Source: Minisyncoccota bacterium (GTDB lineage: Bacteria; Patescibacteriota; Minisyncoccia; JAHIHE01; JAGLIN01). Taken from it: a stretch of DNA of 64,000 bases. Below, one piece after another: positions 1 through 64,000 of the stretch (the stretch's first letter is position 1; every line of letters starts with the position of its first letter). The notes under the pieces were generated by a model, which saw only the letters and a program-made list of their open reading frames with translations, had not been told where the DNA came from and did no database searches. The stretch is taken from the NCBI GenBank assembly GCA_023142995.1, contig JAGLIM010000024.1, forward strand, positions 6,071-70,070. The letters are read 5' to 3'. The position numbers were made by a program, and so were the translations under genes.

Positions 1-224
1 CAAAAGCAAAAGTAAAGTATATATTTTTGAGTTATAACAACGAAGGAATAATGTCTTTAGAAGATATAAAGGAAATTATGAGTTTGCGCGGGGAGTATGG
101 TTATTTTACAAAAGACTATAACAGATTTAAAGCAGATAAATCTGAGAACAGAAATTACAAAGCAAATAAAACAACGGAATATTTACATTATGTTGTTTGT
201 GATTCTGCAAAAATTGGTTTATAA
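1..224 (+). CDS. hypothetical protein, 3' end (reading frame open to window start)
   Basis: Frame 3 is open from base 3 with no stop until TAA 222-224. A perfect hairpin plus T-run terminator follows directly. Confidence 0.3.
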   Translation, partial: KAKVKYIFLSYNNEGIMSLEDIKEIMSLRGEYGYFTKDYNRFKADKSENRNYKANKTTEYLHYVVCDSAKIGL

Positions 225-246
225 CTCTCTCAAAATTTACATAAAA

Positions 247-272
247 AAGAGGAATAAGATCCTCTTTTTTTG
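247..272 (+). terminator. intrinsic terminator
   Basis: AAGAGGA-ataaga-TCCTCTT followed by TTTTTT. Confidence 0.6.
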
Positions 273-324
273 TACTTGTTTTTACTGTTCTATGTATGTT
301 TTGTATTTTATGATGTAAAAATAC

Positions 325-358
325 TTGACATATATTTTATTTATGCTAATCTATAAAT
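325..358 (+). promoter_or_regulatory. candidate promoter of lexA (TTGACA -35 at 325-330, A/T-rich -10 region, ATG at 359 with almost no leader)
   Basis: TTGACA hexamer lies 29 nt upstream of the ATG with TATAAAT just before the start. The exact -10 is ambiguous. Confidence 0.35.
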
Positions 359-1039
359 ATGGAGATTTCAAAGCTTACTAAAAAACAACGAAAAGTATTC
401 GATTTAATAGAGTCGTATTTTAATAAATATGGCTGTTCTCCTACAATCACTGAATTAAAAGAAGCATTAGCCGTCAATTCTTTACGAACTGTTGTTCAAT
501 ATCTTGAAGCACTAGAGAAAAAAGGATTTATTTATCGCAAACATAATCAAAAAAGAGGTATAGAACTTGCAAACATAGGAACGACAACGGATTTTGACAC
601 AATATTATTGCCAGTCGTTGCGTCTGTTGGATGCGATGATGCAAGCATATTCGCGGATGAAAAGATAGATGAATATATAACCATAGATAAAAATTTTATT
701 CCCGATGGGAAAAGTATTAAGGATATGGTGGTGGTTAAAGCAATAGGCGCGAGTATGCAAGAAGCGGGAATCAGTTCAGGCGATTATGTATTAGTAGAAA
801 AAATTGATACTGCTCAAGCACAAGAAAACGATCGCGTAGTGGCAATAATAGATGATAACATTGTTATAAAAAAACTTCATTTTGCAAAAAATGCCATAAT
901 CCTAAACCCCGAATCAAAAAATAAACATTACAAAGCGATAATAATGAAAAGAGATTTTTATATTCCAGGGCGGGTAGTGGATGTTATTAAAATGAAACCT
1001 GATTTAGAAATTAAATATATACCAATAGAAAATAATTAA
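359..1039 (+). CDS. lexA: LexA repressor (S24 peptidase)
   Basis: N-terminal winged-helix LexA-type DNA-binding region. C-terminal S24 motifs: Ala-Gly cleavage site region, GASM catalytic Ser, VIKKL Lys. Confidence 0.85.
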   Translation: MEISKLTKKQRKVFDLIESYFNKYGCSPTITELKEALAVNSLRTVVQYLEALEKKGFIYRKHNQKRGIELANIGTTTDFDTILLPVVASVGCDDASIFADEKIDEYITIDKNFIPDGKSIKDMVVVKAIGASMQEAGISSGDYVLVEKIDTAQAQENDRVVAIIDDNIVIKKLHFAKNAIILNPESKNKHYKAIIMKRDFYIPGRVVDVIKMKPDLEIKYIPIENN

Positions 1040-1056
1040 CTAATCTAATCTAAAAC

Positions 1057-1308
1057 ATGGAAAATAAAGAAAGAGCCGTTGAGGCTTTAGAAAAAATTGA
1101 AAAGGTAATTGACGAAATAAGAGATATGTTCCCTGATATTAAAAAAGAGCAGATTAAAATTTTTGTTAAGAATAAGAAATATAATGATCCTGTTAAAATA
1201 TTAAAAAAAGTTGATAGGATAATTATAAATTATAACGAAAGCAACGCTGAAAGAAAATTGGAAAGTCTATTAGGATTTTTAGGTATCACTGTTAAAAAAG
1301 AAAAATAA
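1057..1308 (+). CDS. hypothetical small protein downstream of lexA
   Basis: 83-aa ORF 17 bp after the lexA stop. Its 3' end is partially duplicated just downstream (aaattggaaagt...ttagg repeated at 1256 and 1316). Confidence 0.45.
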   Translation: MENKERAVEALEKIEKVIDEIRDMFPDIKKEQIKIFVKNKKYNDPVKILKKVDRIIINYNESNAERKLESLLGFLGITVKKEK

Positions 1309-1437
1309 AAAACTAAATTGGAAAGTTTTAAGGGTTTTAGAGCATGAAATAATAAAAAATTTTGATAAAACAATTAATAGAATAATTGTTTTTTTAGAAA
1401 GTAAAAATAATTAAACAATATTTAAGTATTTAAAATA

Positions 1438-4400
1438 ATGGATAATATAAGCCAAATCATTTCACCAGACCAATTTTCTAAACTTTGTAAGCATCTTTTT
1501 GCTGCTGAATTTGATGATTTTCAAACTATTGATGATAGCGGTGGCGATAAAGGAAATGATGGGTATTCAGAAAAGCAAAAAACACTTTTTCAGCTTTACT
1601 GTCCCAAAAAACCAAATAAAGCGACCGATTCAAAATATAAATTAAAAATAAAAAGGGATTTAGATAAAGCAAAAGAACTTGTTGATTCTGGAAAATATAT
1701 TATTGAAAAATGGATTTTTGTTACCCCCGCGGAACTGCGAGAGGATGTTCATACTTATATTAGAACAGAGGCTGCGGAGAGAGGGTTTATTGGTATAGCG
1801 TGGGCAAGTTCCAAGTTGATAGTATTTTTTACAAAGCATTCCAATTTACGAAGTCAATTTCCAGATTTAATTCAGCCAGACATTGAACAGAAAATAGATT
1901 TATTAGATTCAAAAATTATAGGGCATACGGAATCAATCAATAATGTCAAGAAGAAATACCGAACGAAGTTGGAACAAAATTATCAACGACGTATTAACGA
2001 AGCAAAGATAAAAATAGATGATGAAAAAAACGAAGCAGCAAAAAAGGAATATGAAACAATTTTAAGAGATTTAAACTCGGAATCAGAAAAAATAGACCCG
2101 CATCTTTTTTTTCGAGTTCATAATAATTTAGGTGCTTGTGAATTAAATCTCGGAAACACAAAAGAAGCAGCGAAATTTTTTGAAAAAGCTTATTCGTTTA
2201 AACCAGACCAATCAATAGCAATTGCGAATTATGCTTTATCAAAATCCTTAGAAGATAATCCAAAAGAAGGGCTGGCGATAATTGAGGATCTGTTAAAAAA
2301 GCATCCTACTGATAATCACGCGATCTCTGTTAAGGCAAATATTCTGTACACTTTAGAAAGATATGAAAAGTTGATACCATTCCTGAAAGAAAAAGGAGAA
2401 ACAGTGTTGTCGTGCTGGTATAAGGGATTTGAAGCAATGTCCAAGGATGACTACGATACCGCAATTTTCTGTTTTGAGAAAGTTATTCATCTTGAACCAA
2501 AAAATATTAAAGCGTACTTTTTAGCTGCTCAAAATGTTATGATCGGGTCAAGAGAATTTGTTAAGAATAATGCTTTTCTGCCTGATAAAATATCTTCTGC
2601 TATAAAAGAAAAATTCACGAAAGCTATTTCTTGGTTAAAAAAGGCAGTTGAACTTTTACAAGATAAGGAACAGAATAAGGAACAGAAAGCTGATTTAGAG
2701 ATGGCATATACTAATTTATCTGGCTGCTTTGTTGCTCTTGGTTTATTTGATGAGGCAATCGAATTTGCGTTAAAAGCTATCTCTGTTGATCCCATATCTC
2801 CCACCCCTTTTCTTAATAAAGGGATAGCTCAACTAAAACTTGGTAAGCATAAAGAAGCAATAAGTAGTTTTAAAAAATATAAAGATTTAGGAGGAGACGA
2901 ATTTAATGTGGATAGGCATAGTGCTTTTTGTTCTTTGAGAACTGGTGATTTAGATACCGCGGAAAAAATAATTATTCCCTTATTAGAACAAAAAAAAGAT
3001 TTAGATTTGGATGTTGCAGAACTTGGAGTGGAGTTATACTCAAGAAGATTAGACAATGACAAGTCAGAAGCGTTATTAAAAAAATTGGAAGAAAACTTTT
3101 CTGACAATTCTCAAGCGTTACGAATTCGTGCTGCACATCTTCAAAGATTAGGAATGTCGGGCGTGGAATTATTACTTCAGAAGGCATTGGAAAGTTCAAA
3201 ATCAGAATCGGAAAAAATGTTGGCTGAAATGGATTTAGCTGATTTTTTATACAGCACAAAAGATTATTCCCGCGCTGCAGAAATATATCAAAGATATATT
3301 AACATTAAAGAAGCAACTACAGGAACTCTTAAATATGCTGAATGTCTGTATAGCTCAGGACAATACGGAAATCTCTTAAAATGGATAGGTACATTAGGCA
3401 CATCTGTGCGTGAACATTCTTTAATTCAACAGGTAGAAGCATACTCAAATCTTTACTTGGGTAATCTTGAAAAAGCATCCTCTTCTTTCAAAAAACTTTT
3501 TGAAAAAACCTCAGACAATCTTAAATACCTCGTATTCTATGGAATGTGTAGATTTAGATTGGGCAAAGAACATGAGGCAAAAAAAGCTTATGATGCCGTA
3601 AAAAATAGAGTAATTGAAACTGATGATGTTGTGATACTATCAGGCGGTTATGAATTTATTGGGGAATGGAAAATTGCATTGGAGCTTACTTATAAAGCTT
3701 TAAAAAACGATTCCAATAATCCAAAAGCTCATCTTGTTTACATTTTTACATTTTTACGTAGAGAACAAGTGGAAGAAAAAGATTTTGAAGATAAATATGT
3801 AAAACTATTTCAAAAATCAATTAGCGAATTTAGTAAAAGATTTCCCGAAGAAAAAGCACTACAAACTTTTGAAGTAAAAGATAAAGACATTAGTCCCATG
3901 TTAAAAATGGTTGATCAGTTAGCAGAGTCAACGGAAAATGCAACTGGGCTTTATAGAGAGTCTAGGGTTCCGCTTGCTGTTATTCCAAAGTTTACAAACA
4001 GAAAACCATTTGATGTTTGGGTTGCCTTTACCAAAATGCCAGATGTTGGGATAAAAATTTTATTTGGTTCGCCAGATGAGATTTCAACAGAAGCTTTAAC
4101 GATTAAAGAGTACTACGACAATTCTGTTGTTGTTGATATTTATCCATTATTTCTTCTGACTCACTTCAATCAGCTTGAATTATTACCAAAACTATTTAAG
4201 AAAATTTATGTGCATCAAAGCGTAATTGATGAATTAACAGAATCAATCGACGAACATAGAATATCGGTGCGCAAAGGACAAACAATTTTTGGAAAAATTA
4301 ATGGTCAGCACAAGTTAATTGATATTCCTCCAGAACAAGTACAAAAAACAGTTGCTCTGCTAGAAAAAGTTAGAGATTTCTTAAGCAGGGATAAATCTTG

Positions 4401-5031
4401 CAAAATTCACGGATTATCCAAAGAAAGGTCGGAAGATGAACGCAATTTAATTAATGCTCTTCATGAAACAACAAAAAATAGTGTTTTTCTTGCTGAAGAC
4501 CTTAATTTACCTATTTATTGTGATGATCGCATATTGCGAGTTATTTTAAAAAATGAACACAAAGTAAAATCTTTCTCTACTCAATCTTTAATCAATTTGG
4601 CGCAAACAAAAGGGGTGATATCGCTTGATAAGCGATTTGAGTTGCAGAAAGAAATGATAGGACTTAAATATGAATTTCTTCCAATAGATGCGACTTTTAT
4701 ATATTATTTTTTAAAAAAGGCAAACTATAAGATAGAGAAGATACAAGATATAATTTTTACACTTGTGCAAAAAGAAACAAGTATTCAATCTCTGGAAGTA
4801 GTACTTGCTGATCTTTTCTTTCTACTTTTAATTGAACGGTTAATAGACAACAAAACAAAACTTAAAATATTTAGAAGTATATTATCGCAAGCTTCGCTAA
4901 ACCATTGTTTAGATAATATAGAAGAAGGAATTTTTATGAACCTTCAAAAAAAAGTAAAACCTGAAAAACATAAACAATTAAAAGATATGCTTAAATTATT
5001 TTTTCGTGATTTACACGGTTCGTGCAGTTAA
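1438..5031 (+). CDS. large multidomain protein: N-terminal Mrr-like PD-(D/E)xK nuclease fold, central TPR repeats, C-terminal PIN-like domain
   Basis: N-terminus FSKLCKHLFAAEFDDFQTIDDSGGDKGNDGY...LFQLYCPKK matches the Mrr_cat D-x-G-x-D-G...Q-x-K pattern. There are multiple TPR-like 34-aa repeats. The C-terminus VVVDIYPLFLL...VIDELTE...FLAEDLNLPIYCDDRIL resembles PIN acidic motifs. No P-loop is seen. Confidence 0.7.
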   Translation: MDNISQIISPDQFSKLCKHLFAAEFDDFQTIDDSGGDKGNDGYSEKQKTLFQLYCPKKPNKATDSKYKLKIKRDLDKAKELVDSGKYIIEKWIFVTPAELREDVHTYIRTEAAERGFIGIAWASSKLIVFFTKHSNLRSQFPDLIQPDIEQKIDLLDSKIIGHTESINNVKKKYRTKLEQNYQRRINEAKIKIDDEKNEAAKKEYETILRDLNSESEKIDPHLFFRVHNNLGACELNLGNTKEAAKFFEKAYSFKPDQSIAIANYALSKSLEDNPKEGLAIIEDLLKKHPTDNHAISVKANILYTLERYEKLIPFLKEKGETVLSCWYKGFEAMSKDDYDTAIFCFEKVIHLEPKNIKAYFLAAQNVMIGSREFVKNNAFLPDKISSAIKEKFTKAISWLKKAVELLQDKEQNKEQKADLEMAYTNLSGCFVALGLFDEAIEFALKAISVDPISPTPFLNKGIAQLKLGKHKEAISSFKKYKDLGGDEFNVDRHSAFCSLRTGDLDTAEKIIIPLLEQKKDLDLDVAELGVELYSRRLDNDKSEALLKKLEENFSDNSQALRIRAAHLQRLGMSGVELLLQKALESSKSESEKMLAEMDLADFLYSTKDYSRAAEIYQRYINIKEATTGTLKYAECLYSSGQYGNLLKWIGTLGTSVREHSLIQQVEAYSNLYLGNLEKASSSFKKLFEKTSDNLKYLVFYGMCRFRLGKEHEAKKAYDAVKNRVIETDDVVILSGGYEFIGEWKIALELTYKALKNDSNNPKAHLVYIFTFLRREQVEEKDFEDKYVKLFQKSISEFSKRFPEEKALQTFEVKDKDISPMLKMVDQLAESTENATGLYRESRVPLAVIPKFTNRKPFDVWVAFTKMPDVGIKILFGSPDEISTEALTIKEYYDNSVVVDIYPLFLLTHFNQLELLPKLFKKIYVHQSVIDELTESIDEHRISVRKGQTIFGKINGQHKLIDIPPEQVQKTVALLEKVRDFLSRDKSCKIHGLSKERSEDERNLINALHETTKNSVFLAEDLNLPIYCDDRILRVILKNEHKVKSFSTQSLINLAQTKGVISLDKRFELQKEMIGLKYEFLPIDATFIYYFLKKANYKIEKIQDIIFTLVQKETSIQSLEVVLADLFFLLLIERLIDNKTKLKIFRSILSQASLNHCLDNIEEGIFMNLQKKVKPEKHKQLKDMLKLFFRDLHGSCS

Positions 5032-5195
5032 TAGAAAGAACGAAAATTATTCACTCAAAAAAATTTGAACTTTTGTAAAAAACAAGACAAAATCTTACTT
5101 TGCATTTGTATAGAACTGTGCAATTTTGATTCTGTTTAATCTGTTTTTTTATATGTGCAAGAACCATAATATTATTTTTTTTCCTTGGTTAATAA

Positions 5196-5299
5196 GTTGC
5201 TTACCCTCTCCAACTTCCCCTCAACTCTCTCCCAATTCTCTAAAATCCCAACCCAAACCACTGGGAAATTGTTCCCAACTGTATCCTGTCGCCCCGACA
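5196..5299 (+). repeat. R1 CT-rich intergenic repeat, copy 1
   Basis: ccctctccaacttcccctcaactctctcccaattctc.aaaatccc.acccaaaccac.gggaaattgttcccaact..atcctgtcgccccgac is shared with copies at 6613, 7476, 8662 and 10543. Confidence 0.8.
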
Positions 5300-5503
5300 C
5301 ACATAGATATTTTGAAAATTAACGCAAGAGCGGATAAATTTTTTTATGACGAACCTAGGCTAAAAAGAAATTATCGCAAAAAGACATGGCAAATTTTAGG
5401 CGTTTAACGGACATGTATTAACAGTTTAGAGAATCATTCACTTCTGAATGTTTAAAAAATTGCTAAAGCGCTATAAATAAATTCTAAATATTTATGTAAC
5501 ATT

Positions 5504-5899
5504 ATGAAAGATTTTGAAGCCTCTCAACACAGAGAAAACCCTCCAAGGAAAGTTGAAAATATTTTTGTGGAGAGCGATGCTCAAAGAAAACCAGCTGAGA
5601 ACAAAAAAAGCGAAAATGAAAATGCAATTGCGAATTGGCCAATTGAAAAAATAATGCGTCGTCTCTTGCGAGAAGACAAACATTTTAATCAAGACATAGT
5701 ATATGAAACTTTAATGAAAGAATTGCCAGCAGAAGAAATAGAGACAAAAATAATGGAAGACTATATGGGCTGTACTGGAGAGTCAATAATTGATAAAGTA
5801 CGTCAAGCTTTGGGCGATGACTATGTTCGATTGTTAATTGAACCTTCGATCGGTACGAGAGTGGACGAGTTGATTGTATTTGCTCAAATAGAAGCTTGA
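5504..5899 (+). CDS. hypothetical protein
   Basis: 131-aa ORF in a cassette-like slot directly after R1 copy 1. Confidence 0.45.
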   Translation: MKDFEASQHRENPPRKVENIFVESDAQRKPAENKKSENENAIANWPIEKIMRRLLREDKHFNQDIVYETLMKELPAEEIETKIMEDYMGCTGESIIDKVRQALGDDYVRLLIEPSIGTRVDELIVFAQIEA

Positions 5900-5908
5900 G
5901 AAGGGAAG

Positions 5909-6508
5909 TTGCCGACACCTATAGAATTAAGGAGAAAGTTTAAGGAATCACTTGGCAAGAAAAAGGTTTACAGAGTTGCGACATTAACAGAGCAAGAATT
6001 ACAAGAAATAAAACAAGATGGATTTCTTGCAAACTATTATCGTGTTCGAAGTGAAGAGGAGATTTTGCAGAATGAGGACGGATATGAAAGCGTTGAGTAT
6101 AACCTTTCCAACTTAATAGGCAGAGTCAATATTCATGCTGGAGGGTTTGCAAGCACTAAAGATTCTATGCTAATCAGTACAAGCGATTTTCCAGAGATGG
6201 CGCAGTATGCAGCATTTGTACAACTTAAAGATGATTGGCAAGAAAGAGAAAAAACAGGGCAAAGACTTTATTCAATTCCTATTGAAATTGATGAGTTTCG
6301 GAACATCCGATATGGCAAATATTTACCACATCACATTAAAGCAGAAGGTACTTGGCATAGTAATCAAAAAGATATTCCTTACAACGATCCAGGTATTGAA
6401 TCATTTGTGGAGTTTAGGATCTCTTCAGAAAATATTTTAACCGACGAGATTAGACAGATTGATACAACACAAATTCCAAATTTTGAATTTGTACCAAAAG
6501 GAAAGTAG
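5909..6508 (+). CDS. hypothetical protein (TTG start, SD-like GAAGGGAAG upstream)
   Basis: 199-aa ORF starting 10 nt after the previous stop. No in-frame ATG near the start. Confidence 0.45.
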   Translation: MPTPIELRRKFKESLGKKKVYRVATLTEQELQEIKQDGFLANYYRVRSEEEILQNEDGYESVEYNLSNLIGRVNIHAGGFASTKDSMLISTSDFPEMAQYAAFVQLKDDWQEREKTGQRLYSIPIEIDEFRNIRYGKYLPHHIKAEGTWHSNQKDIPYNDPGIESFVEFRISSENILTDEIRQIDTTQIPNFEFVPKGK

Positions 6509-6612
6509 TTGCATCCTAAATCAGCATGGTATTTTCCTGTATTTTGTTCAAATTCAAGTGGTGTTTAGTAATTGCGACACTTATATTTGCAACTCAAAAC
6601 TTATAATAAAGC

Positions 6613-6706
6613 CATCAATCTTTCCACTCTTTCCAACTTTCCCTCAACTCTCTCCCAATTCTCCAAAATCCCCGCCCAAACCACTTACATCCTGTTGCCC
6701 CGACAA
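6613..6706 (+). repeat. R1 CT-rich repeat, copy 2 (internal ~18-bp deletion)
   Basis: Same consensus as copy 1 but lacking the cgggaaattgttcccaac segment. Confidence 0.8.
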
Positions 6707-6717
6707 AAAATATCGTA

Positions 6718-6756
6718 AGAGACTAGGTTTCCAATTGGAAACCTAGTCTCTTTTTG
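6718..6756 (+). terminator. intrinsic terminator (15-bp perfect stem)
   Basis: AGAGACTAGGTTTCC-aatt-GGAAACCTAGTCTCT followed by TTTT. Confidence 0.7.
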
Positions 6757-6779
6757 AGAGTTATGGTGCATGCGGGTCA

Positions 6780-6808
6780 TTGACAAGGATGGGATTTTCT
6801 GATAGACT
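6780..6808 (+). promoter_or_regulatory. sigma70-like promoter (TTGACA-17-TAGACT)
   Basis: TTGACA at 6780-6785, 17-bp spacer, TAGACT at 6803-6808. GCATGC lies 7 nt upstream of the -35. Confidence 0.55.
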
Positions 6809-6881
6809 ACACGGTCATGGTAAATCGTGGTAAAAATGTTGTTCTTTTAAATAAAAGGAAGAAAAATAATCTTTTTCGGGC

Positions 6882-6926
6882 GGATAAAATATTCACGAAT
6901 ACTAAAGTATATGTAATATTTTATCC
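6882..6926 (+). promoter_or_regulatory. 12-bp perfect inverted repeat in the 5' leader of the 6964 gene
   Basis: GGATAAAATATT-N21-AATATTTTATCC lies between the promoter at 6780 and the SD-preceded ATG at 6964. Confidence 0.35.
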
Positions 6927-6963
6927 ATCCGAAAGTAATAGTGGTGGAACCGGAGGTGCTCAA

Positions 6964-7356
6964 ATGAGCGATAGTGAACATGAGAAATTTCAAGATAAAA
7001 ATATAGAGATGGGAAGAAAAATCGCTGGATTGCCAGTAAGCGCGTCTTTAAACGAAATCGTCATTGCTCTTGCTAAGAAGGGAGAATATGCAGAGGCAGT
7101 TGAACTGCTCTTTGGATCAGGGAGAGAGCCACCTTTGTCAGATGATCAGATGGGGTTTGGTGTTTATATTCGGCTGTGGATTGGAACCTACCCCGATATG
7201 ATTGAGAAAATCGTGAATGCGTATCATTGGACTTCAGAAGAGGTAAGTGCCAAGAGAAAGAAAGGAGGCTTTAAAATCCACGTATATCCAGATGAAGCAT
7301 TTATGATTGAGGAGCCCGTTGCAACTGAGCTTCTAACAATTTTGTTGCCACAATAA
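6964..7356 (+). CDS. hypothetical protein (start chosen at SD-preceded ATG; ORF track starts at 6817)
   Basis: GGAGGT lies 6 nt before ATG 6964. Upstream in-frame sequence is AT-rich leader containing the inverted repeat. Confidence 0.45.
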   Translation: MSDSEHEKFQDKNIEMGRKIAGLPVSASLNEIVIALAKKGEYAEAVELLFGSGREPPLSDDQMGFGVYIRLWIGTYPDMIEKIVNAYHWTSEEVSAKRKKGGFKIHVYPDEAFMIEEPVATELLTILLPQ

Positions 7357-7475
7357 TGCTATATAAAATTCTTCTTTCGCAGTTCTCAAATATTATAAAG
7401 TGCTGGTCATATTAAATGTGGCTAGCCATTTTTTTTGTAAAGTTTTTTGTAAAGTGTAATTATATTTTTTACTTT

Positions 7476-7586
7476 ATCAACCTTTCCACCCTCTCCAATT
7501 TCCCCTCAACTCTCTCCCAATTCTCCAAAATCCCCACCCAAACCACCGGGAAATTGTTCCCAACTACATCCTGTTGCCCCGACAAG
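7476..7586 (+). repeat. R1 CT-rich repeat, copy 3 (most complete)
   Basis: atcaacctttccaccctctccaatttcccctcaactctctcccaattctccaaaatccccacccaaaccaccgggaaattgttcccaactacatcctgttgccccgacaag. Confidence 0.85.
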
Positions 7587-7589
7587 AAA

Positions 7590-7623
7590 AATAACCTTTT
7601 TATCTGAGAGGTTATTTTTTTTG
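7590..7623 (+). terminator. intrinsic terminator
   Basis: ATAACCT-loop-AGGTTAT followed by TTTTTTTT. Confidence 0.65.
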
Positions 7624-7671
7624 TAGATTTAGAAGCTTCAAGTTTTTTAGTGGTGTGAGATGGCGGAGCTA

Positions 7672-7700
7672 TTGACAAAGATTATGTTTTTGGTATAATG
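7672..7700 (+). promoter_or_regulatory. consensus sigma70 promoter (TTGACA-17-TATAAT)
   Basis: TTGACA at 7672-7677, 17-bp spacer, TATAAT at 7695-7700. Confidence 0.7.
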
Positions 7701-7766
7701 AAAGGTCAGTTAATTTGGAAATAAAAAATAATTTATCAAATTCTGACACAATGGAGTTGCAAAGAA

Positions 7767-8441
7767 ATGATCAAATCAACATTTATTGACAATCTTGAAT
7801 CTATCGGGGAAGGGATCTTTGAAATCTTGAAAACATTAAACATATCTTCAGATACTAACTTTGAATTAGATATGTTTATGTTCAGGTTTTGTGAGAAAAA
7901 AGGTATAATTCGTTTCTGGAAAAAAGATCAGAATGAAATTATTTCAGAATATGACATTGTAGAAAATGGAATCTCAGTTCTAAAGCATGAAAGCATTGAA
8001 TCTTTGACATATGTCTCAACACCAAGAATTGAAGTAGGAATTTGTCAAAAAGATTCTCCTCAGGTTAGATTTTATTGGAAAAAAAATGACAATGTTGGAG
8101 AATTAGTTCATGTCAAAGTTGATCTAGGAGAAAACAAAAGGAGGGAAGGAGATAGAATATTTGTGGGTTACGGTAGAGATATTAACGACTTCAAAGCTCG
8201 TAGAGGAGCGAGCATGGTTAGTGAGAAGATTAGTATACCGCCAAATTTACCTTCGGTTTTATCAGGAGATAAAATATTAGGACATAAAATTCTTTGGAGC
8301 ATTGTTTTTGAACCTAAGGCAAAAAAGATTTTCGATGAATCTGCGCTTCAAGAGTTTCGTAAAGAAATTGATAAACTAATTTCTGATAAAAATCTGCGCT
8401 TCGAGAGTTTTATAAAGAACAAAGGTTTTATAAAAGATTGA
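7767..8441 (+). CDS. hypothetical protein
   Basis: 224-aa ORF. Its 3' end contains a ~53-bp tandem duplication (8338-8462) spanning the stop. Confidence 0.5.
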   Translation: MIKSTFIDNLESIGEGIFEILKTLNISSDTNFELDMFMFRFCEKKGIIRFWKKDQNEIISEYDIVENGISVLKHESIESLTYVSTPRIEVGICQKDSPQVRFYWKKNDNVGELVHVKVDLGENKRREGDRIFVGYGRDINDFKARRGASMVSEKISIPPNLPSVLSGDKILGHKILWSIVFEPKAKKIFDESALQEFRKEIDKLISDKNLRFESFIKNKGFIKD

Positions 8442-8532
8442 TAAAGAAATCTCTGATAAACAAGATTAAAACCATACTATAATAGTTCTTTCGGAATGTT
8501 TGAACTATAAGGATATTTTTTTGGTCTAATTC

Positions 8533-8570
8533 AATGGAGTAAAGGATTCAACCTGATCTCCATTTTTATT
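8533..8570 (+). terminator. intrinsic terminator, T2 module (AATGGAG...CTCCATT + T-run)
   Basis: The stem flanks an 18-nt loop. The same module recurs at 12716 and, diverged, at 14321. Confidence 0.55.
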
Positions 8571-8661
8571 TGTCCCAAATCGAATAATATCTCAAAAATG
8601 ATTGTACGAGAATCTTTTTTGACTCTTGTTATTTATATGATTTTAGTTAATTTTTGATTCA

Positions 8662-8778
8662 TCTCATCAACCTTTCTACTCTCTCCAACTTCTCCTCAAC
8701 TCTTTTCCAATTTTCCAAAATCCCCACCCAGACCACCGGGAAATTGTTCGGGGCTACATCCTGTCGCCCCGACAAAAG
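8662..8778 (+). repeat. R1 CT-rich repeat, copy 4
   Basis: Same consensus. This variant ends gttcggggctacatcctgtcgccccgac. Confidence 0.85.
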
Positions 8779-8808
8779 AAATAATCCTTTAGAGGGTTAT
8801 TTTTTGTA
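8779..8808 (+). terminator. intrinsic terminator
   Basis: ATAATCC-tttagag-GGTTAT (one G.U pair) followed by a T-run. Confidence 0.5.
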
Positions 8809-8843
8809 TAGAGTTAGAAACTTTGAATTTTATATGCGTACCA

Positions 8844-8871
8844 TTGACAAAATCTTTCTTTAATATATTAT
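8844..8871 (+). promoter_or_regulatory. sigma70-like promoter (TTGACA-16-TATTAT)
   Basis: TTGACA at 8844-8849. Candidate -10 TATTAT at 8866-8871. Confidence 0.5.
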
Positions 8872-8975
8872 TGAATGGTTCAAGGAACGAACCGACAATG
8901 CTATTTTCAGTGTTGGATAAAGCAGTGTCCTTTGACAATTTATGAAGGAAAAAATATACGGAGGTATGGAAGAAG

Positions 8976-10190
8976 ATGAACTTTTTAGATCTGGAAACAG
9001 AAACGATAAGAAGGGAAATGGAAGAACAGATGCAAGTTTGCCCTAAATGCGGGATAAAGCAACCTCTAAATGAGGTGTGGATTCAGAAGAAGAGTTGGAA
9101 GGGCAAATATAGTTCTCAAAACCTTAAAAAACTATGCCCGTCATGTGACGAAGATTATAGAATATTCGTAGAATATGGTGGACAGTTTGAAAATTTGAAA
9201 ACACTCGATGATTTCAGGGTGGTTTTTGAAGAATTTTTGGTAAGTCCCAAAGTGGAATTATCGGCAGTTGAACGTAGTTATCAGGTTTTAAAAGAGTTTG
9301 CGGGATTAAGAGTGCAAATTGCAATTGAAGCCCAGAAATTTTCGGGACGATTTAGTTCAAGAAGCAAGCGAATGGATGAGATATATCCAATTAGTCAAAG
9401 CGTTTTTGCTCCTCAGATAACCGAAGAATTCGGTGAAAAAGCAGGAGGTGTAGGATGGCAAAAATTCTTGATGAGCCAAGTGGTGGAAGTAAAAGCGGTC
9501 AAATCAGGACTGGAAAGGGAGATTGCCAAACAAGTTGGCTTTTATCCAATATGGAATATGTATGCAAAACACATCCCAGGAATCGGGGAATGGTTGACAG
9601 GATATTTGATTGCTAGTATTGGCGATCCAAAAAGGTTTCCTGATACAGGACATCTTTGGGGCAATGCAGGTCTAAGGGTCACAAAGGAAAATTTGGCTCA
9701 ATCGCGTACGCGAGGTACAAAACTAAATTATGATCCGTTGCTCAAAACCGTGATTTGCTTTATTCTGCCTCAGTCTTTGCAGTGGCAAAAAAGCAGGTTT
9801 CCTAATTCGCCTTATTCTCAGCTTTTCGAAAGTGTAAGACTCAAGGAACAGGAAAAGGCCATAAATGCTCATCCTGCAATATGTAACATAAGAGGATGTA
9901 AAGAAACCGAGATTGTAAACCTTGGATTTAAGAATGATTCAAAAGGAGGAAGAACATTCCAAGGATTCTGCTGTAAAAAAACGCTTGGTACGAAAAAAGA
10001 GCACAAATTCTTCAATCCTGCCCACATTCAAGCGAGAGTTATGCGAGAAGTTGGCAAAAAGTTCTTTGCTGATTTTTGGCATACAATGTTGTATTTTGAA
10101 AGTGAGAATCCGGATATATACGGCAGAGAAGGTGAACACGCGGCAAACGAAAGAATACTCTGGGTGTTTGAACAAGCATTGAAAGCATAA
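8976..10190 (+). CDS. zinc-ribbon / helix-hairpin-helix DNA-binding protein, possibly related to the IS110-family transposase C-terminal domain
   Basis: CPKCG...CPSCD zinc ribbon. HhH motif HIPGIGEWLTGYLIASIGDPKRFP followed by LWGNAGL, as in the IS110 Transposase_20 domain. Second Cys cluster CNIRGC...GFCCKK near the C-terminus. GGAGG lies 11 nt upstream of the ATG. Confidence 0.5.
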   Translation: MNFLDLETETIRREMEEQMQVCPKCGIKQPLNEVWIQKKSWKGKYSSQNLKKLCPSCDEDYRIFVEYGGQFENLKTLDDFRVVFEEFLVSPKVELSAVERSYQVLKEFAGLRVQIAIEAQKFSGRFSSRSKRMDEIYPISQSVFAPQITEEFGEKAGGVGWQKFLMSQVVEVKAVKSGLEREIAKQVGFYPIWNMYAKHIPGIGEWLTGYLIASIGDPKRFPDTGHLWGNAGLRVTKENLAQSRTRGTKLNYDPLLKTVICFILPQSLQWQKSRFPNSPYSQLFESVRLKEQEKAINAHPAICNIRGCKETEIVNLGFKNDSKGGRTFQGFCCKKTLGTKKEHKFFNPAHIQARVMREVGKKFFADFWHTMLYFESENPDIYGREGEHAANERILWVFEQALKA

Positions 10191-10212
10191 GTCGAAGCCT
10201 AAGACCATAAGT

Positions 10213-10475
10213 TGGGTGTGAAAAACCAGAATTGTTTTGTCTTTCAAGACCATGAGTATCCTGTGTAAAACCACAACGGATTTGTCTTTGGTGGTGTTAG
10301 ATGAAAATTTTACACCACTAAAATTAAGACCATTCAATCGCTATGAGAAATCAGTAAAAAAATGTTTCTTAAGGCCATTTCCCAATTGTGAAAAACCAAC
10401 AAGTCGTTGCTCACTAAAGCCAGCATTCATGTGTGAAAAATTCATGAAGCGTTTTAGAACAATGTCAAGCCTCGG
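10213..10475 (+). repeat. degenerate tandem ~45-bp repeats carrying TGTG(A/T)AAAACCA cores
   Basis: Cores at 10217, 10261, 10386 and 10431. Units are ~70% identical. Confidence 0.35.
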
Positions 10476-10542
10476 AGAAATAATAAACAAAAATTCTTCG
10501 GGGTTATCTTTTTATATTTTTTTGACTGATTATTTTTATCTA

Positions 10543-10657
10543 TCTCATAAACCTTTCCACTCTTTCCAACTTTCCCTCAACCCTATCCCAATTCTCCAAA
10601 ATCTCCACCCAAACCACCGGGAAATTGTTCGGGGCTACATTTTGTTGTCCCGACAAG
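10543..10657 (+). repeat. R1 CT-rich repeat, copy 5
   Basis: Same consensus as copies 3 and 4. Confidence 0.85.
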
Positions 10658-10682
10658 AAAAATAACTTTTCGTTTTGGTATA

Positions 10683-10711
10683 TTGACATTTTGGTAAAGA
10701 TATGCTAAATT
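10683..10711 (+). promoter_or_regulatory. sigma70-like promoter (TTGACA-17-TAAATT)
   Basis: TTGACA at 10683-10688. -10 at 10706-10711. Confidence 0.5.
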
Positions 10712-10757
10712 GACTAGTCAACAGAATTAAGTAAAGCTGTTGTTGGAGGAACCAAGG

Positions 10758-11177
10758 ATGAGAGATTGTAGTGAAATTAGAATTGTACCTTTAAATGGTG
10801 ATGAAAATGAAACGGAGATATTAATTGTTTTCATTGCAATGGATTATGCAAAGGAGTCTATAAGAAAAGACTTTGAGCATGAAGCATTGCTTTATAATGA
10901 TGTAGGTATTCCCGGACTGCGAATAAAAGAACTGATGCATTCATCGTTAATTAGCTGTAAGCAACATTATAAAGAAGAAGAGTATGCTTCAAAAGATGTT
11001 TTTGAAGAATTCGTACAGTATTTTAAGGATGACTGTAGAAAAATAAATGAAAAAGAAAGATACAGGATCATAAAAATAACAGATGATCAAAAGGAGATCA
11101 AATTTGAACAAGAAAAGAAACAAGAAAATAGACTTTTAAGATTTATAAATAGACTTTTAAAAGTCCTAAGGATGTAA
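10758..11177 (+). CDS. hypothetical protein (start at SD-preceded ATG; ORF track begins at TTG 10740)
   Basis: GGAGGA at 10744-10749 lies 8 nt before ATG 10758. Confidence 0.45.
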   Translation: MRDCSEIRIVPLNGDENETEILIVFIAMDYAKESIRKDFEHEALLYNDVGIPGLRIKELMHSSLISCKQHYKEEEYASKDVFEEFVQYFKDDCRKINEKERYRIIKITDDQKEIKFEQEKKQENRLLRFINRLLKVLRM

Positions 11178-11228
11178 ATTTTGCGATTTATATCTTTTTT
11201 ATTTTTTACTTTATTAATTCTTTTATCA

Positions 11229-11258
11229 ATTTTTTCCAAATTCTCCAAAATCCACATT
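11229..11258 (+). repeat. R1 repeat remnant (partial)
   Basis: ccaaattctccaaaatccaca matches the central part of R1. Confidence 0.4.
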
Positions 11259-11299
11259 TAAATAGATAAATAAAAAATAGCTTCTGTAATCCACAGAAA

Positions 11300-11953
11300 C
11301 TATATCAATGATTTTGGTAGCATATTCTCAGATTTCCATTTAGCTCTTAATTCTTCCAAGTTCATATTTATGTCTTGGTAGAAAGTGGGTTTTAAGGATA
11401 CTGGGTTGGCTACAAATTTGAAGAAGATTTGTGCTAGTGGTTCATCTTCAATTGGTAAGAAGAACCAAAAATCGTTCAAATTGATGATCTCAACAGTCCA
11501 GCTATTGTAGTATCCTGGATTGCCAAGTCCAGCATCAAGCGCAATACTAATTCCCCATCTTACTGTAGTGGATCTAGCACGAACCTCGCTTGTTATCCAT
11601 GGCACAGTACTGCCGATGAATTCAACTGTATGCCCCAGTATTCTTTCTATGGGTGCTAGCAAAATTCCCTTTTTGCCTGTTTTCTTTTCTCTTGAATCTT
11701 TCATTTCAAATTCATTTCTCCATTAAGCAATCGTTTTTGCCATAAATGGTCCTTCAAAAACTTTAGAAGGATCGTGTGGTGTTACGATTGTGTTTGGTGG
11801 AAATTTTATAACTCGATAAAAGTCTGGAGCCACGCGTAGATCGCAAGCAGTTCCAGTTAACATTTCAGGATAAAACGGGTCTATAACAATATATCCTTTT
11901 TCTCGAGCTTCTAAAATTGTTTCATCGGAGAGAACTCCTCCTGTTTCAAACAT
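11300..11953 (-). pseudogene. dcd: dCTP deaminase/dUTPase-family gene interrupted by one in-frame TAA
   Basis: N-terminal ORF (11723-11953) carries the DLRV...F motif. C-terminal ORF (11300-11704) carries ARSTTVRWGISIALDAGLGNPGYYNSWTVEIINL, the Dcd/dUTPase core. Both are in the same frame, separated only by TAA plus 6 sense codons. Confidence 0.55.
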
Positions 11954-12044
11954 TATTTATTACCTCCTAATAACTTCAATTCGTATGTTATGTTCGTCAT
12001 AAATTATATGACATCATATTAGATTATCATTAAATTAGTAATTT

Positions 12045-12072
12045 GTCAATGGTAAACACACTCACCATTGAC
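12045..12072 (+). promoter_or_regulatory. operator-like perfect inverted repeat overlapping a -35
   Basis: GTCAATGGT-N10-ACCATTGAC. The right arm overlaps TTGACG of the promoter at 12068. Confidence 0.4.
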
Positions 12073-12096
12073 GAAGATAAAATACTATGATAGACT
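12068..12096 (+). promoter_or_regulatory. sigma70-like promoter (TTGACG-17-TAGACT)
   Basis: It shares the TGATAGACT -10 region with the promoter at 6780. Confidence 0.5.
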
Positions 12097-12157
12097 GTTT
12101 AGTCATGATAAAACCGTGACAAAAATATTGTTTATTTAATTTAGGAGCGTGAAATAA

Positions 12158-12664
12158 TTGACTGAAAAAGTAAACATAGATGAAATAATAGCATCTTTAA
12201 AAACAAATGAGAAAATAGATGTTATTAGAATTATAGAGAAAGTAAGTACCTATCGTAGGATTGTCGAGGTTTTTCTTGTTCCAGCGAAAGTAGAAACTTC
12301 AAATGGAATAGTTGATCTTGATGGTCTGCAGAAACTTTTAGAGGGATTAGTTTCTTGCCAGATGGAAGTTCGGGAGTTCGAACAAGTCGGAGACGATATC
12401 TATTTTGGATACTTACGTGCTAACATAAATGTTATGGCAGCCGTAAACAGAGTGGAAGGAGAAAAATGGGAGAATTTTACAATTCATTTGTATCCAAATA
12501 TTTTAATTGGAATTCCTGCAGCTTATAGTGAAGATAATATTTATTATAGATCAGAGATAACGAGAGCTCACTATTATCAAACGATGATAGCAGCATACTT
12601 TATGGCACCTCATTTTGGTGAAATTGGTTTGTTGTTATCTAATTTAGCTGAAAAGAAAGGATGA
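12158..12664 (+). CDS. hypothetical protein (TTG start, AGGAG 10 nt upstream)
   Basis: 168-aa ORF. Confidence 0.45.
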   Translation: MTEKVNIDEIIASLKTNEKIDVIRIIEKVSTYRRIVEVFLVPAKVETSNGIVDLDGLQKLLEGLVSCQMEVREFEQVGDDIYFGYLRANINVMAAVNRVEGEKWENFTIHLYPNILIGIPAAYSEDNIYYRSEITRAHYYQTMIAAYFMAPHFGEIGLLLSNLAEKKG

Positions 12665-12715
12665 TCAGTAAAATATTTCAACATTGGTATTTCTTTTTTT
12701 AAAGTCTATAAATCT

Positions 12716-12752
12716 ATGGAGCAAAGGGTTCAACCTAACCTCCATTTTTATT
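12716..12752 (+). terminator. intrinsic terminator, T2 module copy
   Basis: ATGGAG-caaagggttcaacctaac-CTCCAT followed by TTTTTATTT. Near-identical to the 8533 module. Confidence 0.55.
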
Positions 12753-12840
12753 TATCTTAAATTGAAAAATATTTCATAATTATTTTTAAAAATCTTGGTT
12801 TGTACTTAATTTATTTTATTAATATTTCTATTTTCTCTAA

Positions 12841-12904
12841 TTTTTCAAAATTCTCATTTAAACTATTGAAAATTTCATTGATTTGACAAGAAAAATATCG
12901 TAAG
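12841..12904 (+). repeat. R1 repeat remnant plus degenerate copy of the 6718 terminator
   Basis: ttttcaaaattctcatttaaa...gacaagaaaaatatcgtaagaaactagatttctaattggaaacctagc parallels 6690-6750. Confidence 0.5.
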
Positions 12905-12969
12905 AAACTAGATTTCTAATTGGAAACCTAGCTTTTTTTGAGAGTATGCATGCAAGAGTATGCATGCTA

Positions 12970-12998
12970 TTGACAAAAATGATGTTTTCTGTTATATT
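12970..12998 (+). promoter_or_regulatory. sigma70-like promoter (TTGACA-17-TATATT)
   Basis: Preceded by a duplicated GTATGCATGC motif. Confidence 0.5.
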
Positions 12999-13038
12999 TC
13001 TCAGTTGTAATAAAATTTTGATAGAAATCGTTCTTTTA

Positions 13039-13086
13039 CAAACATTCCTTGCGGGTCAAATGTAATAAAACAAGCTTTATTACATT
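13039..13086 (+). promoter_or_regulatory. 21-bp perfect inverted repeat (hairpin) in the 5' leader of the 13145 gene
   Basis: TTGCGGGTCAAATGTAATAAA-acaagc-TTTATTACATTTGACCCGCAA. No T-run follows. Confidence 0.45.
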
Positions 13087-13144
13087 TGACCCGCAATATG
13101 GGAATAAATAAAATAATAAAAAATTCAGAAGAGGTAGTATAAAA

Positions 13145-14380
13145 ATGTATAAAAAAAGTATTTTTGTTGTTATGATGGCTATTATTGCTATTATTGCTAC
13201 TGTTGTTGTGATAGCAGCATCTAGCTATGAAGATTGGAAGGAGATGCCAGAGAATAGAGATCCATATCACATAGAAGGAGTGATCTGTGATATGGAAAAT
13301 GACTTACCAGCTAAGGATGTTTCTGTCACTGTTTCTGATGAAACGGGGAGAATATTTGAAACAAAAACTAACACAGATGGCATGTTCAGTTTTGATATTC
13401 TCGCTTGTATTTTGTGTGAATCTCAGTATCAAACCATTTCGACGGAAACAGTAGATCATGATTCTGTCGATTCAATTTCACAGGTTATGATGTATGATGT
13501 ATGGATGTGCAGTGATCCCTGGATAGTATCTATCAAGATAGAAAAAGATGGATACAGCTCAATTGAAGAAACATTTTCATTAGGAAAAGAAGGTGGGTTC
13601 TATAATGTTTTTATTTCTAAGATTGATATTAAAGATAGAGCATCTTCATGGATAGCTCTTTATGAGAAAAACGAATCAGAATTTGTCTCAGAAAAGTTTA
13701 GCAATGCTGAATTCTGGCTAAATTCTGCAAGAGCAGAGCCAGAGTTGTTCAAGATAGATTTTGTCCGAGATAATGCATGCAAGGCAAATATCTCTCTCGA
13801 AGAATTAGGCACATCAAATGATGAGCTTTTAAATCTTGAGAGACAAGCATATATAAGCAATGCTGAATTTTGGTTGGAATCTGCAAGAAATGATCCTGAA
13901 TTGTTCAAGATAGATTTTGTCCGAGATAATGCATGCAAGGCAAATATCTCTCTCGAAGAATTAGGCACATCAAATGATGAGCTTTTAAATCTTGAGAGAC
14001 AAGCACGTATAAATAATGCTGAATTCTGGCTAAATTCTGCAAGAGCAGAACCAGAATTGTTCAAGATAGATTTTGTCCGAGATAATGCATATTATGCGTA
14101 TGTTTCTATTGAATATATAGGCACATCAAATGATGAGCTTTTAAATCTTGAGAGACAAGCACGTATAAATAATGCTGAATTCTGGCTAAATTCTGCAAGA
14201 GCAGAACCAGAATTGTTCAAGATAGATTTTATCAGAGATAATGCATGCAAGGCAAATATCTCTCTTGAAAAGTTAGGCACATCAAATGATGAGCTTTTAA
14301 ATCTTGAGAGAATGGCAAATGGAAGGAAGAAGACAATAGCAATTAGTTCTTCACCTTCCTTTTTATTTGTCTTAAATTGA
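13145..14380 (+). CDS. secreted or membrane-anchored repeat protein with carboxypeptidase-regulatory-like domain
   Basis: N-terminal hydrophobic anchor, then VTVSDETGRIFETKTNTDGMFSF (CarboxypepD_reg-like), then four near-identical 46-aa repeats NAEFWLNSARAEPELFKIDFVRDNACKANISLEELGTSNDELLNLERQARI. Confidence 0.6.
   Translation: MYKKSIFVVMMAIIAIIATVVVIAASSYEDWKEMPENRDPYHIEGVICDMENDLPAKDVSVTVSDETGRIFETKTNTDGMFSFDILACILCESQYQTISTETVDHDSVDSISQVMMYDVWMCSDPWIVSIKIEKDGYSSIEETFSLGKEGGFYNVFISKIDIKDRASSWIALYEKNESEFVSEKFSNAEFWLNSARAEPELFKIDFVRDNACKANISLEELGTSNDELLNLERQAYISNAEFWLESARNDPELFKIDFVRDNACKANISLEELGTSNDELLNLERQARINNAEFWLNSARAEPELFKIDFVRDNAYYAYVSIEYIGTSNDELLNLERQARINNAEFWLNSARAEPELFKIDFIRDNACKANISLEKLGTSNDELLNLERMANGRKKTIAISSSPSFLFVLN
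13690..14310 (+). repeat. 4 x 138-bp tandem coding repeats
   Basis: Units are almost identical at the nucleotide level. Confidence 0.8.
14321..14369 (+). terminator. terminator-like hairpin + T-run (diverged T2 module) lying inside the last codons of the 13145 ORF
   Basis: GGAAGGAAGAAGAC...GTTCTTCACCTTCC then TTTTTATTTG. The same ttatttgtcttaaattgaaaaatattt tail as at 12746. Confidence 0.35.
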
Positions 14381-14566
14381 AAAATATTTTTAAAATGATT
14401 ATACTAGGATCTTTCAGTTTTCATAGAGCCTGAGGCAGATTTTTAGATCTTGTCTCTTATTTTTGATTAAGAGGTAATTCAATTTAAAATAAAAATCCCG
14501 CAGATCATCATATTCGAAAATAGATTATCTACGGGTAAGTTTTCTTATATATTGTTTGATCTAATG

Positions 14567-15562
14567 TTAGCACAATATTAGATCAAGAGTTTCTTTGTAG
14601 GTAGCATCTTTAATCTCCATTGCACATCTTCTTCCGAAATCTATCCTTTCTCCATATAAGTAGAATGGATATGGTGTTGCTCCTGCATCTGGAGACCCTG
14701 GCATTCTGAGGCTCAGATCAATAGGTCTCAATGTTTCTTTTGCATCTCCCATACATTGTATTGCGAAGGGTCCAATCATACCTTGAGGATAATGTTCCTC
14801 AATTGTCTTAACAAGGTTCCAGCCCATATTTACTACTTGCTCAAGCAGAGATTCTCTCAGGCTGATTGGAATGTGCGTAGCTTCTTCGCCGTTTCCAAAT
14901 TGTCTTCTTGTGTCAGCACCCAAGAATTCCAGATCTTCCCACGTTGGAGAATAGAAATAGTTCAGATTGATCAATAGATCACCTGGAATATACTCTTGTA
15001 TAGGCGCGCTTTTGAATGCCGTTTCTACGAAATTCTTATCATCTGATGAAGCATTTCCAATAACCATTTTTAACTTCTCATAGTATTCTTTAGTAGAGTT
15101 TACGACAACAAAGTCTCGAGCGAAAGCTCTTTCCTTTAAGAATTGAGATGCTTTGATCAGAACAGGCCGATCTATTTCCTCTGGACTGTTAAATGCCAAT
15201 GGGGTCGGTAGTTTGGCTTTTTCCATCAGGAAATCCTGGTTCTTTTCTATCTTGTATGGTTCTGCTCGTTCCTCTACTTCCATAAGATAAGGATTTCCAA
15301 AGAATGGAACATCCATTTCATATATCGGATCATAACCGTTTTGTGGATCTCTCAGATATACTGCCAGAGATCTATTCAAATTGATTATTCCATTTTTTTC
15401 TCTCACCCAATCGGCAACTGGTTTGCCGAGAAGTTCTTTCCAGTCTTTAACGACATGGACTTCTTGAACGCAACCTACCTTACGATTTCTGTGACTTCTC
15501 TCGTAGAACATTTCAGTATATGTTCTGTGTCTTCCTTTTTTAGCAAGAACAAAACTTCCCAT
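14567..15562 (-). CDS. purP: PurP-like 5-formaminoimidazole-4-carboxamide ribonucleotide synthetase (ATP-grasp), start uncertain
   Basis: Coordinates run from the first ATG. Homology continues upstream to ~15700 (ILEGYNTDNLSCGTIGSHSALDVCSGARLEG = PurP N-terminal GSHSAL motif), with a GGGAGG SD at 15693-15698 but no canonical start codon. Confidence 0.5.
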   Translation of the reverse strand: MGSFVLAKKGRHRTYTEMFYERSHRNRKVGCVQEVHVVKDWKELLGKPVADWVREKNGIINLNRSLAVYLRDPQNGYDPIYEMDVPFFGNPYLMEVEERAEPYKIEKNQDFLMEKAKLPTPLAFNSPEEIDRPVLIKASQFLKERAFARDFVVVNSTKEYYEKLKMVIGNASSDDKNFVETAFKSAPIQEYIPGDLLINLNYFYSPTWEDLEFLGADTRRQFGNGEEATHIPISLRESLLEQVVNMGWNLVKTIEEHYPQGMIGPFAIQCMGDAKETLRPIDLSLRMPGSPDAGATPYPFYLYGERIDFGRRCAMEIKDATYKETLDLILC

Positions 15563-15841
15563 TCCTTCCAGACGTGCTCCACTACAGACGTCCAGTGCAG
15601 AATGACTTCCAATCGTGCCACAAGAAAGGTTATCTGTGTTATATCCTTCTAATATAGATCCAATATCTTCTCTGTCTTTTTTCGTGTTAATTCCTCCCTG
15701 TTGATGTTTTAAGGAACAAATAAAGCCAAGTTATTTTTTAACTTGACCCTCCTTCCTTAGAACAATACTAAACTAAAACATTTAAAAAGGCAAGGTGATT
15801 ATTAATTTGCCTGAATTATTGTTATTTTAAATTCTGTTTCA

Positions 15842-15964
15842 ACAGGCTGTCTAAAAACTTTCTTGGGTAGATTAAAGCCCTCGCTTTAATCTCTTGCCTA
15901 AGCCATTTGAAATTTGAGCGAGGGCTCAAATCTACTCGAATAGGGACTTATTTAGACAGCCTGT
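15842..15964. repeat. nested imperfect palindrome (MITE-like or structured RNA element)
   Basis: Outer 14-bp perfect stem ACAGGCTGTCTAAA/TTTAGACAGCCTGT enclosing inner stem AGCCCTCGCT/AGCGAGGGCT. Confidence 0.5.
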
Positions 15965-15978
15965 CAAGTCTAAATATC

Positions 15979-16028
15979 AAAAACGTAGTGTATTTTGCAA
16001 CGGCCGTTGCAAAATACACTACGTTTTT
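15979..16028. terminator. bidirectional intrinsic terminator: 25-bp perfect palindrome flanked by A- and T-runs
   Basis: AAAAACGTAGTGTATTTTGCAACGG|CCGTTGCAAAATACACTACGTTTTT, immediately 3' of the minus-strand HD gene. Confidence 0.6.
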
Positions 16029-16090
16029 GACAAAATAAAATATAGAAAAATATAAGATATTGAATAAAGATTATAAAAAAGAGCCATAAT

Positions 16091-16711
16091 TTATATGGCT
16101 TTTAAAAATTCTTGTTCCTTTTCAAATTGCTTGAAGAATGAGTCTATATATTTTTCATTCTCTTCAACAATTTTTTTGGCAATAGATGTTTGCAATAGCG
16201 GTTTTGCTTTTGCAATTTTCTGTTTATACCACTCTACGGCGTCTACAATAGAAATTCCTTGTTGACCACATAATGTAAAGACGCGAGCTAATCCGATCGC
16301 TCCGAAACCATCAAGTTTGTCTGCATCGTATAAGATCTTTGCTTCAATGGTCTCTGGAGAATTAACAACTTCTGAAGAGTGTTGAGAAATAACTTCTAGC
16401 ACTCTTTTGATCTTCTCTTTGGGGTATCCGATGCTTTCCAATATCTCTCTGGACTTTACGACGCTTCCTTGTACGTGTAAGCTTTTCTTTTCGTTATATG
16501 GTTGTCTGACGTCATGAAGCCATACAGCAATTTGAAGAATCTCCAAATTAACTTTTTCGTCATTACCTACCAGTTCTGCTGATATAAGTTTGGCCCAGCT
16601 TAAGACCCTAAGTATATGATCTAATCTATGTGCAACTGATTGATTCGTTTGTGTCTTATCAAGTGCGATCACTTCTTTTTTGACTTTTTCCAAATAGTTT
16701 GGATGATACAT
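16091..16711 (-). CDS. HD-domain phosphohydrolase
   Basis: H...HD...LHD...YDADKLD metal-binding residues. Confidence 0.7.
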   Translation of the reverse strand: MYHPNYLEKVKKEVIALDKTQTNQSVAHRLDHILRVLSWAKLISAELVGNDEKVNLEILQIAVWLHDVRQPYNEKKSLHVQGSVVKSREILESIGYPKEKIKRVLEVISQHSSEVVNSPETIEAKILYDADKLDGFGAIGLARVFTLCGQQGISIVDAVEWYKQKIAKAKPLLQTSIAKKIVEENEKYIDSFFKQFEKEQEFLKAI

Positions 16712-16858
16712 ATTTCTTTTCCTCCATATATGAATTATTTATTTCATTTTAAATATATAGTTACGATCTGTCAATTTTTTAATTTTTCACTATTGCCATT
16801 TTAATTTACTGTGGAAAATATAGATGAGTCAAATTCTATTTTTCTTAATTGACTTATA

Positions 16859-18142
16859 TTGATTATTAATTACACTGAAATTATGAAACAATTATCACAA
16901 TTTTATAAAACAAAATATTTTCAAATTCTTTTTGCCATTTTTGCTTTTCTTGTTGTTTATTATAGAAGAACAGAGATCATATTAGATCCTCAATTCTGGG
17001 CAGAAGATGGTGCGGCTTGGTTTGCAAATGCTTATAATCTAGGAGCTTTTAAAAGCTTGTTTTTGGTACAGGATGGATATTTCCAAACTCTTTCAAGAAT
17101 TGTGGCAATCGTTGCTATGTTATTTCCAATCATCAAAGCGCCTTTGATCTTTAACTTTTCTGCTTTAATCGTTCAAATTCTTCCAGCTATATTTTTACTT
17201 TCTTCAAGATTTGAAAAACTAATCTCAAATTTTAATATTAGGATCCTACTTGTGCTTTTATATCTATTTTTGCCCAATACAGCTGAAATTAGTGGGAATA
17301 TTACAAACGCGCAATGGTTTTTAGCACTCCTAGCTTTTATGGTTCTGATAGCCAAAAGTAGTGACCGAAAGTCATGGAAAATATTTGATTTTTTAGTTCT
17401 ACTCTTAGCTGGTTTGAGTGGTCCGTTTTCAATATTACTTTTACCAATTGCATTTTTTATTTGGTTTTATAAACGAAAAAAATCTTATTTTCAAAATTTT
17501 ATCATTATCTTTTCTACTGCCGCTGTTCAAATCTTTGGAATATTCTATTTAGATGGTGGCGAGCGAATAGCGATTATACCAGATATTACTGTGAAATTAT
17601 TCTTTTCAATTTTTGCCAGACAAATAGTGTGGGGTTCTTTGATTGGTGTGAATGGTTATATGTGGATCTTGAATAATATTTCTTGGTATTTTATATTTTT
17701 TGCTTTTTCAACTTTTCTGGCTTTGGTTCTCATTGTCTATGCTCTGTTTAAATCTTTGTTTGAACTTAAGCTTTTTATAATATTTGGTTTGCTAATTTTT
17801 ATATCATCTTTAATTTCGCCGACAGGACTTCCAAAGGATCACGAATTAGAATTTTTATCTCAGCTGACAACCGGCAATCGTTATTGGATGATTCCGATGT
17901 GTTCTTTTCTTGTAACTTTGGTTTGGGGACTATCTAGAAAAAGTCATATTGTTATAAAAATAATTTCAGCAATGTTTTTGACAACTGCGATCTATGGAGC
18001 TGTTGTTGATTTTCATCATCTGAAATTTGTTGATTATCAATTTAGATCAGAAATCGAAAAATTTGAAGATTTTCCATCAGGACATCAAATGTCTATTCCG
18101 ATCAATCCCTATGGATGGGAGATGGAACTTATAAAACGATGA
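16859..18142 (+). CDS. polytopic integral membrane protein (GT-C-like fold possible)
   Basis: More than 10 hydrophobic segments. Alternative ATG start at 16883. Confidence 0.5.
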   Translation: MIINYTEIMKQLSQFYKTKYFQILFAIFAFLVVYYRRTEIILDPQFWAEDGAAWFANAYNLGAFKSLFLVQDGYFQTLSRIVAIVAMLFPIIKAPLIFNFSALIVQILPAIFLLSSRFEKLISNFNIRILLVLLYLFLPNTAEISGNITNAQWFLALLAFMVLIAKSSDRKSWKIFDFLVLLLAGLSGPFSILLLPIAFFIWFYKRKKSYFQNFIIIFSTAAVQIFGIFYLDGGERIAIIPDITVKLFFSIFARQIVWGSLIGVNGYMWILNNISWYFIFFAFSTFLALVLIVYALFKSLFELKLFIIFGLLIFISSLISPTGLPKDHELEFLSQLTTGNRYWMIPMCSFLVTLVWGLSRKSHIVIKIISAMFLTTAIYGAVVDFHHLKFVDYQFRSEIEKFEDFPSGHQMSIPINPYGWEMELIKR

Positions 18143-18216
18143 TAAAAGTTTCTGGTGTTTCTGGTGTTGTCTATTTTAAAAATAAGATATATAATTATAT
18201 TAGTTATTATATCTAA

Positions 18217-18279
18217 ATATCGTTTGACTTTATGGAGAACTTTGCGCGATAAATTTCTCCACAAGGTCGAAAAATATTT
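18217..18279. repeat. R2 hairpin repeat, dispersed copy
   Basis: atatcgtttgactttatggagaac-loop-tttctccacaaggtcgaaaaatattt. Same family as 60924-61101 and 62591-62797. Confidence 0.75.
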
Positions 18280-18349
18280 GTAGGTTAAAAAATATTTGTA
18301 GGTTAAAAAATATTAATATATTTATACAATAAAAATAAGAGCAATGTAA

Positions 18350-19459
18350 ATGAATTCATTGAATTGGCATAAAATATTGAAAAATCCTTATGTGAAATTT
18401 GTTTTAAATTTAATGTTGATTTTGTTTGTTCTTTATTTATTTTTGCTTAGTATAAAATTAATGGGAACTTCGTTCAAGATGTTCGGGAAGGAGTTTGCTG
18501 AAAATATTATCGCTGGAACATCAAATCCGCTTGTCGCTCTTTTTATTGGAATTTTGGCAACAAGCTTGATCCAAAGTTCTTCAAGTACAACATCTATTGT
18601 AGTTGGACTAGTTGCTTCTGGAGTTTTTCCAATTGCTAATGCGATTCCGATCATTATGGGGGCAAACATTGGTACCACGGTAACGAATACGATCGTGTCT
18701 ATGGCGCATATCACCAGAAAGTTGGAGTTTAAAAGGGCGCTGGCAGGGTCAATTGTTCATGATATATTCAATATTATGACTGTGATCGTTCTGTTTCCTC
18801 TTGAAATGAAATTTCACTTTCTTGAAAAAATATCTAGTGTTCTTGCTAGGTTTTTTGTTGATTTTGGCGGAGCAAAACTTTTTAATCCTTTAAGTGCAAT
18901 TTTAAATCCAGTTATTGATCTTATGAAAGATAATATTAATATTCCTGCTGTTTTATTTGCAATTTCAATTGTATTGATGTTTACCTCACTTATTGCTTTG
19001 GTGAAAATAATGAGAGGATTAATAATTACAAAGGCTAAGGTTCTACTAGATTATTATTTATTCAAAAATGATAGAACAAGTTTTGGGGTAGGTGTTGTGA
19101 TCACAACAATCGTTCAGAGCAGTTCAATATCTACTTCTATAATAGTTCCAATGGTTGGTTCTGGTCTTTTGACGATCAGGCAAATATTTCCCTATACACT
19201 TGGAGCAAACATTGGGACGACAACCACTGCTATGATGGCCTCAATGGCGACTGCTAATCCAATTGCTATAACTGTTGGGTTTGTTCATTTGTTGTTTAAT
19301 GTTTTTGGAATTATAATTATCTATCCATTTCGGAGTATTCCAATCAGAATTGCTGAATCTATTGCTGAATTTGCAGCTAGGTCTAAAAAGAATACCCTTG
19401 TTTTTATAACAGCTTATTGTAGTGCCTATCTTATTCCAATTATAATTATTATTACTTGA
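18350..19459 (+). CDS. Na+/phosphate cotransporter family protein
   Basis: Duplicated QSSS(S/I)TT...GANIGTT motifs typical of Na_Pi_cotrans. Confidence 0.8.
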   Translation: MNSLNWHKILKNPYVKFVLNLMLILFVLYLFLLSIKLMGTSFKMFGKEFAENIIAGTSNPLVALFIGILATSLIQSSSSTTSIVVGLVASGVFPIANAIPIIMGANIGTTVTNTIVSMAHITRKLEFKRALAGSIVHDIFNIMTVIVLFPLEMKFHFLEKISSVLARFFVDFGGAKLFNPLSAILNPVIDLMKDNINIPAVLFAISIVLMFTSLIALVKIMRGLIITKAKVLLDYYLFKNDRTSFGVGVVITTIVQSSSISTSIIVPMVGSGLLTIRQIFPYTLGANIGTTTTAMMASMATANPIAITVGFVHLLFNVFGIIIIYPFRSIPIRIAESIAEFAARSKKNTLVFITAYCSAYLIPIIIIIT

Positions 19460-19500
19460 GTAAAAAATTATTAAATCTTTCTAAATCATAAATTAAATTT

Positions 19501-20178
19501 ATGTTCAAAAAACTAAAGGAAGTTCTGCAAAGGGAAAATTTATTAAAGCAATCTTTTGATACGTTGGAAGTTATGCTTAATAAGAATCGGGAAACATTTA
19601 AGTTGGTAACTGACTTTTTGATTACTGGAAAAGAGATACATAAAAATATACACAAGGAAGATAGAAAGATCAATCGTTATGAAATGGAGATCCGTAAAAA
19701 GATTCTGGAACATGTTTCTATTGACCCAGAGCAAGATGTGACTTTCGCGCTTATTTTGCTTGGAGCAACGAGGGACGTGGAGCGGACAGGGGATTTTATG
19801 AAGAATATATATGATATATCTTTGAAATTAGAAAATGATTTTCCTGATAACAAATATGCAGAAATTATAAAAAAACAAGTTGATATAATCTTAAAGATGT
19901 TTGATCTTACATGTGAGGCTTTTGTAAATTCTGATGAAGAAAAAGCAAAACAAGTTGTTGATATGCATAAGAAGGATATTTGTGGCAGATCAGATCAGAT
20001 CGTAGCAAGTACGATTGATGATAGTGAGATTAAGGTTAAAAATGCAGTTGTCTATGCATTACTTGCTGTTTATTTTCGAAGGATAAGCGCTCATCTTGCA
20101 AATGTTTCTTCAAGTGTCATTAATCCATTTGAAAAGGTAAGATATATTGATAATGATAAGGAATTATCAGATATATAA
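19501..20178 (+). CDS. PhoU-like regulatory protein
   Basis: Two PhoU-type helices (ATRDVERTGDFMKNIYD; AVYFRRISAHLANV). Classic pairing with the upstream Na/Pi transporter. Confidence 0.65.
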   Translation: MFKKLKEVLQRENLLKQSFDTLEVMLNKNRETFKLVTDFLITGKEIHKNIHKEDRKINRYEMEIRKKILEHVSIDPEQDVTFALILLGATRDVERTGDFMKNIYDISLKLENDFPDNKYAEIIKKQVDIILKMFDLTCEAFVNSDEEKAKQVVDMHKKDICGRSDQIVASTIDDSEIKVKNAVVYALLAVYFRRISAHLANVSSSVINPFEKVRYIDNDKELSDI

Positions 20179-20199
20179 ATTTTGTGATATTTTATCTAT

Positions 20200-20236
20200 C
20201 CTCTAAGTGGTTCTTAAAGTCACTTAGAGGTTTTAA
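20200..20236 (+). terminator. intrinsic terminator
   Basis: CCTCTAAGTG-11nt-CACTTAGAGG followed by TTTT. A related CTAAGTG/CACTTAGAGG hairpin recurs at 22795. Confidence 0.6.
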
Positions 20237-20362
20237 ATTTGTAGTTTTTCAGAACTTTCTTAAGTGTAGTTAAGTAGCTTGGAGCTGTTAAGACTTGTTT
20301 TCTTATTTGTAGTTTTTTATATTAAGTAATATAATAAAGAAGGTTAATATTAACTGACAATA

Positions 20363-21550
20363 ATGGAGAATTTATTTTTATTTATTAGCGTAGCTTTTCT
20401 GTTTATTTTTATTTTTGGCAGAATTCTAGAAAAAATAAGGGTGCCTTGGATCTTTGCATCATTAATATTTGGATTATTACTTGCAATTTATAATCCGTTT
20501 AGTTCTATTACAGACTCTGCGATATTTATTTTTATGGCTGAACTGGGAATGTACTTTTTACTTTTTATAGTTGGTTTTGAGATCAATTTACAGGAATTAA
20601 AAGAAAAAGGAAAATTTGTTTTAAAGTCAACATTCTTGATCATTTTTTTTGAAGCATTTCTGGGCAGTTTATTAATTCATTTTATTTTTAATTGTAGCTG
20701 GTTTATATCTCTTTTGGTTTCATTGTCATTTGCTTCTGTTGGAGAGATTATATTGATCCCTCTTCTAGACGAATTTAAGATGCTTAAAACAAAATTAGGA
20801 AGAGCGATCGTTGATATTGGAGTCACAGGTAATGTCATTGAAATATTCATACTTGTTGTTGTTTCTATTTTAATAGCTTCTCATGATCCGGCAAGAATTT
20901 ATGTGACATTGTTATCTTTGCTGGTTTTGTTTTTACTTACTATTGGATTTGTTCATTTCAGGCGAGAAGGAGAACAATTTCATTTTATGAATGTTGATAC
21001 GATGTTTATTTTTTCGATCTTTATTCTCTTTTTATTTCTTGGTATCGGGACATATGCCAATGCTGCTCCGCTTGCCGCACTTGCTGCTGGAATTTCATTG
21101 AAAACTTTTATGCATCAAGAGAGACTGGAACTAATTGAAAAAGAAGTAAAAGCAATCTCTTATGGATTTTTTGCGCCACTTTTCTTTTTGTGGGTAGGAA
21201 TGTCAATTAGTATTGATGCTTTGATAACATATCCGCTTGTTATTTTACTAATTGTTGCAGTTACAAAGAGTGTAAAAATTATTGTGAGCTATTTTGTTGG
21301 CAGAAAAGAGTTAGGCAAGAAGGAATCAATTTTACTTGGTATTGGACTTTCAGTAAAATTTAGTACCAGTATTATTATTACAAAAATTTTATTTCAGGAA
21401 GGGCTTATTAATATTGAATTATATTCAGTTATAATCTCTTCAAGTATAGTTTTTAATTTTGTTGTTCCATTTCTATTCTCTAGTTTGATCGTGAAATGGA
21501 AAATCGCGAGCAATAGAGGTGTATATAAAATGTTTAAATCAAAAATATGA
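20363..21550 (+). CDS. cation:proton antiporter (CPA2/Kef-type Na+/H+ exchanger family)
   Basis: 12-13 TM segments with Na_H_Exchanger-like organisation. Confidence 0.65.
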   Translation: MENLFLFISVAFLFIFIFGRILEKIRVPWIFASLIFGLLLAIYNPFSSITDSAIFIFMAELGMYFLLFIVGFEINLQELKEKGKFVLKSTFLIIFFEAFLGSLLIHFIFNCSWFISLLVSLSFASVGEIILIPLLDEFKMLKTKLGRAIVDIGVTGNVIEIFILVVVSILIASHDPARIYVTLLSLLVLFLLTIGFVHFRREGEQFHFMNVDTMFIFSIFILFLFLGIGTYANAAPLAALAAGISLKTFMHQERLELIEKEVKAISYGFFAPLFFLWVGMSISIDALITYPLVILLIVAVTKSVKIIVSYFVGRKELGKKESILLGIGLSVKFSTSIIITKILFQEGLINIELYSVIISSSIVFNFVVPFLFSSLIVKWKIASNRGVYKMFKSKI

Positions 21551-22116
21551 CTATTAAATCAGCAGAATTTATCAAGGGAGTGGTTAGTGATGATGCGATC
21601 TTATTTGATAATATTCCACATATTGCATTTATCGGAAGATCCAATGTTGGAAAATCAAGTGTTATTAATGCAATTGTTGGTAGGAAAAAATTAGTGAAAT
21701 CGAGTTCAACACCTGGGAAGACAAGAGAGATAAATTTTTTTCTAATTGATGAAAAAGTATATTTTGTTGATCTTCCTGGATATGGTTTTGCTAAAGCATC
21801 TTTTACGCAAAGAGAAAAGATAAGGCAGTTGATCTTATGGTATCTTACAGATATTGAAGTCAAAAACAGAAAAATTGTTTTGATCGTTGATGCAAAAGTT
21901 GGTTTAACAAAACTTGATCTGGAAATGATAGATATTTTAAATGACAATCAGGCTGATTATATTATAGTTGCGAATAAAGCTGATAAGCTTAAGAGGAACG
22001 ATCGACAGAAAACAGTAAAGGAAATTTCAAAAAATTCTTTTGGAAAGATAGTTTATCTTTTTTCTGCAAAAAAAGGAGAAGGTAAAAATGATCTATTAAC
22101 AGCTATTTTTGAATAA
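21547..22116 (+). CDS. engB: ribosome biogenesis GTPase EngB/YsxC
   Basis: FIGRSNVGKSS (G1), TPGKT (G2) and DLPGYG (G3), with EngB spacing. 4-bp overlap with the upstream gene. Confidence 0.85.
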   Translation: MTIKSAEFIKGVVSDDAILFDNIPHIAFIGRSNVGKSSVINAIVGRKKLVKSSSTPGKTREINFFLIDEKVYFVDLPGYGFAKASFTQREKIRQLILWYLTDIEVKNRKIVLIVDAKVGLTKLDLEMIDILNDNQADYIIVANKADKLKRNDRQKTVKEISKNSFGKIVYLFSAKKGEGKNDLLTAIFE

Positions 22117-22166
22117 ATGTTACTAAATTGAATCTAAGTAGGTGATAATGTTATTTGAGCGAACTA

Positions 22167-22190
22167 AAGGACAGTCCTTTTATTTGCTTA
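22167..22190 (+). terminator. terminator-like palindrome after engB
   Basis: AAAGGAC-AG-TCCTTT then TTATTT. The same palindrome recurs at 22248 just before the next gene. Confidence 0.4.
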
Positions 22191-22289
22191 ACAAAGTCAA
22201 ACTATTTCATTTGTAAATAGTAAGAAAATTAAGGACTAAATAATTGATGAAAAGGACTGTCCTTGAGATAAAAAATAATTATAATCAAT

Positions 22290-22721
22290 ATGGAAACAAA
22301 ATCAAACAAAATAACAGGTTATGCTTTATTGATATTAGGTATTCTTATGATTTTCTGTGGAGTTTATTCTTCGTATGGAATATTTACAGCGAAAAATGAT
22401 GTACCAAAAGTTTTTTCAAATGATGATAGTGGGATCGTTGAATTTGAAATAACTGATGATAAAAATGAAAACGTTGATCTGAGCGAAATTGATAAATCAA
22501 GATTAACCGATCCAACATATCTCAAAAGTCTTGAGACGCAACAAAAAGGAGCAACAGGTGATTTGATCCAAGAACAAATCTCAAGCCAATTAAAAGAAAT
22601 AATACCAGTTGGATTTATATTGAAATTATTAAATCTTTCAAGCTGGTCGCTATTTATGTTCATTTTGATCTTTGCAGGAAGTAAAATCTCGACATTGGGA
22701 ATTAAGTTATTGAAAGATTGA
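22290..22721 (+). CDS. hypothetical membrane protein
   Basis: N- and C-terminal hydrophobic segments. Confidence 0.45.
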   Translation: METKSNKITGYALLILGILMIFCGVYSSYGIFTAKNDVPKVFSNDDSGIVEFEITDDKNENVDLSEIDKSRLTDPTYLKSLETQQKGATGDLIQEQISSQLKEIIPVGFILKLLNLSSWSLFMFILIFAGSKISTLGIKLLKD

Positions 22722-22880
22722 TAAGATAAAGAAAAAAATAATAGATTTGTTGCAAATAACACGTTTTATAGAGCTTATGTTAGATTATTTGACAAACTTA
22801 AAACCCCTAAGTGTTTTGAAGAGCCACTTAGAGGCTAGACTAGCTGAAATATTACTAAAAATGTATTTTTCAGAAATTCT

Positions 22881-23057
22881 TTAAGAGTTTTCTTTTGCGG
22901 AAGTTTTAATACATTTTGTACAAATTCTAACTTTCTTACCATCAACATTCTTTGTTTGAAGATTAATATACTGTTTTCTCTTAGTGGCAATATTTGAATG
23001 ACTTCGTGATTGACTAGATGTTGTACCTCGACCGCAAACTTGACATGTTCTACTCAT
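22881..23057 (-). CDS. rpmB: 50S ribosomal protein L28
   Basis: Not in the ORF track (58 aa). The minus-strand translation MSRTCQVCGRGTTSSQSRSHSNIATKRKQYINLQ matches the L28 signature M.R.C...G....GN.SHA.N.TKR. Confidence 0.75.
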   Translation of the reverse strand: MSRTCQVCGRGTTSSQSRSHSNIATKRKQYINLQTKNVDGKKVRICTKCIKTSAKENS

Positions 23058-23114
23058 AAATATAAAATTAACTTATTATTTACAATAATTATATATTAAA
23101 CTAATTAATTAATT

Positions 23115-23768
23115 TTGGCAAGTATGATAGAAATCATTCAAATATTTTCTTTTGTAATTCTTATATTTTCAATTGTTATTCATGAATTTGCGCATGGTTG
23201 GATGGCAAATAGTCTTGGAGATCCGACTGCAAAATTTATGGGTAGATTGACTCTAAATCCTATAGCACATATTGATTTGGTAGGATCTGTTATATTACCA
23301 TTGTTCTTATTATTATCTGGTTCAAGCTATATGTTCGGATGGGCAAAACCAGTTCCATACAATCCATATAATTTAAGAGATAAAAAAAAAGGAGAACTAT
23401 TGGTAGCGGTTGCTGGTCCTGTTTCAAATTTGATGATAGCTTTGATCTTTGGAATTATTATAAGAATGTTATTATTGCAGGGTTATGCCATTGATAATAA
23501 TATAATAATTATGTTTGGAATAATTGTTTTATATAATGTCTTGTTGGCTGTGTTTAATTTGGTGCCAATTCCACCACTTGATGGTTCAAAAGTATTATTT
23601 CATTTTCTTCCATATTCTATGCAGAATATAAGAGAGGTGCTAGAGAAAAATGGAATGATATTTATTATTTTATTTATATTTTTTGGATTTCAGTTTATTA
23701 TTCCAATAATATTAATTTTATTTGTATTTATGACAGGCAGTAGTGATCTATTAATGGTTATGTTCTAA
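23115..23768 (+). CDS. site-2 protease family (M50) zinc metalloprotease
   Basis: HEFAHG zinc motif in a TM helix. NLVPIPPLDGS motif. Confidence 0.75.
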   Translation: MASMIEIIQIFSFVILIFSIVIHEFAHGWMANSLGDPTAKFMGRLTLNPIAHIDLVGSVILPLFLLLSGSSYMFGWAKPVPYNPYNLRDKKKGELLVAVAGPVSNLMIALIFGIIIRMLLLQGYAIDNNIIIMFGIIVLYNVLLAVFNLVPIPPLDGSKVLFHFLPYSMQNIREVLEKNGMIFIILFIFFGFQFIIPIILILFVFMTGSSDLLMVMF

Positions 23769-23928
23769 GTATAGATTATAATGATAATTTTCTTGACATA
23801 TCTATAAACATCTGTTAATCTTTGAGTTATAAGAACTAAAATCAAATCTTAAATGAAAAATTGCACAAGCTTATGCAGTTGTGCTATTTTTAACTGATTT
23901 TTATAATAAAAATATTTAATTTAAAACA

Positions 23929-24345
23929 ATGCCTACTATACAACAATTGATTAGAAAACCAAGGAAGAAAACTGTTAAAAAAACAAAAACACCTGCTTTG
24001 TCGCGAAACTTCAATTTTTTAAAAAATAAGCCATCAACTGCGAAGAAAGGTAATCCATTTAAACGTGGTGTTTGTGTTAAAGTTGGAACAGTAACTCCAA
24101 GAAAGCCAAACTCAGCTCTTCGAAAAATAGCTAGAGTAAAGTTAACAAATGGTTCTGAAGTAACAGCTTATATTCCAGGTATTGGTCATAATTTACAAGA
24201 ACATTCCGTTGTTATGATAAGAGGTGGTAGAGTAAAAGATCTTCCAGGTGTAAGATATCATGTTGTCAGAGGCGTTTTAGATGCTGCTGGAGTTGAAGGA
24301 AGAAAACAAGAAAGAAGTAAATATGGAGCAAAGAAGCCGAAATAG
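23929..24345 (+). CDS. rpsL: 30S ribosomal protein S12
   Basis: [14 protein letters not shown]...PNSALRK...[13 protein letters not shown]. Confidence 0.95.
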
Positions 24346-24394
24346 AACAATTTCAAAATCCAAAATCTAAATATCAAATAATTTTTATAAAAAT

Positions 24395-24865
24395 ATGGGA
24401 AGAAGAAAAAAGACAATTGATAGAGGTATAAAATCAGATTATAAACATAATAACGCTATGTTATCAAGGTTTATAAACTATATTATGAAAGATGGAAAGA
24501 AAAGCGTTGCAACAAAGATCGTTTATAGTATGCTTGATATAATCAAGGAAAAAACCAAAGATGATCCAGTTGAAGTTTTTGAATCAGCTTTTAATAAAGT
24601 TGCTCCGATTTTGGAAGTTAAATCCAAAAGAGTTGGTGGAGCCACTTATCAAGTTCCCATAGAAGTTCGTGGAGATAGAAGGATGCAACTTGCTTTTAGA
24701 TGGTTGATAAGTGCCGCAAAAAGTAAAAAAGGGAAACCAATGTCAGAAAAGCTTGCTGAGGAAGTTCTAGATATTATAAACGGAACTGGAAGTGCAATGA
24801 AGAAAAGAGAAGATGTTCAAAAAATGGCAGAAGCAAACAGAGCATTTGCTCATTTCGCAAGATAA
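24395..24865 (+). CDS. rpsG: 30S ribosomal protein S7
   Basis: Full-length S7 signature. Not followed by fusA/tuf. Confidence 0.95.
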   Translation: MGRRKKTIDRGIKSDYKHNNAMLSRFINYIMKDGKKSVATKIVYSMLDIIKEKTKDDPVEVFESAFNKVAPILEVKSKRVGGATYQVPIEVRGDRRMQLAFRWLISAAKSKKGKPMSEKLAEEVLDIINGTGSAMKKREDVQKMAEANRAFAHFAR

Positions 24866-24892
24866 ATCTACTATTGAATTTTATATGACTTT

Positions 24893-24928
24893 TAGAAACT
24901 AGGTCTTTATACGAGATCTAGTTTTTTG
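24893..24928 (+). terminator. intrinsic terminator after rpsG
   Basis: AACTAGGTC...GATCTAGTT followed by TTTTT. Confidence 0.5.
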
Positions 24929-24997
24929 TTGATTTTTTTACTTGGGAGTGCTAGAGTGAGGTTGTGTCTATAGAGTTTAATTTTTTAAATAAAATTT

Positions 24998-26767
24998 ATG
25001 TTTTTTAAGAAATCTAATCTTTGTTTAATAGTTTCTTTTGCTTTGATTTTGGGGGTTTTTAGTGATTATTTATTTCATCAAAAGTCAGTTGGTGTTTCCT
25101 TTTTTGTTTTTATTTCACTTGTGATCATTCTTATTCTGATTTTGGTTGTAAAATCTAAAAAAAGGATAAGCAAAACTCAATCTCTTATTTTAATTCTAGC
25201 TATTTTACTTTCTGCTTTTATATTTCTAAGATCAAGTTCGTTTTTGTCATTTTTTAATTTCTATGGCAGTATATATTTACTGTTTTTATTTCTTGTTTTA
25301 TTTTTTAATAGAAATATTTTAAATTTCAGCTTTACTAAATATATTAGTTTGCCAACTTCTTTTTTTGTAAGATCTTTTCGTGAAGCTGGATCGTTTGTCA
25401 AAAAATGTAAATTGATGATTCCTGAAAGTAATAAAGTTGGTTCAAAGGAATTTCGTAGTGTGATCAAAGGAACTATTATTGCAATTCCATTTTTGATCAT
25501 TTTTGCTTTGCTTCTGTCTTCAGCAGATCAGGTGTTCCAATCCTATCTTAACAAGTTTTTCAAATTTGATCTTGATTTTGAAATAGTTCTAAGGGTATTA
25601 AAAGTTTCAATAATTTCTTATTTATTTCTTGGAATTTTTTATAGGATCACGAAAGGTTCAGATCAGAGTTCTGAATCAACATTAGATCAGAGTTCTGAAT
25701 TAGTATTGGATAAAAAAGCAGAAGAGGTAAAAGGTTTAGACCATAGGACTGAGGTAACATCAGAAGAGAATGAATCCTCTAGCTTTATTGAATCAGCAAC
25801 TGTTTTGGTTTTGATTGAAGCGTTATTTTTGCTTTTTATCGTTATTCAGTTTTTCTATCTTTTTGGCGGTAAAGATTATGTTTGGGGACTTAACGAATAT
25901 ATTACTTATTCTGAGTATGCTAAGAAAGGATTTCATGAACTAATATATGTTTCTATTCTTTCTTTTATTTTAATCTATGCAATTGATGTATTTGGGAAAA
26001 GAAAAACTCTTAAAGAGAAAAAAATATTTAAAATTCTAGGAACTGTTCTTATTTTAGAAATATCTGTGATAATATATTCAGCTTGGACGCGGATGGCTGT
26101 TTATGTTGATGGCTACGGTTTGACCTTTTCCAGATTTTTTGTCTTTGTATTTCTATTATGGATATTTCTTGTATTTTTGAATTTTCTGTATAAGATACTT
26201 TCAGAGAAAAGAAAGGAATTTTTCTTTCTATCGATATTTTGTTTTTCAGCTATTTTTTGGATAGGAATAAATGTTATAAATCCTGATGCCTTTATTGCCC
26301 GGAAAAATGTTCAAAGGTTAATTCAACTGGGAAGCATAGATCATTACTACTTGTCTCGTTTGTCTGTTGATTCTATTCCAGAGACAATGAAGATCTTTCA
26401 AACAAATGTAGACGAGAAAATAAAAATGGAAGTGGCTGAAGGTTTATATTTCCGTTGTGCTTTTCTTTTTGGAGGAAGATATTATTTTATGGGTCCTTCT
26501 TGGGAAGAGGAGCCGATCTCTTTCGGGGAGAAATTAGAAAATATCAGAGAAAGACAAAATGAAAATTGGCAGTCATTGAATATTTCAGAAAGAAAAGCGT
26601 TGTTAGCTCTGGAAGAAAACTATCAGGAGATTGTGAAATATCAAAGCAAATATTTTAAAAAACAAGCAGATGAATGTTGGGAAATGATGAAAGATTGCAA
26701 TGGAAAATGGGGGTGTGAGAAAGAAATGTGCGAAATGTATGAAAAGAAAGCAAAGTTGGAAGAGTAA
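24998..26767 (+). CDS. hypothetical polytopic membrane protein with C-terminal soluble domain
   Basis: Multiple TM segments and an internal duplicated DQSSES segment. Confidence 0.5.
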   Translation: MFFKKSNLCLIVSFALILGVFSDYLFHQKSVGVSFFVFISLVIILILILVVKSKKRISKTQSLILILAILLSAFIFLRSSSFLSFFNFYGSIYLLFLFLVLFFNRNILNFSFTKYISLPTSFFVRSFREAGSFVKKCKLMIPESNKVGSKEFRSVIKGTIIAIPFLIIFALLLSSADQVFQSYLNKFFKFDLDFEIVLRVLKVSIISYLFLGIFYRITKGSDQSSESTLDQSSELVLDKKAEEVKGLDHRTEVTSEENESSSFIESATVLVLIEALFLLFIVIQFFYLFGGKDYVWGLNEYITYSEYAKKGFHELIYVSILSFILIYAIDVFGKRKTLKEKKIFKILGTVLILEISVIIYSAWTRMAVYVDGYGLTFSRFFVFVFLLWIFLVFLNFLYKILSEKRKEFFFLSIFCFSAIFWIGINVINPDAFIARKNVQRLIQLGSIDHYYLSRLSVDSIPETMKIFQTNVDEKIKMEVAEGLYFRCAFLFGGRYYFMGPSWEEEPISFGEKLENIRERQNENWQSLNISERKALLALEENYQEIVKYQSKYFKKQADECWEMMKDCNGKWGCEKEMCEMYEKKAKLEE

Positions 26768-26890
26768 CGTCAATATGGTCATTCTGAACTTGTTTCAGAA
26801 TCTTCAGTATGTTACATTGATTTGATCTATGAATCACAAGATTTTAAATGAAATTGAAAACACAATAATCATAATATAATATTAAATATT

Positions 26891-27181
26891 ATGAAGATAA
26901 ACAAAACATATTATGTTTACATTATGACAAATGTTAGTGATGCCGTTTTATATATTGGAGTGACTAATGATTTACAAAGAAGAATTTATGAACATAAAAA
27001 CAAATTAGTCAAAGGTTTTTCTGAAAAATATAATCTTTGTAAATTAGTTTATTACGAAGAAACCAATGATATCAAATCAGCAATTGCAAGAGAGAAACAA
27101 TTTAAAAACTGGTGTAGACAGTGGAAAGTGGATTTAATCACGGCTGAAAATCCTGGTTTTGTTGATTTGAATATAAACTAG
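26891..27181 (+). CDS. GIY-YIG nuclease family protein
   Basis: YVYIMTN...LYIGVTNDLQRRIYEH. Confidence 0.8.
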   Translation: MKINKTYYVYIMTNVSDAVLYIGVTNDLQRRIYEHKNKLVKGFSEKYNLCKLVYYEETNDIKSAIAREKQFKNWCRQWKVDLITAENPGFVDLNIN

Positions 27182-27227
27182 AACTAAAATAACAAATCTA
27201 ATCTCTAATCAATTAAAAACAAAAACA

Positions 27228-27797
27228 ATGATCAATAAAAAGTTTATCAAGAATTTAAAAAAAGAATACGACAAAAGAGAAGATCAGAGAACTCAAATTA
27301 TTAGTTTGTCTAGTTCTATATTGCATAATTCTAAAAGAATAATTTTTTCTTTGCATAGAGGAGATATTAAAGAAGCCAAAGAAAAGCTTTCTGAAACAGA
27401 AAAAACTTTTAAAAAGTTAGAAAAAAAGTTTGGACATAAACGAATCACAGAAGAGGGGTCATATCGGGCAGGAGCAGAAGAATATACAGAAGCAAAAATG
27501 TTTTATTTGGTTTTAACAGGAAAGAAAATAGACAGAATAAAAGAAGTTGATCTAGATTTTAATTCCTATCTAGGCGGTCTTTGTGATCTAAGTGGCGAGC
27601 TGGTCAGAAAAGCGGTCAACGAAGCGGCAAGTGGAAATTTAAGTGAAGTAAAAAAGATAAAAGAGATCATCAATGAGATTATGTCAGAACTAACAGAATT
27701 TGATATGGTTGGTTACTTGCGAACCAAATACGATCAAGCAAAGCACAATCTAAGAAAGATAGAACAAATTGATTATGAGATAAAGATAAGGGATTAA
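27228..27797 (+). CDS. translin-family protein (putative)
   Basis: SYLGGLCDLSGELVR and C-terminal LRTKYDQAKHNLRKIEQIDYEIKIR parallel the conserved translin segments. Confidence 0.4.
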   Translation: MINKKFIKNLKKEYDKREDQRTQIISLSSSILHNSKRIIFSLHRGDIKEAKEKLSETEKTFKKLEKKFGHKRITEEGSYRAGAEEYTEAKMFYLVLTGKKIDRIKEVDLDFNSYLGGLCDLSGELVRKAVNEAASGNLSEVKKIKEIINEIMSELTEFDMVGYLRTKYDQAKHNLRKIEQIDYEIKIRD

Positions 27798-28036
27798 ATA
27801 GTAGTTATTAAAAAATAAATTGTATCTTTTCCATTATTTGTGCTATAATAATGGAAATTATGCGTTTAATGTGTAAAGAGATCAAGCTTTTAAATGTGTA
27901 AGTTTTAAAATAAAAATATTATGAGAGATAAAAATAAAGATAATTGTGAAATATTCTGTAGAGATAGTAAGGACTGTTTTTTATTTTTACAGAAAATATC
28001 CCATTCTTGGGATTTTTTGATTTTTAATCATAGTGA

Positions 28037-28897
28037 ATGAGTACTAAACAGATTTTTGTAGTTATTAAGGATGAATTTATTTATGGTGGGCATCTTCTTT
28101 CTTTGGGGGCAGTTAGTATTGTTTTTACTTCGGCTATTTTGTTAAATATTTCGATTAATTGGGATTTTCTAATAGTAGTCTATTTGATCACTTATATAGT
28201 TTATTCATATAATAGGTTTAAAGAATATGAAGAAGATTTTCTGACAAATTATGACAGGACACAACATTTAACAAAATATATTAAATACGTTCCTTCTATT
28301 ATTTTTTGTTTAGTTTTAATTGTTATTGGGATACTTGCATATTTTGGAAATCAATTAGGCTTAATATCTGGTTTGCTATTACTTTTGTTTGGACTGTTCT
28401 ATAGTATGTGCTTTAAAAAAATAACTAAGAAAATAGTTGGTTTTAAAAACTTTTATGTTTCTTTCTTTTGGGCTTTTTTAGTGATATTTTTAGTTTTTTA
28501 CTATTCTTCGCCGTTCGATTTTTCAGTTTTATTGCTTTTTATTTTTGTCTTTTTAAGATGGTTGATAAATACTACTTTTTTTGATATTAAGGATATTGAA
28601 TCTGACAAGAAGTATAATTTAAATACAATTCCAGTTTTGTATAGTAAAAATAAAACTTTGAACTATTTACACATTGTTAATATTTTCTCTCTTGCTTTAA
28701 TTATAATAGTGGTCTATAAAAATATTTTTTCTGTATCTTTCTTATTGCTATCATTTTTTTATTTTTATAGTTTTTACTATATTCAAAAAACTAAAAGTGG
28801 AAGTGTGAATATAAATAAGTTGTCTTATATAATGGTGGATGGAGAATACTTACTTTGGCCTATAGTCTTAATTTTAGGTAAATTTATTTGTTTATGA
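28037..28897 (+). CDS. UbiA-family prenyltransferase
   Basis: 8-9 TM helices. Asp-rich FFDIKDIESD motif. Confidence 0.6.
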   Translation: MSTKQIFVVIKDEFIYGGHLLSLGAVSIVFTSAILLNISINWDFLIVVYLITYIVYSYNRFKEYEEDFLTNYDRTQHLTKYIKYVPSIIFCLVLIVIGILAYFGNQLGLISGLLLLLFGLFYSMCFKKITKKIVGFKNFYVSFFWAFLVIFLVFYYSSPFDFSVLLLFIFVFLRWLINTTFFDIKDIESDKKYNLNTIPVLYSKNKTLNYLHIVNIFSLALIIIVVYKNIFSVSFLLLSFFYFYSFYYIQKTKSGSVNINKLSYIMVDGEYLLWPIVLILGKFICL

Positions 28898-31179
28898 TTG
28901 ATACATACTTAGTGGAAAAAATTATAGTTATTCTAATAAATCTTATTGGTTTTTGGCTGATGTTTTTAGTATATTCTGCAAATAAAAAAGAAAAATTAAA
29001 CCAATGGTTTGTTGCAATGACATTTTTTGTTATATTATGGATTAATTTTGCTTTTTTGGGGTATAGCACTAATGATGTTCAAAGTGCTTTGATCTTTTAT
29101 AGATTAAATTGGGGTTCAGTAGCGTTGTTTCTTGTCTGTTCATTTTATTTTTATTTTATTTATTTTTTAAAATTCAAGAATAAATATAAAATTTTAGAAT
29201 ATTCTGTTTTGTTTTTTGGAATATTTCTTTTTGTACTTTCTTTATTTACAGATTTCATCATAAAAAATGTGATTATAGAGTCTTGGGGAGCTGAAATAAT
29301 TTTTGGATATGGTAATATTTTGTTTAATACTTATTCTATCTTTATAGGAGTGGTGATCATTGTTTTTTTGATCAAAAAATATTTTAAATCTCATGAAAAA
29401 ATACAGAAGATAAGGACTAAATATTTTTTATTCGGAACATTTTTGTTTATTTTATCTAATATTATTTTTAATGTATTTCTTCCGTTAATATCTAATAGTG
29501 TTATTTATCAACATTTTGGTGATTATTCTGCTATCTTTCTTTTAGGTTTTACCGCTTATGCGATCGTTAAACACGAGCTAATGGGCATAAAAACTCTTGT
29601 TACCCAGATTTTGATAATTATTATTTCAGTAATTCTTTTTGTTGATGCGTTTTTTTTATCAAGTGATTTTGTGATGCAAATATTGAAATTTGGAGTTTTG
29701 ATAGCTTTTGTATATTTTAGTCGTGGGATGGTGGAGAGTGTTAGAAAAGAAAAAAAGGCGCGGAAAAAGTTAGAGGATAGTTATGATAAAATAGATCAAA
29801 GCATTAAATATGCTAAGGATACGAATGTGAAACTTAAAGAGAAAAATGAAGATCTTAAAGTATTGTTAACTATTAGTGATATAATAGCAAGAACCCTTGA
29901 TCCAAAAAAAATAGGACAAGACATTGTGGACAGTGTGCCTAAAAATCTTCATTATTTGAAGTATATAGCCAGTTTTATGGTTTTATATGATGCGAGAACC
30001 AAACGTACTTATGCTTATTTCATTACAGAATCAATAATTACAAAGAAAATAAGGAAATTAGTGGGAAAAACACTTGGAAAACGTTCGGGAGAAATTAGTG
30101 TTTGTTTGGGTTCGGATGATCTTATTGCTAAAACGATTGAGAAAGAAAAAATTCAGATCAGTAATAAGTTGGAAGATTTTATAGCTCCGTCAGTAAATGT
30201 AAATGTTTGCAGAATAATTCAAAAGCTAGCCAAGGCAAAATCGTATGTCTCTGTCCCTTTGTTCTCAAGCGGAAGAGTTATTGGAGCTATTATTTTTGTT
30301 AGCATAAAGTCAAAAAAAGAAATTACTCAAAGGGATAAAAAGATACTTTCTGGGTTTTCTTCTCACATTGGTTCTGCTATTGAAAATGCTGAGCTTTATA
30401 AAAAAACAAGCATACAAATGAAAGAAGTAAAAAGGTTAAATATGAGTTTAGAAAATGCGAACCAAAAGTTAAAAGAACTTTTGGAAGTGAAAAACGAATT
30501 TTTACATATTACATCTCATCAACTCAGAACACCTTTAACAGCGATAAGAGGAATGATCTCAATGTGGTATGATGGTGATTTTGATGATTTACCTAAAAAA
30601 GAAAAAAGAAGAATGGTGAAAAGAATTTTAACTAGTACTGAAAGATTGAATAATATTACTAATGATATGCTTGATTCGCTTGAGCTTGAAGGAGGATTTT
30701 TGAGGTTTCAGTTTAAAGCGTCTTCTATTAGCAATATCATAAGAGAAACAATAAATACCTTGAAACCTAATTTTGAAGAAAAGAAAATTTATATAAAAAT
30801 GAAGGTAGATCCAAAAATACCTGATGTTGAAGTAGAATCAAATTATATCAGACAGGTATTTATGAATATAATTGACAATGCCTGTAAATATACGAAAGAA
30901 GGAGGAGTTGATGTTAGTATTAAAAAGATCAAAAATAATTGTGTAGAAATTAAGGTTGTAGATTCAGGAATTGGTATCAGTGAAGATGATTATGAAAAAG
31001 TTTTCGAAAAATTCTCAAGAGGAGAAAATGCTATAAAAGAAAATGCGTCTGGTAGCGGACTTGGATTGTTTATTGCAAGGGAAATTATTAATGCGCATGG
31101 TGGTAAGATTGACTTTCAAAGTGACGGAATTGGACAGGGGACAACTGTTAGAGTATTATTAAAAATAAAACATAAATAA
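28888..31179 (+). CDS. sensor histidine kinase (multi-TM sensor, HisKA + HATPase)
   Basis: H-box HITSHQLRTPLTAIRG. N-box IIDNACKYT. G-boxes DSGIGI and GSGLGL. Confidence 0.85.
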   Translation: MFMIDTYLVEKIIVILINLIGFWLMFLVYSANKKEKLNQWFVAMTFFVILWINFAFLGYSTNDVQSALIFYRLNWGSVALFLVCSFYFYFIYFLKFKNKYKILEYSVLFFGIFLFVLSLFTDFIIKNVIIESWGAEIIFGYGNILFNTYSIFIGVVIIVFLIKKYFKSHEKIQKIRTKYFLFGTFLFILSNIIFNVFLPLISNSVIYQHFGDYSAIFLLGFTAYAIVKHELMGIKTLVTQILIIIISVILFVDAFFLSSDFVMQILKFGVLIAFVYFSRGMVESVRKEKKARKKLEDSYDKIDQSIKYAKDTNVKLKEKNEDLKVLLTISDIIARTLDPKKIGQDIVDSVPKNLHYLKYIASFMVLYDARTKRTYAYFITESIITKKIRKLVGKTLGKRSGEISVCLGSDDLIAKTIEKEKIQISNKLEDFIAPSVNVNVCRIIQKLAKAKSYVSVPLFSSGRVIGAIIFVSIKSKKEITQRDKKILSGFSSHIGSAIENAELYKKTSIQMKEVKRLNMSLENANQKLKELLEVKNEFLHITSHQLRTPLTAIRGMISMWYDGDFDDLPKKEKRRMVKRILTSTERLNNITNDMLDSLELEGGFLRFQFKASSISNIIRETINTLKPNFEEKKIYIKMKVDPKIPDVEVESNYIRQVFMNIIDNACKYTKEGGVDVSIKKIKNNCVEIKVVDSGIGISEDDYEKVFEKFSRGENAIKENASGSGLGLFIAREIINAHGGKIDFQSDGIGQGTTVRVLLKIKHK

Positions 31180-31206
31180 TTTATTTAATTAACCTAATTA
31201 TTCTAT

Positions 31207-32280
31207 ATGCAGATTGATGATCATCTCGGAGTTTTTAAAAAGCGAATTGACGGTGAAATCGAAGAATATTTTAAGATAAAGACCAATGAAATAAAAAGTA
31301 ATGGGAATCAGGAGAATATATTGTATATTACTGAAAATCTTAAGAAATTTATTTTAAGCGCAGGGAAAAGGATACGACCTATTCTTTTTTATTTTGGTTA
31401 TATTATTGCAGGAGGAGAGAAAAAATCAGATGCACTCAAAACATCGGTTGCAGTTGAATTAATACATTCATATTTATTAATTCACGATGATATAATTGAT
31501 CGTGATGATTTTAGGCATGAGAATCATTCAATGCATTATGTTTGTACAGAATATTTTCAGAAAAGATTTAGCAATGTTGATTCAAAACATTTAGGTACTT
31601 CTATGGCTATTCTTGTTGGAGATATTTCTTCAACTTATGGATATGAGGTATTAACGAATTCAGAATTTTCAGTTGATCTAAAAATGAAGGCGTTAGAAAG
31701 GATGAACAAAATTATTTCAAACACAATAATCGGTGAGTCTTTAGACGTTATGCTGGCTGAATGTACTAATGTAAAAGAAGAAAAAATTCTTGAAATGCAA
31801 AAGTATAAAACTGCAAAATATACGATAGAAGGCCCGCTTCATTTAGGTGCAATATTAGCTGGTGCGGATGAAACTTTTTTAAACGAAATTAGTGAATTTG
31901 CAATACCTATGGGAATTGCTTTTCAGATCAGAGATGATATTATTGGAGTTTTTGGAAATAGAGATAAAACTGGAAAGCCAGTTGGCTCAGATTTAAAAGA
32001 AGGTAAAAAGACTTTATTAATTGCAAAAGCGCTAGAGAATGCTAATGAGGATGATCGAAAGTTTTTAATGAGTGTTCTAGGAAATGAAAATATTGATTTT
32101 GAAGAAATTGAGAAAGCCAGAAAGATCATCATTGACACTGGATCGCTAAAATACTCAGAAGATAAAGCTGAAGAGCTGATATCTATCGTAAAGCAGAAAT
32201 TAGATCTATTGAACATTAGTAATGAAGAAAAAGGATTTTTAATAGGTTTATCTGATTATATAGTGAAAAGAGATCATTAA
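31207..32280 (+). CDS. polyprenyl diphosphate synthase (trans-IPPS)
   Basis: FARM LIHDDIIDRDDFR and SARM FQIRDDIIG. Confidence 0.85.
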   Translation: MQIDDHLGVFKKRIDGEIEEYFKIKTNEIKSNGNQENILYITENLKKFILSAGKRIRPILFYFGYIIAGGEKKSDALKTSVAVELIHSYLLIHDDIIDRDDFRHENHSMHYVCTEYFQKRFSNVDSKHLGTSMAILVGDISSTYGYEVLTNSEFSVDLKMKALERMNKIISNTIIGESLDVMLAECTNVKEEKILEMQKYKTAKYTIEGPLHLGAILAGADETFLNEISEFAIPMGIAFQIRDDIIGVFGNRDKTGKPVGSDLKEGKKTLLIAKALENANEDDRKFLMSVLGNENIDFEEIEKARKIIIDTGSLKYSEDKAEELISIVKQKLDLLNISNEEKGFLIGLSDYIVKRDH

Positions 32281-32416
32281 AAGAACTCTCTGGCAACAAA
32301 ATAGATAGAAATGTGGGCAAACTGTGGATAGTTTGTCGCTTTTTTTTTGCTCAAAAATCATTGCGATAACCTAAATAAGCCTAAAAGCGAAGATATCAAT
32401 ATTTGGTCTTAGTGGT

Positions 32417-32500
32417 TTGACTAATATATAAAGTGGAGTATAATGGAGATATGGAGCATCAAAGTGGATAAAAGTGGGGAAAAGTTTAAATAATTGTGGA
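32417..32500 (+). promoter_or_regulatory. mraZ promoter (TTGACT-16-TATAAT) with downstream GTGG(A/G) direct repeats (candidate MraZ boxes)
   Basis: TTGACT at 32417, TATAAT at 32439. GTGGA/GTGGG repeats at 32433, 32464, 32474 and 32496 with ~10/21-bp phasing. Confidence 0.45.
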
Positions 32501-32508
32501 CAATTAAT

Positions 32509-32940
32509 ATGTTTATTGGAGAATATAATCATAATCTTGATGAAAAAGGAAGATTAGCAGTTCCAGTTAAGTTCAGAGGTGAACTAAAAAAAGGAGCTGT
32601 AGTAACAAAAGGCCTTGATGGTTGTTTATTTTTTTACACAATTGATGAATGGAAAATCTTGGCAGAAAAATTAAGCAATCTTCCGATCAGCCAATCAAAC
32701 ACAAGGGCGTTTGCAAGATTAATGTTAGCAGGAGCAATGGATGTTCAGTTGGATAAACAAGGTAGAATAGTTCTTCCAGACTATCTTAGAAAATATGCAA
32801 AACTAACAAAGAAAATTGTCATTGGAGGTTTATATAATCGATTAGAAATTTGGGATGAAGAGACTTGGAAAAAATATAAGAGCAAAACAGAAAAAGAGAG
32901 TGGAGATATTGCCGAGAAGCTAGGAGAATTGGGAGTATAG
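32509..32940 (+). CDS. mraZ: transcriptional regulator MraZ
   Basis: MFIGEYNHNLDEKGRLAVP... Duplicated MraZ half-domains. Confidence 0.85.
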   Translation: MFIGEYNHNLDEKGRLAVPVKFRGELKKGAVVTKGLDGCLFFYTIDEWKILAEKLSNLPISQSNTRAFARLMLAGAMDVQLDKQGRIVLPDYLRKYAKLTKKIVIGGLYNRLEIWDEETWKKYKSKTEKESGDIAEKLGELGV

Positions 32941-33008
32941 AGAATAAAATTCTCAATTTACAATTCTCAATTTTCATTGAATTTTCAATTTTAAAATTTT
33001 AAAACAAA

Positions 33009-33971
33009 ATGAAAGATAGGACAATGTATTTTCATGAACCGGTTTTACTAGATGAAGTTATTAATGTTATAGATCCGAAACAGGGAGAAAATTTGATTGA
33101 TGGGACTTTGGGTGGAGGCGGGCATGCTGAAGCGATCTTGAAAAAGACCTCTCCAGGCGGAAAAATGCTTGGAATTGATTTGGACGATGAAGCATTGATC
33201 GAAAGTAAAAGAAGGCTAGAAAAATATGTTGATAGAGTAATTTTAGAAAAAGGAAATTTTGTTAATTTTTTAGAGTTTACGGAAAAACATAATTTTCATC
33301 CAATTAATATTTTCTTTCTTGATTTAGGAATTTCTTCACAACAGCTTGATAGTGATTCAATGGGATTATCTTTTCTAAAGAATAATTTACTTGATATGAG
33401 AATTGGAGGAGGCGGGTCTTATGATGATGAGAGAATAACAGCTGAACAGATAATAAATAATTGGAGCGCAGATGAGATAATAAAAATATTAAAAGATTAC
33501 GGAGAAGAGAGATATGCAAAGCTGATTGTCAGGACAATTATCTCAACAAGAGCAGAAAAGAAAATTGAAAATACAGAGCAATTAGTAGATATTATTTCAT
33601 CTTCAGTTCCAGAGAGATATAAAAATCAAAAAATACATTATGCAACAAAAACATTCCAAGCACTTCGAATTGCAGTTAATCAAGAATTAGAAAGTTTGCA
33701 AATCGTGCTTCCAAAAGCATTCGAACTGCTTCAAAGTGGCGGGAGGATTGGAATTATTTCATTTCATTCTCTTGAAGATAGAATTGTTAAAAGATTTTTT
33801 CAAAAAGAAGCTAAAGATTGTTTATGTGAGGTTGGAACTCCAACTTGTGTTTGTAATCATAAGAAAAGTTTGGAAATATTAACAAAAAAACCAATTACAG
33901 CAAGCTCAGAAGAGCTTCAAAAAAACCCAAGATCAAGAAGCGCGAAGTTAAGGGTAGCTAAAAAAATATAA
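33009..33971 (+). CDS. rsmH: 16S rRNA m4C1402 methyltransferase RsmH (MraW)
   Basis: DGTLGGGGHAEAIL and LGISSQQLD motifs. Confidence 0.9.
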   Translation: MKDRTMYFHEPVLLDEVINVIDPKQGENLIDGTLGGGGHAEAILKKTSPGGKMLGIDLDDEALIESKRRLEKYVDRVILEKGNFVNFLEFTEKHNFHPINIFFLDLGISSQQLDSDSMGLSFLKNNLLDMRIGGGGSYDDERITAEQIINNWSADEIIKILKDYGEERYAKLIVRTIISTRAEKKIENTEQLVDIISSSVPERYKNQKIHYATKTFQALRIAVNQELESLQIVLPKAFELLQSGGRIGIISFHSLEDRIVKRFFQKEAKDCLCEVGTPTCVCNHKKSLEILTKKPITASSEELQKNPRSRSAKLRVAKKI

Positions 33972-33984
33972 TTAAAATAAGGAT

Positions 33985-34356
33985 ATGTCTAAAGTTTATA
34001 CTGCTAAAAATTTCAATTTCAATAAGAATCGAATAAAGCGAAGAACTGTTTCACAAAAAATGAAAGAGAGTGAATTGCTGATCGGATTTGTTGTTGTTTG
34101 CGTGATATTAACATTGAGTATGTTCTATATCTATCAAATTAGTAGTATAGCCACAAATGGATATGAGATTGAAGAATACGAAAGAAAATTAGATGAATTA
34201 AAAAAAGATAATCAAAAGATAAATATAAAATTAGCGGACTTAAAATCAATAATAAATTTTGAAAATGAAAATGTAAATAAAGATTTAATTTCGATTGAAT
34301 ATGATAATATAAATCATATAACATCAAGCTCTAGCGTTGTTGCTTTGGAAAGATAG
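33985..34356 (+). CDS. ftsL: cell division protein FtsL-like (single TM + coiled coil)
   Basis: Position between rsmH and ftsI. TM helix followed by a coiled-coil segment. Confidence 0.5.
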   Translation: MSKVYTAKNFNFNKNRIKRRTVSQKMKESELLIGFVVVCVILTLSMFYIYQISSIATNGYEIEEYERKLDELKKDNQKINIKLADLKSIINFENENVNKDLISIEYDNINHITSSSSVVALER

Positions 34357-34390
34357 GTCTTGTAAGAAAAATAATTTCGATTATAACTAT

Positions 34391-36139
34391 ATGAAAAAGA
34401 GTTATTCAAGCTTGAATTGTAAAAATGTTTTTATAGTGCGTTTATATATTTTAATTGCTTTTGTAATATTGCTGTTTTTTTTGATTTTATTTAGGGTATT
34501 TCATATACAAGTTGTAAAAAATGATTTCTATAAAGCTCTAGCACAGAATCAGCATGAATTTTTTTCGAAAACAATGCCCAGAAGGGGAGAGATATTTATA
34601 AAAGATATATATTCAGATAGATTATATCCTTTAGCTGTTAATCAGGAATTAAATACGATTTATGTAGTTCCAAAATATATTCAAAATAAAAAAGATGTAG
34701 CAGATAAGCTTAGTGAATTGTTAGAATTAGATAGTGACGATATTTATAATAAAATTAATAAAAAAGATGATCCTTATGAAGCTATCAAAGATAAGCTTAG
34801 TGATGAATTTGTAGAGAAAATAAGAAGTGAGGAGATTGAAGGAGTCTATTTTATGCCAGAGATCATAAGATATTATCCAGGGGATACTCTTGCTTCAAAT
34901 GTAATAGGCTTTTTAGGATATAACGGAGAAAAAAGAGAAGGTCAATATGGAATTGAAGGTTACTATAATGAAAGACTTGAAGGTAAGATGGGATTTTTAG
35001 AAATTGAAAAAGATGCTTCTGGAAATTGGATATCGTTTGGCTTAAAAAGTTCTCAATCTCCGAAAGATGGAAGCAGTATAATTCTGACAATTGATCGAAC
35101 GATTCAATATCTGGCAGAGAAAAAGTTAAAAAATGCTATAGAATTATATGATGCTAGTAAAGGAGATATTATAGTTATGGATCCTAGAACTGGAGAGGTA
35201 ATAGCGCTTGCTCAATATCCAAATTATAATTCAAATGAATATTTCAAAGAGGAAGATATGAGTGTATTTTTAAACTCTGGTATTCATAATTTATATGAGC
35301 CTGGATCAGTCCAAAAGCCAATTACAATGGCGATCGGTATTGATTTAGGTAAAATTAGTCCAAATACAACTTATATTGATAAAGGATATTCGGAGGTTGA
35401 TGATTGGACTATAAAGAATTCAGACGGAAAGGCAAATGGAAAACAAACTATGACAGAAGTGTTAGAGAAATCATTGAACACTGGAACGATATTTGTTGCG
35501 CAAAATATTAAAAAAGATGATTTCTATGATTATTTAAGTAATTTCGGACTTGATCAACTGACAGGGATTGAAATTGCTGGAGAAGCCAGAGGTAATTTAT
35601 CGAATTTGAAAAACCGCAAAGATATTAGTTATGCGACTGCGTCATATGGTCAGGGAATTTCTGTTACTCCTCTTGCAATGATAAGCGCTATTTGTGTATT
35701 CGCAAATGACGGAAAACTTATGAAGCCGCATATTGTAAGTGAATTTATTAATGCAGATGATACAAGGGAAAAGAATAAGCCCATTTCATTAAGACAAGTG
35801 GTATCTCCCAGAACAGCAAATATTATTTCTGCAATGATGGTGAGTGTGATTGAAAATGGTCATGCAACTCAGGCAAAAGTTAAGGGTTATAATTTTGCTG
35901 GAAAGACTGGAACAGCTCAAATACCAAAAAAGGACGGTAGAGGATATGAAGAAGACAAAACTATTCATACATTTGTTGGATTTGGTCCGATGCCTAATCC
36001 AAAATTTGCAATTTTAGTTAAGTTAGATGAACCTAAAAATGCTCCTTTTGCTGCGAATACAACAGCAGTCGTGTTCAAAGAATTTGCAGAGATGCTTGTA
36101 AATTATTATAATATTCCTCCAACTAAAGATATAGAGTAA
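34391..36139 (+). CDS. ftsI: penicillin-binding protein transpeptidase (FtsI/PBP2 class)
   Basis: N-terminal TM, PBP dimerisation domain, SxxK (GSVQKP) and KTG (AGKTGTAQ) motifs. The ORF track starts at 34337. Confidence 0.85.
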   Translation: MKKSYSSLNCKNVFIVRLYILIAFVILLFFLILFRVFHIQVVKNDFYKALAQNQHEFFSKTMPRRGEIFIKDIYSDRLYPLAVNQELNTIYVVPKYIQNKKDVADKLSELLELDSDDIYNKINKKDDPYEAIKDKLSDEFVEKIRSEEIEGVYFMPEIIRYYPGDTLASNVIGFLGYNGEKREGQYGIEGYYNERLEGKMGFLEIEKDASGNWISFGLKSSQSPKDGSSIILTIDRTIQYLAEKKLKNAIELYDASKGDIIVMDPRTGEVIALAQYPNYNSNEYFKEEDMSVFLNSGIHNLYEPGSVQKPITMAIGIDLGKISPNTTYIDKGYSEVDDWTIKNSDGKANGKQTMTEVLEKSLNTGTIFVAQNIKKDDFYDYLSNFGLDQLTGIEIAGEARGNLSNLKNRKDISYATASYGQGISVTPLAMISAICVFANDGKLMKPHIVSEFINADDTREKNKPISLRQVVSPRTANIISAMMVSVIENGHATQAKVKGYNFAGKTGTAQIPKKDGRGYEEDKTIHTFVGFGPMPNPKFAILVKLDEPKNAPFAANTTAVVFKEFAEMLVNYYNIPPTKDIE

Positions 36140-36242
36140 ATATTATTGAAATAAAGCTTGTCTTGAGCTTATTGAATGACTCAGTATAAACTTCAGTGAC
36201 AAATGCATAAGTCCTATATTCATCAATAAAGAAATTAAGTAT

Positions 36243-37505
36243 ATGAGAAAAATCGTTATTAAAATTCTGAATTTACTTGCAAAAGAAACGTTGCATAAAT
36301 ATAATCCAATAGTTATTGGTATTACTGGCGGTGTTGGCAAAAGCAGTACAAAAAAGATCGTTCATGAAATATTAAAAGATAATTATAGTATTCATTGTGA
36401 TAGATCTAGATATAATGTAGACATTGGGATTCCTTTGACAATACTTGGATTAGAAAGTGGTGGGCATTCTGTTACCAAATGGATGAAGATTATATTTAAA
36501 GCAATAATGAAATTGATTAAAAAATCGGATTATCCCGATGTATTGATCTTGGAAATGGGAGTAAATCGTCCTGGAGATATGAAAAAGATGTTAAAAGTTG
36601 TTAAGCCTCATATTGCTATTATGACAACAATTGGAAAATATCCTTCTCATATTAAATATTTTAAAGATATAAAACATATTTTTAGAGAGAAATCGTTATT
36701 GATCAAGTCTTTGGGAAAAAAAGATCTGGCTATTTTAAATTGTGATGATGAATTTATAGATGATCTGAAAAAGAGTACTAGATCAAAAGTTATAACATAT
36801 GGTTTTGACCAGAAGGCATTAGTAAGAGGTGATGAAATATTACTTGGAGATAAAAAGTTTAAGATGGAAGATGGATCAATGGGAATGACTTTCAAAATCT
36901 CTCATAAAGGAACAACGGTTCCATTTCGTTTGATATATGCATTAGGCAAGGGTCAAATATATTCAACCTTGGCTGCTGTTTCTGTGGGAATCAATTTTGA
37001 TATGAATCTTGTCAAAATGTCTCAAGCTGTTTTAAAATATCGGCCATTGGCAGGGAGGATGAATTTAATAGGAGGAATAAATAATTCAATGATTATTGAT
37101 GATACATTCAATGCAAATCCAGGTTCTATGTTTTTTTCACTTGAAACCATTAGAAAGTTAAGTGCTTCTCAAAAAATCGCTGTGCTAGGAGATATGCTTG
37201 AATTGGGCGAATATTGCCAGAAAGGTCATCGGGAAGTTGGAAAGAAGGTTTTAGGATCGGTTGACATCCTGATCACTTTTGGTTCCAGAAGCAAATTAAT
37301 ATCACAAGAGGCTATTAAAATGGGAATGGACAGAGAAAAGATATTTCATTTTGAAGATATGGAAGATGTTGTTAAATTATTATCAAAAATAATAGAAAAT
37401 GATACCATTGTGTTGGTAAAAGGTTCAAGAGCAATGAATATGGAAAAGATTGTAAAAAAGCTTATGGCAGAGCCAAAACTATCAGACGAATTACTTGTAA
37501 AATAG
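36243..37505 (+). CDS. murF: UDP-N-acetylmuramoyl-tripeptide--D-alanyl-D-alanine ligase
   Basis: Mur ligase P-loop GITGGVGKSST. C-terminal IDDTFNANPGSM typical of MurF. Confidence 0.75.
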   Translation: MRKIVIKILNLLAKETLHKYNPIVIGITGGVGKSSTKKIVHEILKDNYSIHCDRSRYNVDIGIPLTILGLESGGHSVTKWMKIIFKAIMKLIKKSDYPDVLILEMGVNRPGDMKKMLKVVKPHIAIMTTIGKYPSHIKYFKDIKHIFREKSLLIKSLGKKDLAILNCDDEFIDDLKKSTRSKVITYGFDQKALVRGDEILLGDKKFKMEDGSMGMTFKISHKGTTVPFRLIYALGKGQIYSTLAAVSVGINFDMNLVKMSQAVLKYRPLAGRMNLIGGINNSMIIDDTFNANPGSMFFSLETIRKLSASQKIAVLGDMLELGEYCQKGHREVGKKVLGSVDILITFGSRSKLISQEAIKMGMDREKIFHFEDMEDVVKLLSKIIENDTIVLVKGSRAMNMEKIVKKLMAEPKLSDELLVK

Positions 37506-37602
37506 TTCCAGCTATGATAGATTATTGAAGTATCAAGTGACGAGTATTGAATATCAAGTATTTAATAGCGGTTGCTTAATACTAAATACTAAATACTGAT
37601 CT

Positions 37603-37677
37603 GCCGCCTTCGTCTAACGGTTAGGACATCAGGTTCTCATCCTGGCAATAGGGGTTCGATTCCCCTAGGTGGTACCA
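37603..37677 (+). tRNA. tRNA-Glu (anticodon CUC)
   Basis: GCCGCCT acceptor pairs with AGGTGGT. D-arm GTCTAACGGTTAGGAC. Anticodon stem TCAGG/CCTGG with loop TTCTCAT. T-arm AGGGGTTCGATTCCCCT. 3' ACCA. Confidence 0.85.
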
Positions 37678-39220
37678 TAAGGGATTTGAGGTCGTATGAC
37701 CTCTTTTTTATTGCTAAAACTGGCGATATTTGAGGGGTTTGAAACTTTTTATAATCGTATATTGGCTTTTCAGGGAAAATCAAACCCTGTATTTTTATTT
37801 TTTGGTTAAAATTTGCTTTTCTCCAATACTTCGGAATATTTGCAATGAAATCAAAGACATGGCTTACGGTTTCATCAATATTAAATTCTTCTATCTCATC
37901 ATCGCTTAATACAATTTGTTTATTAAATATTTCTTGTTTTAATTTATCAAATACTTCTTTAAAATCTTCATCAGATAAAAGTTCTTTTCTTTTCATATTT
38001 ATAAGTTCTATTTTTTCTGTTTTCAATTTTTCTAATTCCTTGAGAGCGTTTTGTCTATATTGATTTAATTCCTTATATCGTCTTTTCCAAGTATCAATAA
38101 TATTAATTTTAAAAATATTTAAATAAGTAGTTTTTGGGGTTATGTCTTCGAGATATTGTAAAAAGGCTTTCTCTAATTTTTCTTTTGCGATTGATTTTTT
38201 TGAATCGCAATTTCTATTGTAACATCTATAATAAGGATATTTACCTCCCCATCTTCCAGTTGAAAAATATGCTGTTAGCGGTCGTTCACAATATGCACAG
38301 ACAACAAAATGTTTTAAGGGAAAATTTTCATTTGGTTGATTAGTTGAGATATTTTCTGCTTTGTTTTTTTTATTTAGGATATTCTGGCATTTGAAAAAAG
38401 TCTGATCGCTAATAATATGTTCGTAGTTATTTTCGTATTCTTTATCTTTAACAGTCATGATTCCTATATAGAATTTACGCTTAATGATTTTACTCATTGT
38501 TTGCGGTGAAATTTCTTTATTCTGCCAGCTTTTCAAACCTTTTTTATTCACAATGTTTCTAATTTCTTCAAGGGTATATAATCCTGTCGAAAATTTCTCA
38601 AAAATCCATTTGATCATTGGAGCTTTTTTCTTATCTACAATAATTTCTTTTTTTCCAAGTTTGTCTATTGTATTTAGATAGCCAATAGGAGCTTTACCAC
38701 ACCAGTATCCTTGTTCAGCTTTTTCTTTTAAGCAGTCAGTAATTCTTTGACTTTTTGTATCATTATCAAACTGTGCACTTGAAGCTAGAAAATTTCCTAG
38801 AAACTTTCCCATTGGCGTATCATCAATCGCTTCTGATGTGGAAATAAGTCTTATGCCGAGTTTCTTGAGGGCAAGATGAATATTTGAATAGTCATTAACA
38901 TTTCTCGAGAGCCTATCAATCTTGTAAACAATAACACAATCGATTTTATTACTTCTTGCTCTGCAGAATTTAAGCATTTCTTGCAGAGATGGTCTATCGA
39001 CAGTTTTTGCAGATACTCCGTCGTCATGAAACATTTCTACTATTTCTATATTATTGCTTTCAGCATAATTTAAACAATTCTTTTTCTGTTGATCTAAACT
39101 TACACCAAATTGAGCTTGGTCTTCTGTTGAAACACGATAATACATTATTCCTCTTTTATTTATTGTCATATATTTATTGTTATTTACAAAAAGGGAGCAT
39201 TTATTCTGCTTTGAACTCAA
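37637..39220 (-). CDS. large serine recombinase (integrase); 3' end reads through the tRNA
   Basis: YYRVSTEDQ catalytic Ser region, resolvase plus recombinase domains, zinc ribbon CAYCE...YYRC, coiled coil. The last ~15 codons (..PPRGIEPLLPG) are the antisense tRNA. Confidence 0.85.
   Translation of the reverse strand: MSSKQNKCSLFVNNNKYMTINKRGIMYYRVSTEDQAQFGVSLDQQKKNCLNYAESNNIEIVEMFHDDGVSAKTVDRPSLQEMLKFCRARSNKIDCVIVYKIDRLSRNVNDYSNIHLALKKLGIRLISTSEAIDDTPMGKFLGNFLASSAQFDNDTKSQRITDCLKEKAEQGYWCGKAPIGYLNTIDKLGKKEIIVDKKKAPMIKWIFEKFSTGLYTLEEIRNIVNKKGLKSWQNKEISPQTMSKIIKRKFYIGIMTVKDKEYENNYEHIISDQTFFKCQNILNKKNKAENISTNQPNENFPLKHFVVCAYCERPLTAYFSTGRWGGKYPYYRCYNRNCDSKKSIAKEKLEKAFLQYLEDITPKTTYLNIFKINIIDTWKRRYKELNQYRQNALKELEKLKTEKIELINMKRKELLSDEDFKEVFDKLKQEIFNKQIVLSDDEIEEFNIDETVSHVFDFIANIPKYWRKANFNQKIKIQGLIFPEKPIYDYKKFQTPQISPVLAIKKRSYDLKSLMVPPRGIEPLLPG
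37688..37714 (+). terminator. intrinsic terminator of the tRNA
   Basis: GAGGTC-gtat-GACCTC followed by TTTTTTATT. Confidence 0.7.
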
Positions 39221-39338
39221 CTAACTAAAAGGAAGTTGAAGCAGAAAATGCTCCCATTATGTATCACAATAAGATCATTATTATGATATAAAAAACCTTT
39301 TAGTTTTTGTTGAGTTCAAGAACATAATACCATATTTA

Positions 39339-39515
39339 CTATTTTGAATCAATATCTCGGTTCAATTTTTGTTTCAGTCCTTTTTTAATTACCCAAGTAT
39401 CAAAAGCCAACTCTGCAAACTGGCATTGTGCGTCGATAATTTGCTCAATCTCTTCATCTGTGAGACCTTGAGCTTCTTTCCCTGCTAGTTGTCTGAATTT
39501 TGATATTGAGATCAT
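39339..39515 (-). CDS. small hypothetical protein (58 aa)
   Basis: Not in the ORF track. Minus-strand ORF MISISKFRQLAGKEAQGLTDEEIEQIIDAQCQFAELAFDTWVIKKGLKQKLNRDIDSK lies between the integrase and the Cys-rich gene. Confidence 0.3.
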   Translation of the reverse strand: MISISKFRQLAGKEAQGLTDEEIEQIIDAQCQFAELAFDTWVIKKGLKQKLNRDIDSK

Positions 39516-39671
39516 GTTATATAATATCTTTTAAAATTTACGATTTTCCATGGTTTTCCATGGTTTTTTAGCTAATCTTTCAAAAATCCACCATTTTCCA
39601 CCATTTTATTCACTTTATTTCTCACACAACGTCAAATTTAGTTTATAAACTATTTTTGATGTTGTGGTTAA

Positions 39672-40028
39672 TTAATTCCTTGTATTCTTCGCCAGTGAAC
39701 CAGTTGAATGGTTAATTATTCTAAGTTGCTTTCCATTTCCACCTATTCCTTTACGTGTTGGATTATGGCCCGTTCTATAAGGGAAAAGAGGACAATCAGT
39801 AAAGGGACAATTTCTTGTATATGAAGATCCTTCTGTGCAGTCTAAGCAACATTTTCTTATGGCCCTTAAAGAGGATTTCTTTTCTGTTCTTTTTCCAAAG
39901 CGAAAAGGAAATAGGGGACAGTCGGTACTTGAACATAAACGCACTTCTTTTTGTTGATTATTCATGCATGAATTTACACAGTATTTTCTTATGGATTTTA
40001 GAGGAGTTAATTTCTTTTTTATTTTCAT
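39672..40028 (-). CDS. cysteine-rich protein with duplicated C-x2-DCPLFP(F/Y)R motif
   Basis: Two copies of a zinc-ribbon-like motif. Confidence 0.45.
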   Translation of the reverse strand: MKIKKKLTPLKSIRKYCVNSCMNNQQKEVRLCSSTDCPLFPFRFGKRTEKKSSLRAIRKCCLDCTEGSSYTRNCPFTDCPLFPYRTGHNPTRKGIGGNGKQLRIINHSTGSLAKNTRN

Positions 40029-40092
40029 ATTTTTAATTTAGTTTTTAAACTGGCAATTTGGCAATGTATATATATAATGCCAAATTGCCGTT

Positions 40093-41160
40093 TCAGATTA
40101 AGACTTCTTGAGTTTTTTCTTCTTTGCTAAATTTTGAAAGATAGCATATTTTTGTGTTTCCTTCTCCCTTTTTTTCTAAGATAATATTTTGTATTAAAAG
40201 ATCTTTTATTGCGCTCATGATACTCTTATCGCCAATATCTTCCAGGTCTTTTACTTTCTTACATATCTCATTTTTAGCAAGTCCCCTCTGTTCTTTTTCT
40301 AGAACTGATAATACTATTTCTTTAGCTATATTTCTTTTGCTTATTTTTTCAGGACATACTCCTAGATAATTAATTTCTACTTTCCCTTCATTTTCTTCAA
40401 CAATAATATTGAATGGCTCAATTTCTTTATCGGTTCTAAGTTTAGCCTGTTCAACCAAAATTTTAGATCTGTCATCTTTATCTCTCTTGAGTGCTATATG
40501 CGCATCAACAGCTGCTGAAATATCAGAAGAGCCTCTTAGTCTATTTTGAGCGGTAGTTTTAGCGAAATATTCTTTTTTGTCGTGATGAGTTATTATTATG
40601 GTTTTACCATGTTGACAGAAAAATTTAATACATCTAAAGACTTCTGCCATTTGAGAAGCATCATTCTCTTCTGCTGTATTTACTCTCACTAAAGAATCAA
40701 TAAAAATAACATCTATTTCCTTTTGTTCGCAGATTTCTAATACGTTTTTAACTAATTCTTTTTTGGATACTAAAAATCCATTTTGCGATAAAAAATAAAT
40801 TGGAAGAGTTGATTCAGCCCCTAGTAATTTAAGCCTATCTCTTACCAATCTTAAATGATTCTCTTCGTCAATAATAAGAACTTTATTTTTTTCACATTTA
40901 AATTGACCAAATAAATTTTCTCCTTTGGCAATATCTAATGCCATTCTTAAAAGTAGCCAGGTTTTGAAACTCGCTGGAGCACCTGAAAGAATAGTTATTC
41001 CTTGGTGTGGGATAAGTTTTTCAATTACCCATTTATTTTCATGGAATTTCATGGAAAATAACTCATCCAAGCTAATAGGATTTAATTTCCATTTTTTCTG
41101 TTTTTCATCAATATTTTCTTTTTCTAACTCTAAAGTCTTTTTTTCATTTTCATTTTTCAT
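40093..41160 (-). CDS. RepA/DnaB-like replicative ATPase (AAA_25 family) of mobile elements
   Basis: Walker A GAPASFKT. Walker B LIIDEE-like region. C-terminal wHTH-like tail. Confidence 0.6.
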   Translation of the reverse strand: MKNENEKKTLELEKENIDEKQKKWKLNPISLDELFSMKFHENKWVIEKLIPHQGITILSGAPASFKTWLLLRMALDIAKGENLFGQFKCEKNKVLIIDEENHLRLVRDRLKLLGAESTLPIYFLSQNGFLVSKKELVKNVLEICEQKEIDVIFIDSLVRVNTAEENDASQMAEVFRCIKFFCQHGKTIIITHHDKKEYFAKTTAQNRLRGSSDISAAVDAHIALKRDKDDRSKILVEQAKLRTDKEIEPFNIIVEENEGKVEINYLGVCPEKISKRNIAKEIVLSVLEKEQRGLAKNEICKKVKDLEDIGDKSIMSAIKDLLIQNIILEKKGEGNTKICYLSKFSKEEKTQEVLI

Positions 41161-41173
41161 ATTTTTTAATTTA

Positions 41174-41773
41174 ATAATTATTTAAATATTCTACAGCTTC
41201 TTTAAACGAATAGTTATAAAGAAGTCTTACAAAATTTATTGAGTTACCCCCATAATTGCAACCAAAGCATCAACAAGAATTAGTTTCAAGATAGATATGG
41301 AAAGACGGGGTTTTTTCGTCATGGAGAGGACAGAGACAGACTAATGACTTACTTGTTCTTCTCAGTGGTTGATTTATAAGTGTTTCAATCGGGACCGCTA
41401 TGGCTTGTTGAATTTGATCTTCAGTTACCCATCCTTTCGGAGTTTTATTCGATGCGAACATTAATATTCCTTTAAGCTTTTTCGTTTGTTTTTCAATTTC
41501 AAGTAATTTTTGCACTTTATTTGCTTTTACCCATTCACGACAAAACCATTTTGAAAATTCATCGCCGTCTATGTTTTTTATAATAGTTAAATGTCTTTTG
41601 ATTTCTTTTGTTAAGCTTGCTTGTAATGTTTCATGTTCAATTATCTTATTTCGAATAACTTCCTTGGCCTCGGGAAATATATTCAAAAGTTCTTTATTGT
41701 TATATCTTGAAAGCGACATTCTCCATTGTTTTTCAACTTCATAATTGTATTCTTTTTTTGATTTGAATTTCAT
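41174..41773 (-). pseudogene. primase-type CHC2 zinc-finger protein interrupted by an in-frame TGA inside the zinc finger
   Basis: ..CPLHDEKTPSFHIYLETNSC-TGA-CFGCNYGGNSINFVRLLYNYSFKEAVEYL. The finger is split between the annotated ORF and the 32 in-frame codons after the stop. Confidence 0.5.
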
Positions 41774-41781
41774 ATAATGAT

Positions 41782-42030
41782 TTAACTGTTATAAATTCTT
41801 GTTTTAATATTTTTTATACAACTAGCGAAAGCAGTAGGTTCAACGCGTAATTGTTGCATGAAATATTTCTGAATTAAATTATCTAATTTCTTATCTTTTT
41901 TTATTAAGAAAATCGCTTTAGATGGATTTTGTTTGTCTATTGATTCGATTTGATAGCCGTAACAACAAAGCGTGGCACATAGAGAAAGATCACTTGATTT
42001 GTAATAATCGTTTTTTATTGATGTTTTCAT
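41782..42030 (-). CDS. hypothetical protein
   Basis: 82-aa ORF in the element replication module. Confidence 0.35.
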   Translation of the reverse strand: MKTSIKNDYYKSSDLSLCATLCCYGYQIESIDKQNPSKAIFLIKKDKKLDNLIQKYFMQQLRVEPTAFASCIKNIKTRIYNS

Positions 42031-42192
42031 GATAATTTTAGTTAATAATTATTTAATTAATTACAAGTATATTTTACTGTACTAGCTTAATACCTCTAGT
42101 GACCTCTATCTTCTTTTCGTAAAACAAAAAACAGCTCAAGTAAGCTGTTTCTTAATAAGTTATTAACACCAACCAAAAGTTAACCTAAAGTT

Positions 42193-42924
42193 TTAATCAA
42201 CAAATTTTATATTATATTTATCATTTAATTTATAACCACCAGTATCAAGATTAATTATTAAATCTTCTTTCAGTTTGAGTTTGTTTTTAAAATTTTCATT
42301 AATTTCCTTAATCTCTTTGCTTAATTGCGACAAATTCTTGTTGTATAAAATTTCAGCTAATAAGTTGCCATTTTTTTTGTTATCTTTTAAATTATGTATT
42401 ATTTTTTTTCTTTTACTCGCTGTCTTCATTGGGTAACTTAGTTCGCTATCTTTATTCTTTCTATAAATTCCTTTATTGTTGGATATAATTATATTTATTT
42501 TGTTTGTATCATTATTACTCTTTTTCACTTTGGCTCTCATTTCGTTTTTAGTAGCTTTATCAAGTATTTCATCTATTTTCTTTTCATATTCCTTGCATTT
42601 CTGTAAAAATTTTATAGTTTTTTTAACTATATAACCCTCGACAATAATCTCATTGGAATTGAAATTTTTATTTTTTTCCAGCGTCTTGTTCATTTCGTCA
42701 ATGTCACGCTTCTCAATTTTAATAATCTTCAACCTTTCCAGTTCCTCAAAAAGGGCAAGGTTTTTAGTGTTCTCATTATAAAAGGTTTTATTATTTCTTA
42801 TTGTGATAATTGGAAAATACACGGAGCCATCACTTAAGCTTTCATGTTCAGTTTTATATTTAATCCTTTGTAAGAGATTGTTTATCTCAATATTATTTTG
42901 CCTATCAGCATTGAAAATTTTCAT
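42193..42924 (-). CDS. hypothetical K/N-rich protein
   Basis: 243-aa ORF. Confidence 0.45.
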   Translation of the reverse strand: MKIFNADRQNNIEINNLLQRIKYKTEHESLSDGSVYFPIITIRNNKTFYNENTKNLALFEELERLKIIKIEKRDIDEMNKTLEKNKNFNSNEIIVEGYIVKKTIKFLQKCKEYEKKIDEILDKATKNEMRAKVKKSNNDTNKINIIISNNKGIYRKNKDSELSYPMKTASKRKKIIHNLKDNKKNGNLLAEILYNKNLSQLSKEIKEINENFKNKLKLKEDLIINLDTGGYKLNDKYNIKFVD

Positions 42925-43039
42925 ATAATTTAATATTAATTAACTTCATTCTAATACATTTTACGGGATTTATCAAAGAAATTTATCTCTGAACTTGTAA
43001 AATAATTATTTAAGAAGTATAATAATATTATAGTAAAAA

Positions 43040-43206
43040 AAACAATTTAAGTGCCTAACCCCGTAGTTTTCAACTACGGATATGGCATAAAAAACCAGTT
43101 AAGTATAAAGACGGCTATCTGTCTTGTTTCTACTTAACTGGTCATAATTCGAAAGGATTATGGGTTCTCCGAAAGGGGAGCCAGAGCAAGCGGGTAGCCT
43201 TTTTTG
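43040..43206 (+). ncRNA. GC-rich hairpin cluster: candidate replication origin/sso or small structured RNA
   Basis: CCGTAGTT-ttc-AACTACGG. CCAGTTAAGTA...TACTTAACTGG enclosing AGACGG-ctat-CTGTCT. Two GAAA-tetraloop hairpins (TAATTC-GAAA-GGATTA; GGTTCTCC-GAAA-GGGGAGCC). The cluster ends in a T-run and is embedded in AT-rich DNA between divergent genes. Confidence 0.3.
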
Positions 43207-43268
43207 ATTGCTCGTTATTAAGAATAATAATAAATTATTTATATTGTTAATCTATTACATATAATATT

Positions 43269-44471
43269 ATGAAAAAGCTATTAATAGTCGTGGGAATATT
43301 ATTTGCCTTCAGTGCAAATGCAACAACAATTCCAGAGGGTGCAGTTATAAAGACTGCAAATAATCCAGATGTATATATTGTAAAATATAAGAATGGGAAG
43401 CAGTTTAAGAGGTTGGTTTTAAACCAGCAGGTTTTTGAAAGTTACGGTCATTTAAGATGGGAGGATATTTTAATTGTTGATCAAGCCGCGATAGATTCTT
43501 TCATGACATCTAATCTGGTAAGGGCTGACGGTCAAGCAAAAGTTTATCAATTAGTTGCTAATGGAGATATTGGTAGTAAACATTATTTAGATTTCAATAG
43601 CTATGATTTGGATTCAGTTTATACTATAAATTCAGTAGATTTTGGAAATTATGTAATAGGAGAAGTTAGAGGAATTACCAAAACAAGTCAAGAAAATATT
43701 AATACTGAAAGTACTGATGAAAAACTTCAAAAGATGATATCTATAAATAAAGAATGCATCAAAACGAATACTGAAAGAATAAAAGAAAATGAGGCGCTTG
43801 TTATAAAAATAAACAATGAAATAAATAAGTATTCAGAATATTCTTTAGTTCAACAGTCAGGGCAACAACTTATTAGCGAAATAAAAAATGATTCGCATAT
43901 ATCAAATAAAATAAGCAATATTTGTAATGAATTAGTTGACGAATCAATTGCTTTACTTGGTTTGGAAAAAAGTTCTTTCAGTAGAATTTCATATTTGACG
44001 GATCAATTTACTTCTTACACAAAACAACGAGATATGAATTATGATAAAATCGGTTCTATCATGAATTCTTATGTTTTGAATGTTAAATCAGCGTTGAAAC
44101 AGGAAATAGCAGAAAAGAGCGAAAAGCTGGAAAGAATGACAGCTTCCTATGAAGCCATAGAGCAATTAAATAGTTTAATTAGCGAAGCAGATAATCAGCT
44201 GAATATTTTAAGTGTGCAAATAGAGAAAAAAAATGCAGAGATAGAAAATGCAAAAAATGGACAGTGTCTTGCAACTACTGCTCAACTAGATAGAATATTA
44301 GCGAAATTAATACCAGAATATAATTCTTTGATTGAACAATATAATGTTTATCTTGAGATAAGAAGTGATCTTGTGTCTGTTGCTGGCAAGGTAAATGATT
44401 ACGGAAAATACGGAATTCCTCTTTCTTATAAAGACAAATTATTTTTACAAGATTTGGGAATAAACTTTTAA
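43269..44471 (+). CDS. secreted coiled-coil protein (signal peptide)
   Basis: MKKLLIVVGILFAFSANA signal. Coiled-coil-rich C-terminal half. Confidence 0.5.
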   Translation: MKKLLIVVGILFAFSANATTIPEGAVIKTANNPDVYIVKYKNGKQFKRLVLNQQVFESYGHLRWEDILIVDQAAIDSFMTSNLVRADGQAKVYQLVANGDIGSKHYLDFNSYDLDSVYTINSVDFGNYVIGEVRGITKTSQENINTESTDEKLQKMISINKECIKTNTERIKENEALVIKINNEINKYSEYSLVQQSGQQLISEIKNDSHISNKISNICNELVDESIALLGLEKSSFSRISYLTDQFTSYTKQRDMNYDKIGSIMNSYVLNVKSALKQEIAEKSEKLERMTASYEAIEQLNSLISEADNQLNILSVQIEKKNAEIENAKNGQCLATTAQLDRILAKLIPEYNSLIEQYNVYLEIRSDLVSVAGKVNDYGKYGIPLSYKDKLFLQDLGINF

Positions 44472-44480
44472 TTTATAAAT

Positions 44481-44921
44481 ATGGACAAAAACAGATTAAT
44501 TTTATCAATTGCAATTTTATCAGCAAGCATTATTTTGGGCGGTTTTTATTATGCGAGCCAAGTTAATAAACAGCAGTCCATTGAGAGACAACAAGCTATT
44601 AGAATAGAAGAAGATAAAAAAGCAGATTATTTTAAAAAGAAAATAGAGTGCGAAGAATATGCCGAAGGCATAAAAAAGGAAATAGATGAATCTAATGGAG
44701 GTCGTTATATTTCTATATATACAGAAACATTTGAAATGATTTTTTATAGTCCCAAAGATAATAGTTGTTTATATGTGACTCATCGTCTAACTGGAGGTAG
44801 GGAATACTTTATTTATAACGCATTAACAAAAAATAAAATAACTTCATTTCAATTTCCAGAGCAATGGGAAGATTATAAAGAATTTATTTTAGAATATTCA
44901 GATGGAGAGATAAGGTTGTAA
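44481..44921 (+). CDS. membrane-anchored hypothetical protein
   Basis: Single N-terminal TM. Confidence 0.45.
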   Translation: MDKNRLILSIAILSASIILGGFYYASQVNKQQSIERQQAIRIEEDKKADYFKKKIECEEYAEGIKKEIDESNGGRYISIYTETFEMIFYSPKDNSCLYVTHRLTGGREYFIYNALTKNKITSFQFPEQWEDYKEFILEYSDGEIRL

Positions 44922-44960
44922 AATTTAAAATACAACAAAATATATTATTTAACAAATTTT

Positions 44961-45599
44961 ATGGCTATTTTTACACCACGAGGATTAAAAATAAGACTTC
45001 CGTTTAACTATGCATTTACCCTAGTTGCAAGACTTTATCCTAAAGTTGACGCTTTTAAGGTTTTAAAAACGACTGAAGGGCTAGAATCAATTCCTGTTTT
45101 AATAACTTTTATAGCTGGATTATTATCTTTCTATTTTAGATTGTCTTTATTCGAAATTGGTTTGTATGTTTTTATTGCTTCAGTTGTTGGCTTCCTTGTA
45201 ATGTTTTCTGGGTTGTATATAATTTCTAGACTAGATTACTTAGGAGTATTTTATAGTTATGTTTCGGGTTTTGGAATTTTGCTAATTTTGCTTATAGCAT
45301 ATGGATTTATAATGGTTGGCTGGCAAGGTGTAGTTGTCTTTTTTGTAGCAAAATTTTTAGCGGGAATTGTCAAAACGCCAATAGAAGTTAAGTTAATGAA
45401 ACAACACGGAGAATTAGGATTTCTTACTCTTTCAGAAGAACATTTTTTTAATGCATATAGAATTCATGCAAAGAGATTAGGAAAAACGACTGATATTGTC
45501 GTGTCAAACGAAGAGCTTGAAGAAGAAAATTGGAAATCAGTCTTTGAAGACTTAGCGAAGAAATGGCCAGAAGTGGTTAGAAGATTTACGATGGATTGA
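44961..45599 (+). CDS. hypothetical membrane protein
   Basis: 3-4 TM segments. Confidence 0.45.
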   Translation: MAIFTPRGLKIRLPFNYAFTLVARLYPKVDAFKVLKTTEGLESIPVLITFIAGLLSFYFRLSLFEIGLYVFIASVVGFLVMFSGLYIISRLDYLGVFYSYVSGFGILLILLIAYGFIMVGWQGVVVFFVAKFLAGIVKTPIEVKLMKQHGELGFLTLSEEHFFNAYRIHAKRLGKTTDIVVSNEELEEENWKSVFEDLAKKWPEVVRRFTMD

Positions 45600-45641
45600 G
45601 CATGATAAGATATAATTATTTTTCAGCAAAAAAATAAAATT

Positions 45642-46343
45642 ATGAATACAGAACAATTAAACAAATACTGCAAAAAGTTATGTGAAGACAGTATAGTTCA
45701 TTTTTTAAAAGATACTTGTAGTAAAGATATCTCGTGTCAGATGTCAATGCGTAATTTTATTTTGTCTCGTCGTGACTGGACGAAAAGTGATAAAGCAGAC
45801 GACATATTTGTGTTTATGGACAAACAATTTATCACCATAAATATGTTATGTTATAAATCAACGAATATACTTATAAATACGGTGATTTGTATTGCAAAAG
45901 TAGAATTAATTGATAAATCTGATAAAGATAATGAAGAAAATCTTGAAAACAATGTAAAAGAAATTGTTAAATGTGTTGAAGGTCAAGATTGGACTATTCC
46001 GTTTATACGTAAAAGATTGATTAATAAAAATAAGGAGAAAAATAAAGAAGAAGGTATATTTCCATTTACTGATGAGTTATTGAATCGTGGTTCGGCTTTA
46101 GATCGTCAGAAAAAATTAGACAGAGAAATAGAAAAGACTATTAAAAAAAGAAACTTGAACAAGAATCCAATTATATTTGAATTAGAGTTAACTGAAGAAC
46201 ATTATCCGGTCCTAAGGAGAAGAGCATTGAAGAGTCCAGAGATGTTAGAGAAAGAGATAAAGAGCATAGCGAACGCATGGCACGAAGGGGACGCGATAAG
46301 CGCGATGCAGGCACTAGAGAGCGACCTAGAGCATAGTGGTTAA
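45642..46343 (+). CDS. hypothetical protein
   Basis: 233-aa ORF upstream of the FtsZ-like gene. Confidence 0.45.
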   Translation: MNTEQLNKYCKKLCEDSIVHFLKDTCSKDISCQMSMRNFILSRRDWTKSDKADDIFVFMDKQFITINMLCYKSTNILINTVICIAKVELIDKSDKDNEENLENNVKEIVKCVEGQDWTIPFIRKRLINKNKEKNKEEGIFPFTDELLNRGSALDRQKKLDREIEKTIKKRNLNKNPIIFELELTEEHYPVLRRRALKSPEMLEKEIKSIANAWHEGDAISAMQALESDLEHSG

Positions 46344-46423
46344 TACATAAATGCAAATAAATTTTAACATTTTCTCATTTTTAACTATTCTGCTATACTT
46401 ATAATAATCAATAATCTAAATTT

Positions 46424-47338
46424 ATGCTCAAATTAGAATCTAAAATTAATATAAAAGTTGTCTCGGTTGGAAATCGTGGTTGCAATGTCCTAGAAAGATT
46501 GAATAAGTTAAAGAAAAATGGTGTGGAGTTTTGCGCAATTTCCAAGGCAGGAAAAGCTTTTAACGGTTTAAGAATTGAAAATAAGATTGAACTTCCATAC
46601 AGTTTTGATCTGGACCATAATAAAAATATCGATAAAATGGCAAAGAGTGTTGTAAATGAAAAACAAAAGGAAATTATAGAACTAGCCAGAGGAACCGATA
46701 TAGTCTTTTTTGTTTGCAATTTAGCTAATAAAGCGTCAGTTCTTCAAACGAAAGAGATTGCACAAACATTCAAAAAAACTGGCTCACTAGTGTTTTTTGT
46801 TGGAGCAACTCCTTTTCATTTTGAAGGTAAAATAAGGCGAGAATTAGTAGAGAAGGCAAGAAAAGATTTAAATAAAGAAGTTGACGCTCTTTTGATTATT
46901 GACAATGAGAAAGTTGCTAAACGAGAAATAAGCGCAAACGAAGCATTTACACAAGTAGATAGTATTGTTTCTGGTGTAATAGATTCTATACTTGATATAA
47001 TCATCAAGGAAGGTATTATCAACATTGATTTTGCTGATTTGAAAACCATTGTTCAAAATTCCGGTGAAACATTTTTCAATAATTCCACTGGCTCAAAAAA
47101 AGAAATAGTCACTGTTATAAATAATCTTTTTTCAAAATCAAACCTGTCTATTCAGAAAAATAGTTTTAGTAAGGTCCTGTATGTTATTTATGCTGGAAAA
47201 AATCTATTAACAAACGAGGTAAAGCAAATTGGTGAAAAAATCCATCAAAAAACAAGGGGGAACGAGAAGATTATTTTCGGAATAGTAGAAGATAAAAAAA
47301 TGAAAGATAAATTAAAGATAGTGATGATTGGGAGTTAA
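46424..47338 (+). CDS. FtsZ/tubulin-fold homologue with degenerate GTP-binding loops but intact T7 loop
   Basis: Colinear with FtsZ: IKVVSVGNRGCN (vs IKVIGVGGGGGN), GVEFCAIS (GVEFFAVNT), TPFHFEGKIRR (KPFNFEGKKR), ALLIIDNEKV (SLITIPNDKL), NIDFADLKTIV (NVDFADVRTVM), IVMIGS (VVATGIG). The tubulin signature GGGTGTG is replaced by NLANKAS. Confidence 0.7.
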   Translation: MLKLESKINIKVVSVGNRGCNVLERLNKLKKNGVEFCAISKAGKAFNGLRIENKIELPYSFDLDHNKNIDKMAKSVVNEKQKEIIELARGTDIVFFVCNLANKASVLQTKEIAQTFKKTGSLVFFVGATPFHFEGKIRRELVEKARKDLNKEVDALLIIDNEKVAKREISANEAFTQVDSIVSGVIDSILDIIIKEGIINIDFADLKTIVQNSGETFFNNSTGSKKEIVTVINNLFSKSNLSIQKNSFSKVLYVIYAGKNLLTNEVKQIGEKIHQKTRGNEKIIFGIVEDKKMKDKLKIVMIGS

Positions 47339-47386
47339 GTCAGTGATTAATCGACACTAGGGCAGTTAAATAATTAAATTATAACT

Positions 47387-47707
47387 ATGTTTTGGAGACA
47401 TAGATCAGGAAAAGACGGCAAAGATAAGTTTGGAAGAACTTTTGACGAGGCATGGCGAGAGCATGCTTCGTGGTGTCTTGATACATTTAAAAAGAATGAG
47501 CCTGATGACATAGCGAAAATGAATTATATTTTCAATAATTCTCCAACGCATGTAGGATGTCCTGCCGAACTTAGAAAACACTTATCAGGCAATGCGGTAT
47601 ATAATGCCTATCTTGAAATAAAAATGCATTTTAAATCATTTAAAAAATATTACACTCAAGAGGAGATTGACTCAATAAGCTACTATTTTGAAGATAATAC
47701 AGAATAA
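47387..47707 (+). CDS. hypothetical protein
   Basis: 106-aa ORF. Confidence 0.4.
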   Translation: MFWRHRSGKDGKDKFGRTFDEAWREHASWCLDTFKKNEPDDIAKMNYIFNNSPTHVGCPAELRKHLSGNAVYNAYLEIKMHFKSFKKYYTQEEIDSISYYFEDNTE

Positions 47708-48276
47708 AATTTATATGGAATTAGCAAGTAAACTATAAATTTTAACTAATTTACGTGAAAAGTAATAACAAGTAAGTTTTTTGTATAAAAAATAATGTTA
47801 ACTAATGTTAAGTTTTTGTAAAAAGTAAGCTAAAGCAAGCTTCTTTTTTTGTGAATAATCAGTTCAAGTCAATTTCTCTAATTTTCAGGCTATATAGATT
47901 ATTTGAGCTTATTCTTTACTAAAAGGGTAAGATTGAATTATAGTCAAAAATCAAGGTACGCCTTAAAAATTGACGATTTAAGGGCGTATTGTTTGTGTAT
48001 AAATAAATAAATTATAGCAAAAGAACCTAAACATAAAAAATCAAAAAAACTTAAAAAGCATTGAGGAAACTCTATGGGATTCTGCGACTAAGCTTCGTGG
48101 TACAGTTGAGTCGTCTGATCATGGTATTTATAAGAAAAATTGTATTTGAAAAAATAGAGAAAGCAATACCTCGCTTATTTAGAAAGATATTTAAAACAGT
48201 TGTATTGACATTATTATTGGTTATACAAAATAACGCTCAAAGGCGTTATTTTGTATATGCAGAAAATTTTATCTAT

Positions 48277-48305
48277 TGACATATTATATTACATGGTATA
48301 GTATT
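48277..48305 (+). promoter_or_regulatory. sigma70-like promoter of higBA (TTGACA-17-TAGTAT)
   Basis: TTGACA at 48277. Confidence 0.4.
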
Positions 48306-48345
48306 ACCAATATGGGAATATATATAAATGTAACTTGTAATAAGC

Positions 48346-48633
48346 ATGAAGCTAGTGGGAAGAAAAATACTGTACGATTACAAAGAAAAACACTCTGATT
48401 CTAAATTACATATTGCGTCATGGGAAGCTGAAGTTGAAGAAGCTCAATGGAATACTCCACATGAGCTTAAGCTTAGGTATCCTAAAGCCAGTATTTTAGG
48501 AAATTTACGAGTAGTTTTTGATATTTGTGGGAATAGGTATAGGTTATTGACTATAGTTAATTATAAAAACCAAATAGTATTTGTAGAAAAAATTGGTACA
48601 CATAAGGAATATGATAAATGGAAATTAGGTTAA
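48346..48633 (+). CDS. higB: type II toxin HigB (RelE/ParE superfamily)
   Basis: VVFDICGNRYRLLTIVNYKNQIVFVEKIGTHKEYDK matches the HigB core (ViDv.GN..RLI..i.f....i.vk.I..H.EYDK). Confidence 0.7.
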   Translation: MKLVGRKILYDYKEKHSDSKLHIASWEAEVEEAQWNTPHELKLRYPKASILGNLRVVFDICGNRYRLLTIVNYKNQIVFVEKIGTHKEYDKWKLG

Positions 48634-48637
48634 AAAT

Positions 48638-49861
48638 ATGAGTAAAATAAAAGTTATAAAAACTGAAAAAGATTATAAAGAAGCACTCGAATTACTTGAA
48701 GTGCTAATGATTCGTGATCCAGATCCTGATTCAGATGAGGGTGAACAGCTTGCTGTACTTAGTACTCTTATTCGAGATTATGAATCACAATCTTTTCCTA
48801 AAACACTTCCTGGCCCTATTGATGCTATTAAATTCAGAATGGAGCAAGCCAATCTGACGCCAGTGGACCTAATTCCATATATTGGGAGTAGAAGTAGAGT
48901 GTCGGAGATTTTGTCTGGTAAACGTCAACTCACTATGCAGATGGTGAGGGCAATAGAAACTGGTTTGGGGATTCCAGCTAAAGTTCTTATAAGGAAGCCT
49001 GAAATTGAAGAGAATACGGATATTGATTTAGAATATCAAGCATGGGATAATTGTCTCGTTTCTGAAATGGAATCACGAGGATATTTTGATAGTAGTTCAT
49101 TGAAGAAAAATATCAAGGCGGAATTGTTAAAAAATTTCTTTTCCCGAATGGGACCGCAAGCTCGAATTGTTGGAATGTTGCGTAAATCAAACTATAGATC
49201 ATCGCCCCTTACAGATAAACGAGCTTTAACTGCTTGGTCTACTCGAGTTATTCAGAAAGCAGGGGGTATAAAAGTTTCAAAAAAATATAAAGATGGAACT
49301 GTTACACCTGTTTTTATGCAAAATATTGTAAAATTAAGCGTAGAAGAAGACGGAGTTTTATTAGTTCAAAAATATCTAAAAAAATATGGAATTTTATTAA
49401 TCATTGAACCTCATTTTTCTAAAACTTACTTAGATGGAGCAGCAATTTTTGTAAATAAGGATAACCCGATTATTGGTTTAACCATAAGATATGATCGATT
49501 AGATAATTTTTGGTTCACATTAATGCATGAATTGGCACATATCTCTCTTCACTATAATGAAGATATTAGTCTTTTTTATGACGAAATTGAAGGAGTTACG
49601 ATTGATATAGACGATAAGGAAAAAGAGGCAGATGCATTAGCAGAAGAGTCATTATTACCTAGGGCAAAATGGGAAGTTAGTCCCGCTAGACTAATTCCTT
49701 CTTCTATGGCAGCAAATAGTTTAGCAAAAGAACTTGGTGTACATGTAGTAATAATTGCTGGCCAAATTAGACATAAAGGAAATAAGTACATCTATTTAAA
49801 TAAAATAATTAACAAAGAGAAAGTAAGGCATTACTTTTCTAATGAGAAATGGAATAAATAA
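48638..49861 (+). CDS. higA: HigA-like XRE-HTH antitoxin fused to ImmA/IrrE-type zinc metallopeptidase domain
   Basis: HTH SRSRVSEILSGKRQLTMQMVRAIETGLGIPAKVL. HExxH FTLMHELAHISLH in the C-terminal domain. Confidence 0.65.
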   Translation: MSKIKVIKTEKDYKEALELLEVLMIRDPDPDSDEGEQLAVLSTLIRDYESQSFPKTLPGPIDAIKFRMEQANLTPVDLIPYIGSRSRVSEILSGKRQLTMQMVRAIETGLGIPAKVLIRKPEIEENTDIDLEYQAWDNCLVSEMESRGYFDSSSLKKNIKAELLKNFFSRMGPQARIVGMLRKSNYRSSPLTDKRALTAWSTRVIQKAGGIKVSKKYKDGTVTPVFMQNIVKLSVEEDGVLLVQKYLKKYGILLIIEPHFSKTYLDGAAIFVNKDNPIIGLTIRYDRLDNFWFTLMHELAHISLHYNEDISLFYDEIEGVTIDIDDKEKEADALAEESLLPRAKWEVSPARLIPSSMAANSLAKELGVHVVIIAGQIRHKGNKYIYLNKIINKEKVRHYFSNEKWNK

Positions 49862-50948
49862 TATGTTTGATTTAAAACACTACGTACCAATATTGAAATG
49901 GAAGCGGGCCGAACAAGGTGCCCTAGCTGCTTTAAGCGTGGAACATAAAAAAAATATTACTCCGTTAATTCAGTTTGTTATGCCTAACCAAAAGAAAGAA
50001 GAACAACTCAAAGACGTTGTTCAAAGATTTACAGAGCAAATTTATCAAATTCCCGATAAAATTGGAGAGGTTTGGGGTAATACGCCTATTTTTGTCGATT
50101 TTAGCTTGCTGTTTACAACTGAGCTTAAAATTAAAAGTCTTAAATATATTTTAAAAGAAGGAAGAGATCCTGGAATTACTTTAATTCCGGTTATACATCT
50201 TAATGATGATAGTAAAATAAAAAAAGTTGCTTATTCGTTGTCGAAAGAAAATGGAAGTGGTTTATGTTTGCGAATAATTTGTTCAGACTTTTCTGATTTA
50301 ATGAAATTCAATAAAGATGTCGCAGATATACTTTCAGTATCTGGATTGTCAGAAAAAGATATAGATTTATTGGTAGACATAAAAGAAATAGAAGAAAAAG
50401 ATAATAAATGCGCTAAATATTTTGCGTTGGGGCAGAAAATTAATAATTTATCAAAGTGGAGAACTTTTACTTTTGCCAGTGGCGCTTTCCTTAAGGATTT
50501 ATCTAATTGTAAATTCGATGAAGAAAACCATATATTACGTCTTGATTGGGAAAATTGGAAGGATAAAATTACAAACCAGAAGTTGAATAGAAAGCCATCA
50601 TTTGCTGACTACACAATTCAGTATCCTATTTATGAAAATATTTCGCAATTTTTTCATCCAACCACAAGCATTAAATATACTTTAGAGAATGAATGGTTGA
50701 TTATGAAAGGGAAAAAGCAAAAATTTGAATTATATTTGGCCAGTGCCGCTGAGCTAGTAAAGGATAATAGATTTTATGGAGAAAATTTTAGCTTTGGTGA
50801 CAAATATATTGCTGACAAAGCAAGACATTTTATGGTATATATAAAAAATCCTGCAATCAAAGGTACAGGAAGCACTGAAACGTGGTTAAAGGCTGGAATT
50901 AATCACCATTTAGTATTAACGGCGAATCAGGTCGCCAGTTTACCCTAA
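49842..50948 (+). CDS. hypothetical protein, possibly sce7725-like partner of the convergent PD-(D/E)xK gene
   Basis: 368-aa ORF. Its 3' end overlaps the 3' end of the minus-strand gene by ~50 bp. Confidence 0.45.
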   Translation: MRNGINNMFDLKHYVPILKWKRAEQGALAALSVEHKKNITPLIQFVMPNQKKEEQLKDVVQRFTEQIYQIPDKIGEVWGNTPIFVDFSLLFTTELKIKSLKYILKEGRDPGITLIPVIHLNDDSKIKKVAYSLSKENGSGLCLRIICSDFSDLMKFNKDVADILSVSGLSEKDIDLLVDIKEIEEKDNKCAKYFALGQKINNLSKWRTFTFASGAFLKDLSNCKFDEENHILRLDWENWKDKITNQKLNRKPSFADYTIQYPIYENISQFFHPTTSIKYTLENEWLIMKGKKQKFELYLASAAELVKDNRFYGENFSFGDKYIADKARHFMVYIKNPAIKGTGSTETWLKAGINHHLVLTANQVASLP

Positions 50949-51513
50949 AGAATATTTTTTCTCTTACTTTGTTTCCAAGAGTTTGCTGATCAAAAACTGT
51001 TGATAATTTTTGATAAATTACATCTCTTGGTTTTGAATACATTCCCTTAGCTTCATTTATTTCTTCTAAAAGTATTAGTGCTTCTTCTTTCCATAAAAGC
51101 CTTGCAACAGAAACTCTGTCTTGATCTTTATTATATTCTTCTTCTCTAATACGGTTAAACATAACTGAACCATTTGTATTAATTTTTGCTAGAATAATAC
51201 CCCACCAACTTGGTGCCATTTTTATAGTATCATATAGATGACTTTTACCAACAACTAAAGTAATCTTATTAAATACTGAATTATAGATTTCAATTTGATT
51301 CGGCAGTCTTTGTAAAGTATCTTGATCACTTTTTATTTCATAGCCGTGCATGATTCCATTGACAACTGCAATATCAATTCTGGCGTTACCATGTTGAACA
51401 CCCATTTCTTCAATTATCCTTACTCTTCTATCATTTAAATGACGTTTTTTTAGAATTTCCCTGAGAACTGAGCGTATCATTATATCGTTTGTAGAAATTG
51501 TTTCGTGAGACAT
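50899..51513 (-). CDS. PD-(D/E)xK nuclease-fold protein (sce7726-like)
   Basis: GNARIDIAVVNGIMHGYEIKSDQDTLQRL = D...(E)IK restriction-endonuclease-like core. Confidence 0.5.
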   Translation of the reverse strand: MSHETISTNDIMIRSVLREILKKRHLNDRRVRIIEEMGVQHGNARIDIAVVNGIMHGYEIKSDQDTLQRLPNQIEIYNSVFNKITLVVGKSHLYDTIKMAPSWWGIILAKINTNGSVMFNRIREEEYNKDQDRVSVARLLWKEEALILLEEINEAKGMYSKPRDVIYQKLSTVFDQQTLGNKVREKIFFRVNWRPDSPLILNGD

Positions 51514-51645
51514 ATAAATTTATCTTTATAGTTATTTATATATAAATAAGCTTACTTATATTTTATCATAAATTCGACAATAAAAGAACAGCGCCTTATT
51601 TAATTAAAATCTAATAATTATTAATATGTTCAATAAATCTATATT

Positions 51646-52008
51646 ATGAATCAAGCTCAAATTCCTCCTGAATTTTGGTATCAATCGCTACAAGCTCTAG
51701 GCGAGGGACCAAAAATACTAGCTTCAATTCTAATGGAAACAACAAAACAATTATTGTCGTCTTATTGGCAATGTATTTTATTTCTCATATTATTTACAGC
51801 ACTAATAAAAATTTTAGCGGGTAAAATTGGTAGTTTGATATATAATTTAATTTATTTTGGAATTTTATTTGTAATAATAGCAATAAGCGGATTTGAAATA
51901 TTATTTAATCCTTATTTTGATATTCTTTATTTGTTATTTCGTCCTGTTTCATTTTTTTTGACGGGGTGTATATTGGATAAATTGAAGCCGAGACATGGAA
52001 TTTATTGA
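51646..52008 (+). CDS. small hypothetical membrane protein
   Basis: Three hydrophobic segments. Confidence 0.35.
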   Translation: MNQAQIPPEFWYQSLQALGEGPKILASILMETTKQLLSSYWQCILFLILFTALIKILAGKIGSLIYNLIYFGILFVIIAISGFEILFNPYFDILYLLFRPVSFFLTGCILDKLKPRHGIY

Positions 52009-52044
52009 AGGATATAATTGATTATAATTCATTGAATCATCAAA

Positions 52045-52548
52045 ATGAAAACAAAGATCACAGTTATCAAAGATGATATAACAAAACTCAAAGTTGATGC
52101 TATTGTTAATGCAGCCAACAAAACTTTATTGGGTGGTGGAGGAGTTGATGGCGCGATTCATAATGAGGCCGGACCTAAATTACTAGAAGAGTGTAAAACA
52201 CTTGGTGGTTGCGAAGTGGGTGAGGCGAAAATAACAAAGGGATATAATTTACCTGCAAAATATATCATCCACACAGTCGGTCCGATTCATGGCCATGAAG
52301 ACGGAAAAGAGGATTCTTTACTTTTTTCTTGTTATAAAAATAGTTTAATGATTGCGAAGGAAAAAGACATTAAAACAATCGCTTTCTCTTGTATATCAAC
52401 AGGAGTCTTCAGGTTTCCAAAGGACAAAGCAGCAGAAATCGCCATGGGTACTGTAAAAAGTTTTATTCAAGAATATCCAGATGTATTCGAAGAGATTACA
52501 TTCGTGACTTTCTCGGAATCGGATTTTGATATTTATAAAGAAAACTAA
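52045..52548 (+). CDS. macro-domain protein (ADP-ribose binding / O-acetyl-ADP-ribose deacetylase family)
   Basis: [23 protein letters not shown]...[15 protein letters not shown]. Confidence 0.85.
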
Positions 52549-52628
52549 AATTATCAAAAAAGCTTTCTTGTGAAGTTTTTAAGTTATTATGAATGTGAGA
52601 ATAATTTAAATTATATTAACCTAAAAAG

Positions 52629-53972
52629 ATGTTCAATAAACCTATATCACAATTAAATTTGGAAGATATTCAAATACTCATTGATAATCAGGAAAAGGAA
52701 AGTTTGATCTTGGAATACAAACAAGAATTAACTGGAAACGATAAAGAGAAGAAAGAAATATCCAAAGATGTTTCTGCTATAGCTAACACCTGTGGCGGTT
52801 ATTTAATTATTGGTATAGAAGAGGAGGACGGGAAGGCTGCTTCAATATCTGGAACACAAGGGAAAATTGGCAGACAACCGGTTGAGGAATGGATTGAAAG
52901 TGTTCTTATCTCTAATGTCCGACCAAGATTAACAATTACTCCAAAAATTATAAGTATTGAAGCTGATCGTGATAAAGTAGTTGTAGTTATTCATATTCCA
53001 CAAAGCACTAGACGACCACATATGGTTACAATTGGTGGCAAGAACGCATATTATAGACGTCATAATTATCAAGCGACTTATGCTGATGAACATGAGGTTC
53101 GATCAATGTTTTTGGAAAACAAAAGCTCAAGTGATGAAATGAATATATTTTTGAATACACGTAATCTTATAGATTCTTCGAAAGATAATTTTGCTATTAC
53201 ACCATTATCCTCTTTGCTATTAAAATCCTTAAGAGAGACAAGAGAGCTTCCAGAGGGATTTAGTGGTGATCCTTTTGTTTTATTTTCAGCTTGTCCTCGA
53301 TACCTAGAAGAACGGGTTGATATTGCTTCAACGGATTTTCGGTCATGGCTTGATGAAAATGACAAGATAAACCTTTTTGATCTTGATATTGATTTTTTGG
53401 ATTATAACAAAGTAATTTCTGCGGACAGTATCCGTTCTTTAACCGAAGTACAAAGCGAGAAAAGAGAAGATAGATTGCCCTACAGATATGTTGAAATATT
53501 TCGAAATGGATATATAGAAAACGGCATAAGCAATGAACTAATGTGGTCTAATAACAAAATGGGACTTATGTTTCAGATTGCCTATTTTACAGCTTCTTTT
53601 TGGTTGTTCATGAAGTTTATTAAAAATATGTATGAACACATAGAATATATTGATGAAGTTAATTTGATAGTCGCGTTGTCTGATATTGATAATGTAACAC
53701 TTCATGGTTTTGGTAATAAAAATGAAAATACAAAATGGGCTAATCCTTACGATGTGTTTCATACGTCAAATATACCAACATGTAAACAGAAAAACGTAAA
53801 GATAGAAAGAAATATTGTAATAGCTGAGTTAAATGATGAATACATAGAAGAAATTGTAAAAGAAGTTTCAAGAAGAGTATCTAACGCTTTCGGGGAAAGC
53901 ATAGCAAAATGTTTTGATGATCAGGGTGTTTTTAATCGTGATCAACTAAGGGGTTTTAGAAATGTTCAATAA
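52629..53972 (+). CDS. AlbA_2 (Schlafen-like) domain protein with C-terminal domain of unknown function
   Basis: N-terminal ESLILEYKQEL...DVSAIANTCGGYLIIGIEEEDGK matches the AlbA_2 / divergent AAA_4 signature. Confidence 0.55.
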   Translation: MFNKPISQLNLEDIQILIDNQEKESLILEYKQELTGNDKEKKEISKDVSAIANTCGGYLIIGIEEEDGKAASISGTQGKIGRQPVEEWIESVLISNVRPRLTITPKIISIEADRDKVVVVIHIPQSTRRPHMVTIGGKNAYYRRHNYQATYADEHEVRSMFLENKSSSDEMNIFLNTRNLIDSSKDNFAITPLSSLLLKSLRETRELPEGFSGDPFVLFSACPRYLEERVDIASTDFRSWLDENDKINLFDLDIDFLDYNKVISADSIRSLTEVQSEKREDRLPYRYVEIFRNGYIENGISNELMWSNNKMGLMFQIAYFTASFWLFMKFIKNMYEHIEYIDEVNLIVALSDIDNVTLHGFGNKNENTKWANPYDVFHTSNIPTCKQKNVKIERNIVIAELNDEYIEEIVKEVSRRVSNAFGESIAKCFDDQGVFNRDQLRGFRNVQ

Positions 53973-54084
53973 ACTAAATCTGTTCTTGTGCAGATAGATT
54001 TGAGATATGAATATATTCATCCGTGCACACAATGCGGAGAAATAAGATAAAATTTATCAAAATATTATAATAAAAAATAACACG

Positions 54085-54276
54085 ATGATTTCCGAGGAAC
54101 AACTTAAAAAATACAAAGATATTTACAGAAAGAAATTTGGTAAGGAAATATCAGATCAAGAAGCGCTAGAGCAAGGAACAAAATTGATTAGTCTTATGGA
54201 AATTATATATAAACCAATAACTAAGAATAAATTTAAAGCAGTTCAAAAAAGGAGAAGAGAAACAGGTGATATATAG
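54085..54276 (+). CDS. small basic hypothetical protein
   Basis: 63-aa ORF. Confidence 0.25.
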   Translation: MISEEQLKKYKDIYRKKFGKEISDQEALEQGTKLISLMEIIYKPITKNKFKAVQKRRRETGDI

Positions 54277-54705
54277 TTACGAAGTAAAAAAGCAGAATAT
54301 TAAGCACAAACAAGCTTATCCAACTCCTTTATTCCTACATCCCATTTCTTAATATCTACTAATAAGGGGTTTGAACTCTCAATGCTAGGGTGTACTAGTT
54401 CAGAAAGTGGCTCTTGAAACAAAATTTGGGAGCTACCTTTTTTTATTTAAAATCTTTTAAAATGTTATCCATTAATGTGTTCTAAGTGTAAAATAGGTCA
54501 GAATGTGTTAATATGATTATAAAGAAATTTTAAAAAACTTTGATTTATGCTCTTTCGTTTTTATACTCCTCCGCTTTTAAAATTCTAATCTTGTTATTTT
54601 AAGATAATATCTCTTTGTCTAAAGATTGGTTGATTCTTAATATAGACTTGCGGCGTATTATATAAAATTATTTAAATAAATGAGTATAGATCTGTAATTA
54701 TTGCT

Positions 54706-54828
54706 ATAAATGTCACAATTAGCCATTGAAAATGTCGCAATTAAATGCCTTATTTCAAAGGTTAAACCGATTTTATTGTATATAATGTCACAATTAGCCC
54801 TTGAAAATGTCGCAATTAAATGTTAGAC
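54706..54828 (+). repeat. two ~40-bp direct repeats, each an internal TGTC(A/G)CAATTA dyad: candidate operator of the Fic-HTH gene
   Basis: aatgtcacaattagcc.ttgaaaatgtcgcaattaaatg at 54709 and 54788, ending 8 nt before the ATG. Confidence 0.5.
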
Positions 54829-54835
54829 TATTAAT

Positions 54836-55888
54836 ATGGAATCTCTAAATAAAAGACAAGAATATATTAAAGAATATATTAAAAATAAAAAAGAAACCCA
54901 AATCAGGGATATTTTAGTGTATATCAAAAATGATTTTAATGTAGATAGAAGAACAGTCATTAGAGATATAGATACATTATTAAGATTAGGATACGTGTCT
55001 AAACAGGGAGCTGGTAGAAGTACTTCTTATTCTATTTCAAACAGATATGATCTTTTAAAAGAGATAGATGTTGAAAAATATTTTTCAATTCCTTTTAATG
55101 AGAGAGAGATAAAAACAAATTTTAATTTTGACATTTTTGACATTTTAAAAGAAAGTGTTTTTTCAGAAGATGAAGAAAAAAAGCTTGCACAATTACATAG
55201 TGGTTTTGTGAAGAATTTTTCACAGTATGATAGTCAAACTCTTATCAATAAGGAATTTGAGAGAATTTTAATAGAATTTTCTTGGAAGTCTTCGCAAATT
55301 GAAGGAAATACTTACTCGCTTCTTAATACTGAACAACTTATTAAAAATAATAAGTTAGATAGGAAAAAGACCAAAAAAGAAACTCAAATGATACTAAATC
55401 ACAAAGACGCGTTTAACGAATCGTTACAAAACAAAAACGTTTTCGTGCGATTATCTCGTGCTAATATTGAGCATATTCATTATCTTTTAACAAAAGATCT
55501 AGATATTCCCAGAAATCTTCGTAAATCATTAGTCAGGATAACTGGCACGAATTACAAACCTCTTGATAATATATATCAAATAGAAGAGGCTCTTCAAATG
55601 ATGATAAAATTGATCAATAATAAAGAAAACTTTTTTGAAAAAGCATTTTTGTCCTTGGTATTGCTTTCATATATTCAAGCGTTTGAAGATGGGAATAAAC
55701 GAACGGCAAGAATGACGGCTAATGCAATTTTGTTATCATATAATTCTATTCCTATATCATATCGGGCAGTTAACGAAATTGAATATAAGAAAGCGAGTTT
55801 ATTGTTCTATGAGGTTAATAACTTATTTCATTTCAAAGATATTTTTTTAAAACAATTTGAATTTGCGGTAGAAAATTATTTTAAATAA
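54836..55888 (+). CDS. Fic/DOC-family protein with N-terminal wHTH; Fic motif degenerate (QAFEDGNKRTAR)
   Basis: HxFx(D/E)GNGRxxR reads QAFEDGNKRTAR, with the catalytic His replaced by Gln. Confidence 0.65.
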   Translation: MESLNKRQEYIKEYIKNKKETQIRDILVYIKNDFNVDRRTVIRDIDTLLRLGYVSKQGAGRSTSYSISNRYDLLKEIDVEKYFSIPFNEREIKTNFNFDIFDILKESVFSEDEEKKLAQLHSGFVKNFSQYDSQTLINKEFERILIEFSWKSSQIEGNTYSLLNTEQLIKNNKLDRKKTKKETQMILNHKDAFNESLQNKNVFVRLSRANIEHIHYLLTKDLDIPRNLRKSLVRITGTNYKPLDNIYQIEEALQMMIKLINNKENFFEKAFLSLVLLSYIQAFEDGNKRTARMTANAILLSYNSIPISYRAVNEIEYKKASLLFYEVNNLFHFKDIFLKQFEFAVENYFK

Positions 55889-55975
55889 TATGATCTAAGT
55901 CTTTTTGTATTGTAGTACGGGACAGGCTTTAGGGTCTGTTTTAAAAATGGAATAAATTCTATTAACTTATTTACT

Positions 55976-56518
55976 ATGAAAATATTCTTAATTGGTCCTG
56001 GCGGTGTTGGTAAAACGACCTGTGGAGCAATTTTGGCGAATTTATTAGGCTATAATTTTATTGATTTGGATAGGGAATTCAATGAACGTATTGCTGATAC
56101 CAGTGATTTCATTGATGCTTATGGACATAAAAAATATTGGCTTATGAATTCAAAACTGTTTTATGAAATTTTAAGCCAATATTCAGGGAACTTTGTTTTT
56201 TCTTTATCTGCTGGATTTTTAGATCATAAGAATATGGATGAATTGACCTTAGAACACAAGCGAACTTTAAAAGAATTAGGAATTTCTGTTTTACTTCTTC
56301 TTTCTGAATCTTTGGATAAAAGTATGAAGATTGTGGTTAAGAGACAGCTCTTGCGAGGTTTTGGCTTAACAAGAGATAGAGAAGAGGTTAGATTTATTCA
56401 ACGCTTTCAAAAATATAAGATTCTTGGAGATATTAAAATATTTTCATACGATAAGCCTGAAACTATAGCTGAACAAATGAAAGATAGAATAGAAATATAT
56501 AATAAGGAGAATAATTAA
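55976..56518 (+). CDS. P-loop kinase (shikimate/adenylate-kinase-like fold)
   Basis: LIGPGGVGKTT Walker A directly after Met. FIDLD motif. Confidence 0.45.
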   Translation: MKIFLIGPGGVGKTTCGAILANLLGYNFIDLDREFNERIADTSDFIDAYGHKKYWLMNSKLFYEILSQYSGNFVFSLSAGFLDHKNMDELTLEHKRTLKELGISVLLLLSESLDKSMKIVVKRQLLRGFGLTRDREEVRFIQRFQKYKILGDIKIFSYDKPETIAEQMKDRIEIYNKENN

Positions 56519-56648
56519 ATAGAGAATATTAAGGATAAATTAGTTTATCTAATTTTTTTGTTTTTTTTAATATTTACTAGTAGGAAATTCAAATATTTCA
56601 TATAATAGCATTGACAAGTTGTAATATTTATGATAATGTTTCAGTATT

Positions 56649-56936
56649 ATGACGTTGAAAGATGAATTGGAAAAAGGATTGGTTGATCGATTGGGATTTT
56701 CGTCTAAAAGTTATTTGCTGGGAATGGCTATCCCAGTATCAGAAGTTTTTGGAGAAACAGAAAGTCCAGAAGAAGTGGCAAATTTGATTATTGATAAGGT
56801 AATCGAAGATATGCCATTGGAGATAAGTAGTATGGGTCCTGATGGGCCTGCAGCATTTTTCCAAAGTTTTAATTATGATTGTCAAAAGGAAGAGATGATC
56901 AAAGTAGCTAAGGAAGTTAAGTCTGCGCAAAAGTAA
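56649..56936 (+). CDS. hypothetical acidic protein
   Basis: 95-aa ORF. Confidence 0.35.
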   Translation: MTLKDELEKGLVDRLGFSSKSYLLGMAIPVSEVFGETESPEEVANLIIDKVIEDMPLEISSMGPDGPAAFFQSFNYDCQKEEMIKVAKEVKSAQK

Positions 56937-57150
56937 AGATAAAAGTGTAGATTGGGGAAATCGTGCTACAGAAAGCCGATTCCTCATTTTTTTATTTAAT
57001 TAATATAAAAGAGCATAGTAGTATATTACTGAATAGCTTTTTAGCTAGAGGACTATTAAAAATGGCTATTAAAAATGGAATTATATTTAATTATTTGATA
57101 TAATAGAGTTATAGAGGAAATAAAATTGAACCTTAACAACGGAGGATGAA

Positions 57151-58431
57151 ATGAAAAGAAATATATTAGTGATAGGAAGCGGAGGAAGAGAGCATGCAAT
57201 TGTATGGAAGCTTTCTCAATCATTCCAAGCAGGAGAAATATATGTTGCTCCTGAAAATGGAGAAACACATAGGTTAGCAACAAATATTTCGATTAATGTT
57301 GATGAGACGAATTGTCTAGTTAATTTTGCAAAGGAAAACAAAATTGATATTACGATCGTAGGACCAGATGATTCTCTTGCAGATGGAATTGTAGATGCAT
57401 TTCAGAAAAATGGATTAAAAATATTTGGTCCAAATAGATATACAGCTCAAATTGAATCTTCAAAATCATTCGCAAAAAAGATGATGATAGAAGAAAGCAT
57501 ACTTACGGCACAGTTTGAAATTTTCAGTGATCATCAAAAAGCGCTAGATTATGTTATCAAGCAAGGGGTGCCAATTGTAATTAAGGCAAGCGGTTTGGCT
57601 TTGGGAAAAGGCGTGTATATCTGTAAAACAATTGAAGAGGCAGAAACGGCTCTTAGAGAGATTATGCTTGATCGAAAATATGGAGATGCTGGAAATGAAA
57701 TAATTATTGAAGAATATTTTGAAGGAGGGCAAGAAATATCAGTACATGCTTTTTCAGATGGAATTACTACGAAATTATTTCCGATGACACAAGATCACAA
57801 ACCAATTTTTGCTGGCAATCAAGGTCCGAATACAGGAGGAATGGGAATAGTTCCAATGTTGCTTAGTTCTGAAATGATAACTGGGATTCAAAGACAAGTT
57901 GTTGATCCAATAATAAATGCTTTTCAAAGAAAAGGAGAATCATTTGTTGGAGTTTTATATCCTGGGTTGATGATTACTTCTAATGGAATTAGAGTATTGG
58001 AATATAACGCCAGATTTGGAGATCCAGAAACGCAATATTATATGCGTCTGTTGAAAACTGATTTGGTTGATATTATTGAAGCTTGTATTGAAGAAAGGCT
58101 TTCAGAAATTGAGATTGAATGGAATCCTATACCTTGTGTATGCGTTATTGTTTCATCTAATGGGTATCCTGGTGAATATAAAACAGGTTTTCCTATATGT
58201 GGAATTAATGAAGCAGAAAGAGTTCCTGGAGTTGTGATATTTCATGCAGGAACGTCTTATGAAGATGGAAAACTAAAAACGTCTGGAGGGCGAGTTTTAG
58301 GAATAACAGCTATAGGAGAAACCGTTGAAATAGCATTGAGCAGAGCATATGAAGCAATAAATCTTATAAGTTTTGACGGTATGTATTACCGTGAAGACAT
58401 AGGATTTCAAATTACAAAAAGAGAGTCTTAA
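57151..58431 (+). CDS. purD: phosphoribosylamine--glycine ligase
   Basis: ILVIGSGGREHAI. ATP-grasp core. Full length 426 aa. Confidence 0.9.
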   Translation: MKRNILVIGSGGREHAIVWKLSQSFQAGEIYVAPENGETHRLATNISINVDETNCLVNFAKENKIDITIVGPDDSLADGIVDAFQKNGLKIFGPNRYTAQIESSKSFAKKMMIEESILTAQFEIFSDHQKALDYVIKQGVPIVIKASGLALGKGVYICKTIEEAETALREIMLDRKYGDAGNEIIIEEYFEGGQEISVHAFSDGITTKLFPMTQDHKPIFAGNQGPNTGGMGIVPMLLSSEMITGIQRQVVDPIINAFQRKGESFVGVLYPGLMITSNGIRVLEYNARFGDPETQYYMRLLKTDLVDIIEACIEERLSEIEIEWNPIPCVCVIVSSNGYPGEYKTGFPICGINEAERVPGVVIFHAGTSYEDGKLKTSGGRVLGITAIGETVEIALSRAYEAINLISFDGMYYREDIGFQITKRES

Positions 58432-58692
58432 TAATATTAAGTTAACTCTCATTTTTTTTAAATATTTATATTTTAAAGGTCTTTATAAAAAACAGTTTTT
58501 TACTCAAATTTTTCATTTTTCATTTTTCATTTATAGCATCTTTTGATGCTATCGCACTAGAAGACACTATTTTTTATTTGTTGAGTTTTTTGTTTATTGT
58601 TAAGTTAAGTGTTTGATGTTAAGTGGTAAAGCAAGATGAAATGTGCTAATATGATCATAGAAAAAAATATATTTTAACAATAACACAAAACT

Positions 58693-59826
58693 ATGAAAGC
58701 AATTGCTCATGCCTGGCTAGCATTAATGGCTTTGGAGAGATTGAAAAAATTCAAAAGATCAAAATCTTTTAGACGTAGCTTTTTAGGAAGAAATTTTAAA
58801 GGATATTTTCTTGGAAATAGTTTTGATAGTCATTTTGAAAAACAAGCAGAAAGCTTTGTTAGATTTTTTGATAAGCGCAAGGATGCTTTTCTGAAAGGTG
58901 CTTGGTTTCCTGACAGTGTAATTGCTGATAATTTAACTGGAGGACATACTTTGAAACTAAAAAAACCGACGAATGAAAAAGAGCGAGAAGGAGCGAAAGA
59001 GTTTAAAAACCGCGTTCCAGGACATCTCTCTTCGTTTAGCGCATTGAATATCAATGAAGCTAGATTAAAAGAAAAAGTTTATCGCAAATCAAAGTATATT
59101 CTTCCTGATCGCTGTGAAGCGCTGACTTATTCTATTAGAGATATGGTTTTAATTCGAAAAGATGAATCAAAGGGATCTGAAATTATTTTTAATGATAATC
59201 AGATAACTCTCTATTTCTTAATGCTCAGTCATTATCTGGCAGATGCCCATGTTCCGCCTCATAGTGATGCCAGAGATTTCTATGGACCTTCAACTATTCA
59301 TCCTGATATGGAAAAGCATTGGGACAAAGAAATTAAAAAGTTTTATGAATTTGATAAAAAAAGAAAAGTTTTTGACTATGATCTTGATGGTGCGCCAGAA
59401 CTTATTGAAGATGAAAAGAAAAAAGAACAATTTAAAGATTCTTTTCTCTATCAAACAATAGAAGAACTGAGTCAAAGAAAATGGGAGTTAAAGAAGACAA
59501 AAGGAAAACTAGCTGACAAGGAAATAATCGGAGAGGGGAACAAAAAGATCTATGACTATGTTAAAGCAGTTTGTTTTGTTTCTTATCTAGTTTCTACGGA
59601 TTTTATTCCAGAAAATGTTAAAGAGAGTGAATATAAGAAATTAAAGATTTTGGAAGATCCAAAATATAAAGATAAGCTTGACCAAATCAGTATTCATACT
59701 CTTGCTGATACAATTGATTCTATTGCTCTTGTTTGGCTTTTAACTTGGGATAAATATAATAAACTGAAAGAAGAAATACAAGGCAAGATGAAAGGGATTA
59801 AGAAAGAGGGTGGAATCATTAAGTAG
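58693..59826 (+). CDS. zinc-dependent phospholipase C / P1-nuclease superfamily protein (putative)
   Basis: N-terminal HAW and SHYLADAHVPPHSD resemble the PLC/P1 zinc ligands (LHYLGD..QP.H). Confidence 0.35.
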   Translation: MKAIAHAWLALMALERLKKFKRSKSFRRSFLGRNFKGYFLGNSFDSHFEKQAESFVRFFDKRKDAFLKGAWFPDSVIADNLTGGHTLKLKKPTNEKEREGAKEFKNRVPGHLSSFSALNINEARLKEKVYRKSKYILPDRCEALTYSIRDMVLIRKDESKGSEIIFNDNQITLYFLMLSHYLADAHVPPHSDARDFYGPSTIHPDMEKHWDKEIKKFYEFDKKRKVFDYDLDGAPELIEDEKKKEQFKDSFLYQTIEELSQRKWELKKTKGKLADKEIIGEGNKKIYDYVKAVCFVSYLVSTDFIPENVKESEYKKLKILEDPKYKDKLDQISIHTLADTIDSIALVWLLTWDKYNKLKEEIQGKMKGIKKEGGIIK

Positions 59827-60074
59827 ACTGAAAAATTATAAAAAAATTAAAATTATAGAAAATAAAAAATTGGACTTTAGATATCTGAAGTCCAATTTTG
59901 TGAAAGCTTTTATTGCTAGAGTAGATATTTTATTATTATACGAATTTAGGTATTTTTTGTAATGTTGCACTTGGGAGTAGAATGTAGGCTTGCTTGGTTG
60001 ACAATATTTAAAAAATATGTTAAGATAATTTGTTGTTCTTTGTGTAAACAGGGTAGGTTTGATCGTTAATATTA

Positions 60075-60770
60075 ATGGTTAGACTTACCCTGTTAATGAA
60101 AAATAAAATATTTCAGGGACTTGGAGGAAAAGTAACTATGAATAATAGTGATGAATTATTTACTGAAATCGCCAATTTAGGCGGAGTATGTATCGATAGG
60201 ATGATGAGATCTTCTCTGTTTTTAATGGATGAAATTTATAATATTGGTGAGTTTGAAGCCATATTAATGCCTTCCTTGGTTGGGGACGATGGACCATCTC
60301 TTGATTTTTGGAAGAAAGGAAAAAAAGACCAGAAGTTTATAAGAGTTGCTAACCAATTCCTGGCTATTTTCAGAGGAAAAGAAAATGTCACTTTGAGCGA
60401 TTTTGCGGGACTTAATATTAGCAAGTCCATTGGGAGATATCCGAGTTTTCCTCTATTCGAATTTACTTGGATAGGGAGATCAACTGAAGGAACACTAAAA
60501 GGCACATTGAAATTTGCCAGAGCCGATTTGAACAGTAGCAATTTTGTGAGCTATCATTATGATAGCTCTTCAAGAAAATACAATCCTTATAGTCCAAAAA
60601 AGATATATCCTGAGAGTTCAGATTTTGATTTTCCAAAAAATTTGGAAAAAGTCAACGAAATTCTGGGAATTCCCTTTAAAAGAATGATTGATTTTGATGA
60701 GGAGATGGATAAAATAAAGAAAAGCTCAGGGCTTGAAGGGTTTTATCAAGCACTATTGAACTGTACCTAA
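60075..60770 (+). CDS. hypothetical protein
   Basis: 231-aa ORF. Confidence 0.45.
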   Translation: MVRLTLLMKNKIFQGLGGKVTMNNSDELFTEIANLGGVCIDRMMRSSLFLMDEIYNIGEFEAILMPSLVGDDGPSLDFWKKGKKDQKFIRVANQFLAIFRGKENVTLSDFAGLNISKSIGRYPSFPLFEFTWIGRSTEGTLKGTLKFARADLNSSNFVSYHYDSSSRKYNPYSPKKIYPESSDFDFPKNLEKVNEILGIPFKRMIDFDEEMDKIKKSSGLEGFYQALLNCT

Positions 60771-60923
60771 ATAAAGGTACGGCTTAGAAAAAAAGGAGGT
60801 TGCGATATATGTCGTAACCCCTTATTTTATTTTTGGAAGCTTTAGAAAACTTTTAATTTCTTTAATTTACTTTTTGATTTTAATTTATACTATTTAACAC
60901 TATACTTTTTTTGATATAAATAC

Positions 60924-61101
60924 AATAATATTGTTCGACTTTATGGAGAACTTTGCGTGGTAGCTTTCTCCACAAGGTCGAAAAATATTATAGTTGTTAT
61001 ATTATAATATCGTTTGAGATTATGGAGAAGTATATAATAATATTGTTCGACTTTATGGAGAACTATATGCGGTGAATTTCGGAGCAAGGTCGAAAAATAT
61101 T
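60924..61101. repeat. R2 hairpin repeats (two full copies 60924-60990 and 61036-61101, plus a half copy 61003-61030)
   Basis: aataatattGTTCGACTTTATGGAGAAC-loop-TTCTCCACAAGGTCGAAaaatatt. 17-bp stems with variable loops. Confidence 0.75.
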
Positions 61102-61224
61102 AAAAGATTATTTTAATGTATAGGAATTTTAATGCCTATAACATTGTAGAGATGAGGCACTGCCTCGTTCCTACTATCGCGATAGTGTATGTGTTGAAAA
61201 CTTAATTTATAGGTTTTTATTTTC

Positions 61225-61252
61225 TTGACAGTATGTTCTAGTGGTATATAAT
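61225..61252 (+). promoter_or_regulatory. consensus sigma70 promoter (TTGACA-16-TATAAT)
   Basis: TTGACA at 61225-61230. TATAAT at 61247-61252. Confidence 0.6.
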
Positions 61253-61441
61253 ATGATTAAGATTAATATTATGAATTCAACAAAAACAACAAATAAAAAA
61301 TACTTCATGCCTTTAAAAGGATAAGTTGTTTGTTGCGATAAATTGAGTTTAATAAATAGATCTTAAAAACGAACGACTTATCCTTAAGGCGTTTTTTTGT
61401 TGTAAGTAAAATAAAAATAAAAAACAAAAGAGGAGATTAAA

Positions 61442-61624
61442 ATGGAAAACAATGGAAATTTCTTTAATTTTACTAAAGAAGAAATAGAAGAAGTAATAGT
61501 GAGGATTTTTGAAGAATTTGCAGGAACAGATGTTGAGATCATAAGGAATCAATATTTGGCTCATGTGGAATATTGGGAAGGGGTATTACAGAAAATAAAA
61601 TGTAATTCCCTTTTTATTTTGTAA
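61442..61624 (+). CDS. small hypothetical protein with strong SD
   Basis: AGAGGAG lies 7 nt before the ATG. 60 aa. Confidence 0.4.
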   Translation: MENNGNFFNFTKEEIEEVIVRIFEEFAGTDVEIIRNQYLAHVEYWEGVLQKIKCNSLFIL

Positions 61625-61848
61625 AAAAATCAAGTACTAGACTCACTGCGTATTAGTTTCTACTGCAACTTCTCCTCCCAAGGCGGACATAAGCATATTT
61701 GGTCAAATTTTCCAAAAACTTTTTCAGCTTAGATTAGGCTAAACTTCAAAAATTATTTGAAAAATTATGCCTCAAAATATGAAAATTTCGTAATGAAATT
61801 AATATGCAGTGAGTCTATTGAATTGTTTGAAAGTAACTGTTATGATAA

Positions 61849-62577
61849 GTGTATAGGACATTAATCAATAAATATATTTCAATGATATATCCAATAAGAA
61901 TTAATAAATATTTAGCTCAGAAGAAAGTTTGCAGTAGGAGAGAAGCTGATGAGTTGATAAAAGAAGGAAAAGTAGAGTTAAATGGTAAATTAGCACAATT
62001 AGGGGATAAGATCAATGAGAATGATAAGGTTTTTGTACAAGGAGATCTGAAAAAACTTGTTTATCTGGCATTTAATAAACCAAAAGGCATAGTAACTAAT
62101 TCTCCTCAGGAAGGAGAATCTAGTATTGCTGATATGTTAGAATTCAATTATGAAGTTTTTCCTTTGGGAAGGCTGGATAAAGAATCCAGAGGTTTGATAT
62201 TGCTAACTAATGATGGAAGAGTGACAGATAGATTATTAAATCCAGCATATATGCATGAAAAAGAATATGTTGTAAAAGTGAATAAGCCAATTGATGATAA
62301 TTTCGTAAATACAATAGAAGCTGGTATAAAGCTAGATGATGGATATGTCACAAGAAAATGTAAATTAAAGATTATTGATGATTTTACATTTACAATTGTT
62401 TTGACAGAGGGAAAAAACAGGCAGATCAGGAGAATGTGTAGATTTATGAAATATGGGATTGTGGATCTGAAAAGAATTAGAATAATGAATATTTGTCTTG
62501 GAGATATAAAAGCAGGAGACTACAAAGAGATTTACGGTGAAGAATTAGAAGACTTTCTTTCAATGATCAATTTATAG
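61849..62577 (+). CDS. rluB: pseudouridine synthase, RluB/RsuA family (S4 + PseudoU_synth_2)
   Basis: S4 motif YPIRINKYLAQKKVCSRREADELIKEGKV. Catalytic GRLDKESRGLILLTNDG. Confidence 0.8.
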   Translation: MYRTLINKYISMIYPIRINKYLAQKKVCSRREADELIKEGKVELNGKLAQLGDKINENDKVFVQGDLKKLVYLAFNKPKGIVTNSPQEGESSIADMLEFNYEVFPLGRLDKESRGLILLTNDGRVTDRLLNPAYMHEKEYVVKVNKPIDDNFVNTIEAGIKLDDGYVTRKCKLKIIDDFTFTIVLTEGKNRQIRRMCRFMKYGIVDLKRIRIMNICLGDIKAGDYKEIYGEELEDFLSMINL

Positions 62578-62590
62578 GTAGTACAATGTT

Positions 62591-62797
62591 ATTATATAAT
62601 ATCGTTCGACTTTATGGAGAACTCTGTGCGTTTGATTTCTCCACAAGGTCGAAAGATATTAAAGCAAGATTGAGCAATGTTATTATATAATATCGTTCGA
62701 CTTTATGTAGAACTCTGTGCGTTTGATTTCTCCACAAGGTCGAAAAATATTATAGTTTCGTTGAATAATAATATTGTTCGACTTTTTATGGAGAACA
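62591..62797. repeat. R2 hairpin repeats: ~92-bp tandem duplication (two full copies) plus a partial third
   Basis: Copies 62591-62660 and 62682-62753 share the identical loop ctctgtgcgtttgat. Partial copy at 62766-62797. Confidence 0.75.
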
Positions 62798-62952
62798 AAA
62801 TATAATTTTAATCATTAATATATAAAAACATTAATAACTTTAATATCCCTAGAGAAAATAACAAAAGGAAGATTTTAGTATATGGTGCTGTTTTATTGAG
62901 CTTTGGTATCTTTATTGCTCATACTTATTCTGAGAGATATAAAGTTGATGTT

Positions 62953-64000
62953 ATGGAAATTGATGACCAGACGATCTTGCAGGATCATTTAACCAAGAAA
63001 GAAGTTTTTGATTGGAATTATATTGTTGAAGAAGGAGATAATCTTTCTTCTATTTTGGAATTACAAAATATTCAAGGAGAAGAGGCATTGAATATTATTA
63101 ATGCTTTTGATGGAATTCATAGTCTTTCAAAAATTAAGATTGGAAATATTATTAGTGTTAACTTTAATGAAGACAAAGAATCCATTAAACTTCTTCAATA
63201 TCAAATAGACAATGAAAATAATTTAAAACTTGAAAAAATTGAAGGTTCTTGGATCGCAAGAGAGGAAATCATTGAATATGAAATTAAGAAAGTTGTTGCA
63301 AGAGGAGAGATCAATAGTTCATTATTTGAAACTGGAGTTGATATGGGATTAGATTTTGCTACGATCTTAAAAATGAGTGATATTCTTTCAGGGGAAATTG
63401 ATTTTTCATCTGATATTCAAAAAGGTGATAGCTTCAAAATATTATACGAAAAAAGGTTTTTAGATAATGAATTTATTCTTGATGGAAAAATTTTGGCTGT
63501 TGAATTTAATAATCAAGGAGAAACATTTAAAGGCTATCATTTCGAAATTGATAACAAAAAGGACTATTATGATGAGAATGGTGATTCACTTCGAAAGATA
63601 TTTTTGAAATCTCCTTTGAACTTTAAGTATATTAGTTCAGGATATTCAAATGGAAGATTTCATCCAATTTTGAAAAGAGTTATGCCACACAAAGCAATTG
63701 ACTATGCTGCGGCGCACGGTACTCCTATTATTTCTGTTGGTGATGGAAAAGTCATTTTTGCGAATTGGAGAAATGGCTATGGATATTATGTGATCATACG
63801 TCATGCTAATTCCTACGTTACTCAGTATGCGCATCTATCTGGATTTGGAACAGGGATCAAATATGGAGCAAAAGTTGATCAGGGTCAGATAATTGGATTT
63901 GTTGGTTCAACAGGGTTTTCTACAGGACCTCATTTAGACTTTTCAATGAAAAAAAATGGAGTGTTTGTAAATCCTTTGACTGTAGATTTGCCTTCTGGAG
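62953..64000 (+). CDS. M23/LytM-family peptidase, 3' partial; true start upstream and non-canonical
   Basis: HKAIDYAAAHGTPIISVGDGKV...GYGYYVIIRHANSYVTQYAHLS...GSTGFSTGPHLDF. The frame is open from 62812 and encodes a TM anchor before the first ATG. Confidence 0.7.
   Translation, partial: MEIDDQTILQDHLTKKEVFDWNYIVEEGDNLSSILELQNIQGEEALNIINAFDGIHSLSKIKIGNIISVNFNEDKESIKLLQYQIDNENNLKLEKIEGSWIAREEIIEYEIKKVVARGEINSSLFETGVDMGLDFATILKMSDILSGEIDFSSDIQKGDSFKILYEKRFLDNEFILDGKILAVEFNNQGETFKGYHFEIDNKKDYYDENGDSLRKIFLKSPLNFKYISSGYSNGRFHPILKRVMPHKAIDYAAAHGTPIISVGDGKVIFANWRNGYGYYVIIRHANSYVTQYAHLSGFGTGIKYGAKVDQGQIIGFVGSTGFSTGPHLDFSMKKNGVFVNPLTVDLPSG

What the first reader, a model, noticed from the sequence alone, without database searches (positions are those of the whole stretch)
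46424..47338. Mobile-element-borne FtsZ homologue lacking GTP-binding loops but retaining the T7 synergy loop (possible filament capper or division inhibitor)
The 304-aa protein is colinear with the FtsZ core (GVEFCAIS, TPFHFEGKIRR, LLIIDNEK, NIDFADLKTIV, IVMIGS). The T1 loop reads GNRGCN instead of GGGGGN. The tubulin signature GGGTGTG is replaced by NLANKAS. So it probably cannot bind GTP, yet keeps the T7 loop N-x-D-x-x-D that inserts into the nucleotide pocket of the next subunit. Such a protein could cap host FtsZ protofilaments at one end. It sits inside the putative integrated element, amid secreted/membrane proteins, not in the dcw cluster. The dcw cluster is truncated after murF by this element.
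Basis: partly seen in the sequence, partly recalled or inferred. Interest (0 to 1): 0.75.

Follow-up and report, generated by a model that had tools for sequence, protein, structure and literature searches.

The report
One-faced FtsZ pseudo-GTPase on mobile islands
A candidate-phyla-radiation (CPR) bacterium carries, on an integrated mobile island, a well-conserved copy of the cell-division protein FtsZ that has lost its own GTP-binding site but kept the face that activates GTP hydrolysis in a neighbouring FtsZ, so it probably acts on the host's division protein rather than forming filaments itself.

Summary
ORF 46424-47338 (+, 304 aa) is an FtsZ homologue (PDB E=1e-30; AF2 pLDDT 90; TM 0.86 to S. 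aureus FtsZ). Its T1 loop reads GNRGCN, its T4 signature NLANKAS, and its T7 loop NIDFAD is intact.

It belongs to a small CPR-only family of about 16 clusters at 50% identity.
- Every member lacks the T2, T3 and T4 nucleotide loops, yet N-x-D-x-x-D is invariant.
- The T7-side face keeps about 80% of canonical similarity; the nucleotide-side face keeps about 17%.
- dN/dS is about 0.1, so the gene is not decaying.
- It is never near ftsA (0 of 21 loci). It always sits in variable mobile or defence-type islands with no obligate partner.

In the window the island runs from tRNA-Glu and a serine recombinase to about 56 kb. In the closest subfamily a LOOT RNA heads the gene string that ends with this gene.

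Best reading (inferred, untested): a subunit with one working polymerisation face, which docks its T7 face on GTP-bound host FtsZ. It would cap or sequester host FtsZ and stimulate its GTPase.

The polarity literature puts such a protein at the non-growing end or on monomers. The claim that the island truncated the dcw cluster is not supported.

The parts
46424..47338 (+). FtsZ-derived pseudo-GTPase gene (304 aa), the subject of the finding
   Evidence: ORF. FtsZ homology at E=1e-30 over residues 8-302. AF2 pLDDT 89.7 and TM 0.86 to SaFtsZ. Family of about 16 clusters at 50% identity. dN/dS about 0.1 among family members.
46469..46486 (+). Degenerate T1 loop, GNRGCN (canonical GGGGGN)
   Evidence: The family consensus is G-[NG]-R-G-x-N. 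An Arg replaces the second or third Gly in most members.
46718..46738 (+). Degenerate T4 tubulin signature, NLANKAS (canonical GGGTGTG)
   Evidence: All seven canonical positions G103-G111 are lost in every family member.
47021..47038 (+). Intact T7 synergy loop, NIDFAD (N-x-D-x-x-D)
   Evidence: N, D and D are invariant in all family members, including representatives found by an HMM search that did not use a T7 pattern.
43047..43187 (+). LOOT RNA (Rfam RF03000) at the head of the co-directional gene string that contains the FtsZ-like gene
   Evidence: Rfam 84 bits against a gathering score of 46. The same RNA lies 1.6-3.3 kb upstream on the same strand in L008, L012, L022, L009 and L006. 97% of structure cells pair and 32 of 42 pairs change on both sides. 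A promoter-like site lies at 42995-43023.
43269..44471 (+). 400-aa protein with an N-terminal signal peptide and coiled coil; first ORF after the LOOT RNA
   Evidence: Sequence. No Pfam or PHROG hit. Weak SMC/LmuB-like coiled-coil hit. Homologues occupy the same position in L012 and L009.
44481..44921 (+). 146-aa protein with an N-terminal membrane anchor
   Evidence: Sequence. A homologue lies directly upstream of the FtsZ-like gene in L009.
44961..45599 (+). 212-aa multi-pass membrane protein; no homologue in other loci
45642..46343 (+). 233-aa cytoplasmic protein directly upstream; an occasional partner
   Evidence: Its N-terminal 126 aa are 44% identical to the ORF directly downstream of the FtsZ-like gene in a Magasanikbacteria MAG (L001), where the two FtsZ-likes are 46% identical. 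It is otherwise very rare, with 2 database hits.
47387..47707 (+). 106-aa ORF directly downstream; an orphan
37603..37677 (+). tRNA-Glu (CUC), the probable integration site and left border of the island
   Evidence: ARAGORN and Rfam. The 3' end of the recombinase ORF runs into the tRNA gene on the opposite strand.
37637..39145 (-). Large serine recombinase (502 aa as called on public contigs)
   Evidence: Resolvase, Recombinase and Zn_ribbon_recom domains.
40093..41773 (-). Replication module: AAA_25 helicase-like protein (40093-41160) and a CHC2 primase zinc-finger protein (41270-41773)
48346..50948 (+). HigB toxin, HTH-M78 peptidase and Beta protein (PD-Lambda-2-like defence or TA module)
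   Evidence: Pfam. PADLOC PD-Lambda-2_C at 1.9e-39. An HTH-M78 homologue also lies about 1.9 kb downstream of the FtsZ-like gene in L015.
50899..55888 (.). Remaining island cargo: P4 cII-like gene (50899-51513, minus strand), Macro (52045-52548), Schlafen/AlbA_2 (52629-53972) and HTH-Fic (54836-55888). The right border lies between 55.9 and 57.1 kb.
   Evidence: purD at 57151 is the first clear housekeeping gene.

Best explanation
The gene encodes a member of a CPR-restricted family of FtsZ-derived pseudo-GTPases that keep only one working polymerisation face.

Shown here. The fold is FtsZ. The four nucleotide-binding loops (T1-T4), R142 and F182 are replaced by non-glycine residues. The T3 loop is unconstrained even within the family. 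The T7-side face (T7, H8, S9, H10) is conserved almost as well as in real FtsZ, including the catalytic N-x-D-x-x-D. The gene is under strong purifying selection. It travels as accessory cargo on different mobile or defence islands and is never found with ftsA.

Inferred. The protein cannot bind GTP in the canonical way and cannot accept a subunit on its nucleotide-side face, so it cannot propagate a filament. Catalytic T7 residues are only useful when inserted into the nucleotide pocket of another subunit. The protein is therefore predicted to dock through its T7 face onto the GTP-bearing face of the host's own FtsZ, either on free GTP-monomers or at the nucleotide-exposing (non-growing) filament end. 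Docking would complete the active site and stimulate hydrolysis. It would also block that face from docking on a growing end or annealing with another filament. The protein would thus act as a self-derived cap, sequestering agent or GTPase activator of host FtsZ.

Most speculative step. The mobile element uses this to delay or tune host division, in the same functional niche as the prophage inhibitors Kil, DicB and CbtA. In the closest subfamily, expression would be set by the promoter-proximal LOOT RNA.
For: FtsZ homology and fold. Loss of T1-T4, R142 and F182 with retention of G204-K214 across the family. The same pattern holds in representatives found by an exhaustive HMM search that used no T7 pattern. 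Face asymmetry: similarity of family to canonical FtsZ, relative to similarity within canonical FtsZ, is 0.80 for the T7-side elements and 0.17 for the nucleotide-side elements (Mann-Whitney p=1.8e-7); within-family conservation of T3 is 0.14 against 2.87 in canonical FtsZ. Purifying selection: dN/dS is 0.08-0.15 at dS of about 0.5. Not the division FtsZ: ftsA is absent from 0 of 21 family loci but present in 17 of 17 class-2 loci and adjacent in 23 of 43 canonical loci. The score is 126 bits against the 295-bit equivalog cut-off. Only about 15 of 185,579 species representatives carry a member. Mobile or defence context. Roles of T7 D210/D213 and of the interface regions, and the growing end: PMC8936486 and PMC9897490. 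Precedent for an FtsZ-like domain that inhibits Z-ring assembly: ARC3, as described in 10.1101/2024.01.08.574726 and PMC12232670.
Against: No binding, GTPase or phenotype data exist; every mechanistic step is inferred. Loss of GTP binding is deduced from motifs and was not measured or modelled with ligand. According to PMC8936486, top-interface FtsZ mutants, the closest engineered analogue, are far less toxic than bottom-interface mutants, so this protein may be a weak modulator rather than an inhibitor. T5 (PFxFEG) and T1/H1 on the nucleotide-side face remain conserved within the family, which leaves room for a different ligand or partner there. Presence of a GTP-competent FtsZ in the same genome was not demonstrated. 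No defence or phage family model matches the protein. No partner gene is conserved.
Confidence: 0.45

Rival explanations
1. Toxin or effector of a toxin-antitoxin or abortive-infection type module. The pseudo-FtsZ still poisons FtsZ, but its physiological role would be island addiction or phage defence. It would be held in check by a neighbouring small protein or by the LOOT RNA. This differs from the best explanation in its purpose, not in its molecular target.
For: Family members sit beside Type I R-M systems with Fic (L001, L020, L023), HigB/HTH-M78 (window, L015), a HicB-like gene (L006), and NERD-like, DUF3800-like and PD-(D/E)xK-like genes. FtsZ-targeting type IV toxins such as CbtA exist on cryptic prophages (PMC5371832, listed). 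A structured RNA recurs upstream.
Against: There is no PADLOC hit. No neighbour is conserved that could serve as an antitoxin. LOOT is absent from the more distant subgroups. Being near defence genes is expected for any island cargo.
Confidence: 0.15
2. Neofunctionalised scaffold unrelated to host FtsZ. The FtsZ fold would be reused to bind another ligand or protein, for example one of the co-encoded membrane or secreted proteins, or to form nucleotide-independent homo-oligomers. T7 conservation would then be structural or would serve a new partner.
For: T1/H1 and T5 on the nucleotide-side face are well conserved within the family (scores 2.40 and 2.91), and an Arg is nearly fixed in T1, which suggests a remodelled site rather than a merely decayed one. 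The gene is co-directional with membrane and secreted ORFs. A 233-aa or 144-aa neighbour has co-diverged with it in two distant loci.
Against: The intervening ORFs differ from locus to locus. Retention of the exact catalytic N-x-D-x-x-D, together with H8 and S9 at near-canonical similarity, is hard to explain without a nucleotide-bearing FtsZ partner. T3 and the H6-H7 loop, which a homotypic longitudinal contact would need, are unconstrained.
Confidence: 0.22
3. A functional but unusual division FtsZ or ordinary paralogue that still binds GTP by a non-canonical pocket and polymerises.
For: The full-length fold is preserved with high model confidence. The gene is under purifying selection. Tail-less FtsZs are normal in CPR. 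Santana-Molina et al. 2023 note an uncharacterised divergent second FtsZ copy in some CPR genomes (PMC9871819).
Against: All glycine-rich phosphate loops, the Mg/gamma-phosphate T2 and T3 residues, R142 and the base-stacking F182 are lost. The gene is never linked to ftsA or the dcw cluster. Its distribution is sporadic and island-borne. Truncated copies occur in L012, L022 and L043.
Confidence: 0.06
4. A decaying pseudogene copy of ftsZ with no function.
For: The GTP motifs are lost, and some loci carry deleted or fragmentary copies (L012, L022, L043).
Against: dN/dS is 0.08-0.15. Length stays at 292-319 aa without frameshifts across members that are only 30-100% identical. The T7 face is strongly conserved.
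Confidence: 0.02

Closest known systems
Bacterial FtsZ (TIGR00065; for example S. aureus and Aquifex FtsZ, and the tail-less ftsA-linked FtsZ of Parcubacteria and Saccharibacteria)
   Same: Same two-domain fold, colinear over the whole core (TM 0.86). The T5 PFxFEG motif, T7 N-x-D-x-x-D, H8 and S9 are retained. The closest non-family sequences are the tail-less CPR FtsZs at 29-32% identity.
   Different: The T1-T4 nucleotide loops, R142 and F182 are lost. It scores 126 bits against the 295-bit equivalog cut-off. It is never next to ftsA or in the dcw cluster. It is island-borne and sporadic.
[quoted passage not shown]
   Same: An FtsZ-derived module acts on genuine FtsZ as a negative regulator. 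A paper cited in PMC12232670 (Shaik et al. 2018) reports that ARC3 enhances FtsZ2 GTPase activity, which is what a T7 donor would do. That the ARC3 FtsZ-like domain lacks the GTP motifs is from my own knowledge and was not checked here.
   Different: ARC3 is a eukaryotic multidomain protein within the chloroplast Min system. This protein is a stand-alone 304-aa bacterial protein on mobile islands. No homology beyond the shared superfamily was tested.
Mobile-element and stress-induced FtsZ inhibitors (lambda Kil, Qin DicB, CP4-44 CbtA, SulA, MciZ, MipZ)
   Same: Same proposed niche: an accessory gene, often prophage-borne, that blocks a polymerisation face of FtsZ by capping or sequestration (PMC9897490; PMC8936486; PMC5371832).
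   Different: Those proteins are unrelated in sequence to FtsZ, and the structurally characterised ones (SulA, MciZ, MipZ, MinC) bind the T7/H10 face of FtsZ. This protein is itself an FtsZ and would bind the opposite, nucleotide-bearing face.
Engineered top-interface FtsZ mutants (for example E. coli L178E; PDB 6UMK appears)
   Same: They are monovalent subunits with an intact T7 face and a defective nucleotide-side interface.
   Different: The mutants still bind GTP and are only weakly toxic (as summarised in PMC8936486). The natural family has evolved under selection for about 70% sequence divergence and may have higher affinity.
TubZ/PhuZ and the FtsZl1/Tubulin_2 families
   Same: They are accessory members of the tubulin/FtsZ superfamily carried on plasmids, phages or islands.
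   Different: Those families keep their GTP motifs and polymerise. There is no Tubulin_2 hit. Phage tubulin and FtsZ models are much more distant (TM 0.79 or less, 16% identity or less). No member was found in IMG/VR, INPHARED or PLSDB.

Membership tests
FtsZ/tubulin superfamily (Pfam PF00091 and PF12327) | Two-domain FtsZ fold: Rossmann-like N-domain, helix H7, and C-terminal GTPase-activating domain | tested here: met
   PF00091 scores 35.7 bits (cut-off 33) and FtsZ_C 25.8 bits (cut-off 27, just below). PDB E=1e-30. AF2 and Foldseek give TM 0.86.
Cell-division FtsZ (TIGR00065 equivalog) | Score above the curated equivalog cut-off | tested here: not met
   126.3 bits against a cut-off of 295.2.
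Cell-division FtsZ (TIGR00065 equivalog) | Glycine-rich T1 loop (GGGGGN) and tubulin signature T4 (GGGTG[ST]G), plus the T2 N-T-D and T3 G-x-G-x-G nucleotide contacts | tested here: not met
   The gene has GNRGCN and NLANKAS. N43, T44, D45, G67, G69, G103-G111, R142 and F182 are lost in 75-100% of family members.
Cell-division FtsZ (TIGR00065 equivalog) | T7 synergy loop N-x-D-x-x-D | tested here: met
   NIDFAD in this gene; N, D and D are invariant in the family.
Cell-division FtsZ (TIGR00065 equivalog) | Genomic linkage to ftsA or the dcw cluster | tested here: not met
   ftsA is present in 0 of 21 family loci within +/-10 kb, against 17 of 17 tail-less CPR FtsZ loci and adjacency in 23 of 43 canonical loci.
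Cell-division FtsZ (TIGR00065 equivalog) | C-terminal linker and conserved tail peptide (PAFLRK-like) for FtsA/ZipA binding | tested here: not met
   The protein ends at the last core strand (IVMIGS). This is not decisive, because ftsA-linked CPR FtsZs also lack the tail. One family member, P0043, keeps DVPAFLRRK.
Cell-division FtsZ (TIGR00065 equivalog) | GTP binding, GTP-dependent polymerisation and GTPase activity | not testable with these tools
   This needs purified protein. Motif loss predicts a negative result.
FtsZl1 / Tubulin_2 (Makarova and Koonin 2010) | Match to PF13809 and the characteristic N/C extensions and operon partners | tested here: not met
   There is no PF13809 hit even at E up to 10, and the protein has no extensions.
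TubZ/PhuZ segregation tubulins | GTP-binding tubulin-like protein with an adjacent TubR-type adaptor or centromere, on a plasmid or phage | tested here: not met
   The GTP motifs are absent. No conserved adjacent adaptor was found. Phage tubulin models are distant. No member was found in phage, plasmid or viral collections.
ARC3-type FtsZ-derived assembly inhibitors (functional class) | FtsZ-like domain without a functional GTP site | tested here: met
   at motif level only.
ARC3-type FtsZ-derived assembly inhibitors (functional class) | Direct binding to FtsZ and inhibition or destabilisation of Z-ring assembly | not testable with these tools
   This requires interaction and polymerisation assays or heterologous expression.
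ARC3-type FtsZ-derived assembly inhibitors (functional class) | Middle domain and MORN regulatory domain | tested here: not met
   The protein is 304 aa with a single module and no other domains.
Known anti-phage defence systems (PADLOC-DB) and phage protein families (PHROGs) | Match to a component model | tested here: not met
   There are no hits for the FtsZ-like protein. Only the nearby Beta protein matches PD-Lambda-2_C.
Integrated mobile element (island) cargo | Flanking tRNA, a site-specific recombinase, a replication module, and variable presence among relatives | tested here: met
   tRNA-Glu, serine recombinase, AAA_25 helicase, primase finger and P4 cII-like gene are present. Homologues lie in different islands elsewhere. 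However, no att repeats and no empty site were found, so the exact borders and current mobility are unproven.

The most novel reading that the evidence does not exclude
Mobile elements of CPR bacteria have domesticated the host's own division protein into a monovalent 'half-subunit'. This would be a natural T7-donor-only FtsZ that caps or sequesters host FtsZ and triggers its GTPase, giving the element control over host cell division. In one subfamily it would be expressed under a LOOT RNA leader. That would be a new class of cytoskeletal poison derived from its own target, and a natural reagent for probing the kinetic polarity of FtsZ filaments.
Probability: 0.3. Interest if true: 0.8.

Novelty: new variant of a known kind. 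Interest (0 to 1): 0.64.

Why it matters
If the inferred mechanism holds, this is a natural, evolutionarily refined version of the one-faced FtsZ mutants used to work out how FtsZ filaments grow and treadmill. It would also be the first bacterial example of an FtsZ-derived regulator of FtsZ; the only precedent I know is plant ARC3.

It would show that mobile elements in the little-studied CPR bacteria manipulate host division with a copy of the target itself. It would supply a tool for testing which filament end matters for Z-ring dynamics, because it binds the face opposite to the one bound by SulA, MciZ, MinC and MipZ.

Independently of mechanism, the work defines three things:
- a conserved pseudo-GTPase subfamily of the tubulin/FtsZ superfamily;
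- the fact that tail-less FtsZ is the ftsA-linked primary form in many CPR lineages;
- a first genomic context for the orphan LOOT RNA, namely CPR mobile islands at the head of a gene string ending in this gene.

Tried and rejected
1. **Conserved partner gene.** All-against-all BLASTP and phmmer of neighbours in 19 non-redundant loci found none that is universal. The ORFs directly upstream are unrelated to each other (NERD-like, DUF3800-like, PD-(D/E)xK-like, SppA-like). The only adjacent family shared by distant loci, the window's 233-aa ORF and L001's 144-aa ORF, is very rare.

2. **Apparent fusion proteins.** P0041, P0046 and P0056 turned out to be tandem canonical FtsZ duplications, not family members.

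3. **Island borders.** No att-like direct repeats were found. No empty site was found among contigs carrying the identical Mur ligase or purD.

4. **Viral, phage or plasmid origin.** There were no members in IMG/VR, INPHARED or PLSDB. The BFVD viral structures are more distant than cellular FtsZ.

5. **Defence or phage family assignment.** PADLOC and PHROGs gave no hit for the protein.

6. **A canonical ftsZ in the same genome.**
   - There is none in the 64-kb window or in the 10 kb upstream of it.
   - The look-up from the downstream end failed.
   - The best canonical hit, P0025, comes from an unrelated sample.

7. **Promoter and terminator scan.** It was uninformative: 43 sites against 34 +/- 6.5 expected.

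8. **LOOT loci at large.** A strict pattern scan found one extra copy on a contig too short to judge and none in viral contigs.

9. **The missing C-terminal tail as evidence of non-canonical function.** I rejected this after finding that ftsA-linked CPR FtsZs are also tail-less.

10. **The 'Gammaproteobacteria' labels of L018, L020 and L021.** These are probably a binning artefact. GC is about 42%, like the Magasanikbacteria loci, and L018 is 92% identical to the Magasanikbacteria L019 copy.
Full report
**1. Observation**

It is an unambiguous FtsZ homologue.
- phmmer against all PDB sequences gives about 50 FtsZ chains. The best is Aquifex FtsZ at E=1.2e-30, aligned over residues 8-302.
- NCBIfam's ftsZ equivalog model matches at 126 bits, far below its 295-bit cut-off.
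- Pfam Tubulin is just above threshold, and FtsZ_C just below.

The quoted motifs are all present:

| Loop | Sequence here | Canonical | Residues |
|---|---|---|---|
| T1 | GNRGCN | GGGGGN | 16-21 |
| T4 | NLANKAS | GGGTGTG | 99-105 |
| T5 | TPFHFEGK | retained | 129-136 |
| T7 | NIDFAD | retained | 200-205 |

An AlphaFold2 model built on an alignment of relatives is confident (pLDDT 89.7, pTM 0.89). Its best matches among solved structures are all FtsZ, with TM 0.86 to S. aureus FtsZ at 25% identity. Phage tubulin and FtsZ-like models are clearly more distant.

**2. The family**

A word-indexed search of 5.8 billion proteins found 24 relatives. All are about 304 aa and 45-100% identical, and those with names come from Parcubacteria or Magasanikbacteria. 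Identity then drops to canonical FtsZs at 25-28%.

An exhaustive HMM search of 1.84 billion cluster representatives shows the same gap. About 16 representatives score 199-493 bits, and ordinary FtsZ begins near 165 bits. Three long proteins among the hits (P0041, P0046, P0056) proved to be tandem canonical FtsZs.

A scan of 185,579 species-representative genomes found members in only about 15 MAGs, all CPR (Moraniibacteriota, Parcubacteria, Magasanikbacteria, 'Patescibacteria group'). Three contigs labelled Gammaproteobacteria have a GC content, and a 92% identity to a Magasanikbacteria copy, that suggest mis-binning.

The window itself matches a 250-kb scaffold. An identical neighbouring protein is annotated in a 'Candidatus Pacebacteria' MAG.

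**3. What is lost and what is kept**

I examined the positions that are at least 85% conserved in canonical FtsZ, in E. coli numbering.
- **Lost in the family:** N43, T44 and D45 (T2); G67 and G69 (T3); every glycine of T4 (G103-G111); R142; and F182.
- **Partly kept:** N165.
- **Kept:** the whole block G204-K214 (T7 and the start of H8) is 94-100% retained.

Part of the genome scan used a T7 peptide pattern, so I re-checked with the representatives from the pattern-free HMM search. All lack a glycine-rich T4, and all keep N-x-D-x-x-D, for example NVDFADLK, NVDYADLK, NVDFNDFK and NVDWNDIR.

I then used the interface regions defined in S. aureus FtsZ filaments (PMC8936486). The upper subunit contributes T7, H8, S9 and H10. 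The lower subunit contributes H1/H2, T3, T5, the H6-H7 loop and the nucleotide. Results:
- The family's T7-side elements keep 80% of the similarity that canonical FtsZs show to each other. The nucleotide-side elements keep 17% (p=1.8e-7).
- T3 is essentially unconstrained even within the family (0.14 against 2.87).
- S9 is more conserved within the family than among canonical FtsZs.

The gene is under strong purifying selection. dN/dS is 0.08-0.15 for pairs with dS of about 0.5. A few loci hold deleted or fragmentary copies (L012, L022, L043).

**4. Context**

In the window, the order of features is as follows.
- mraZ, rsmH, an ftsL-like gene, ftsI and a Mur ligase.
- tRNA-Glu. The 3' end of a large serine recombinase gene runs into this tRNA on the opposite strand.
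- A zinc-finger protein, an AAA_25 helicase-like protein, a CHC2 primase-finger protein and a DUF5659 protein.
- A LOOT RNA, then four ORFs without family matches: one secreted coiled-coil protein, two membrane proteins and one cytoplasmic protein.
- The FtsZ-like gene, followed by an orphan ORF.
- HigB, an HTH-M78 protein and a Beta protein (PD-Lambda-2-like), a P4 cII-like gene, Macro, Schlafen/AlbA_2 and HTH-Fic.
- A shikimate-kinase-like gene and purD.

This is a convincing integrated island of about 18-19 kb. However, I found no att repeats and no empty site.

Elsewhere the gene sits in different islands:
- beside a Type I R-M system with Fic genes;
- after a tyrosine integrase;
- after a TraG/VirD4-like protein, AntA and DUF2283;
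- after an AAA_11/12-DUF559 helicase and before a HicB-like gene;
- beside NERD-like, DUF3800-like and PD-(D/E)xK-like genes.

No neighbour is universally conserved. None of the family loci contains ftsA within +/-10 kb.

By contrast, a second class that I noticed always has ftsA in the locus. These are FtsZs of 306-314 aa, tail-less but with intact GTP motifs, from Parcubacteria and Saccharibacteria. ftsA is present in 17 of 17 such loci and directly adjacent in 12. So tail-less FtsZ is the normal division protein in many CPR lineages. These proteins are also the closest non-family relatives of the pseudo-GTPase, at 29-32% identity. One family member, P0043, still carries a DVPAFLRRK tail, and looks like an evolutionary intermediate.

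**5. The LOOT RNA**

Rfam finds a LOOT RNA at 43052-43182, scoring 84 bits against a gathering score of 46. The same RNA lies on the same strand, 2.1-3.3 kb upstream of the FtsZ-like gene, in L008, L012 and L022.

A covariance model built from these four copies finds weaker copies at 1.6-2.8 kb upstream in L009 and L006, plus a second copy in L008. It finds only one doubtful hit (18 bits, E=0.28) in about 1.1 Mb of control loci around ordinary ftsZ genes.

The structure shows abundant compensatory change: 97% of cells pair, and 32 of 42 pairs change on both sides. That alignment is fitted to the model, so the counts lean toward the structure.

In each locus the RNA sits roughly 30-220 nt before the first ORF of a co-directional string whose inner genes vary and which contains the FtsZ-like gene near its end. 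A promoter-like site precedes it in the window.

A strict pattern scan found only one further copy. It lies in a TA/RhuM-type island on a contig too short to judge. The link therefore holds for the closest subfamily only, and its meaning (leader, sRNA or island landmark) is open.

**6. Mechanism**

*Shown:* an FtsZ fold in which one longitudinal face is preserved and the other has degenerated; purifying selection; island-borne, ftsA-independent distribution.

*Inferred, step 1.* Without T1-T4, R142 and F182, the protein cannot bind GTP canonically. With T3 and the H6-H7 loop unconstrained, it cannot receive a subunit on that face. It is therefore monovalent and cannot propagate a filament.

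*Inferred, step 2.* The T7 aspartates only act by reaching into another subunit's nucleotide pocket (PMC8936486). Their invariance implies a GTP-bearing FtsZ partner, most simply the host's FtsZ.

*Inferred, step 3.* Binding would occlude the GTP face of monomers, which is the face they use to join the growing end, or would cap the nucleotide-exposing end. It would prevent annealing and would complete the catalytic site, acting like a GTPase activator.

*Speculative, step 4.* The island uses this to delay or tune division, or as a toxin or abortive-infection effector.

*An important caveat.* The literature places filament growth at the T7-exposing end and reports that top-interface mutants are much less toxic than bottom-interface mutants. 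The protein may therefore be a modulator rather than a potent inhibitor.

**7. Comparison with known systems**

The protein belongs to the FtsZ/tubulin superfamily, but it fails the defining tests for cell-division FtsZ:
- the equivalog score;
- the T1-T4 motifs;
- linkage to ftsA.

It is not Tubulin_2/FtsZl1, TubZ or PhuZ.

[quoted passage not shown] The nearest niche is that of prophage and stress inhibitors of FtsZ, but those are unrelated proteins that bind the opposite face.

Santana-Molina et al. 2023 mention an uncharacterised 'divergent copy of FtsZ' in some CPR genomes. I could not tell whether they meant this family or the tail-less class. I found no description of an FtsZ pseudo-GTPase, of its island context or of a LOOT link in the searchable literature.

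**8. Verdict**

- The fold, the loss of GTP-binding motifs, T7 retention and the island context all hold.
- The claim that the island truncated the dcw cluster does not hold. The far flank is a shikimate-kinase-like gene and purD, and ftsA-ftsZ lies in a separate locus in a CPR relative.
- The capping or inhibition mechanism remains an untested, though well-motivated, inference.

I rate it a new variant of a known kind, with interest 0.64.

Noticed in passing
window 43047-43187 (+); also L008 5474-5610 and 4858-4941, L012 4098-4233, L022 6533-6668, L009 8274-8378, L006 7087-7171, L100 1313-1448: LOOT RNA (Rfam RF03000, an orphan sRNA motif) occurs on CPR mobile or defence islands. In six loci it heads the co-directional gene string that contains the FtsZ-like gene. 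It shows strong covariation. There is no convincing copy in about 1.1 Mb of control loci. In L012 it directly follows two tRNA genes.
   Followed up: partly
L024-L033, L035, L038-L040, L044, L045, L073 (for example L027 10001-10936): This is a class of short (306-314 aa) FtsZs in Parcubacteria and Saccharibacteria MAGs with intact GTP motifs but no C-terminal linker or FtsA-binding tail. ftsA is present in all 17 loci and directly adjacent in 12. These look like the primary division FtsZs, which raises the question of how they are tethered to FtsA or the membrane.
   Followed up: partly
P0043 (358 aa, from the representative search): A family-like protein has degenerate T1 and T4 (GVGSLGSN, SLGREIN) but still carries a canonical C-terminal tail (DVPAFLRRK). 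It appears to be an evolutionary intermediate between FtsZ and the pseudo-GTPase family.
   Followed up: no
window 48346-50948 (+): The HigB-like toxin, HTH-M78 peptidase and Beta protein (PF14350) form a three-gene module. Its last gene matches PADLOC PD-Lambda-2_C at 1.9e-39, so this is a PD-Lambda-2-like defence system in a CPR genome. An HTH-M78 homologue lies at a similar distance downstream of the FtsZ-like gene in L015.
   Followed up: partly
window 37603-37677 (+) and 37637-39145 (-): The 3' end of the large serine recombinase ORF overlaps the tRNA-Glu gene by about 40 nt on the opposite strand, and its C-terminus reads ...RGIEPLLPG. This suggests integration into the 3' part of the tRNA gene. 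No matching repeat was found at the other end of the island.
   Followed up: partly
window 39672-42924 (-) and 50899-51513 (-): The island backbone resembles a phage satellite. It has a zinc-finger protein, an AAA_25 helicase-like protein, a CHC2 primase zinc-finger protein, DUF5659 and a P4 cII-like protein, with defence-type cargo (Macro, Schlafen/AlbA_2, HTH-Fic) between the backbone and the chromosome.
   Followed up: no
window 45642-46343 (+) and L001 10905-11339 (+): A rare protein family with no Pfam match lies adjacent to the FtsZ-like gene in two distant loci: upstream in the window and downstream in a Magasanikbacteria MAG. Its divergence (44% identity) matches that of the two FtsZ-likes (46%), so it may be an occasional partner.
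   Followed up: partly
L018, L020, L021 (contigs CAZCHJ010000021.1, CAZNAO010000039.1, CAYWFD010000043.1): These contigs are labelled 'uncultured Gammaproteobacteria' MAGs but carry family members up to 92% identical to a Magasanikbacteria copy, and have about 42% GC like the Magasanikbacteria loci. They are probably CPR contigs binned with another organism, possibly a host.
   Followed up: partly
P0041 (840 aa), P0046 (826 aa), P0056 (744 aa); also L036 and L081: Some proteins consist of two complete, GTP-competent FtsZ cores fused in tandem, and some loci carry two adjacent ftsZ genes. They are unrelated to the finding but unusual.
   Followed up: no
window 359-1039 (+) and 1438-5031 (+): A LexA-like repressor gene is followed by a 1197-aa TPR/PIN-TPR-GreABC-type protein at the start of the window. 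The region further upstream on the public contig holds methyltransferases and an HNH protein, so it may be another variable region.
   Followed up: no

Follow-up and report, generated by a model that had tools for sequence, protein, structure and literature searches.

Independent modules of known phage-defence families, with a four-gene form of PD-lambda-2, at the cargo end of a Candidatus Pacebacteria mobile element

The window, the 64-kb stretch of a Candidatus Pacebacteria genome that was analysed, contains an integrated mobile element of about 17-19 kb situated between tRNA-Glu and purD, and the 8-kb stretch described here is its cargo end (Table 1). The element is marked by a large serine recombinase ORF (37637-39220, minus strand), whose 3' end overlaps the tRNA-Glu gene and which is followed by primase/helicase genes; dcw genes and purD lie in its flanks. 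Since a search for its right end recovered neither an att repeat nor an empty site, the Fic and SKI genes are either cargo or chromosomal, and the SKI kinase in particular may be chromosomal. Nearly all genes of the region belong to already described phage-defence families. Each ORF of the first-pass annotation is present where that annotation had placed it, the building blocks it named are borne out by HMM searches (Pfam, NCBIfam, PADLOC), and its view of the region as a defence/toxin-antitoxin islet is upheld. Genes A, B and C match the PD-Lambda-2 models of PADLOC. Its grouping of the genes was wrong: the HigB and XRE-M78 genes, which it had set apart from the convergent pair formed by the Beta and 204-aa genes, belong with them to a single cassette.

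Table 1. Genes and sequence features of the region, in window positions
Feature	Position	Strand	Length	Matches and remarks
Promoter-like site, A-B-C operon	48276..48304	+		TTGACA, 17-nt spacer, TAGTAT; consensus match only
Gene A, HigB-family, RelE-like	48346..48633	+	95 aa	Pfam HigB_toxin, PADLOC PD-Lambda-2_A
Gene B, HigA-like XRE HTH fused to ImmA/IrrE (M78) zinc peptidase	48638..49861	+	407 aa	Pfam HTH_3 + Peptidase_M78
Gene C, Beta family, related to P4 beta	49842..50948	+	368 aa (361 aa from 49863)	Pfam Beta_protein, PADLOC PD-Lambda-2_C
Gene D, sce7726 / phage P4 cII family	50899..51513	-	204 aa	NCBIfam NF033832, PADLOC 'cll', PF26915; convergent with C
Hydrophobic ORF	51646..52008	+	120 aa	Outside the four-gene cassette
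Stand-alone MacroD/YmdB-type macro domain protein	52045..52548	+	167 aa	Pfam Macro 3.2e-46
Prokaryotic Schlafen (pSlfn)	52629..53972	+	447 aa	Pfam SLFN_AlbA_2, residues 24-146 only
Small ORF	54085..54276	+	63 aa	Strong terminator-like hairpin follows at 54407-54445
Operator array	54698..54822	+		Two 50-nt repeats; four direct 13-nt boxes AATGTC(A/G)CAATTA at 54709, 54731, 54784, 54806
wHTH-Fic protein	54836..55888	+	350 aa	Pfam Fic 6.5e-12; weak wHTH matches at N-terminus
SKI-family P-loop kinase	55976..56518	+	180 aa	Walker A motif; Pfam SKI 3.6e-13

The product of gene A covers the full Pfam HigB_toxin model (95.8 bits, 1.9e-27), matches PADLOC PD-Lambda-2_A at 1.5e-36 and retains a C-terminal motif, GTHxEY..W, that is conserved over 49 homologues. 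Gene B is recovered by PADLOC PD-Lambda-2_B over residues 1-403 (1.8e-140), and its HELAH sequence supplies the HExxH motif of the peptidase, conserved as HEla-H in 51 sequences. With the ImmR/ImmA, DdrO/IrrE and CapH/CapP switches it shares the combination of an HTH DNA-binding module and an M78 HExxH peptidase (PADLOC capP matches B at 5.5e-6), but in B both modules are fused, the HTH part is HigA-like and the protein is paired with HigB. Upstream of the promoter-like site of the A-B-C operon, at 48222-48257, there is a perfect inverted repeat of 15 nt.

Gene C matches Pfam Beta_protein at 1.8e-56 and PADLOC PD-Lambda-2_C at 1.9e-39. Translation of C probably starts at M8 (49863), a methionine that is invariant in our alignment and lies 1 nt past the stop of B. 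The AF2 model has a mean pLDDT of 56, with residues 30-210 confident; its Foldseek matches are nearly all TIM barrels (E about 1e-3, TM about 0.3), a weak hint that the N-terminal half may be TIM-barrel-like. Gene D scores 163 bits against NCBIfam sce7726_fam (NF033832; cutoff 70) and 6.9e-29 against PADLOC 'cll', and the precomputed Pfam assignment is Phage_P4_cII. As had been noticed earlier, it carries PD-(D/E)xK-like residues: the signature E36, D47, E59-x-K61, Q73 is invariant in 62 sequences including P4 cII. This motif pattern is what suggests a nuclease fold for D, profile searches for that fold having returned no PDB or Pfam match. The 3' ends of C and D do overlap, as first described, by 50 nt.

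Genes A, B, C and D constitute a single 3.2-kb cassette. In a census of 57 GTDB species-representative loci from at least 10 phyla, A-B-C with a convergent D occurs in the same order in each of the 47 loci that have sufficient flank and a Beta identity of at least 36%, and a further seven loci, truncated by contig ends, are consistent with it. The length of the unit stays within 3.11-3.25 kb, its GC content is usually lower than that of the flanks, and 41 of 56 loci have a C/D overlap of exactly 50 nt. In variant loci the M78 gene remains with Beta-cII and the first gene alone is swapped, for DUF6932, a GNAT-like gene or Gop. None of the macro, pSlfn, Fic and SKI genes is found near any of the 57 cassette loci.

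Judged by homology, this cassette represents the common form, with four genes, of a system validated in E. coli, PD-lambda-2 (Vassallo et al. 2022, E. coli ECOR42; PADLOC/DefenseFinder). The HigB-like, XRE-HTH/M78 and Beta genes stand in the same order in both, and the B proteins are 39% identical over their full length. The E. coli locus, unlike ours, lacks an sce7726 gene, the C proteins are only 20% identical, and the E. coli A protein falls below the Pfam cutoff and is without the C-terminal GTHxEY motif. These three differences make it uncertain how far the E. coli genetics may be carried over to the present cassette. In the sole PD-lambda-2 experiment, B is toxic and is neutralised by A (Vassallo et al. 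2022), the reverse of the HigB-toxin and HigA-ImmA-antitoxin roles initially assigned here; defence in E. coli also requires C (Vassallo et al. 2022).

The C-D core is shared with gop-beta-cII of satellite phage P4 (Ghisotti 1990; Rousset et al. 2022), likewise an anti-phage, toxin-antitoxin-like locus, which protects against lambda and P1 (Rousset et al. 2022); P4 cII carries an sce7726-family annotation and lies convergent to beta. Sequence identity is 22% between C and P4 beta and 32% between D and cII. The two loci differ in that the cassette has no Gop homologue (Gop is a protein of 133 aa unrelated to A or B) and in that a terminator stands between beta and cII in P4, whereas C and D overlap. 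The convergent pair, suggested at first as a possible uncharacterised system, and the higB/higA pair amount to one cassette that unites published PD-lambda-2 with the cII gene of P4 gop-beta-cII and so is not uncharacterised. The likeness to sce7725/sce7726 (NCBIfam NF033831 / NF033832) that had been suggested stands for one partner only: D is a clear sce7726 member, but the 368-aa protein is of the Beta family and gives no match to the sce7725 model even at E-values up to 10. The Rac beta protein alone touches that model, in its first 35 positions (E 0.099). The main novelty is the fourth gene that accompanies PD-lambda-2 here, in an arrangement spread over many bacterial phyla; with 47 species representatives, the version with four genes seems to be the widespread one.

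We propose that this first module would act as a compact four-gene abortive-infection cassette (48346-51513). A and B would form a mutually neutralising, autorepressing complex of the HigB/HigA type, the antitoxin of which bears a latent ImmA/IrrE-type protease, and Beta may be the infection sensor or an adaptor, because it is needed for defence in E. coli. Infection would then release the protease switch, either freeing a translation-arresting HigB or unleashing the toxic activity of B itself. D could be a Mg-dependent PD-(D/E)xK nuclease serving as a DNA-directed effector or as a sensor, and the antisense overlap of 50 nt, fixed between the C and D mRNAs, may link the expression of the two genes. 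What this scheme says of trigger, protease substrate and the parts played by C and D is inferred, and the chain with all its steps is offered tentatively, as possible rather than likely.

An improbable alternative is that A-B and C-D work independently, as a HigBA-type toxin-antitoxin and a beta/cII system of two genes each, and merely happen to travel together. Each pair is indeed met alone: HigB with XRE-M78 but no Beta on plasmids of Paraburkholderia, Limnohabitans, Acinetobacter and Neorhizobium, and Beta with sce7726 but neither A nor B in the Rac-SA53 prophage, on pSTEC1024_3 and in six of seven IMG/VR contigs. Against this reading stand the order, orientation and spacing of the unit, fixed in every complete locus across many phyla, the start of C directly behind B, the need for C in the E. 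coli A-B-C defence, and the variants that change the first gene alone while keeping M78 with Beta-cII. Pairs of XRE and M78 proteins (ImmR/ImmA) control the induction of ICEs and prophages, so B could instead be such an induction switch of the element, or the cassette mainly an addiction or stability module acting by post-segregational killing, in neither case antiviral. The HigB/HigA ancestry, the location on a mobile element that encodes a serine recombinase and the frequency of A-B pairs on plasmids amid other toxin-antitoxin genes speak for this. It is nonetheless slightly less credible still: homologous systems were selected and validated as phage defence, the cassette travels as a unit across unrelated contexts apart from the present element, and a pSlfn defence gene adjoins it. 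The account given here, taken as one statement of modules, identities and mechanism, we regard as probable.

The macro protein exceeds the cutoff of NCBIfam NF001664 (O-acetyl-ADP-ribose deacetylase; 214 bits, cutoff 200), and this second module is assigned as a MacroD-type ADP-ribose hydrolase. The AlbA_2 protein next to it belongs to the prokaryotic Schlafens, a defence family published in 2025-26. Its N-terminal Slfn/AlbA_2 nuclease domain contains the motif Ex4ExK (E24-x4-E29-x-K31), as defined for prokaryotic Schlafens (PMC13056530). Its AF2 model (pLDDT 91.9) finds SLFN5/11/12/13/14, the SAMD9 tRNase domain and DIP2311 in Foldseek, and its profile matches CbCash 9ylu (E 1.5e-14). Neither Pfam nor PDB gives a match to the C-terminal domain of about 290 aa, which places the protein in the 'unannotated fusion' class. 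In having Slfn/AlbA_2 with Ex4ExK and a fused C-terminal domain in one gene amid defence genes, it resembles the described pSlfn proteins (Perez Taboada et al. 2026) and the CRISPR-associated Schlafen Cash, but unlike Cash it shows no CRISPR or Csx15 association. Its subfamily is found mostly in CPR bacteria and on metagenome contigs. Known pSlfn proteins are single-gene systems (PMC13056530), and we predict that this third module would likewise be one, with a tRNase effector fused to a sensor domain.

The Fic motif of the 350-aa protein reads QAFEDGNKRTAR, and in an alignment to FICD its Gln281 sits under the catalytic His. The domain had been called degenerate; QxFxDGNKRxxR is, however, carried by 117 of 120 close homologues and, within the best 150, by 113 of the 115 representatives that bear the motif, with His in none, so that by alignment QxFxDGNKR is a fixed signature of a deep clade and not decay. 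That the protein is unlikely to AMPylate, as also suspected at the outset, agrees with the replacement of the His throughout. The SxxIEGN inhibitory-helix motif is retained. Two direct repeats were correctly seen before the gene, and they are operator-like, but each measures 50 nt and not 40 (54698-54747 and 54773-54822; 88% identical, 75-nt period). In place of the supposed TGTC(A/G)CAATTA dyad, each repeat has two direct copies of AATGTC(A/G)CAATTA, and no exact match other than these four boxes occurs in the window. A promoter-like site (-35 TTGAAA at 54801, -10 TAGACT at 54824) lies 6 nt ahead of the Fic start codon and holds box 4 in its spacer; Fic homologues in four other loci are preceded by a like array of boxes with the promoter placed in the same way.

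We suggest that this fourth module would be an autoregulated wHTH-Fic protein, a repressor binding four boxes in its own promoter. As the canonical His base is not available, the Fic domain is most likely a ligand- or partner-binding regulatory domain of this putative repressor. The fold is shared with SoFic (SO_4266), CccR and Doc, and the HTH-Fic fusion with CccR, a precedent for autorepression by such a protein; the Doc motif HPFx(D/E)GN(G/K)R likewise allows the Lys that replaces the second Gly. Set against these, the present protein has Gln for the catalytic His throughout its clade, an N-terminal wHTH and an operator of four direct boxes, not a palindrome. In viral contigs the family is nearly absent, with one weak partial match. 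The kinase, far under the cutoff of all NCBIfam shikimate-kinase equivalogs, had been listed together with Fic, but it is no conserved neighbour of Fic in the five homologue loci compared, and it forms an unlinked fifth module, of the SKI type.

The modules are independent of one another, and that the 8-kb stretch comprises several such modules with the identities given, not one system, we hold with high confidence. The reading of the macro/AlbA_2 pair, as suggested earlier, and of the Fic/kinase pair as new multi-gene conflict systems, based on adjacency and a shared strand in the window and in near-identical contigs of the same sampling project, is very improbable, given that a macro gene lies within 5-6 kb of AlbA_2/pSlfn homologues in 0/16 loci and a SKI gene beside Fic homologues in 0/5, that pSlfn proteins work singly, and that Fic is provided with a promoter and operator of its own, preceded by a terminator-like hairpin.

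Two small ORFs complete the region. The 120-aa ORF is missing from all related loci and has no match in Pfam, NCBIfam or PADLOC. Homologues of the 63-aa ORF occur near pSlfn genes in three loci and near cassettes in two.

The HigB-like gene (A), the XRE-HTH/M78 peptidase gene (B), the Beta gene (C) and the convergent cII/sce7726 gene (D) constitute one rigid, widely transferred unit. The first-pass annotation had read them as two separate pairs, one of HigB with a HigA-ImmA fusion and the other of convergent nuclease-type genes. An alignment of Beta homologues was used to scan GTDB at one genome per species, and the 57 loci that this yielded were then searched with the window proteins by tblastn. 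All four genes are found together in the same order and orientation in 47 of these, seven further loci are cut by a contig end and are otherwise consistent with the cassette, and three distant ones (Beta 25-26% identity) retain a B-like gene along with C and D, with no detectable HigB. The 57 loci include members of the Patescibacteria, Saccharibacteria, Bacteroidota, Planctomycetota, Acidobacteriota, Omnitrophota, Nitrospiraceae, Dehalococcoidia and Gammaproteobacteria. The cassette spans 3.11-3.25 kb, and at 41 of 56 loci C and D share a 3' overlap of exactly 50 nt, as they do in the window. Its GC content is usually below that of the flanks (mean 38.8% vs 43.0%), which points to horizontal transfer. 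No homologue of the macro, AlbA_2, Fic or SKI genes was detected by tblastn near the cassette at any of the 57 loci, nor did P4 Gop as a tblastn query find anything in them.

Positions of the features discussed, in the window and in comparison loci from other genomes or contigs
Sequence	Feature	Position	Strand	Remark
Window	Cell-division genes mraW, ftsI, mur ligase			Upstream of tRNA-Glu
Window	tRNA-Glu	37603-37677		
Window	Large serine recombinase gene			After tRNA-Glu; 3' end runs over the final 41 nt of the tRNA, opposite strand
Window	AAA_25 primase/helicase, DnaG zinc-ribbon protein, DUF5659, five family-less ORFs			Beyond the recombinase
Window	Element part before the reported region	37603-47707		Starts at tRNA-Glu
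Window	LOOT RNA (Rfam RF03000)	43052-43182	+	Full-length match, 84.4 bits vs gathering score 46.4, E 5.6e-15
Window	Tubulin/FtsZ-like gene	46424-47338		Last listed element gene before the reported region
Window	Perfect 15-nt inverted repeat, 6-nt loop (TATACAAAATAACGC / GCGTTATTTTGTATA)	48222-48257		Just 5' of the cassette promoter-like site
Window	A, HigB-like gene	48346-48633	+	
Window	B, XRE-HTH/M78 peptidase gene	48638-49861	+	
Window	C, Beta gene	49842-50948	+	
Window	M8 codon of C	49863	+	1 nt after the B stop
Window	Terminator-like hairpin for the cII/sce7726 transcript	50849-50870	-	Inside the Beta coding sequence, ~30 nt past the cII stop
Window	D, cII/sce7726 gene	50899-51513	-	
Window	Macro gene	52045-52548		
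Window	AlbA_2/Schlafen gene (447 aa)	52629-53972		
Window	63-aa ORF	54085-54276		
Window	Fic -10 element and ATG	54801-54838		6 nt between the end of the -10 element and the ATG
Window	Fic gene	54836-55888		
Window	SKI kinase gene	55976-56518		
Window	purD and other housekeeping genes			Downstream of the reported region
L020 (metagenome contig k141_1325612)	Serine-recombinase-bounded island	1-7347		Ends in a Schlafen homologue
L062	63-aa ORF homologue	9823-9984		
L078	63-aa ORF homologue	3189-3320		
L104	63-aa ORF homologue	7173-7346		
L106	63-aa ORF homologue	7846-8034		
L107	63-aa ORF homologue	577-762		
L084 (A. baumannii pAC1633-1, NZ_CP059301.1)	DUF6932 / ImmA-IrrE / beta / sce7726 cassette	913-14342		
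L084	beta, N-terminal fragment	2605-2796		
L084	beta, remainder	13001-13780		
L085 (E. coli QDFD216, NZ_CP053211.1)	Variant cassette in P4-like satellite hotspot	2800-5980		After psu, before integrase and tRNA-Leu

All the open reading frames listed earlier for this region are present and their domain calls were confirmed by HMM searches (HigB_toxin, HTH_3 with Peptidase_M78, Beta_protein, sce7726, Macro, SLFN_AlbA_2, Fic and SKI). The observation stands with small corrections; the interpretation placed on it is partly supported. We hold the identifications that follow with high confidence. The A protein matches the PADLOC model PD-Lambda-2_A (1.5e-36) and Pfam HigB_toxin (95.8 bits), spans the whole HigB model and keeps a GTHxEY..W motif conserved in 49 homologues. 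B matches PD-Lambda-2_B over its full length (1.8e-140), with HTH_3 and Peptidase_M78 matches and a conserved HExxH. C is recovered by PD-Lambda-2_C (1.9e-39), Pfam Beta_protein (1.8e-56) and the PADLOC model "beta" (1.3e-9). It starts either 1 nt past the B stop or overlapping it; the former start, M8, is invariant in the alignment of C homologues and most likely the true one. The AF2 model of C is poor in the C-terminal half (pLDDT 56 overall); in the confident N-terminal half strand and helix alternate, and Foldseek returns almost only TIM barrels (E ~1e-3, TM ~0.3), a weak hint that this half may be TIM-barrel-like. The 204-aa D protein matches the PADLOC model "cll", the cII gene of P4 gop-beta-cII (6.9e-29), and NCBIfam sce7726 (NF033832; 163.2 bits vs a cutoff of 70). 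The likeness to the sce7725/sce7726 pair suggested in the first-pass annotation holds for D and fails for C, which gives no match to sce7725 (NF033831) even at E up to 10.

Eight residues of D, namely E36, D47, E59, K61, S62, D65, R69 and Q73, do not vary among 62 cII/sce7726 sequences, of which P4 cII is one. They fit the E..D..ExK..Q pattern of PD-(D/E)xK enzymes, the restriction-endonuclease-like fold being putative, and the acidic residues do align with the catalytic pattern, as the motif assignment made from the sequence had presumed. A PDB profile search with the D family gave no match, and among 29 members compared with Pfam, without any significant match, one gave a weak HSDR_N_2 hit (E 0.0027). 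Catalytic-type residues are thus conserved in this candidate nuclease (E/D/ExK), as they are in B (HExxH) and in the Schlafen-like protein considered below (Ex4ExK).

The cassette relates to two known systems, PD-lambda-2 and gop-beta-cII, both of which confer phage protection with toxin-antitoxin/Abi-like behaviour. The validated PD-lambda-2 of E. coli ECOR42 comprises three genes in 2.6 kb; its B is toxic and is neutralised by A, and defense against lambda-vir requires C (Vassallo et al. 2022); the phage resistance (Abi) genetics of PD-lambda-2 are known only from this system. Its A, B and C belong to the same families as those of the window, with C directly 3' of B in the same operon. However, an E. 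coli locus of PD-lambda-2 type (L086; HigB, ImmA/IrrE, beta) has no sce7726 gene, the next gene being DUF6119, and its B is 39% and its C only 20% identical to those of the window; its A ends before the C-terminal part of the HigB model (24.6 bits, below cutoff), whereas the window A is complete. With gop-beta-cII the window shares the convergent Beta and cII, but its first-position genes, HigB and XRE-M78, are unrelated to Gop. In the RefSeq annotation of P4 these two convergent genes are a "beta family protein" and a "sce7726 family protein".

Parts of the cassette also occur separately: Beta and cII alone are found in prophages, such as Rac-SA53, which has only this pair with a 41-nt 3' overlap, and in six of seven IMG/VR contigs, and A and B without Beta are found on plasmids. 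Elsewhere the core is kept and the first gene is swapped for DUF6932 (S. meliloti pEm1132a; Acinetobacter pAC1633-1), a GNAT-like gene (an E. coli P4-like hotspot) or Gop (P4). These architectures show a modular make-up of the Beta/cII-containing family. By its gene content, the four-gene HigB form is a distinct and widespread variant that joins PD-lambda-2 and gop-beta-cII; this link is not mentioned in the literature examined on the two systems. When E. coli genomes were searched at the DNA level with a gammaproteobacterial cassette, only short matches came up, which nevertheless pointed to L086 and to the variant in strain QDFD216. The latter has genes for a GNAT-like protein of 227 aa and an M78 peptidase of 300 aa that lacks an HTH, followed by beta and a convergent sce7726 gene. 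In pAC1633-1, the beta gene is split by a ~10 kb blaNDM-1 region flanked by IS30-family transposases.

Most components are members of described families. What is new in the four-gene PD-lambda-2/cII cassette is its architecture, a variant on known systems; current defense-annotation tools split the locus into "PD-Lambda-2" and an orphan "cll" match. D, which nearly all relatives of the window Beta subfamily have, is missing from the E. coli system on which the experiments were done; therefore, work on the mechanism of PD-lambda-2 and gop-beta-cII should take in the four-gene form, D and the C/D overlap. A literature search on the Beta/cII mechanism gave nothing specific.

The genes beyond the cassette had been proposed to form further systems, a macro/AlbA_2 pair and a Fic with its kinase, both of which we reject on the lack of co-occurrence at the 16 and five homologue loci compared, respectively. 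None of 16 loci with homologues of the 447-aa protein, three reached through protein lookup and 13 from a metagenome scan, has an adjoining macro gene. The macro protein itself scores 214 bits against NF001664 (O-acetyl-ADP-ribose deacetylase, MacroD/YmdB; cutoff 200) and is, on this match, a predicted MacroD/YmdB-type hydrolase. The 447-aa protein has ~60 full-length homologues, the few with a source name being from CPR bacteria, and matches Pfam SLFN_AlbA_2 (PF04326) at 9.8e-18. In its structural model (pLDDT 91.9), the N-terminal domain is matched by Foldseek to the nuclease domains of SLFN5/11/12/13/14 and the tRNase domain of SAMD9 (probability 1.00), and also to DIP2311; the family profile matches CbCash, a CRISPR-associated Schlafen (1.5e-14). 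The motif E24-SLIL-E29-Y-K31, of the form Ex4(E/D)xK, was compared across 47 sequences, in which E24 and K31 never vary and E29 has a conservation of at least 90%. These domain matches and the conserved motif identify the protein as a prokaryotic Schlafen (pSlfn), with a C-terminal domain of ~290 aa for which no match was found. As shown by Perez Taboada et al. (Nat Microbiol 2026), prokaryotic Schlafens are antiviral tRNases with the Ex4(E/D)xK motif, and the sensor domains fused to them are diverse and often lack annotation; they cut tRNA once the fused sensor domain recognises a phage protein, phage-activated tRNA cleavage having been shown only for RorSlfn5 and Cash. A pSlfn homologue 70% identical to that of the window ends another serine-recombinase-bounded island (L020), which also carries a Tsp45I-type R-M pair, a HARE-HTH/PDDEXK_5 protein and a DUF8370/DUF8371 protein. 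In other genomes, homologues of the 63-aa ORF (43-67% identity) are loosely linked to pSlfn genes or PD-lambda-2-type cassettes, at distances ranging from several hundred bases up to a few kb.

The Fic protein (Pfam, 46.6 bits; weak wHTH matches at the N-terminus) had been called degenerate on account of its motif, QAFEDGNKRTAR, in which alignment with FICD places Gln under the catalytic His. The Q..K signature is found in 117 of 120 close homologues, from more than 8,000 matches, and of the 150 top-ranking cluster representatives (clustering at 50% identity; matches down to ~33% identity) 113 have Q..K and none has His. Since the motif and the full length are conserved across the clade, this is not a decaying gene. 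The canonical Fic AMPylases, such as SoFic, share with it the Fic fold and the (S/T)xxxE(G/N) inhibitory helix, SSQIEGN of the window protein aligning with TVAIEGN of FICD in residues invariant across the Fic family alignment; they differ in having HxFx(D/E)GNGRxxR with the catalytic His, where the clade has a fixed Gln. The Doc kinase toxins (HxFxDxNKR, with a Phd-type antitoxin) share the Lys, but the window Fic lacks their His, scores 17.1 bits against TIGR01550 DOC_P1 (cutoff 38.65) and has no small antitoxin gene upstream among the ORF calls. The family is nearly absent from viral contigs, with one weak partial match. None of five Fic homologues has a SKI gene beside it; the window kinase matches only the broad Pfam SKI family, all AroK/AroL shikimate kinase equivalog models having failed (best NCBIfam 35.3 bits vs a cutoff of 161).

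Upstream of the Fic gene are two 50-nt copies, 88% identical and with a 75-nt period, each holding two 13-nt boxes; these had been described as shorter repeats containing a dyad, and the boxes are in fact direct repeats. No exact match to the box other than these four occurs in the window, and the fourth lies inside the 17-nt spacer of the promoter-like site. The position of the -10 element, with no Shine-Dalgarno sequence visible, suggests a leaderless or near-leaderless mRNA; the same -10/ATG geometry is seen at two comparison loci (L087, L088), and a third (L090) has a 23-nt leader. The layout of the boxes recurs upstream of Fic homologues on four unrelated contigs, with four boxes spaced 22/53/22 in L090 and L118, four spaced 22/75/22 in L088 and three in L087, while the central triplet of the box varies between loci. 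This recurrence supports a conserved putative autoregulatory operator bound by the N-terminal wHTH. Autorepression by an HTH-Fic has been shown by experiment for CccR of Yersinia, in which the canonical His is present. The Gln-type wHTH-Fics (QxFxDGNKR, no His) may be a deep clade of transcription factors that regulate their own genes and in which the Fic fold serves for sensing, not for catalysis. No description of this clade was found in the literature searched, and we record it with its operator as a side finding; together with the conserved four-box arrangement, the clade offers a case in which to ask about the role of a Fic fold without the catalytic His.

A broader reading, about which we are more doubtful than confident, would make PD-lambda-2 and gop-beta-cII corners of one modular superfamily and the Gln-type Fic clade a group of regulators. 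The superfamily core might comprise an M78 peptidase (often), Beta, the cII PD-(D/E)xK nuclease and the fixed antisense 3' overlap, with an exchangeable first gene (HigB, DUF6932, GNAT-like or Gop). In that case PD-lambda-2 of E. coli, with its three genes, could be an outlier that has undergone reduction, and the version that prevails and moves horizontally, in at least ten phyla with the CPR among them, could be the four-gene HigB form. In the mechanism that we consider most likely for the cassette, A and B would form a neutralised, autorepressing complex, Beta would sense infection and unlock the M78 switch, HigB or B itself would arrest growth and D would attack DNA, with the 50-nt antisense overlap coupling the expression of C and D; the Gln-Fic domain would act as the sensing module of a repressor. 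We infer this chain link by link, and our confidence in it as a whole is rather low.

The reported region is the cargo end of an integrated element, as seen from its surroundings, with the recombinase gene at tRNA-Glu on one side and housekeeping genes beyond. The window has a GC content of ~30% and is matched by contig DAOVUG010000001.1 (GCA_030632705.1), whose encoded proteins are named by NCBI as those of a Candidatus Pacebacteria (CPR) MAG. Comparison with PHROGs gave no phage structural gene in the part of the element before the reported region. No direct repeat of at least 13 nt joins the tRNA-Glu region to any downstream site, and neither a right border nor an empty site was found, every contig with the flanking purD or mur-ligase proteins also having the island. 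The locus documents a CPR (Pacebacteria) genome in which an integrative element carries PD-lambda-2-type and pSlfn defense cargo; to our knowledge, phage defense and mobile elements in the CPR are little known. Rfam models gave no match within 47.7-57.2 kb; the LOOT RNA lies further upstream, in the intergenic gap between the element's divergent gene blocks. The inverted repeat ahead of the cassette may serve as a terminator for the block upstream of it, or else as an operator.
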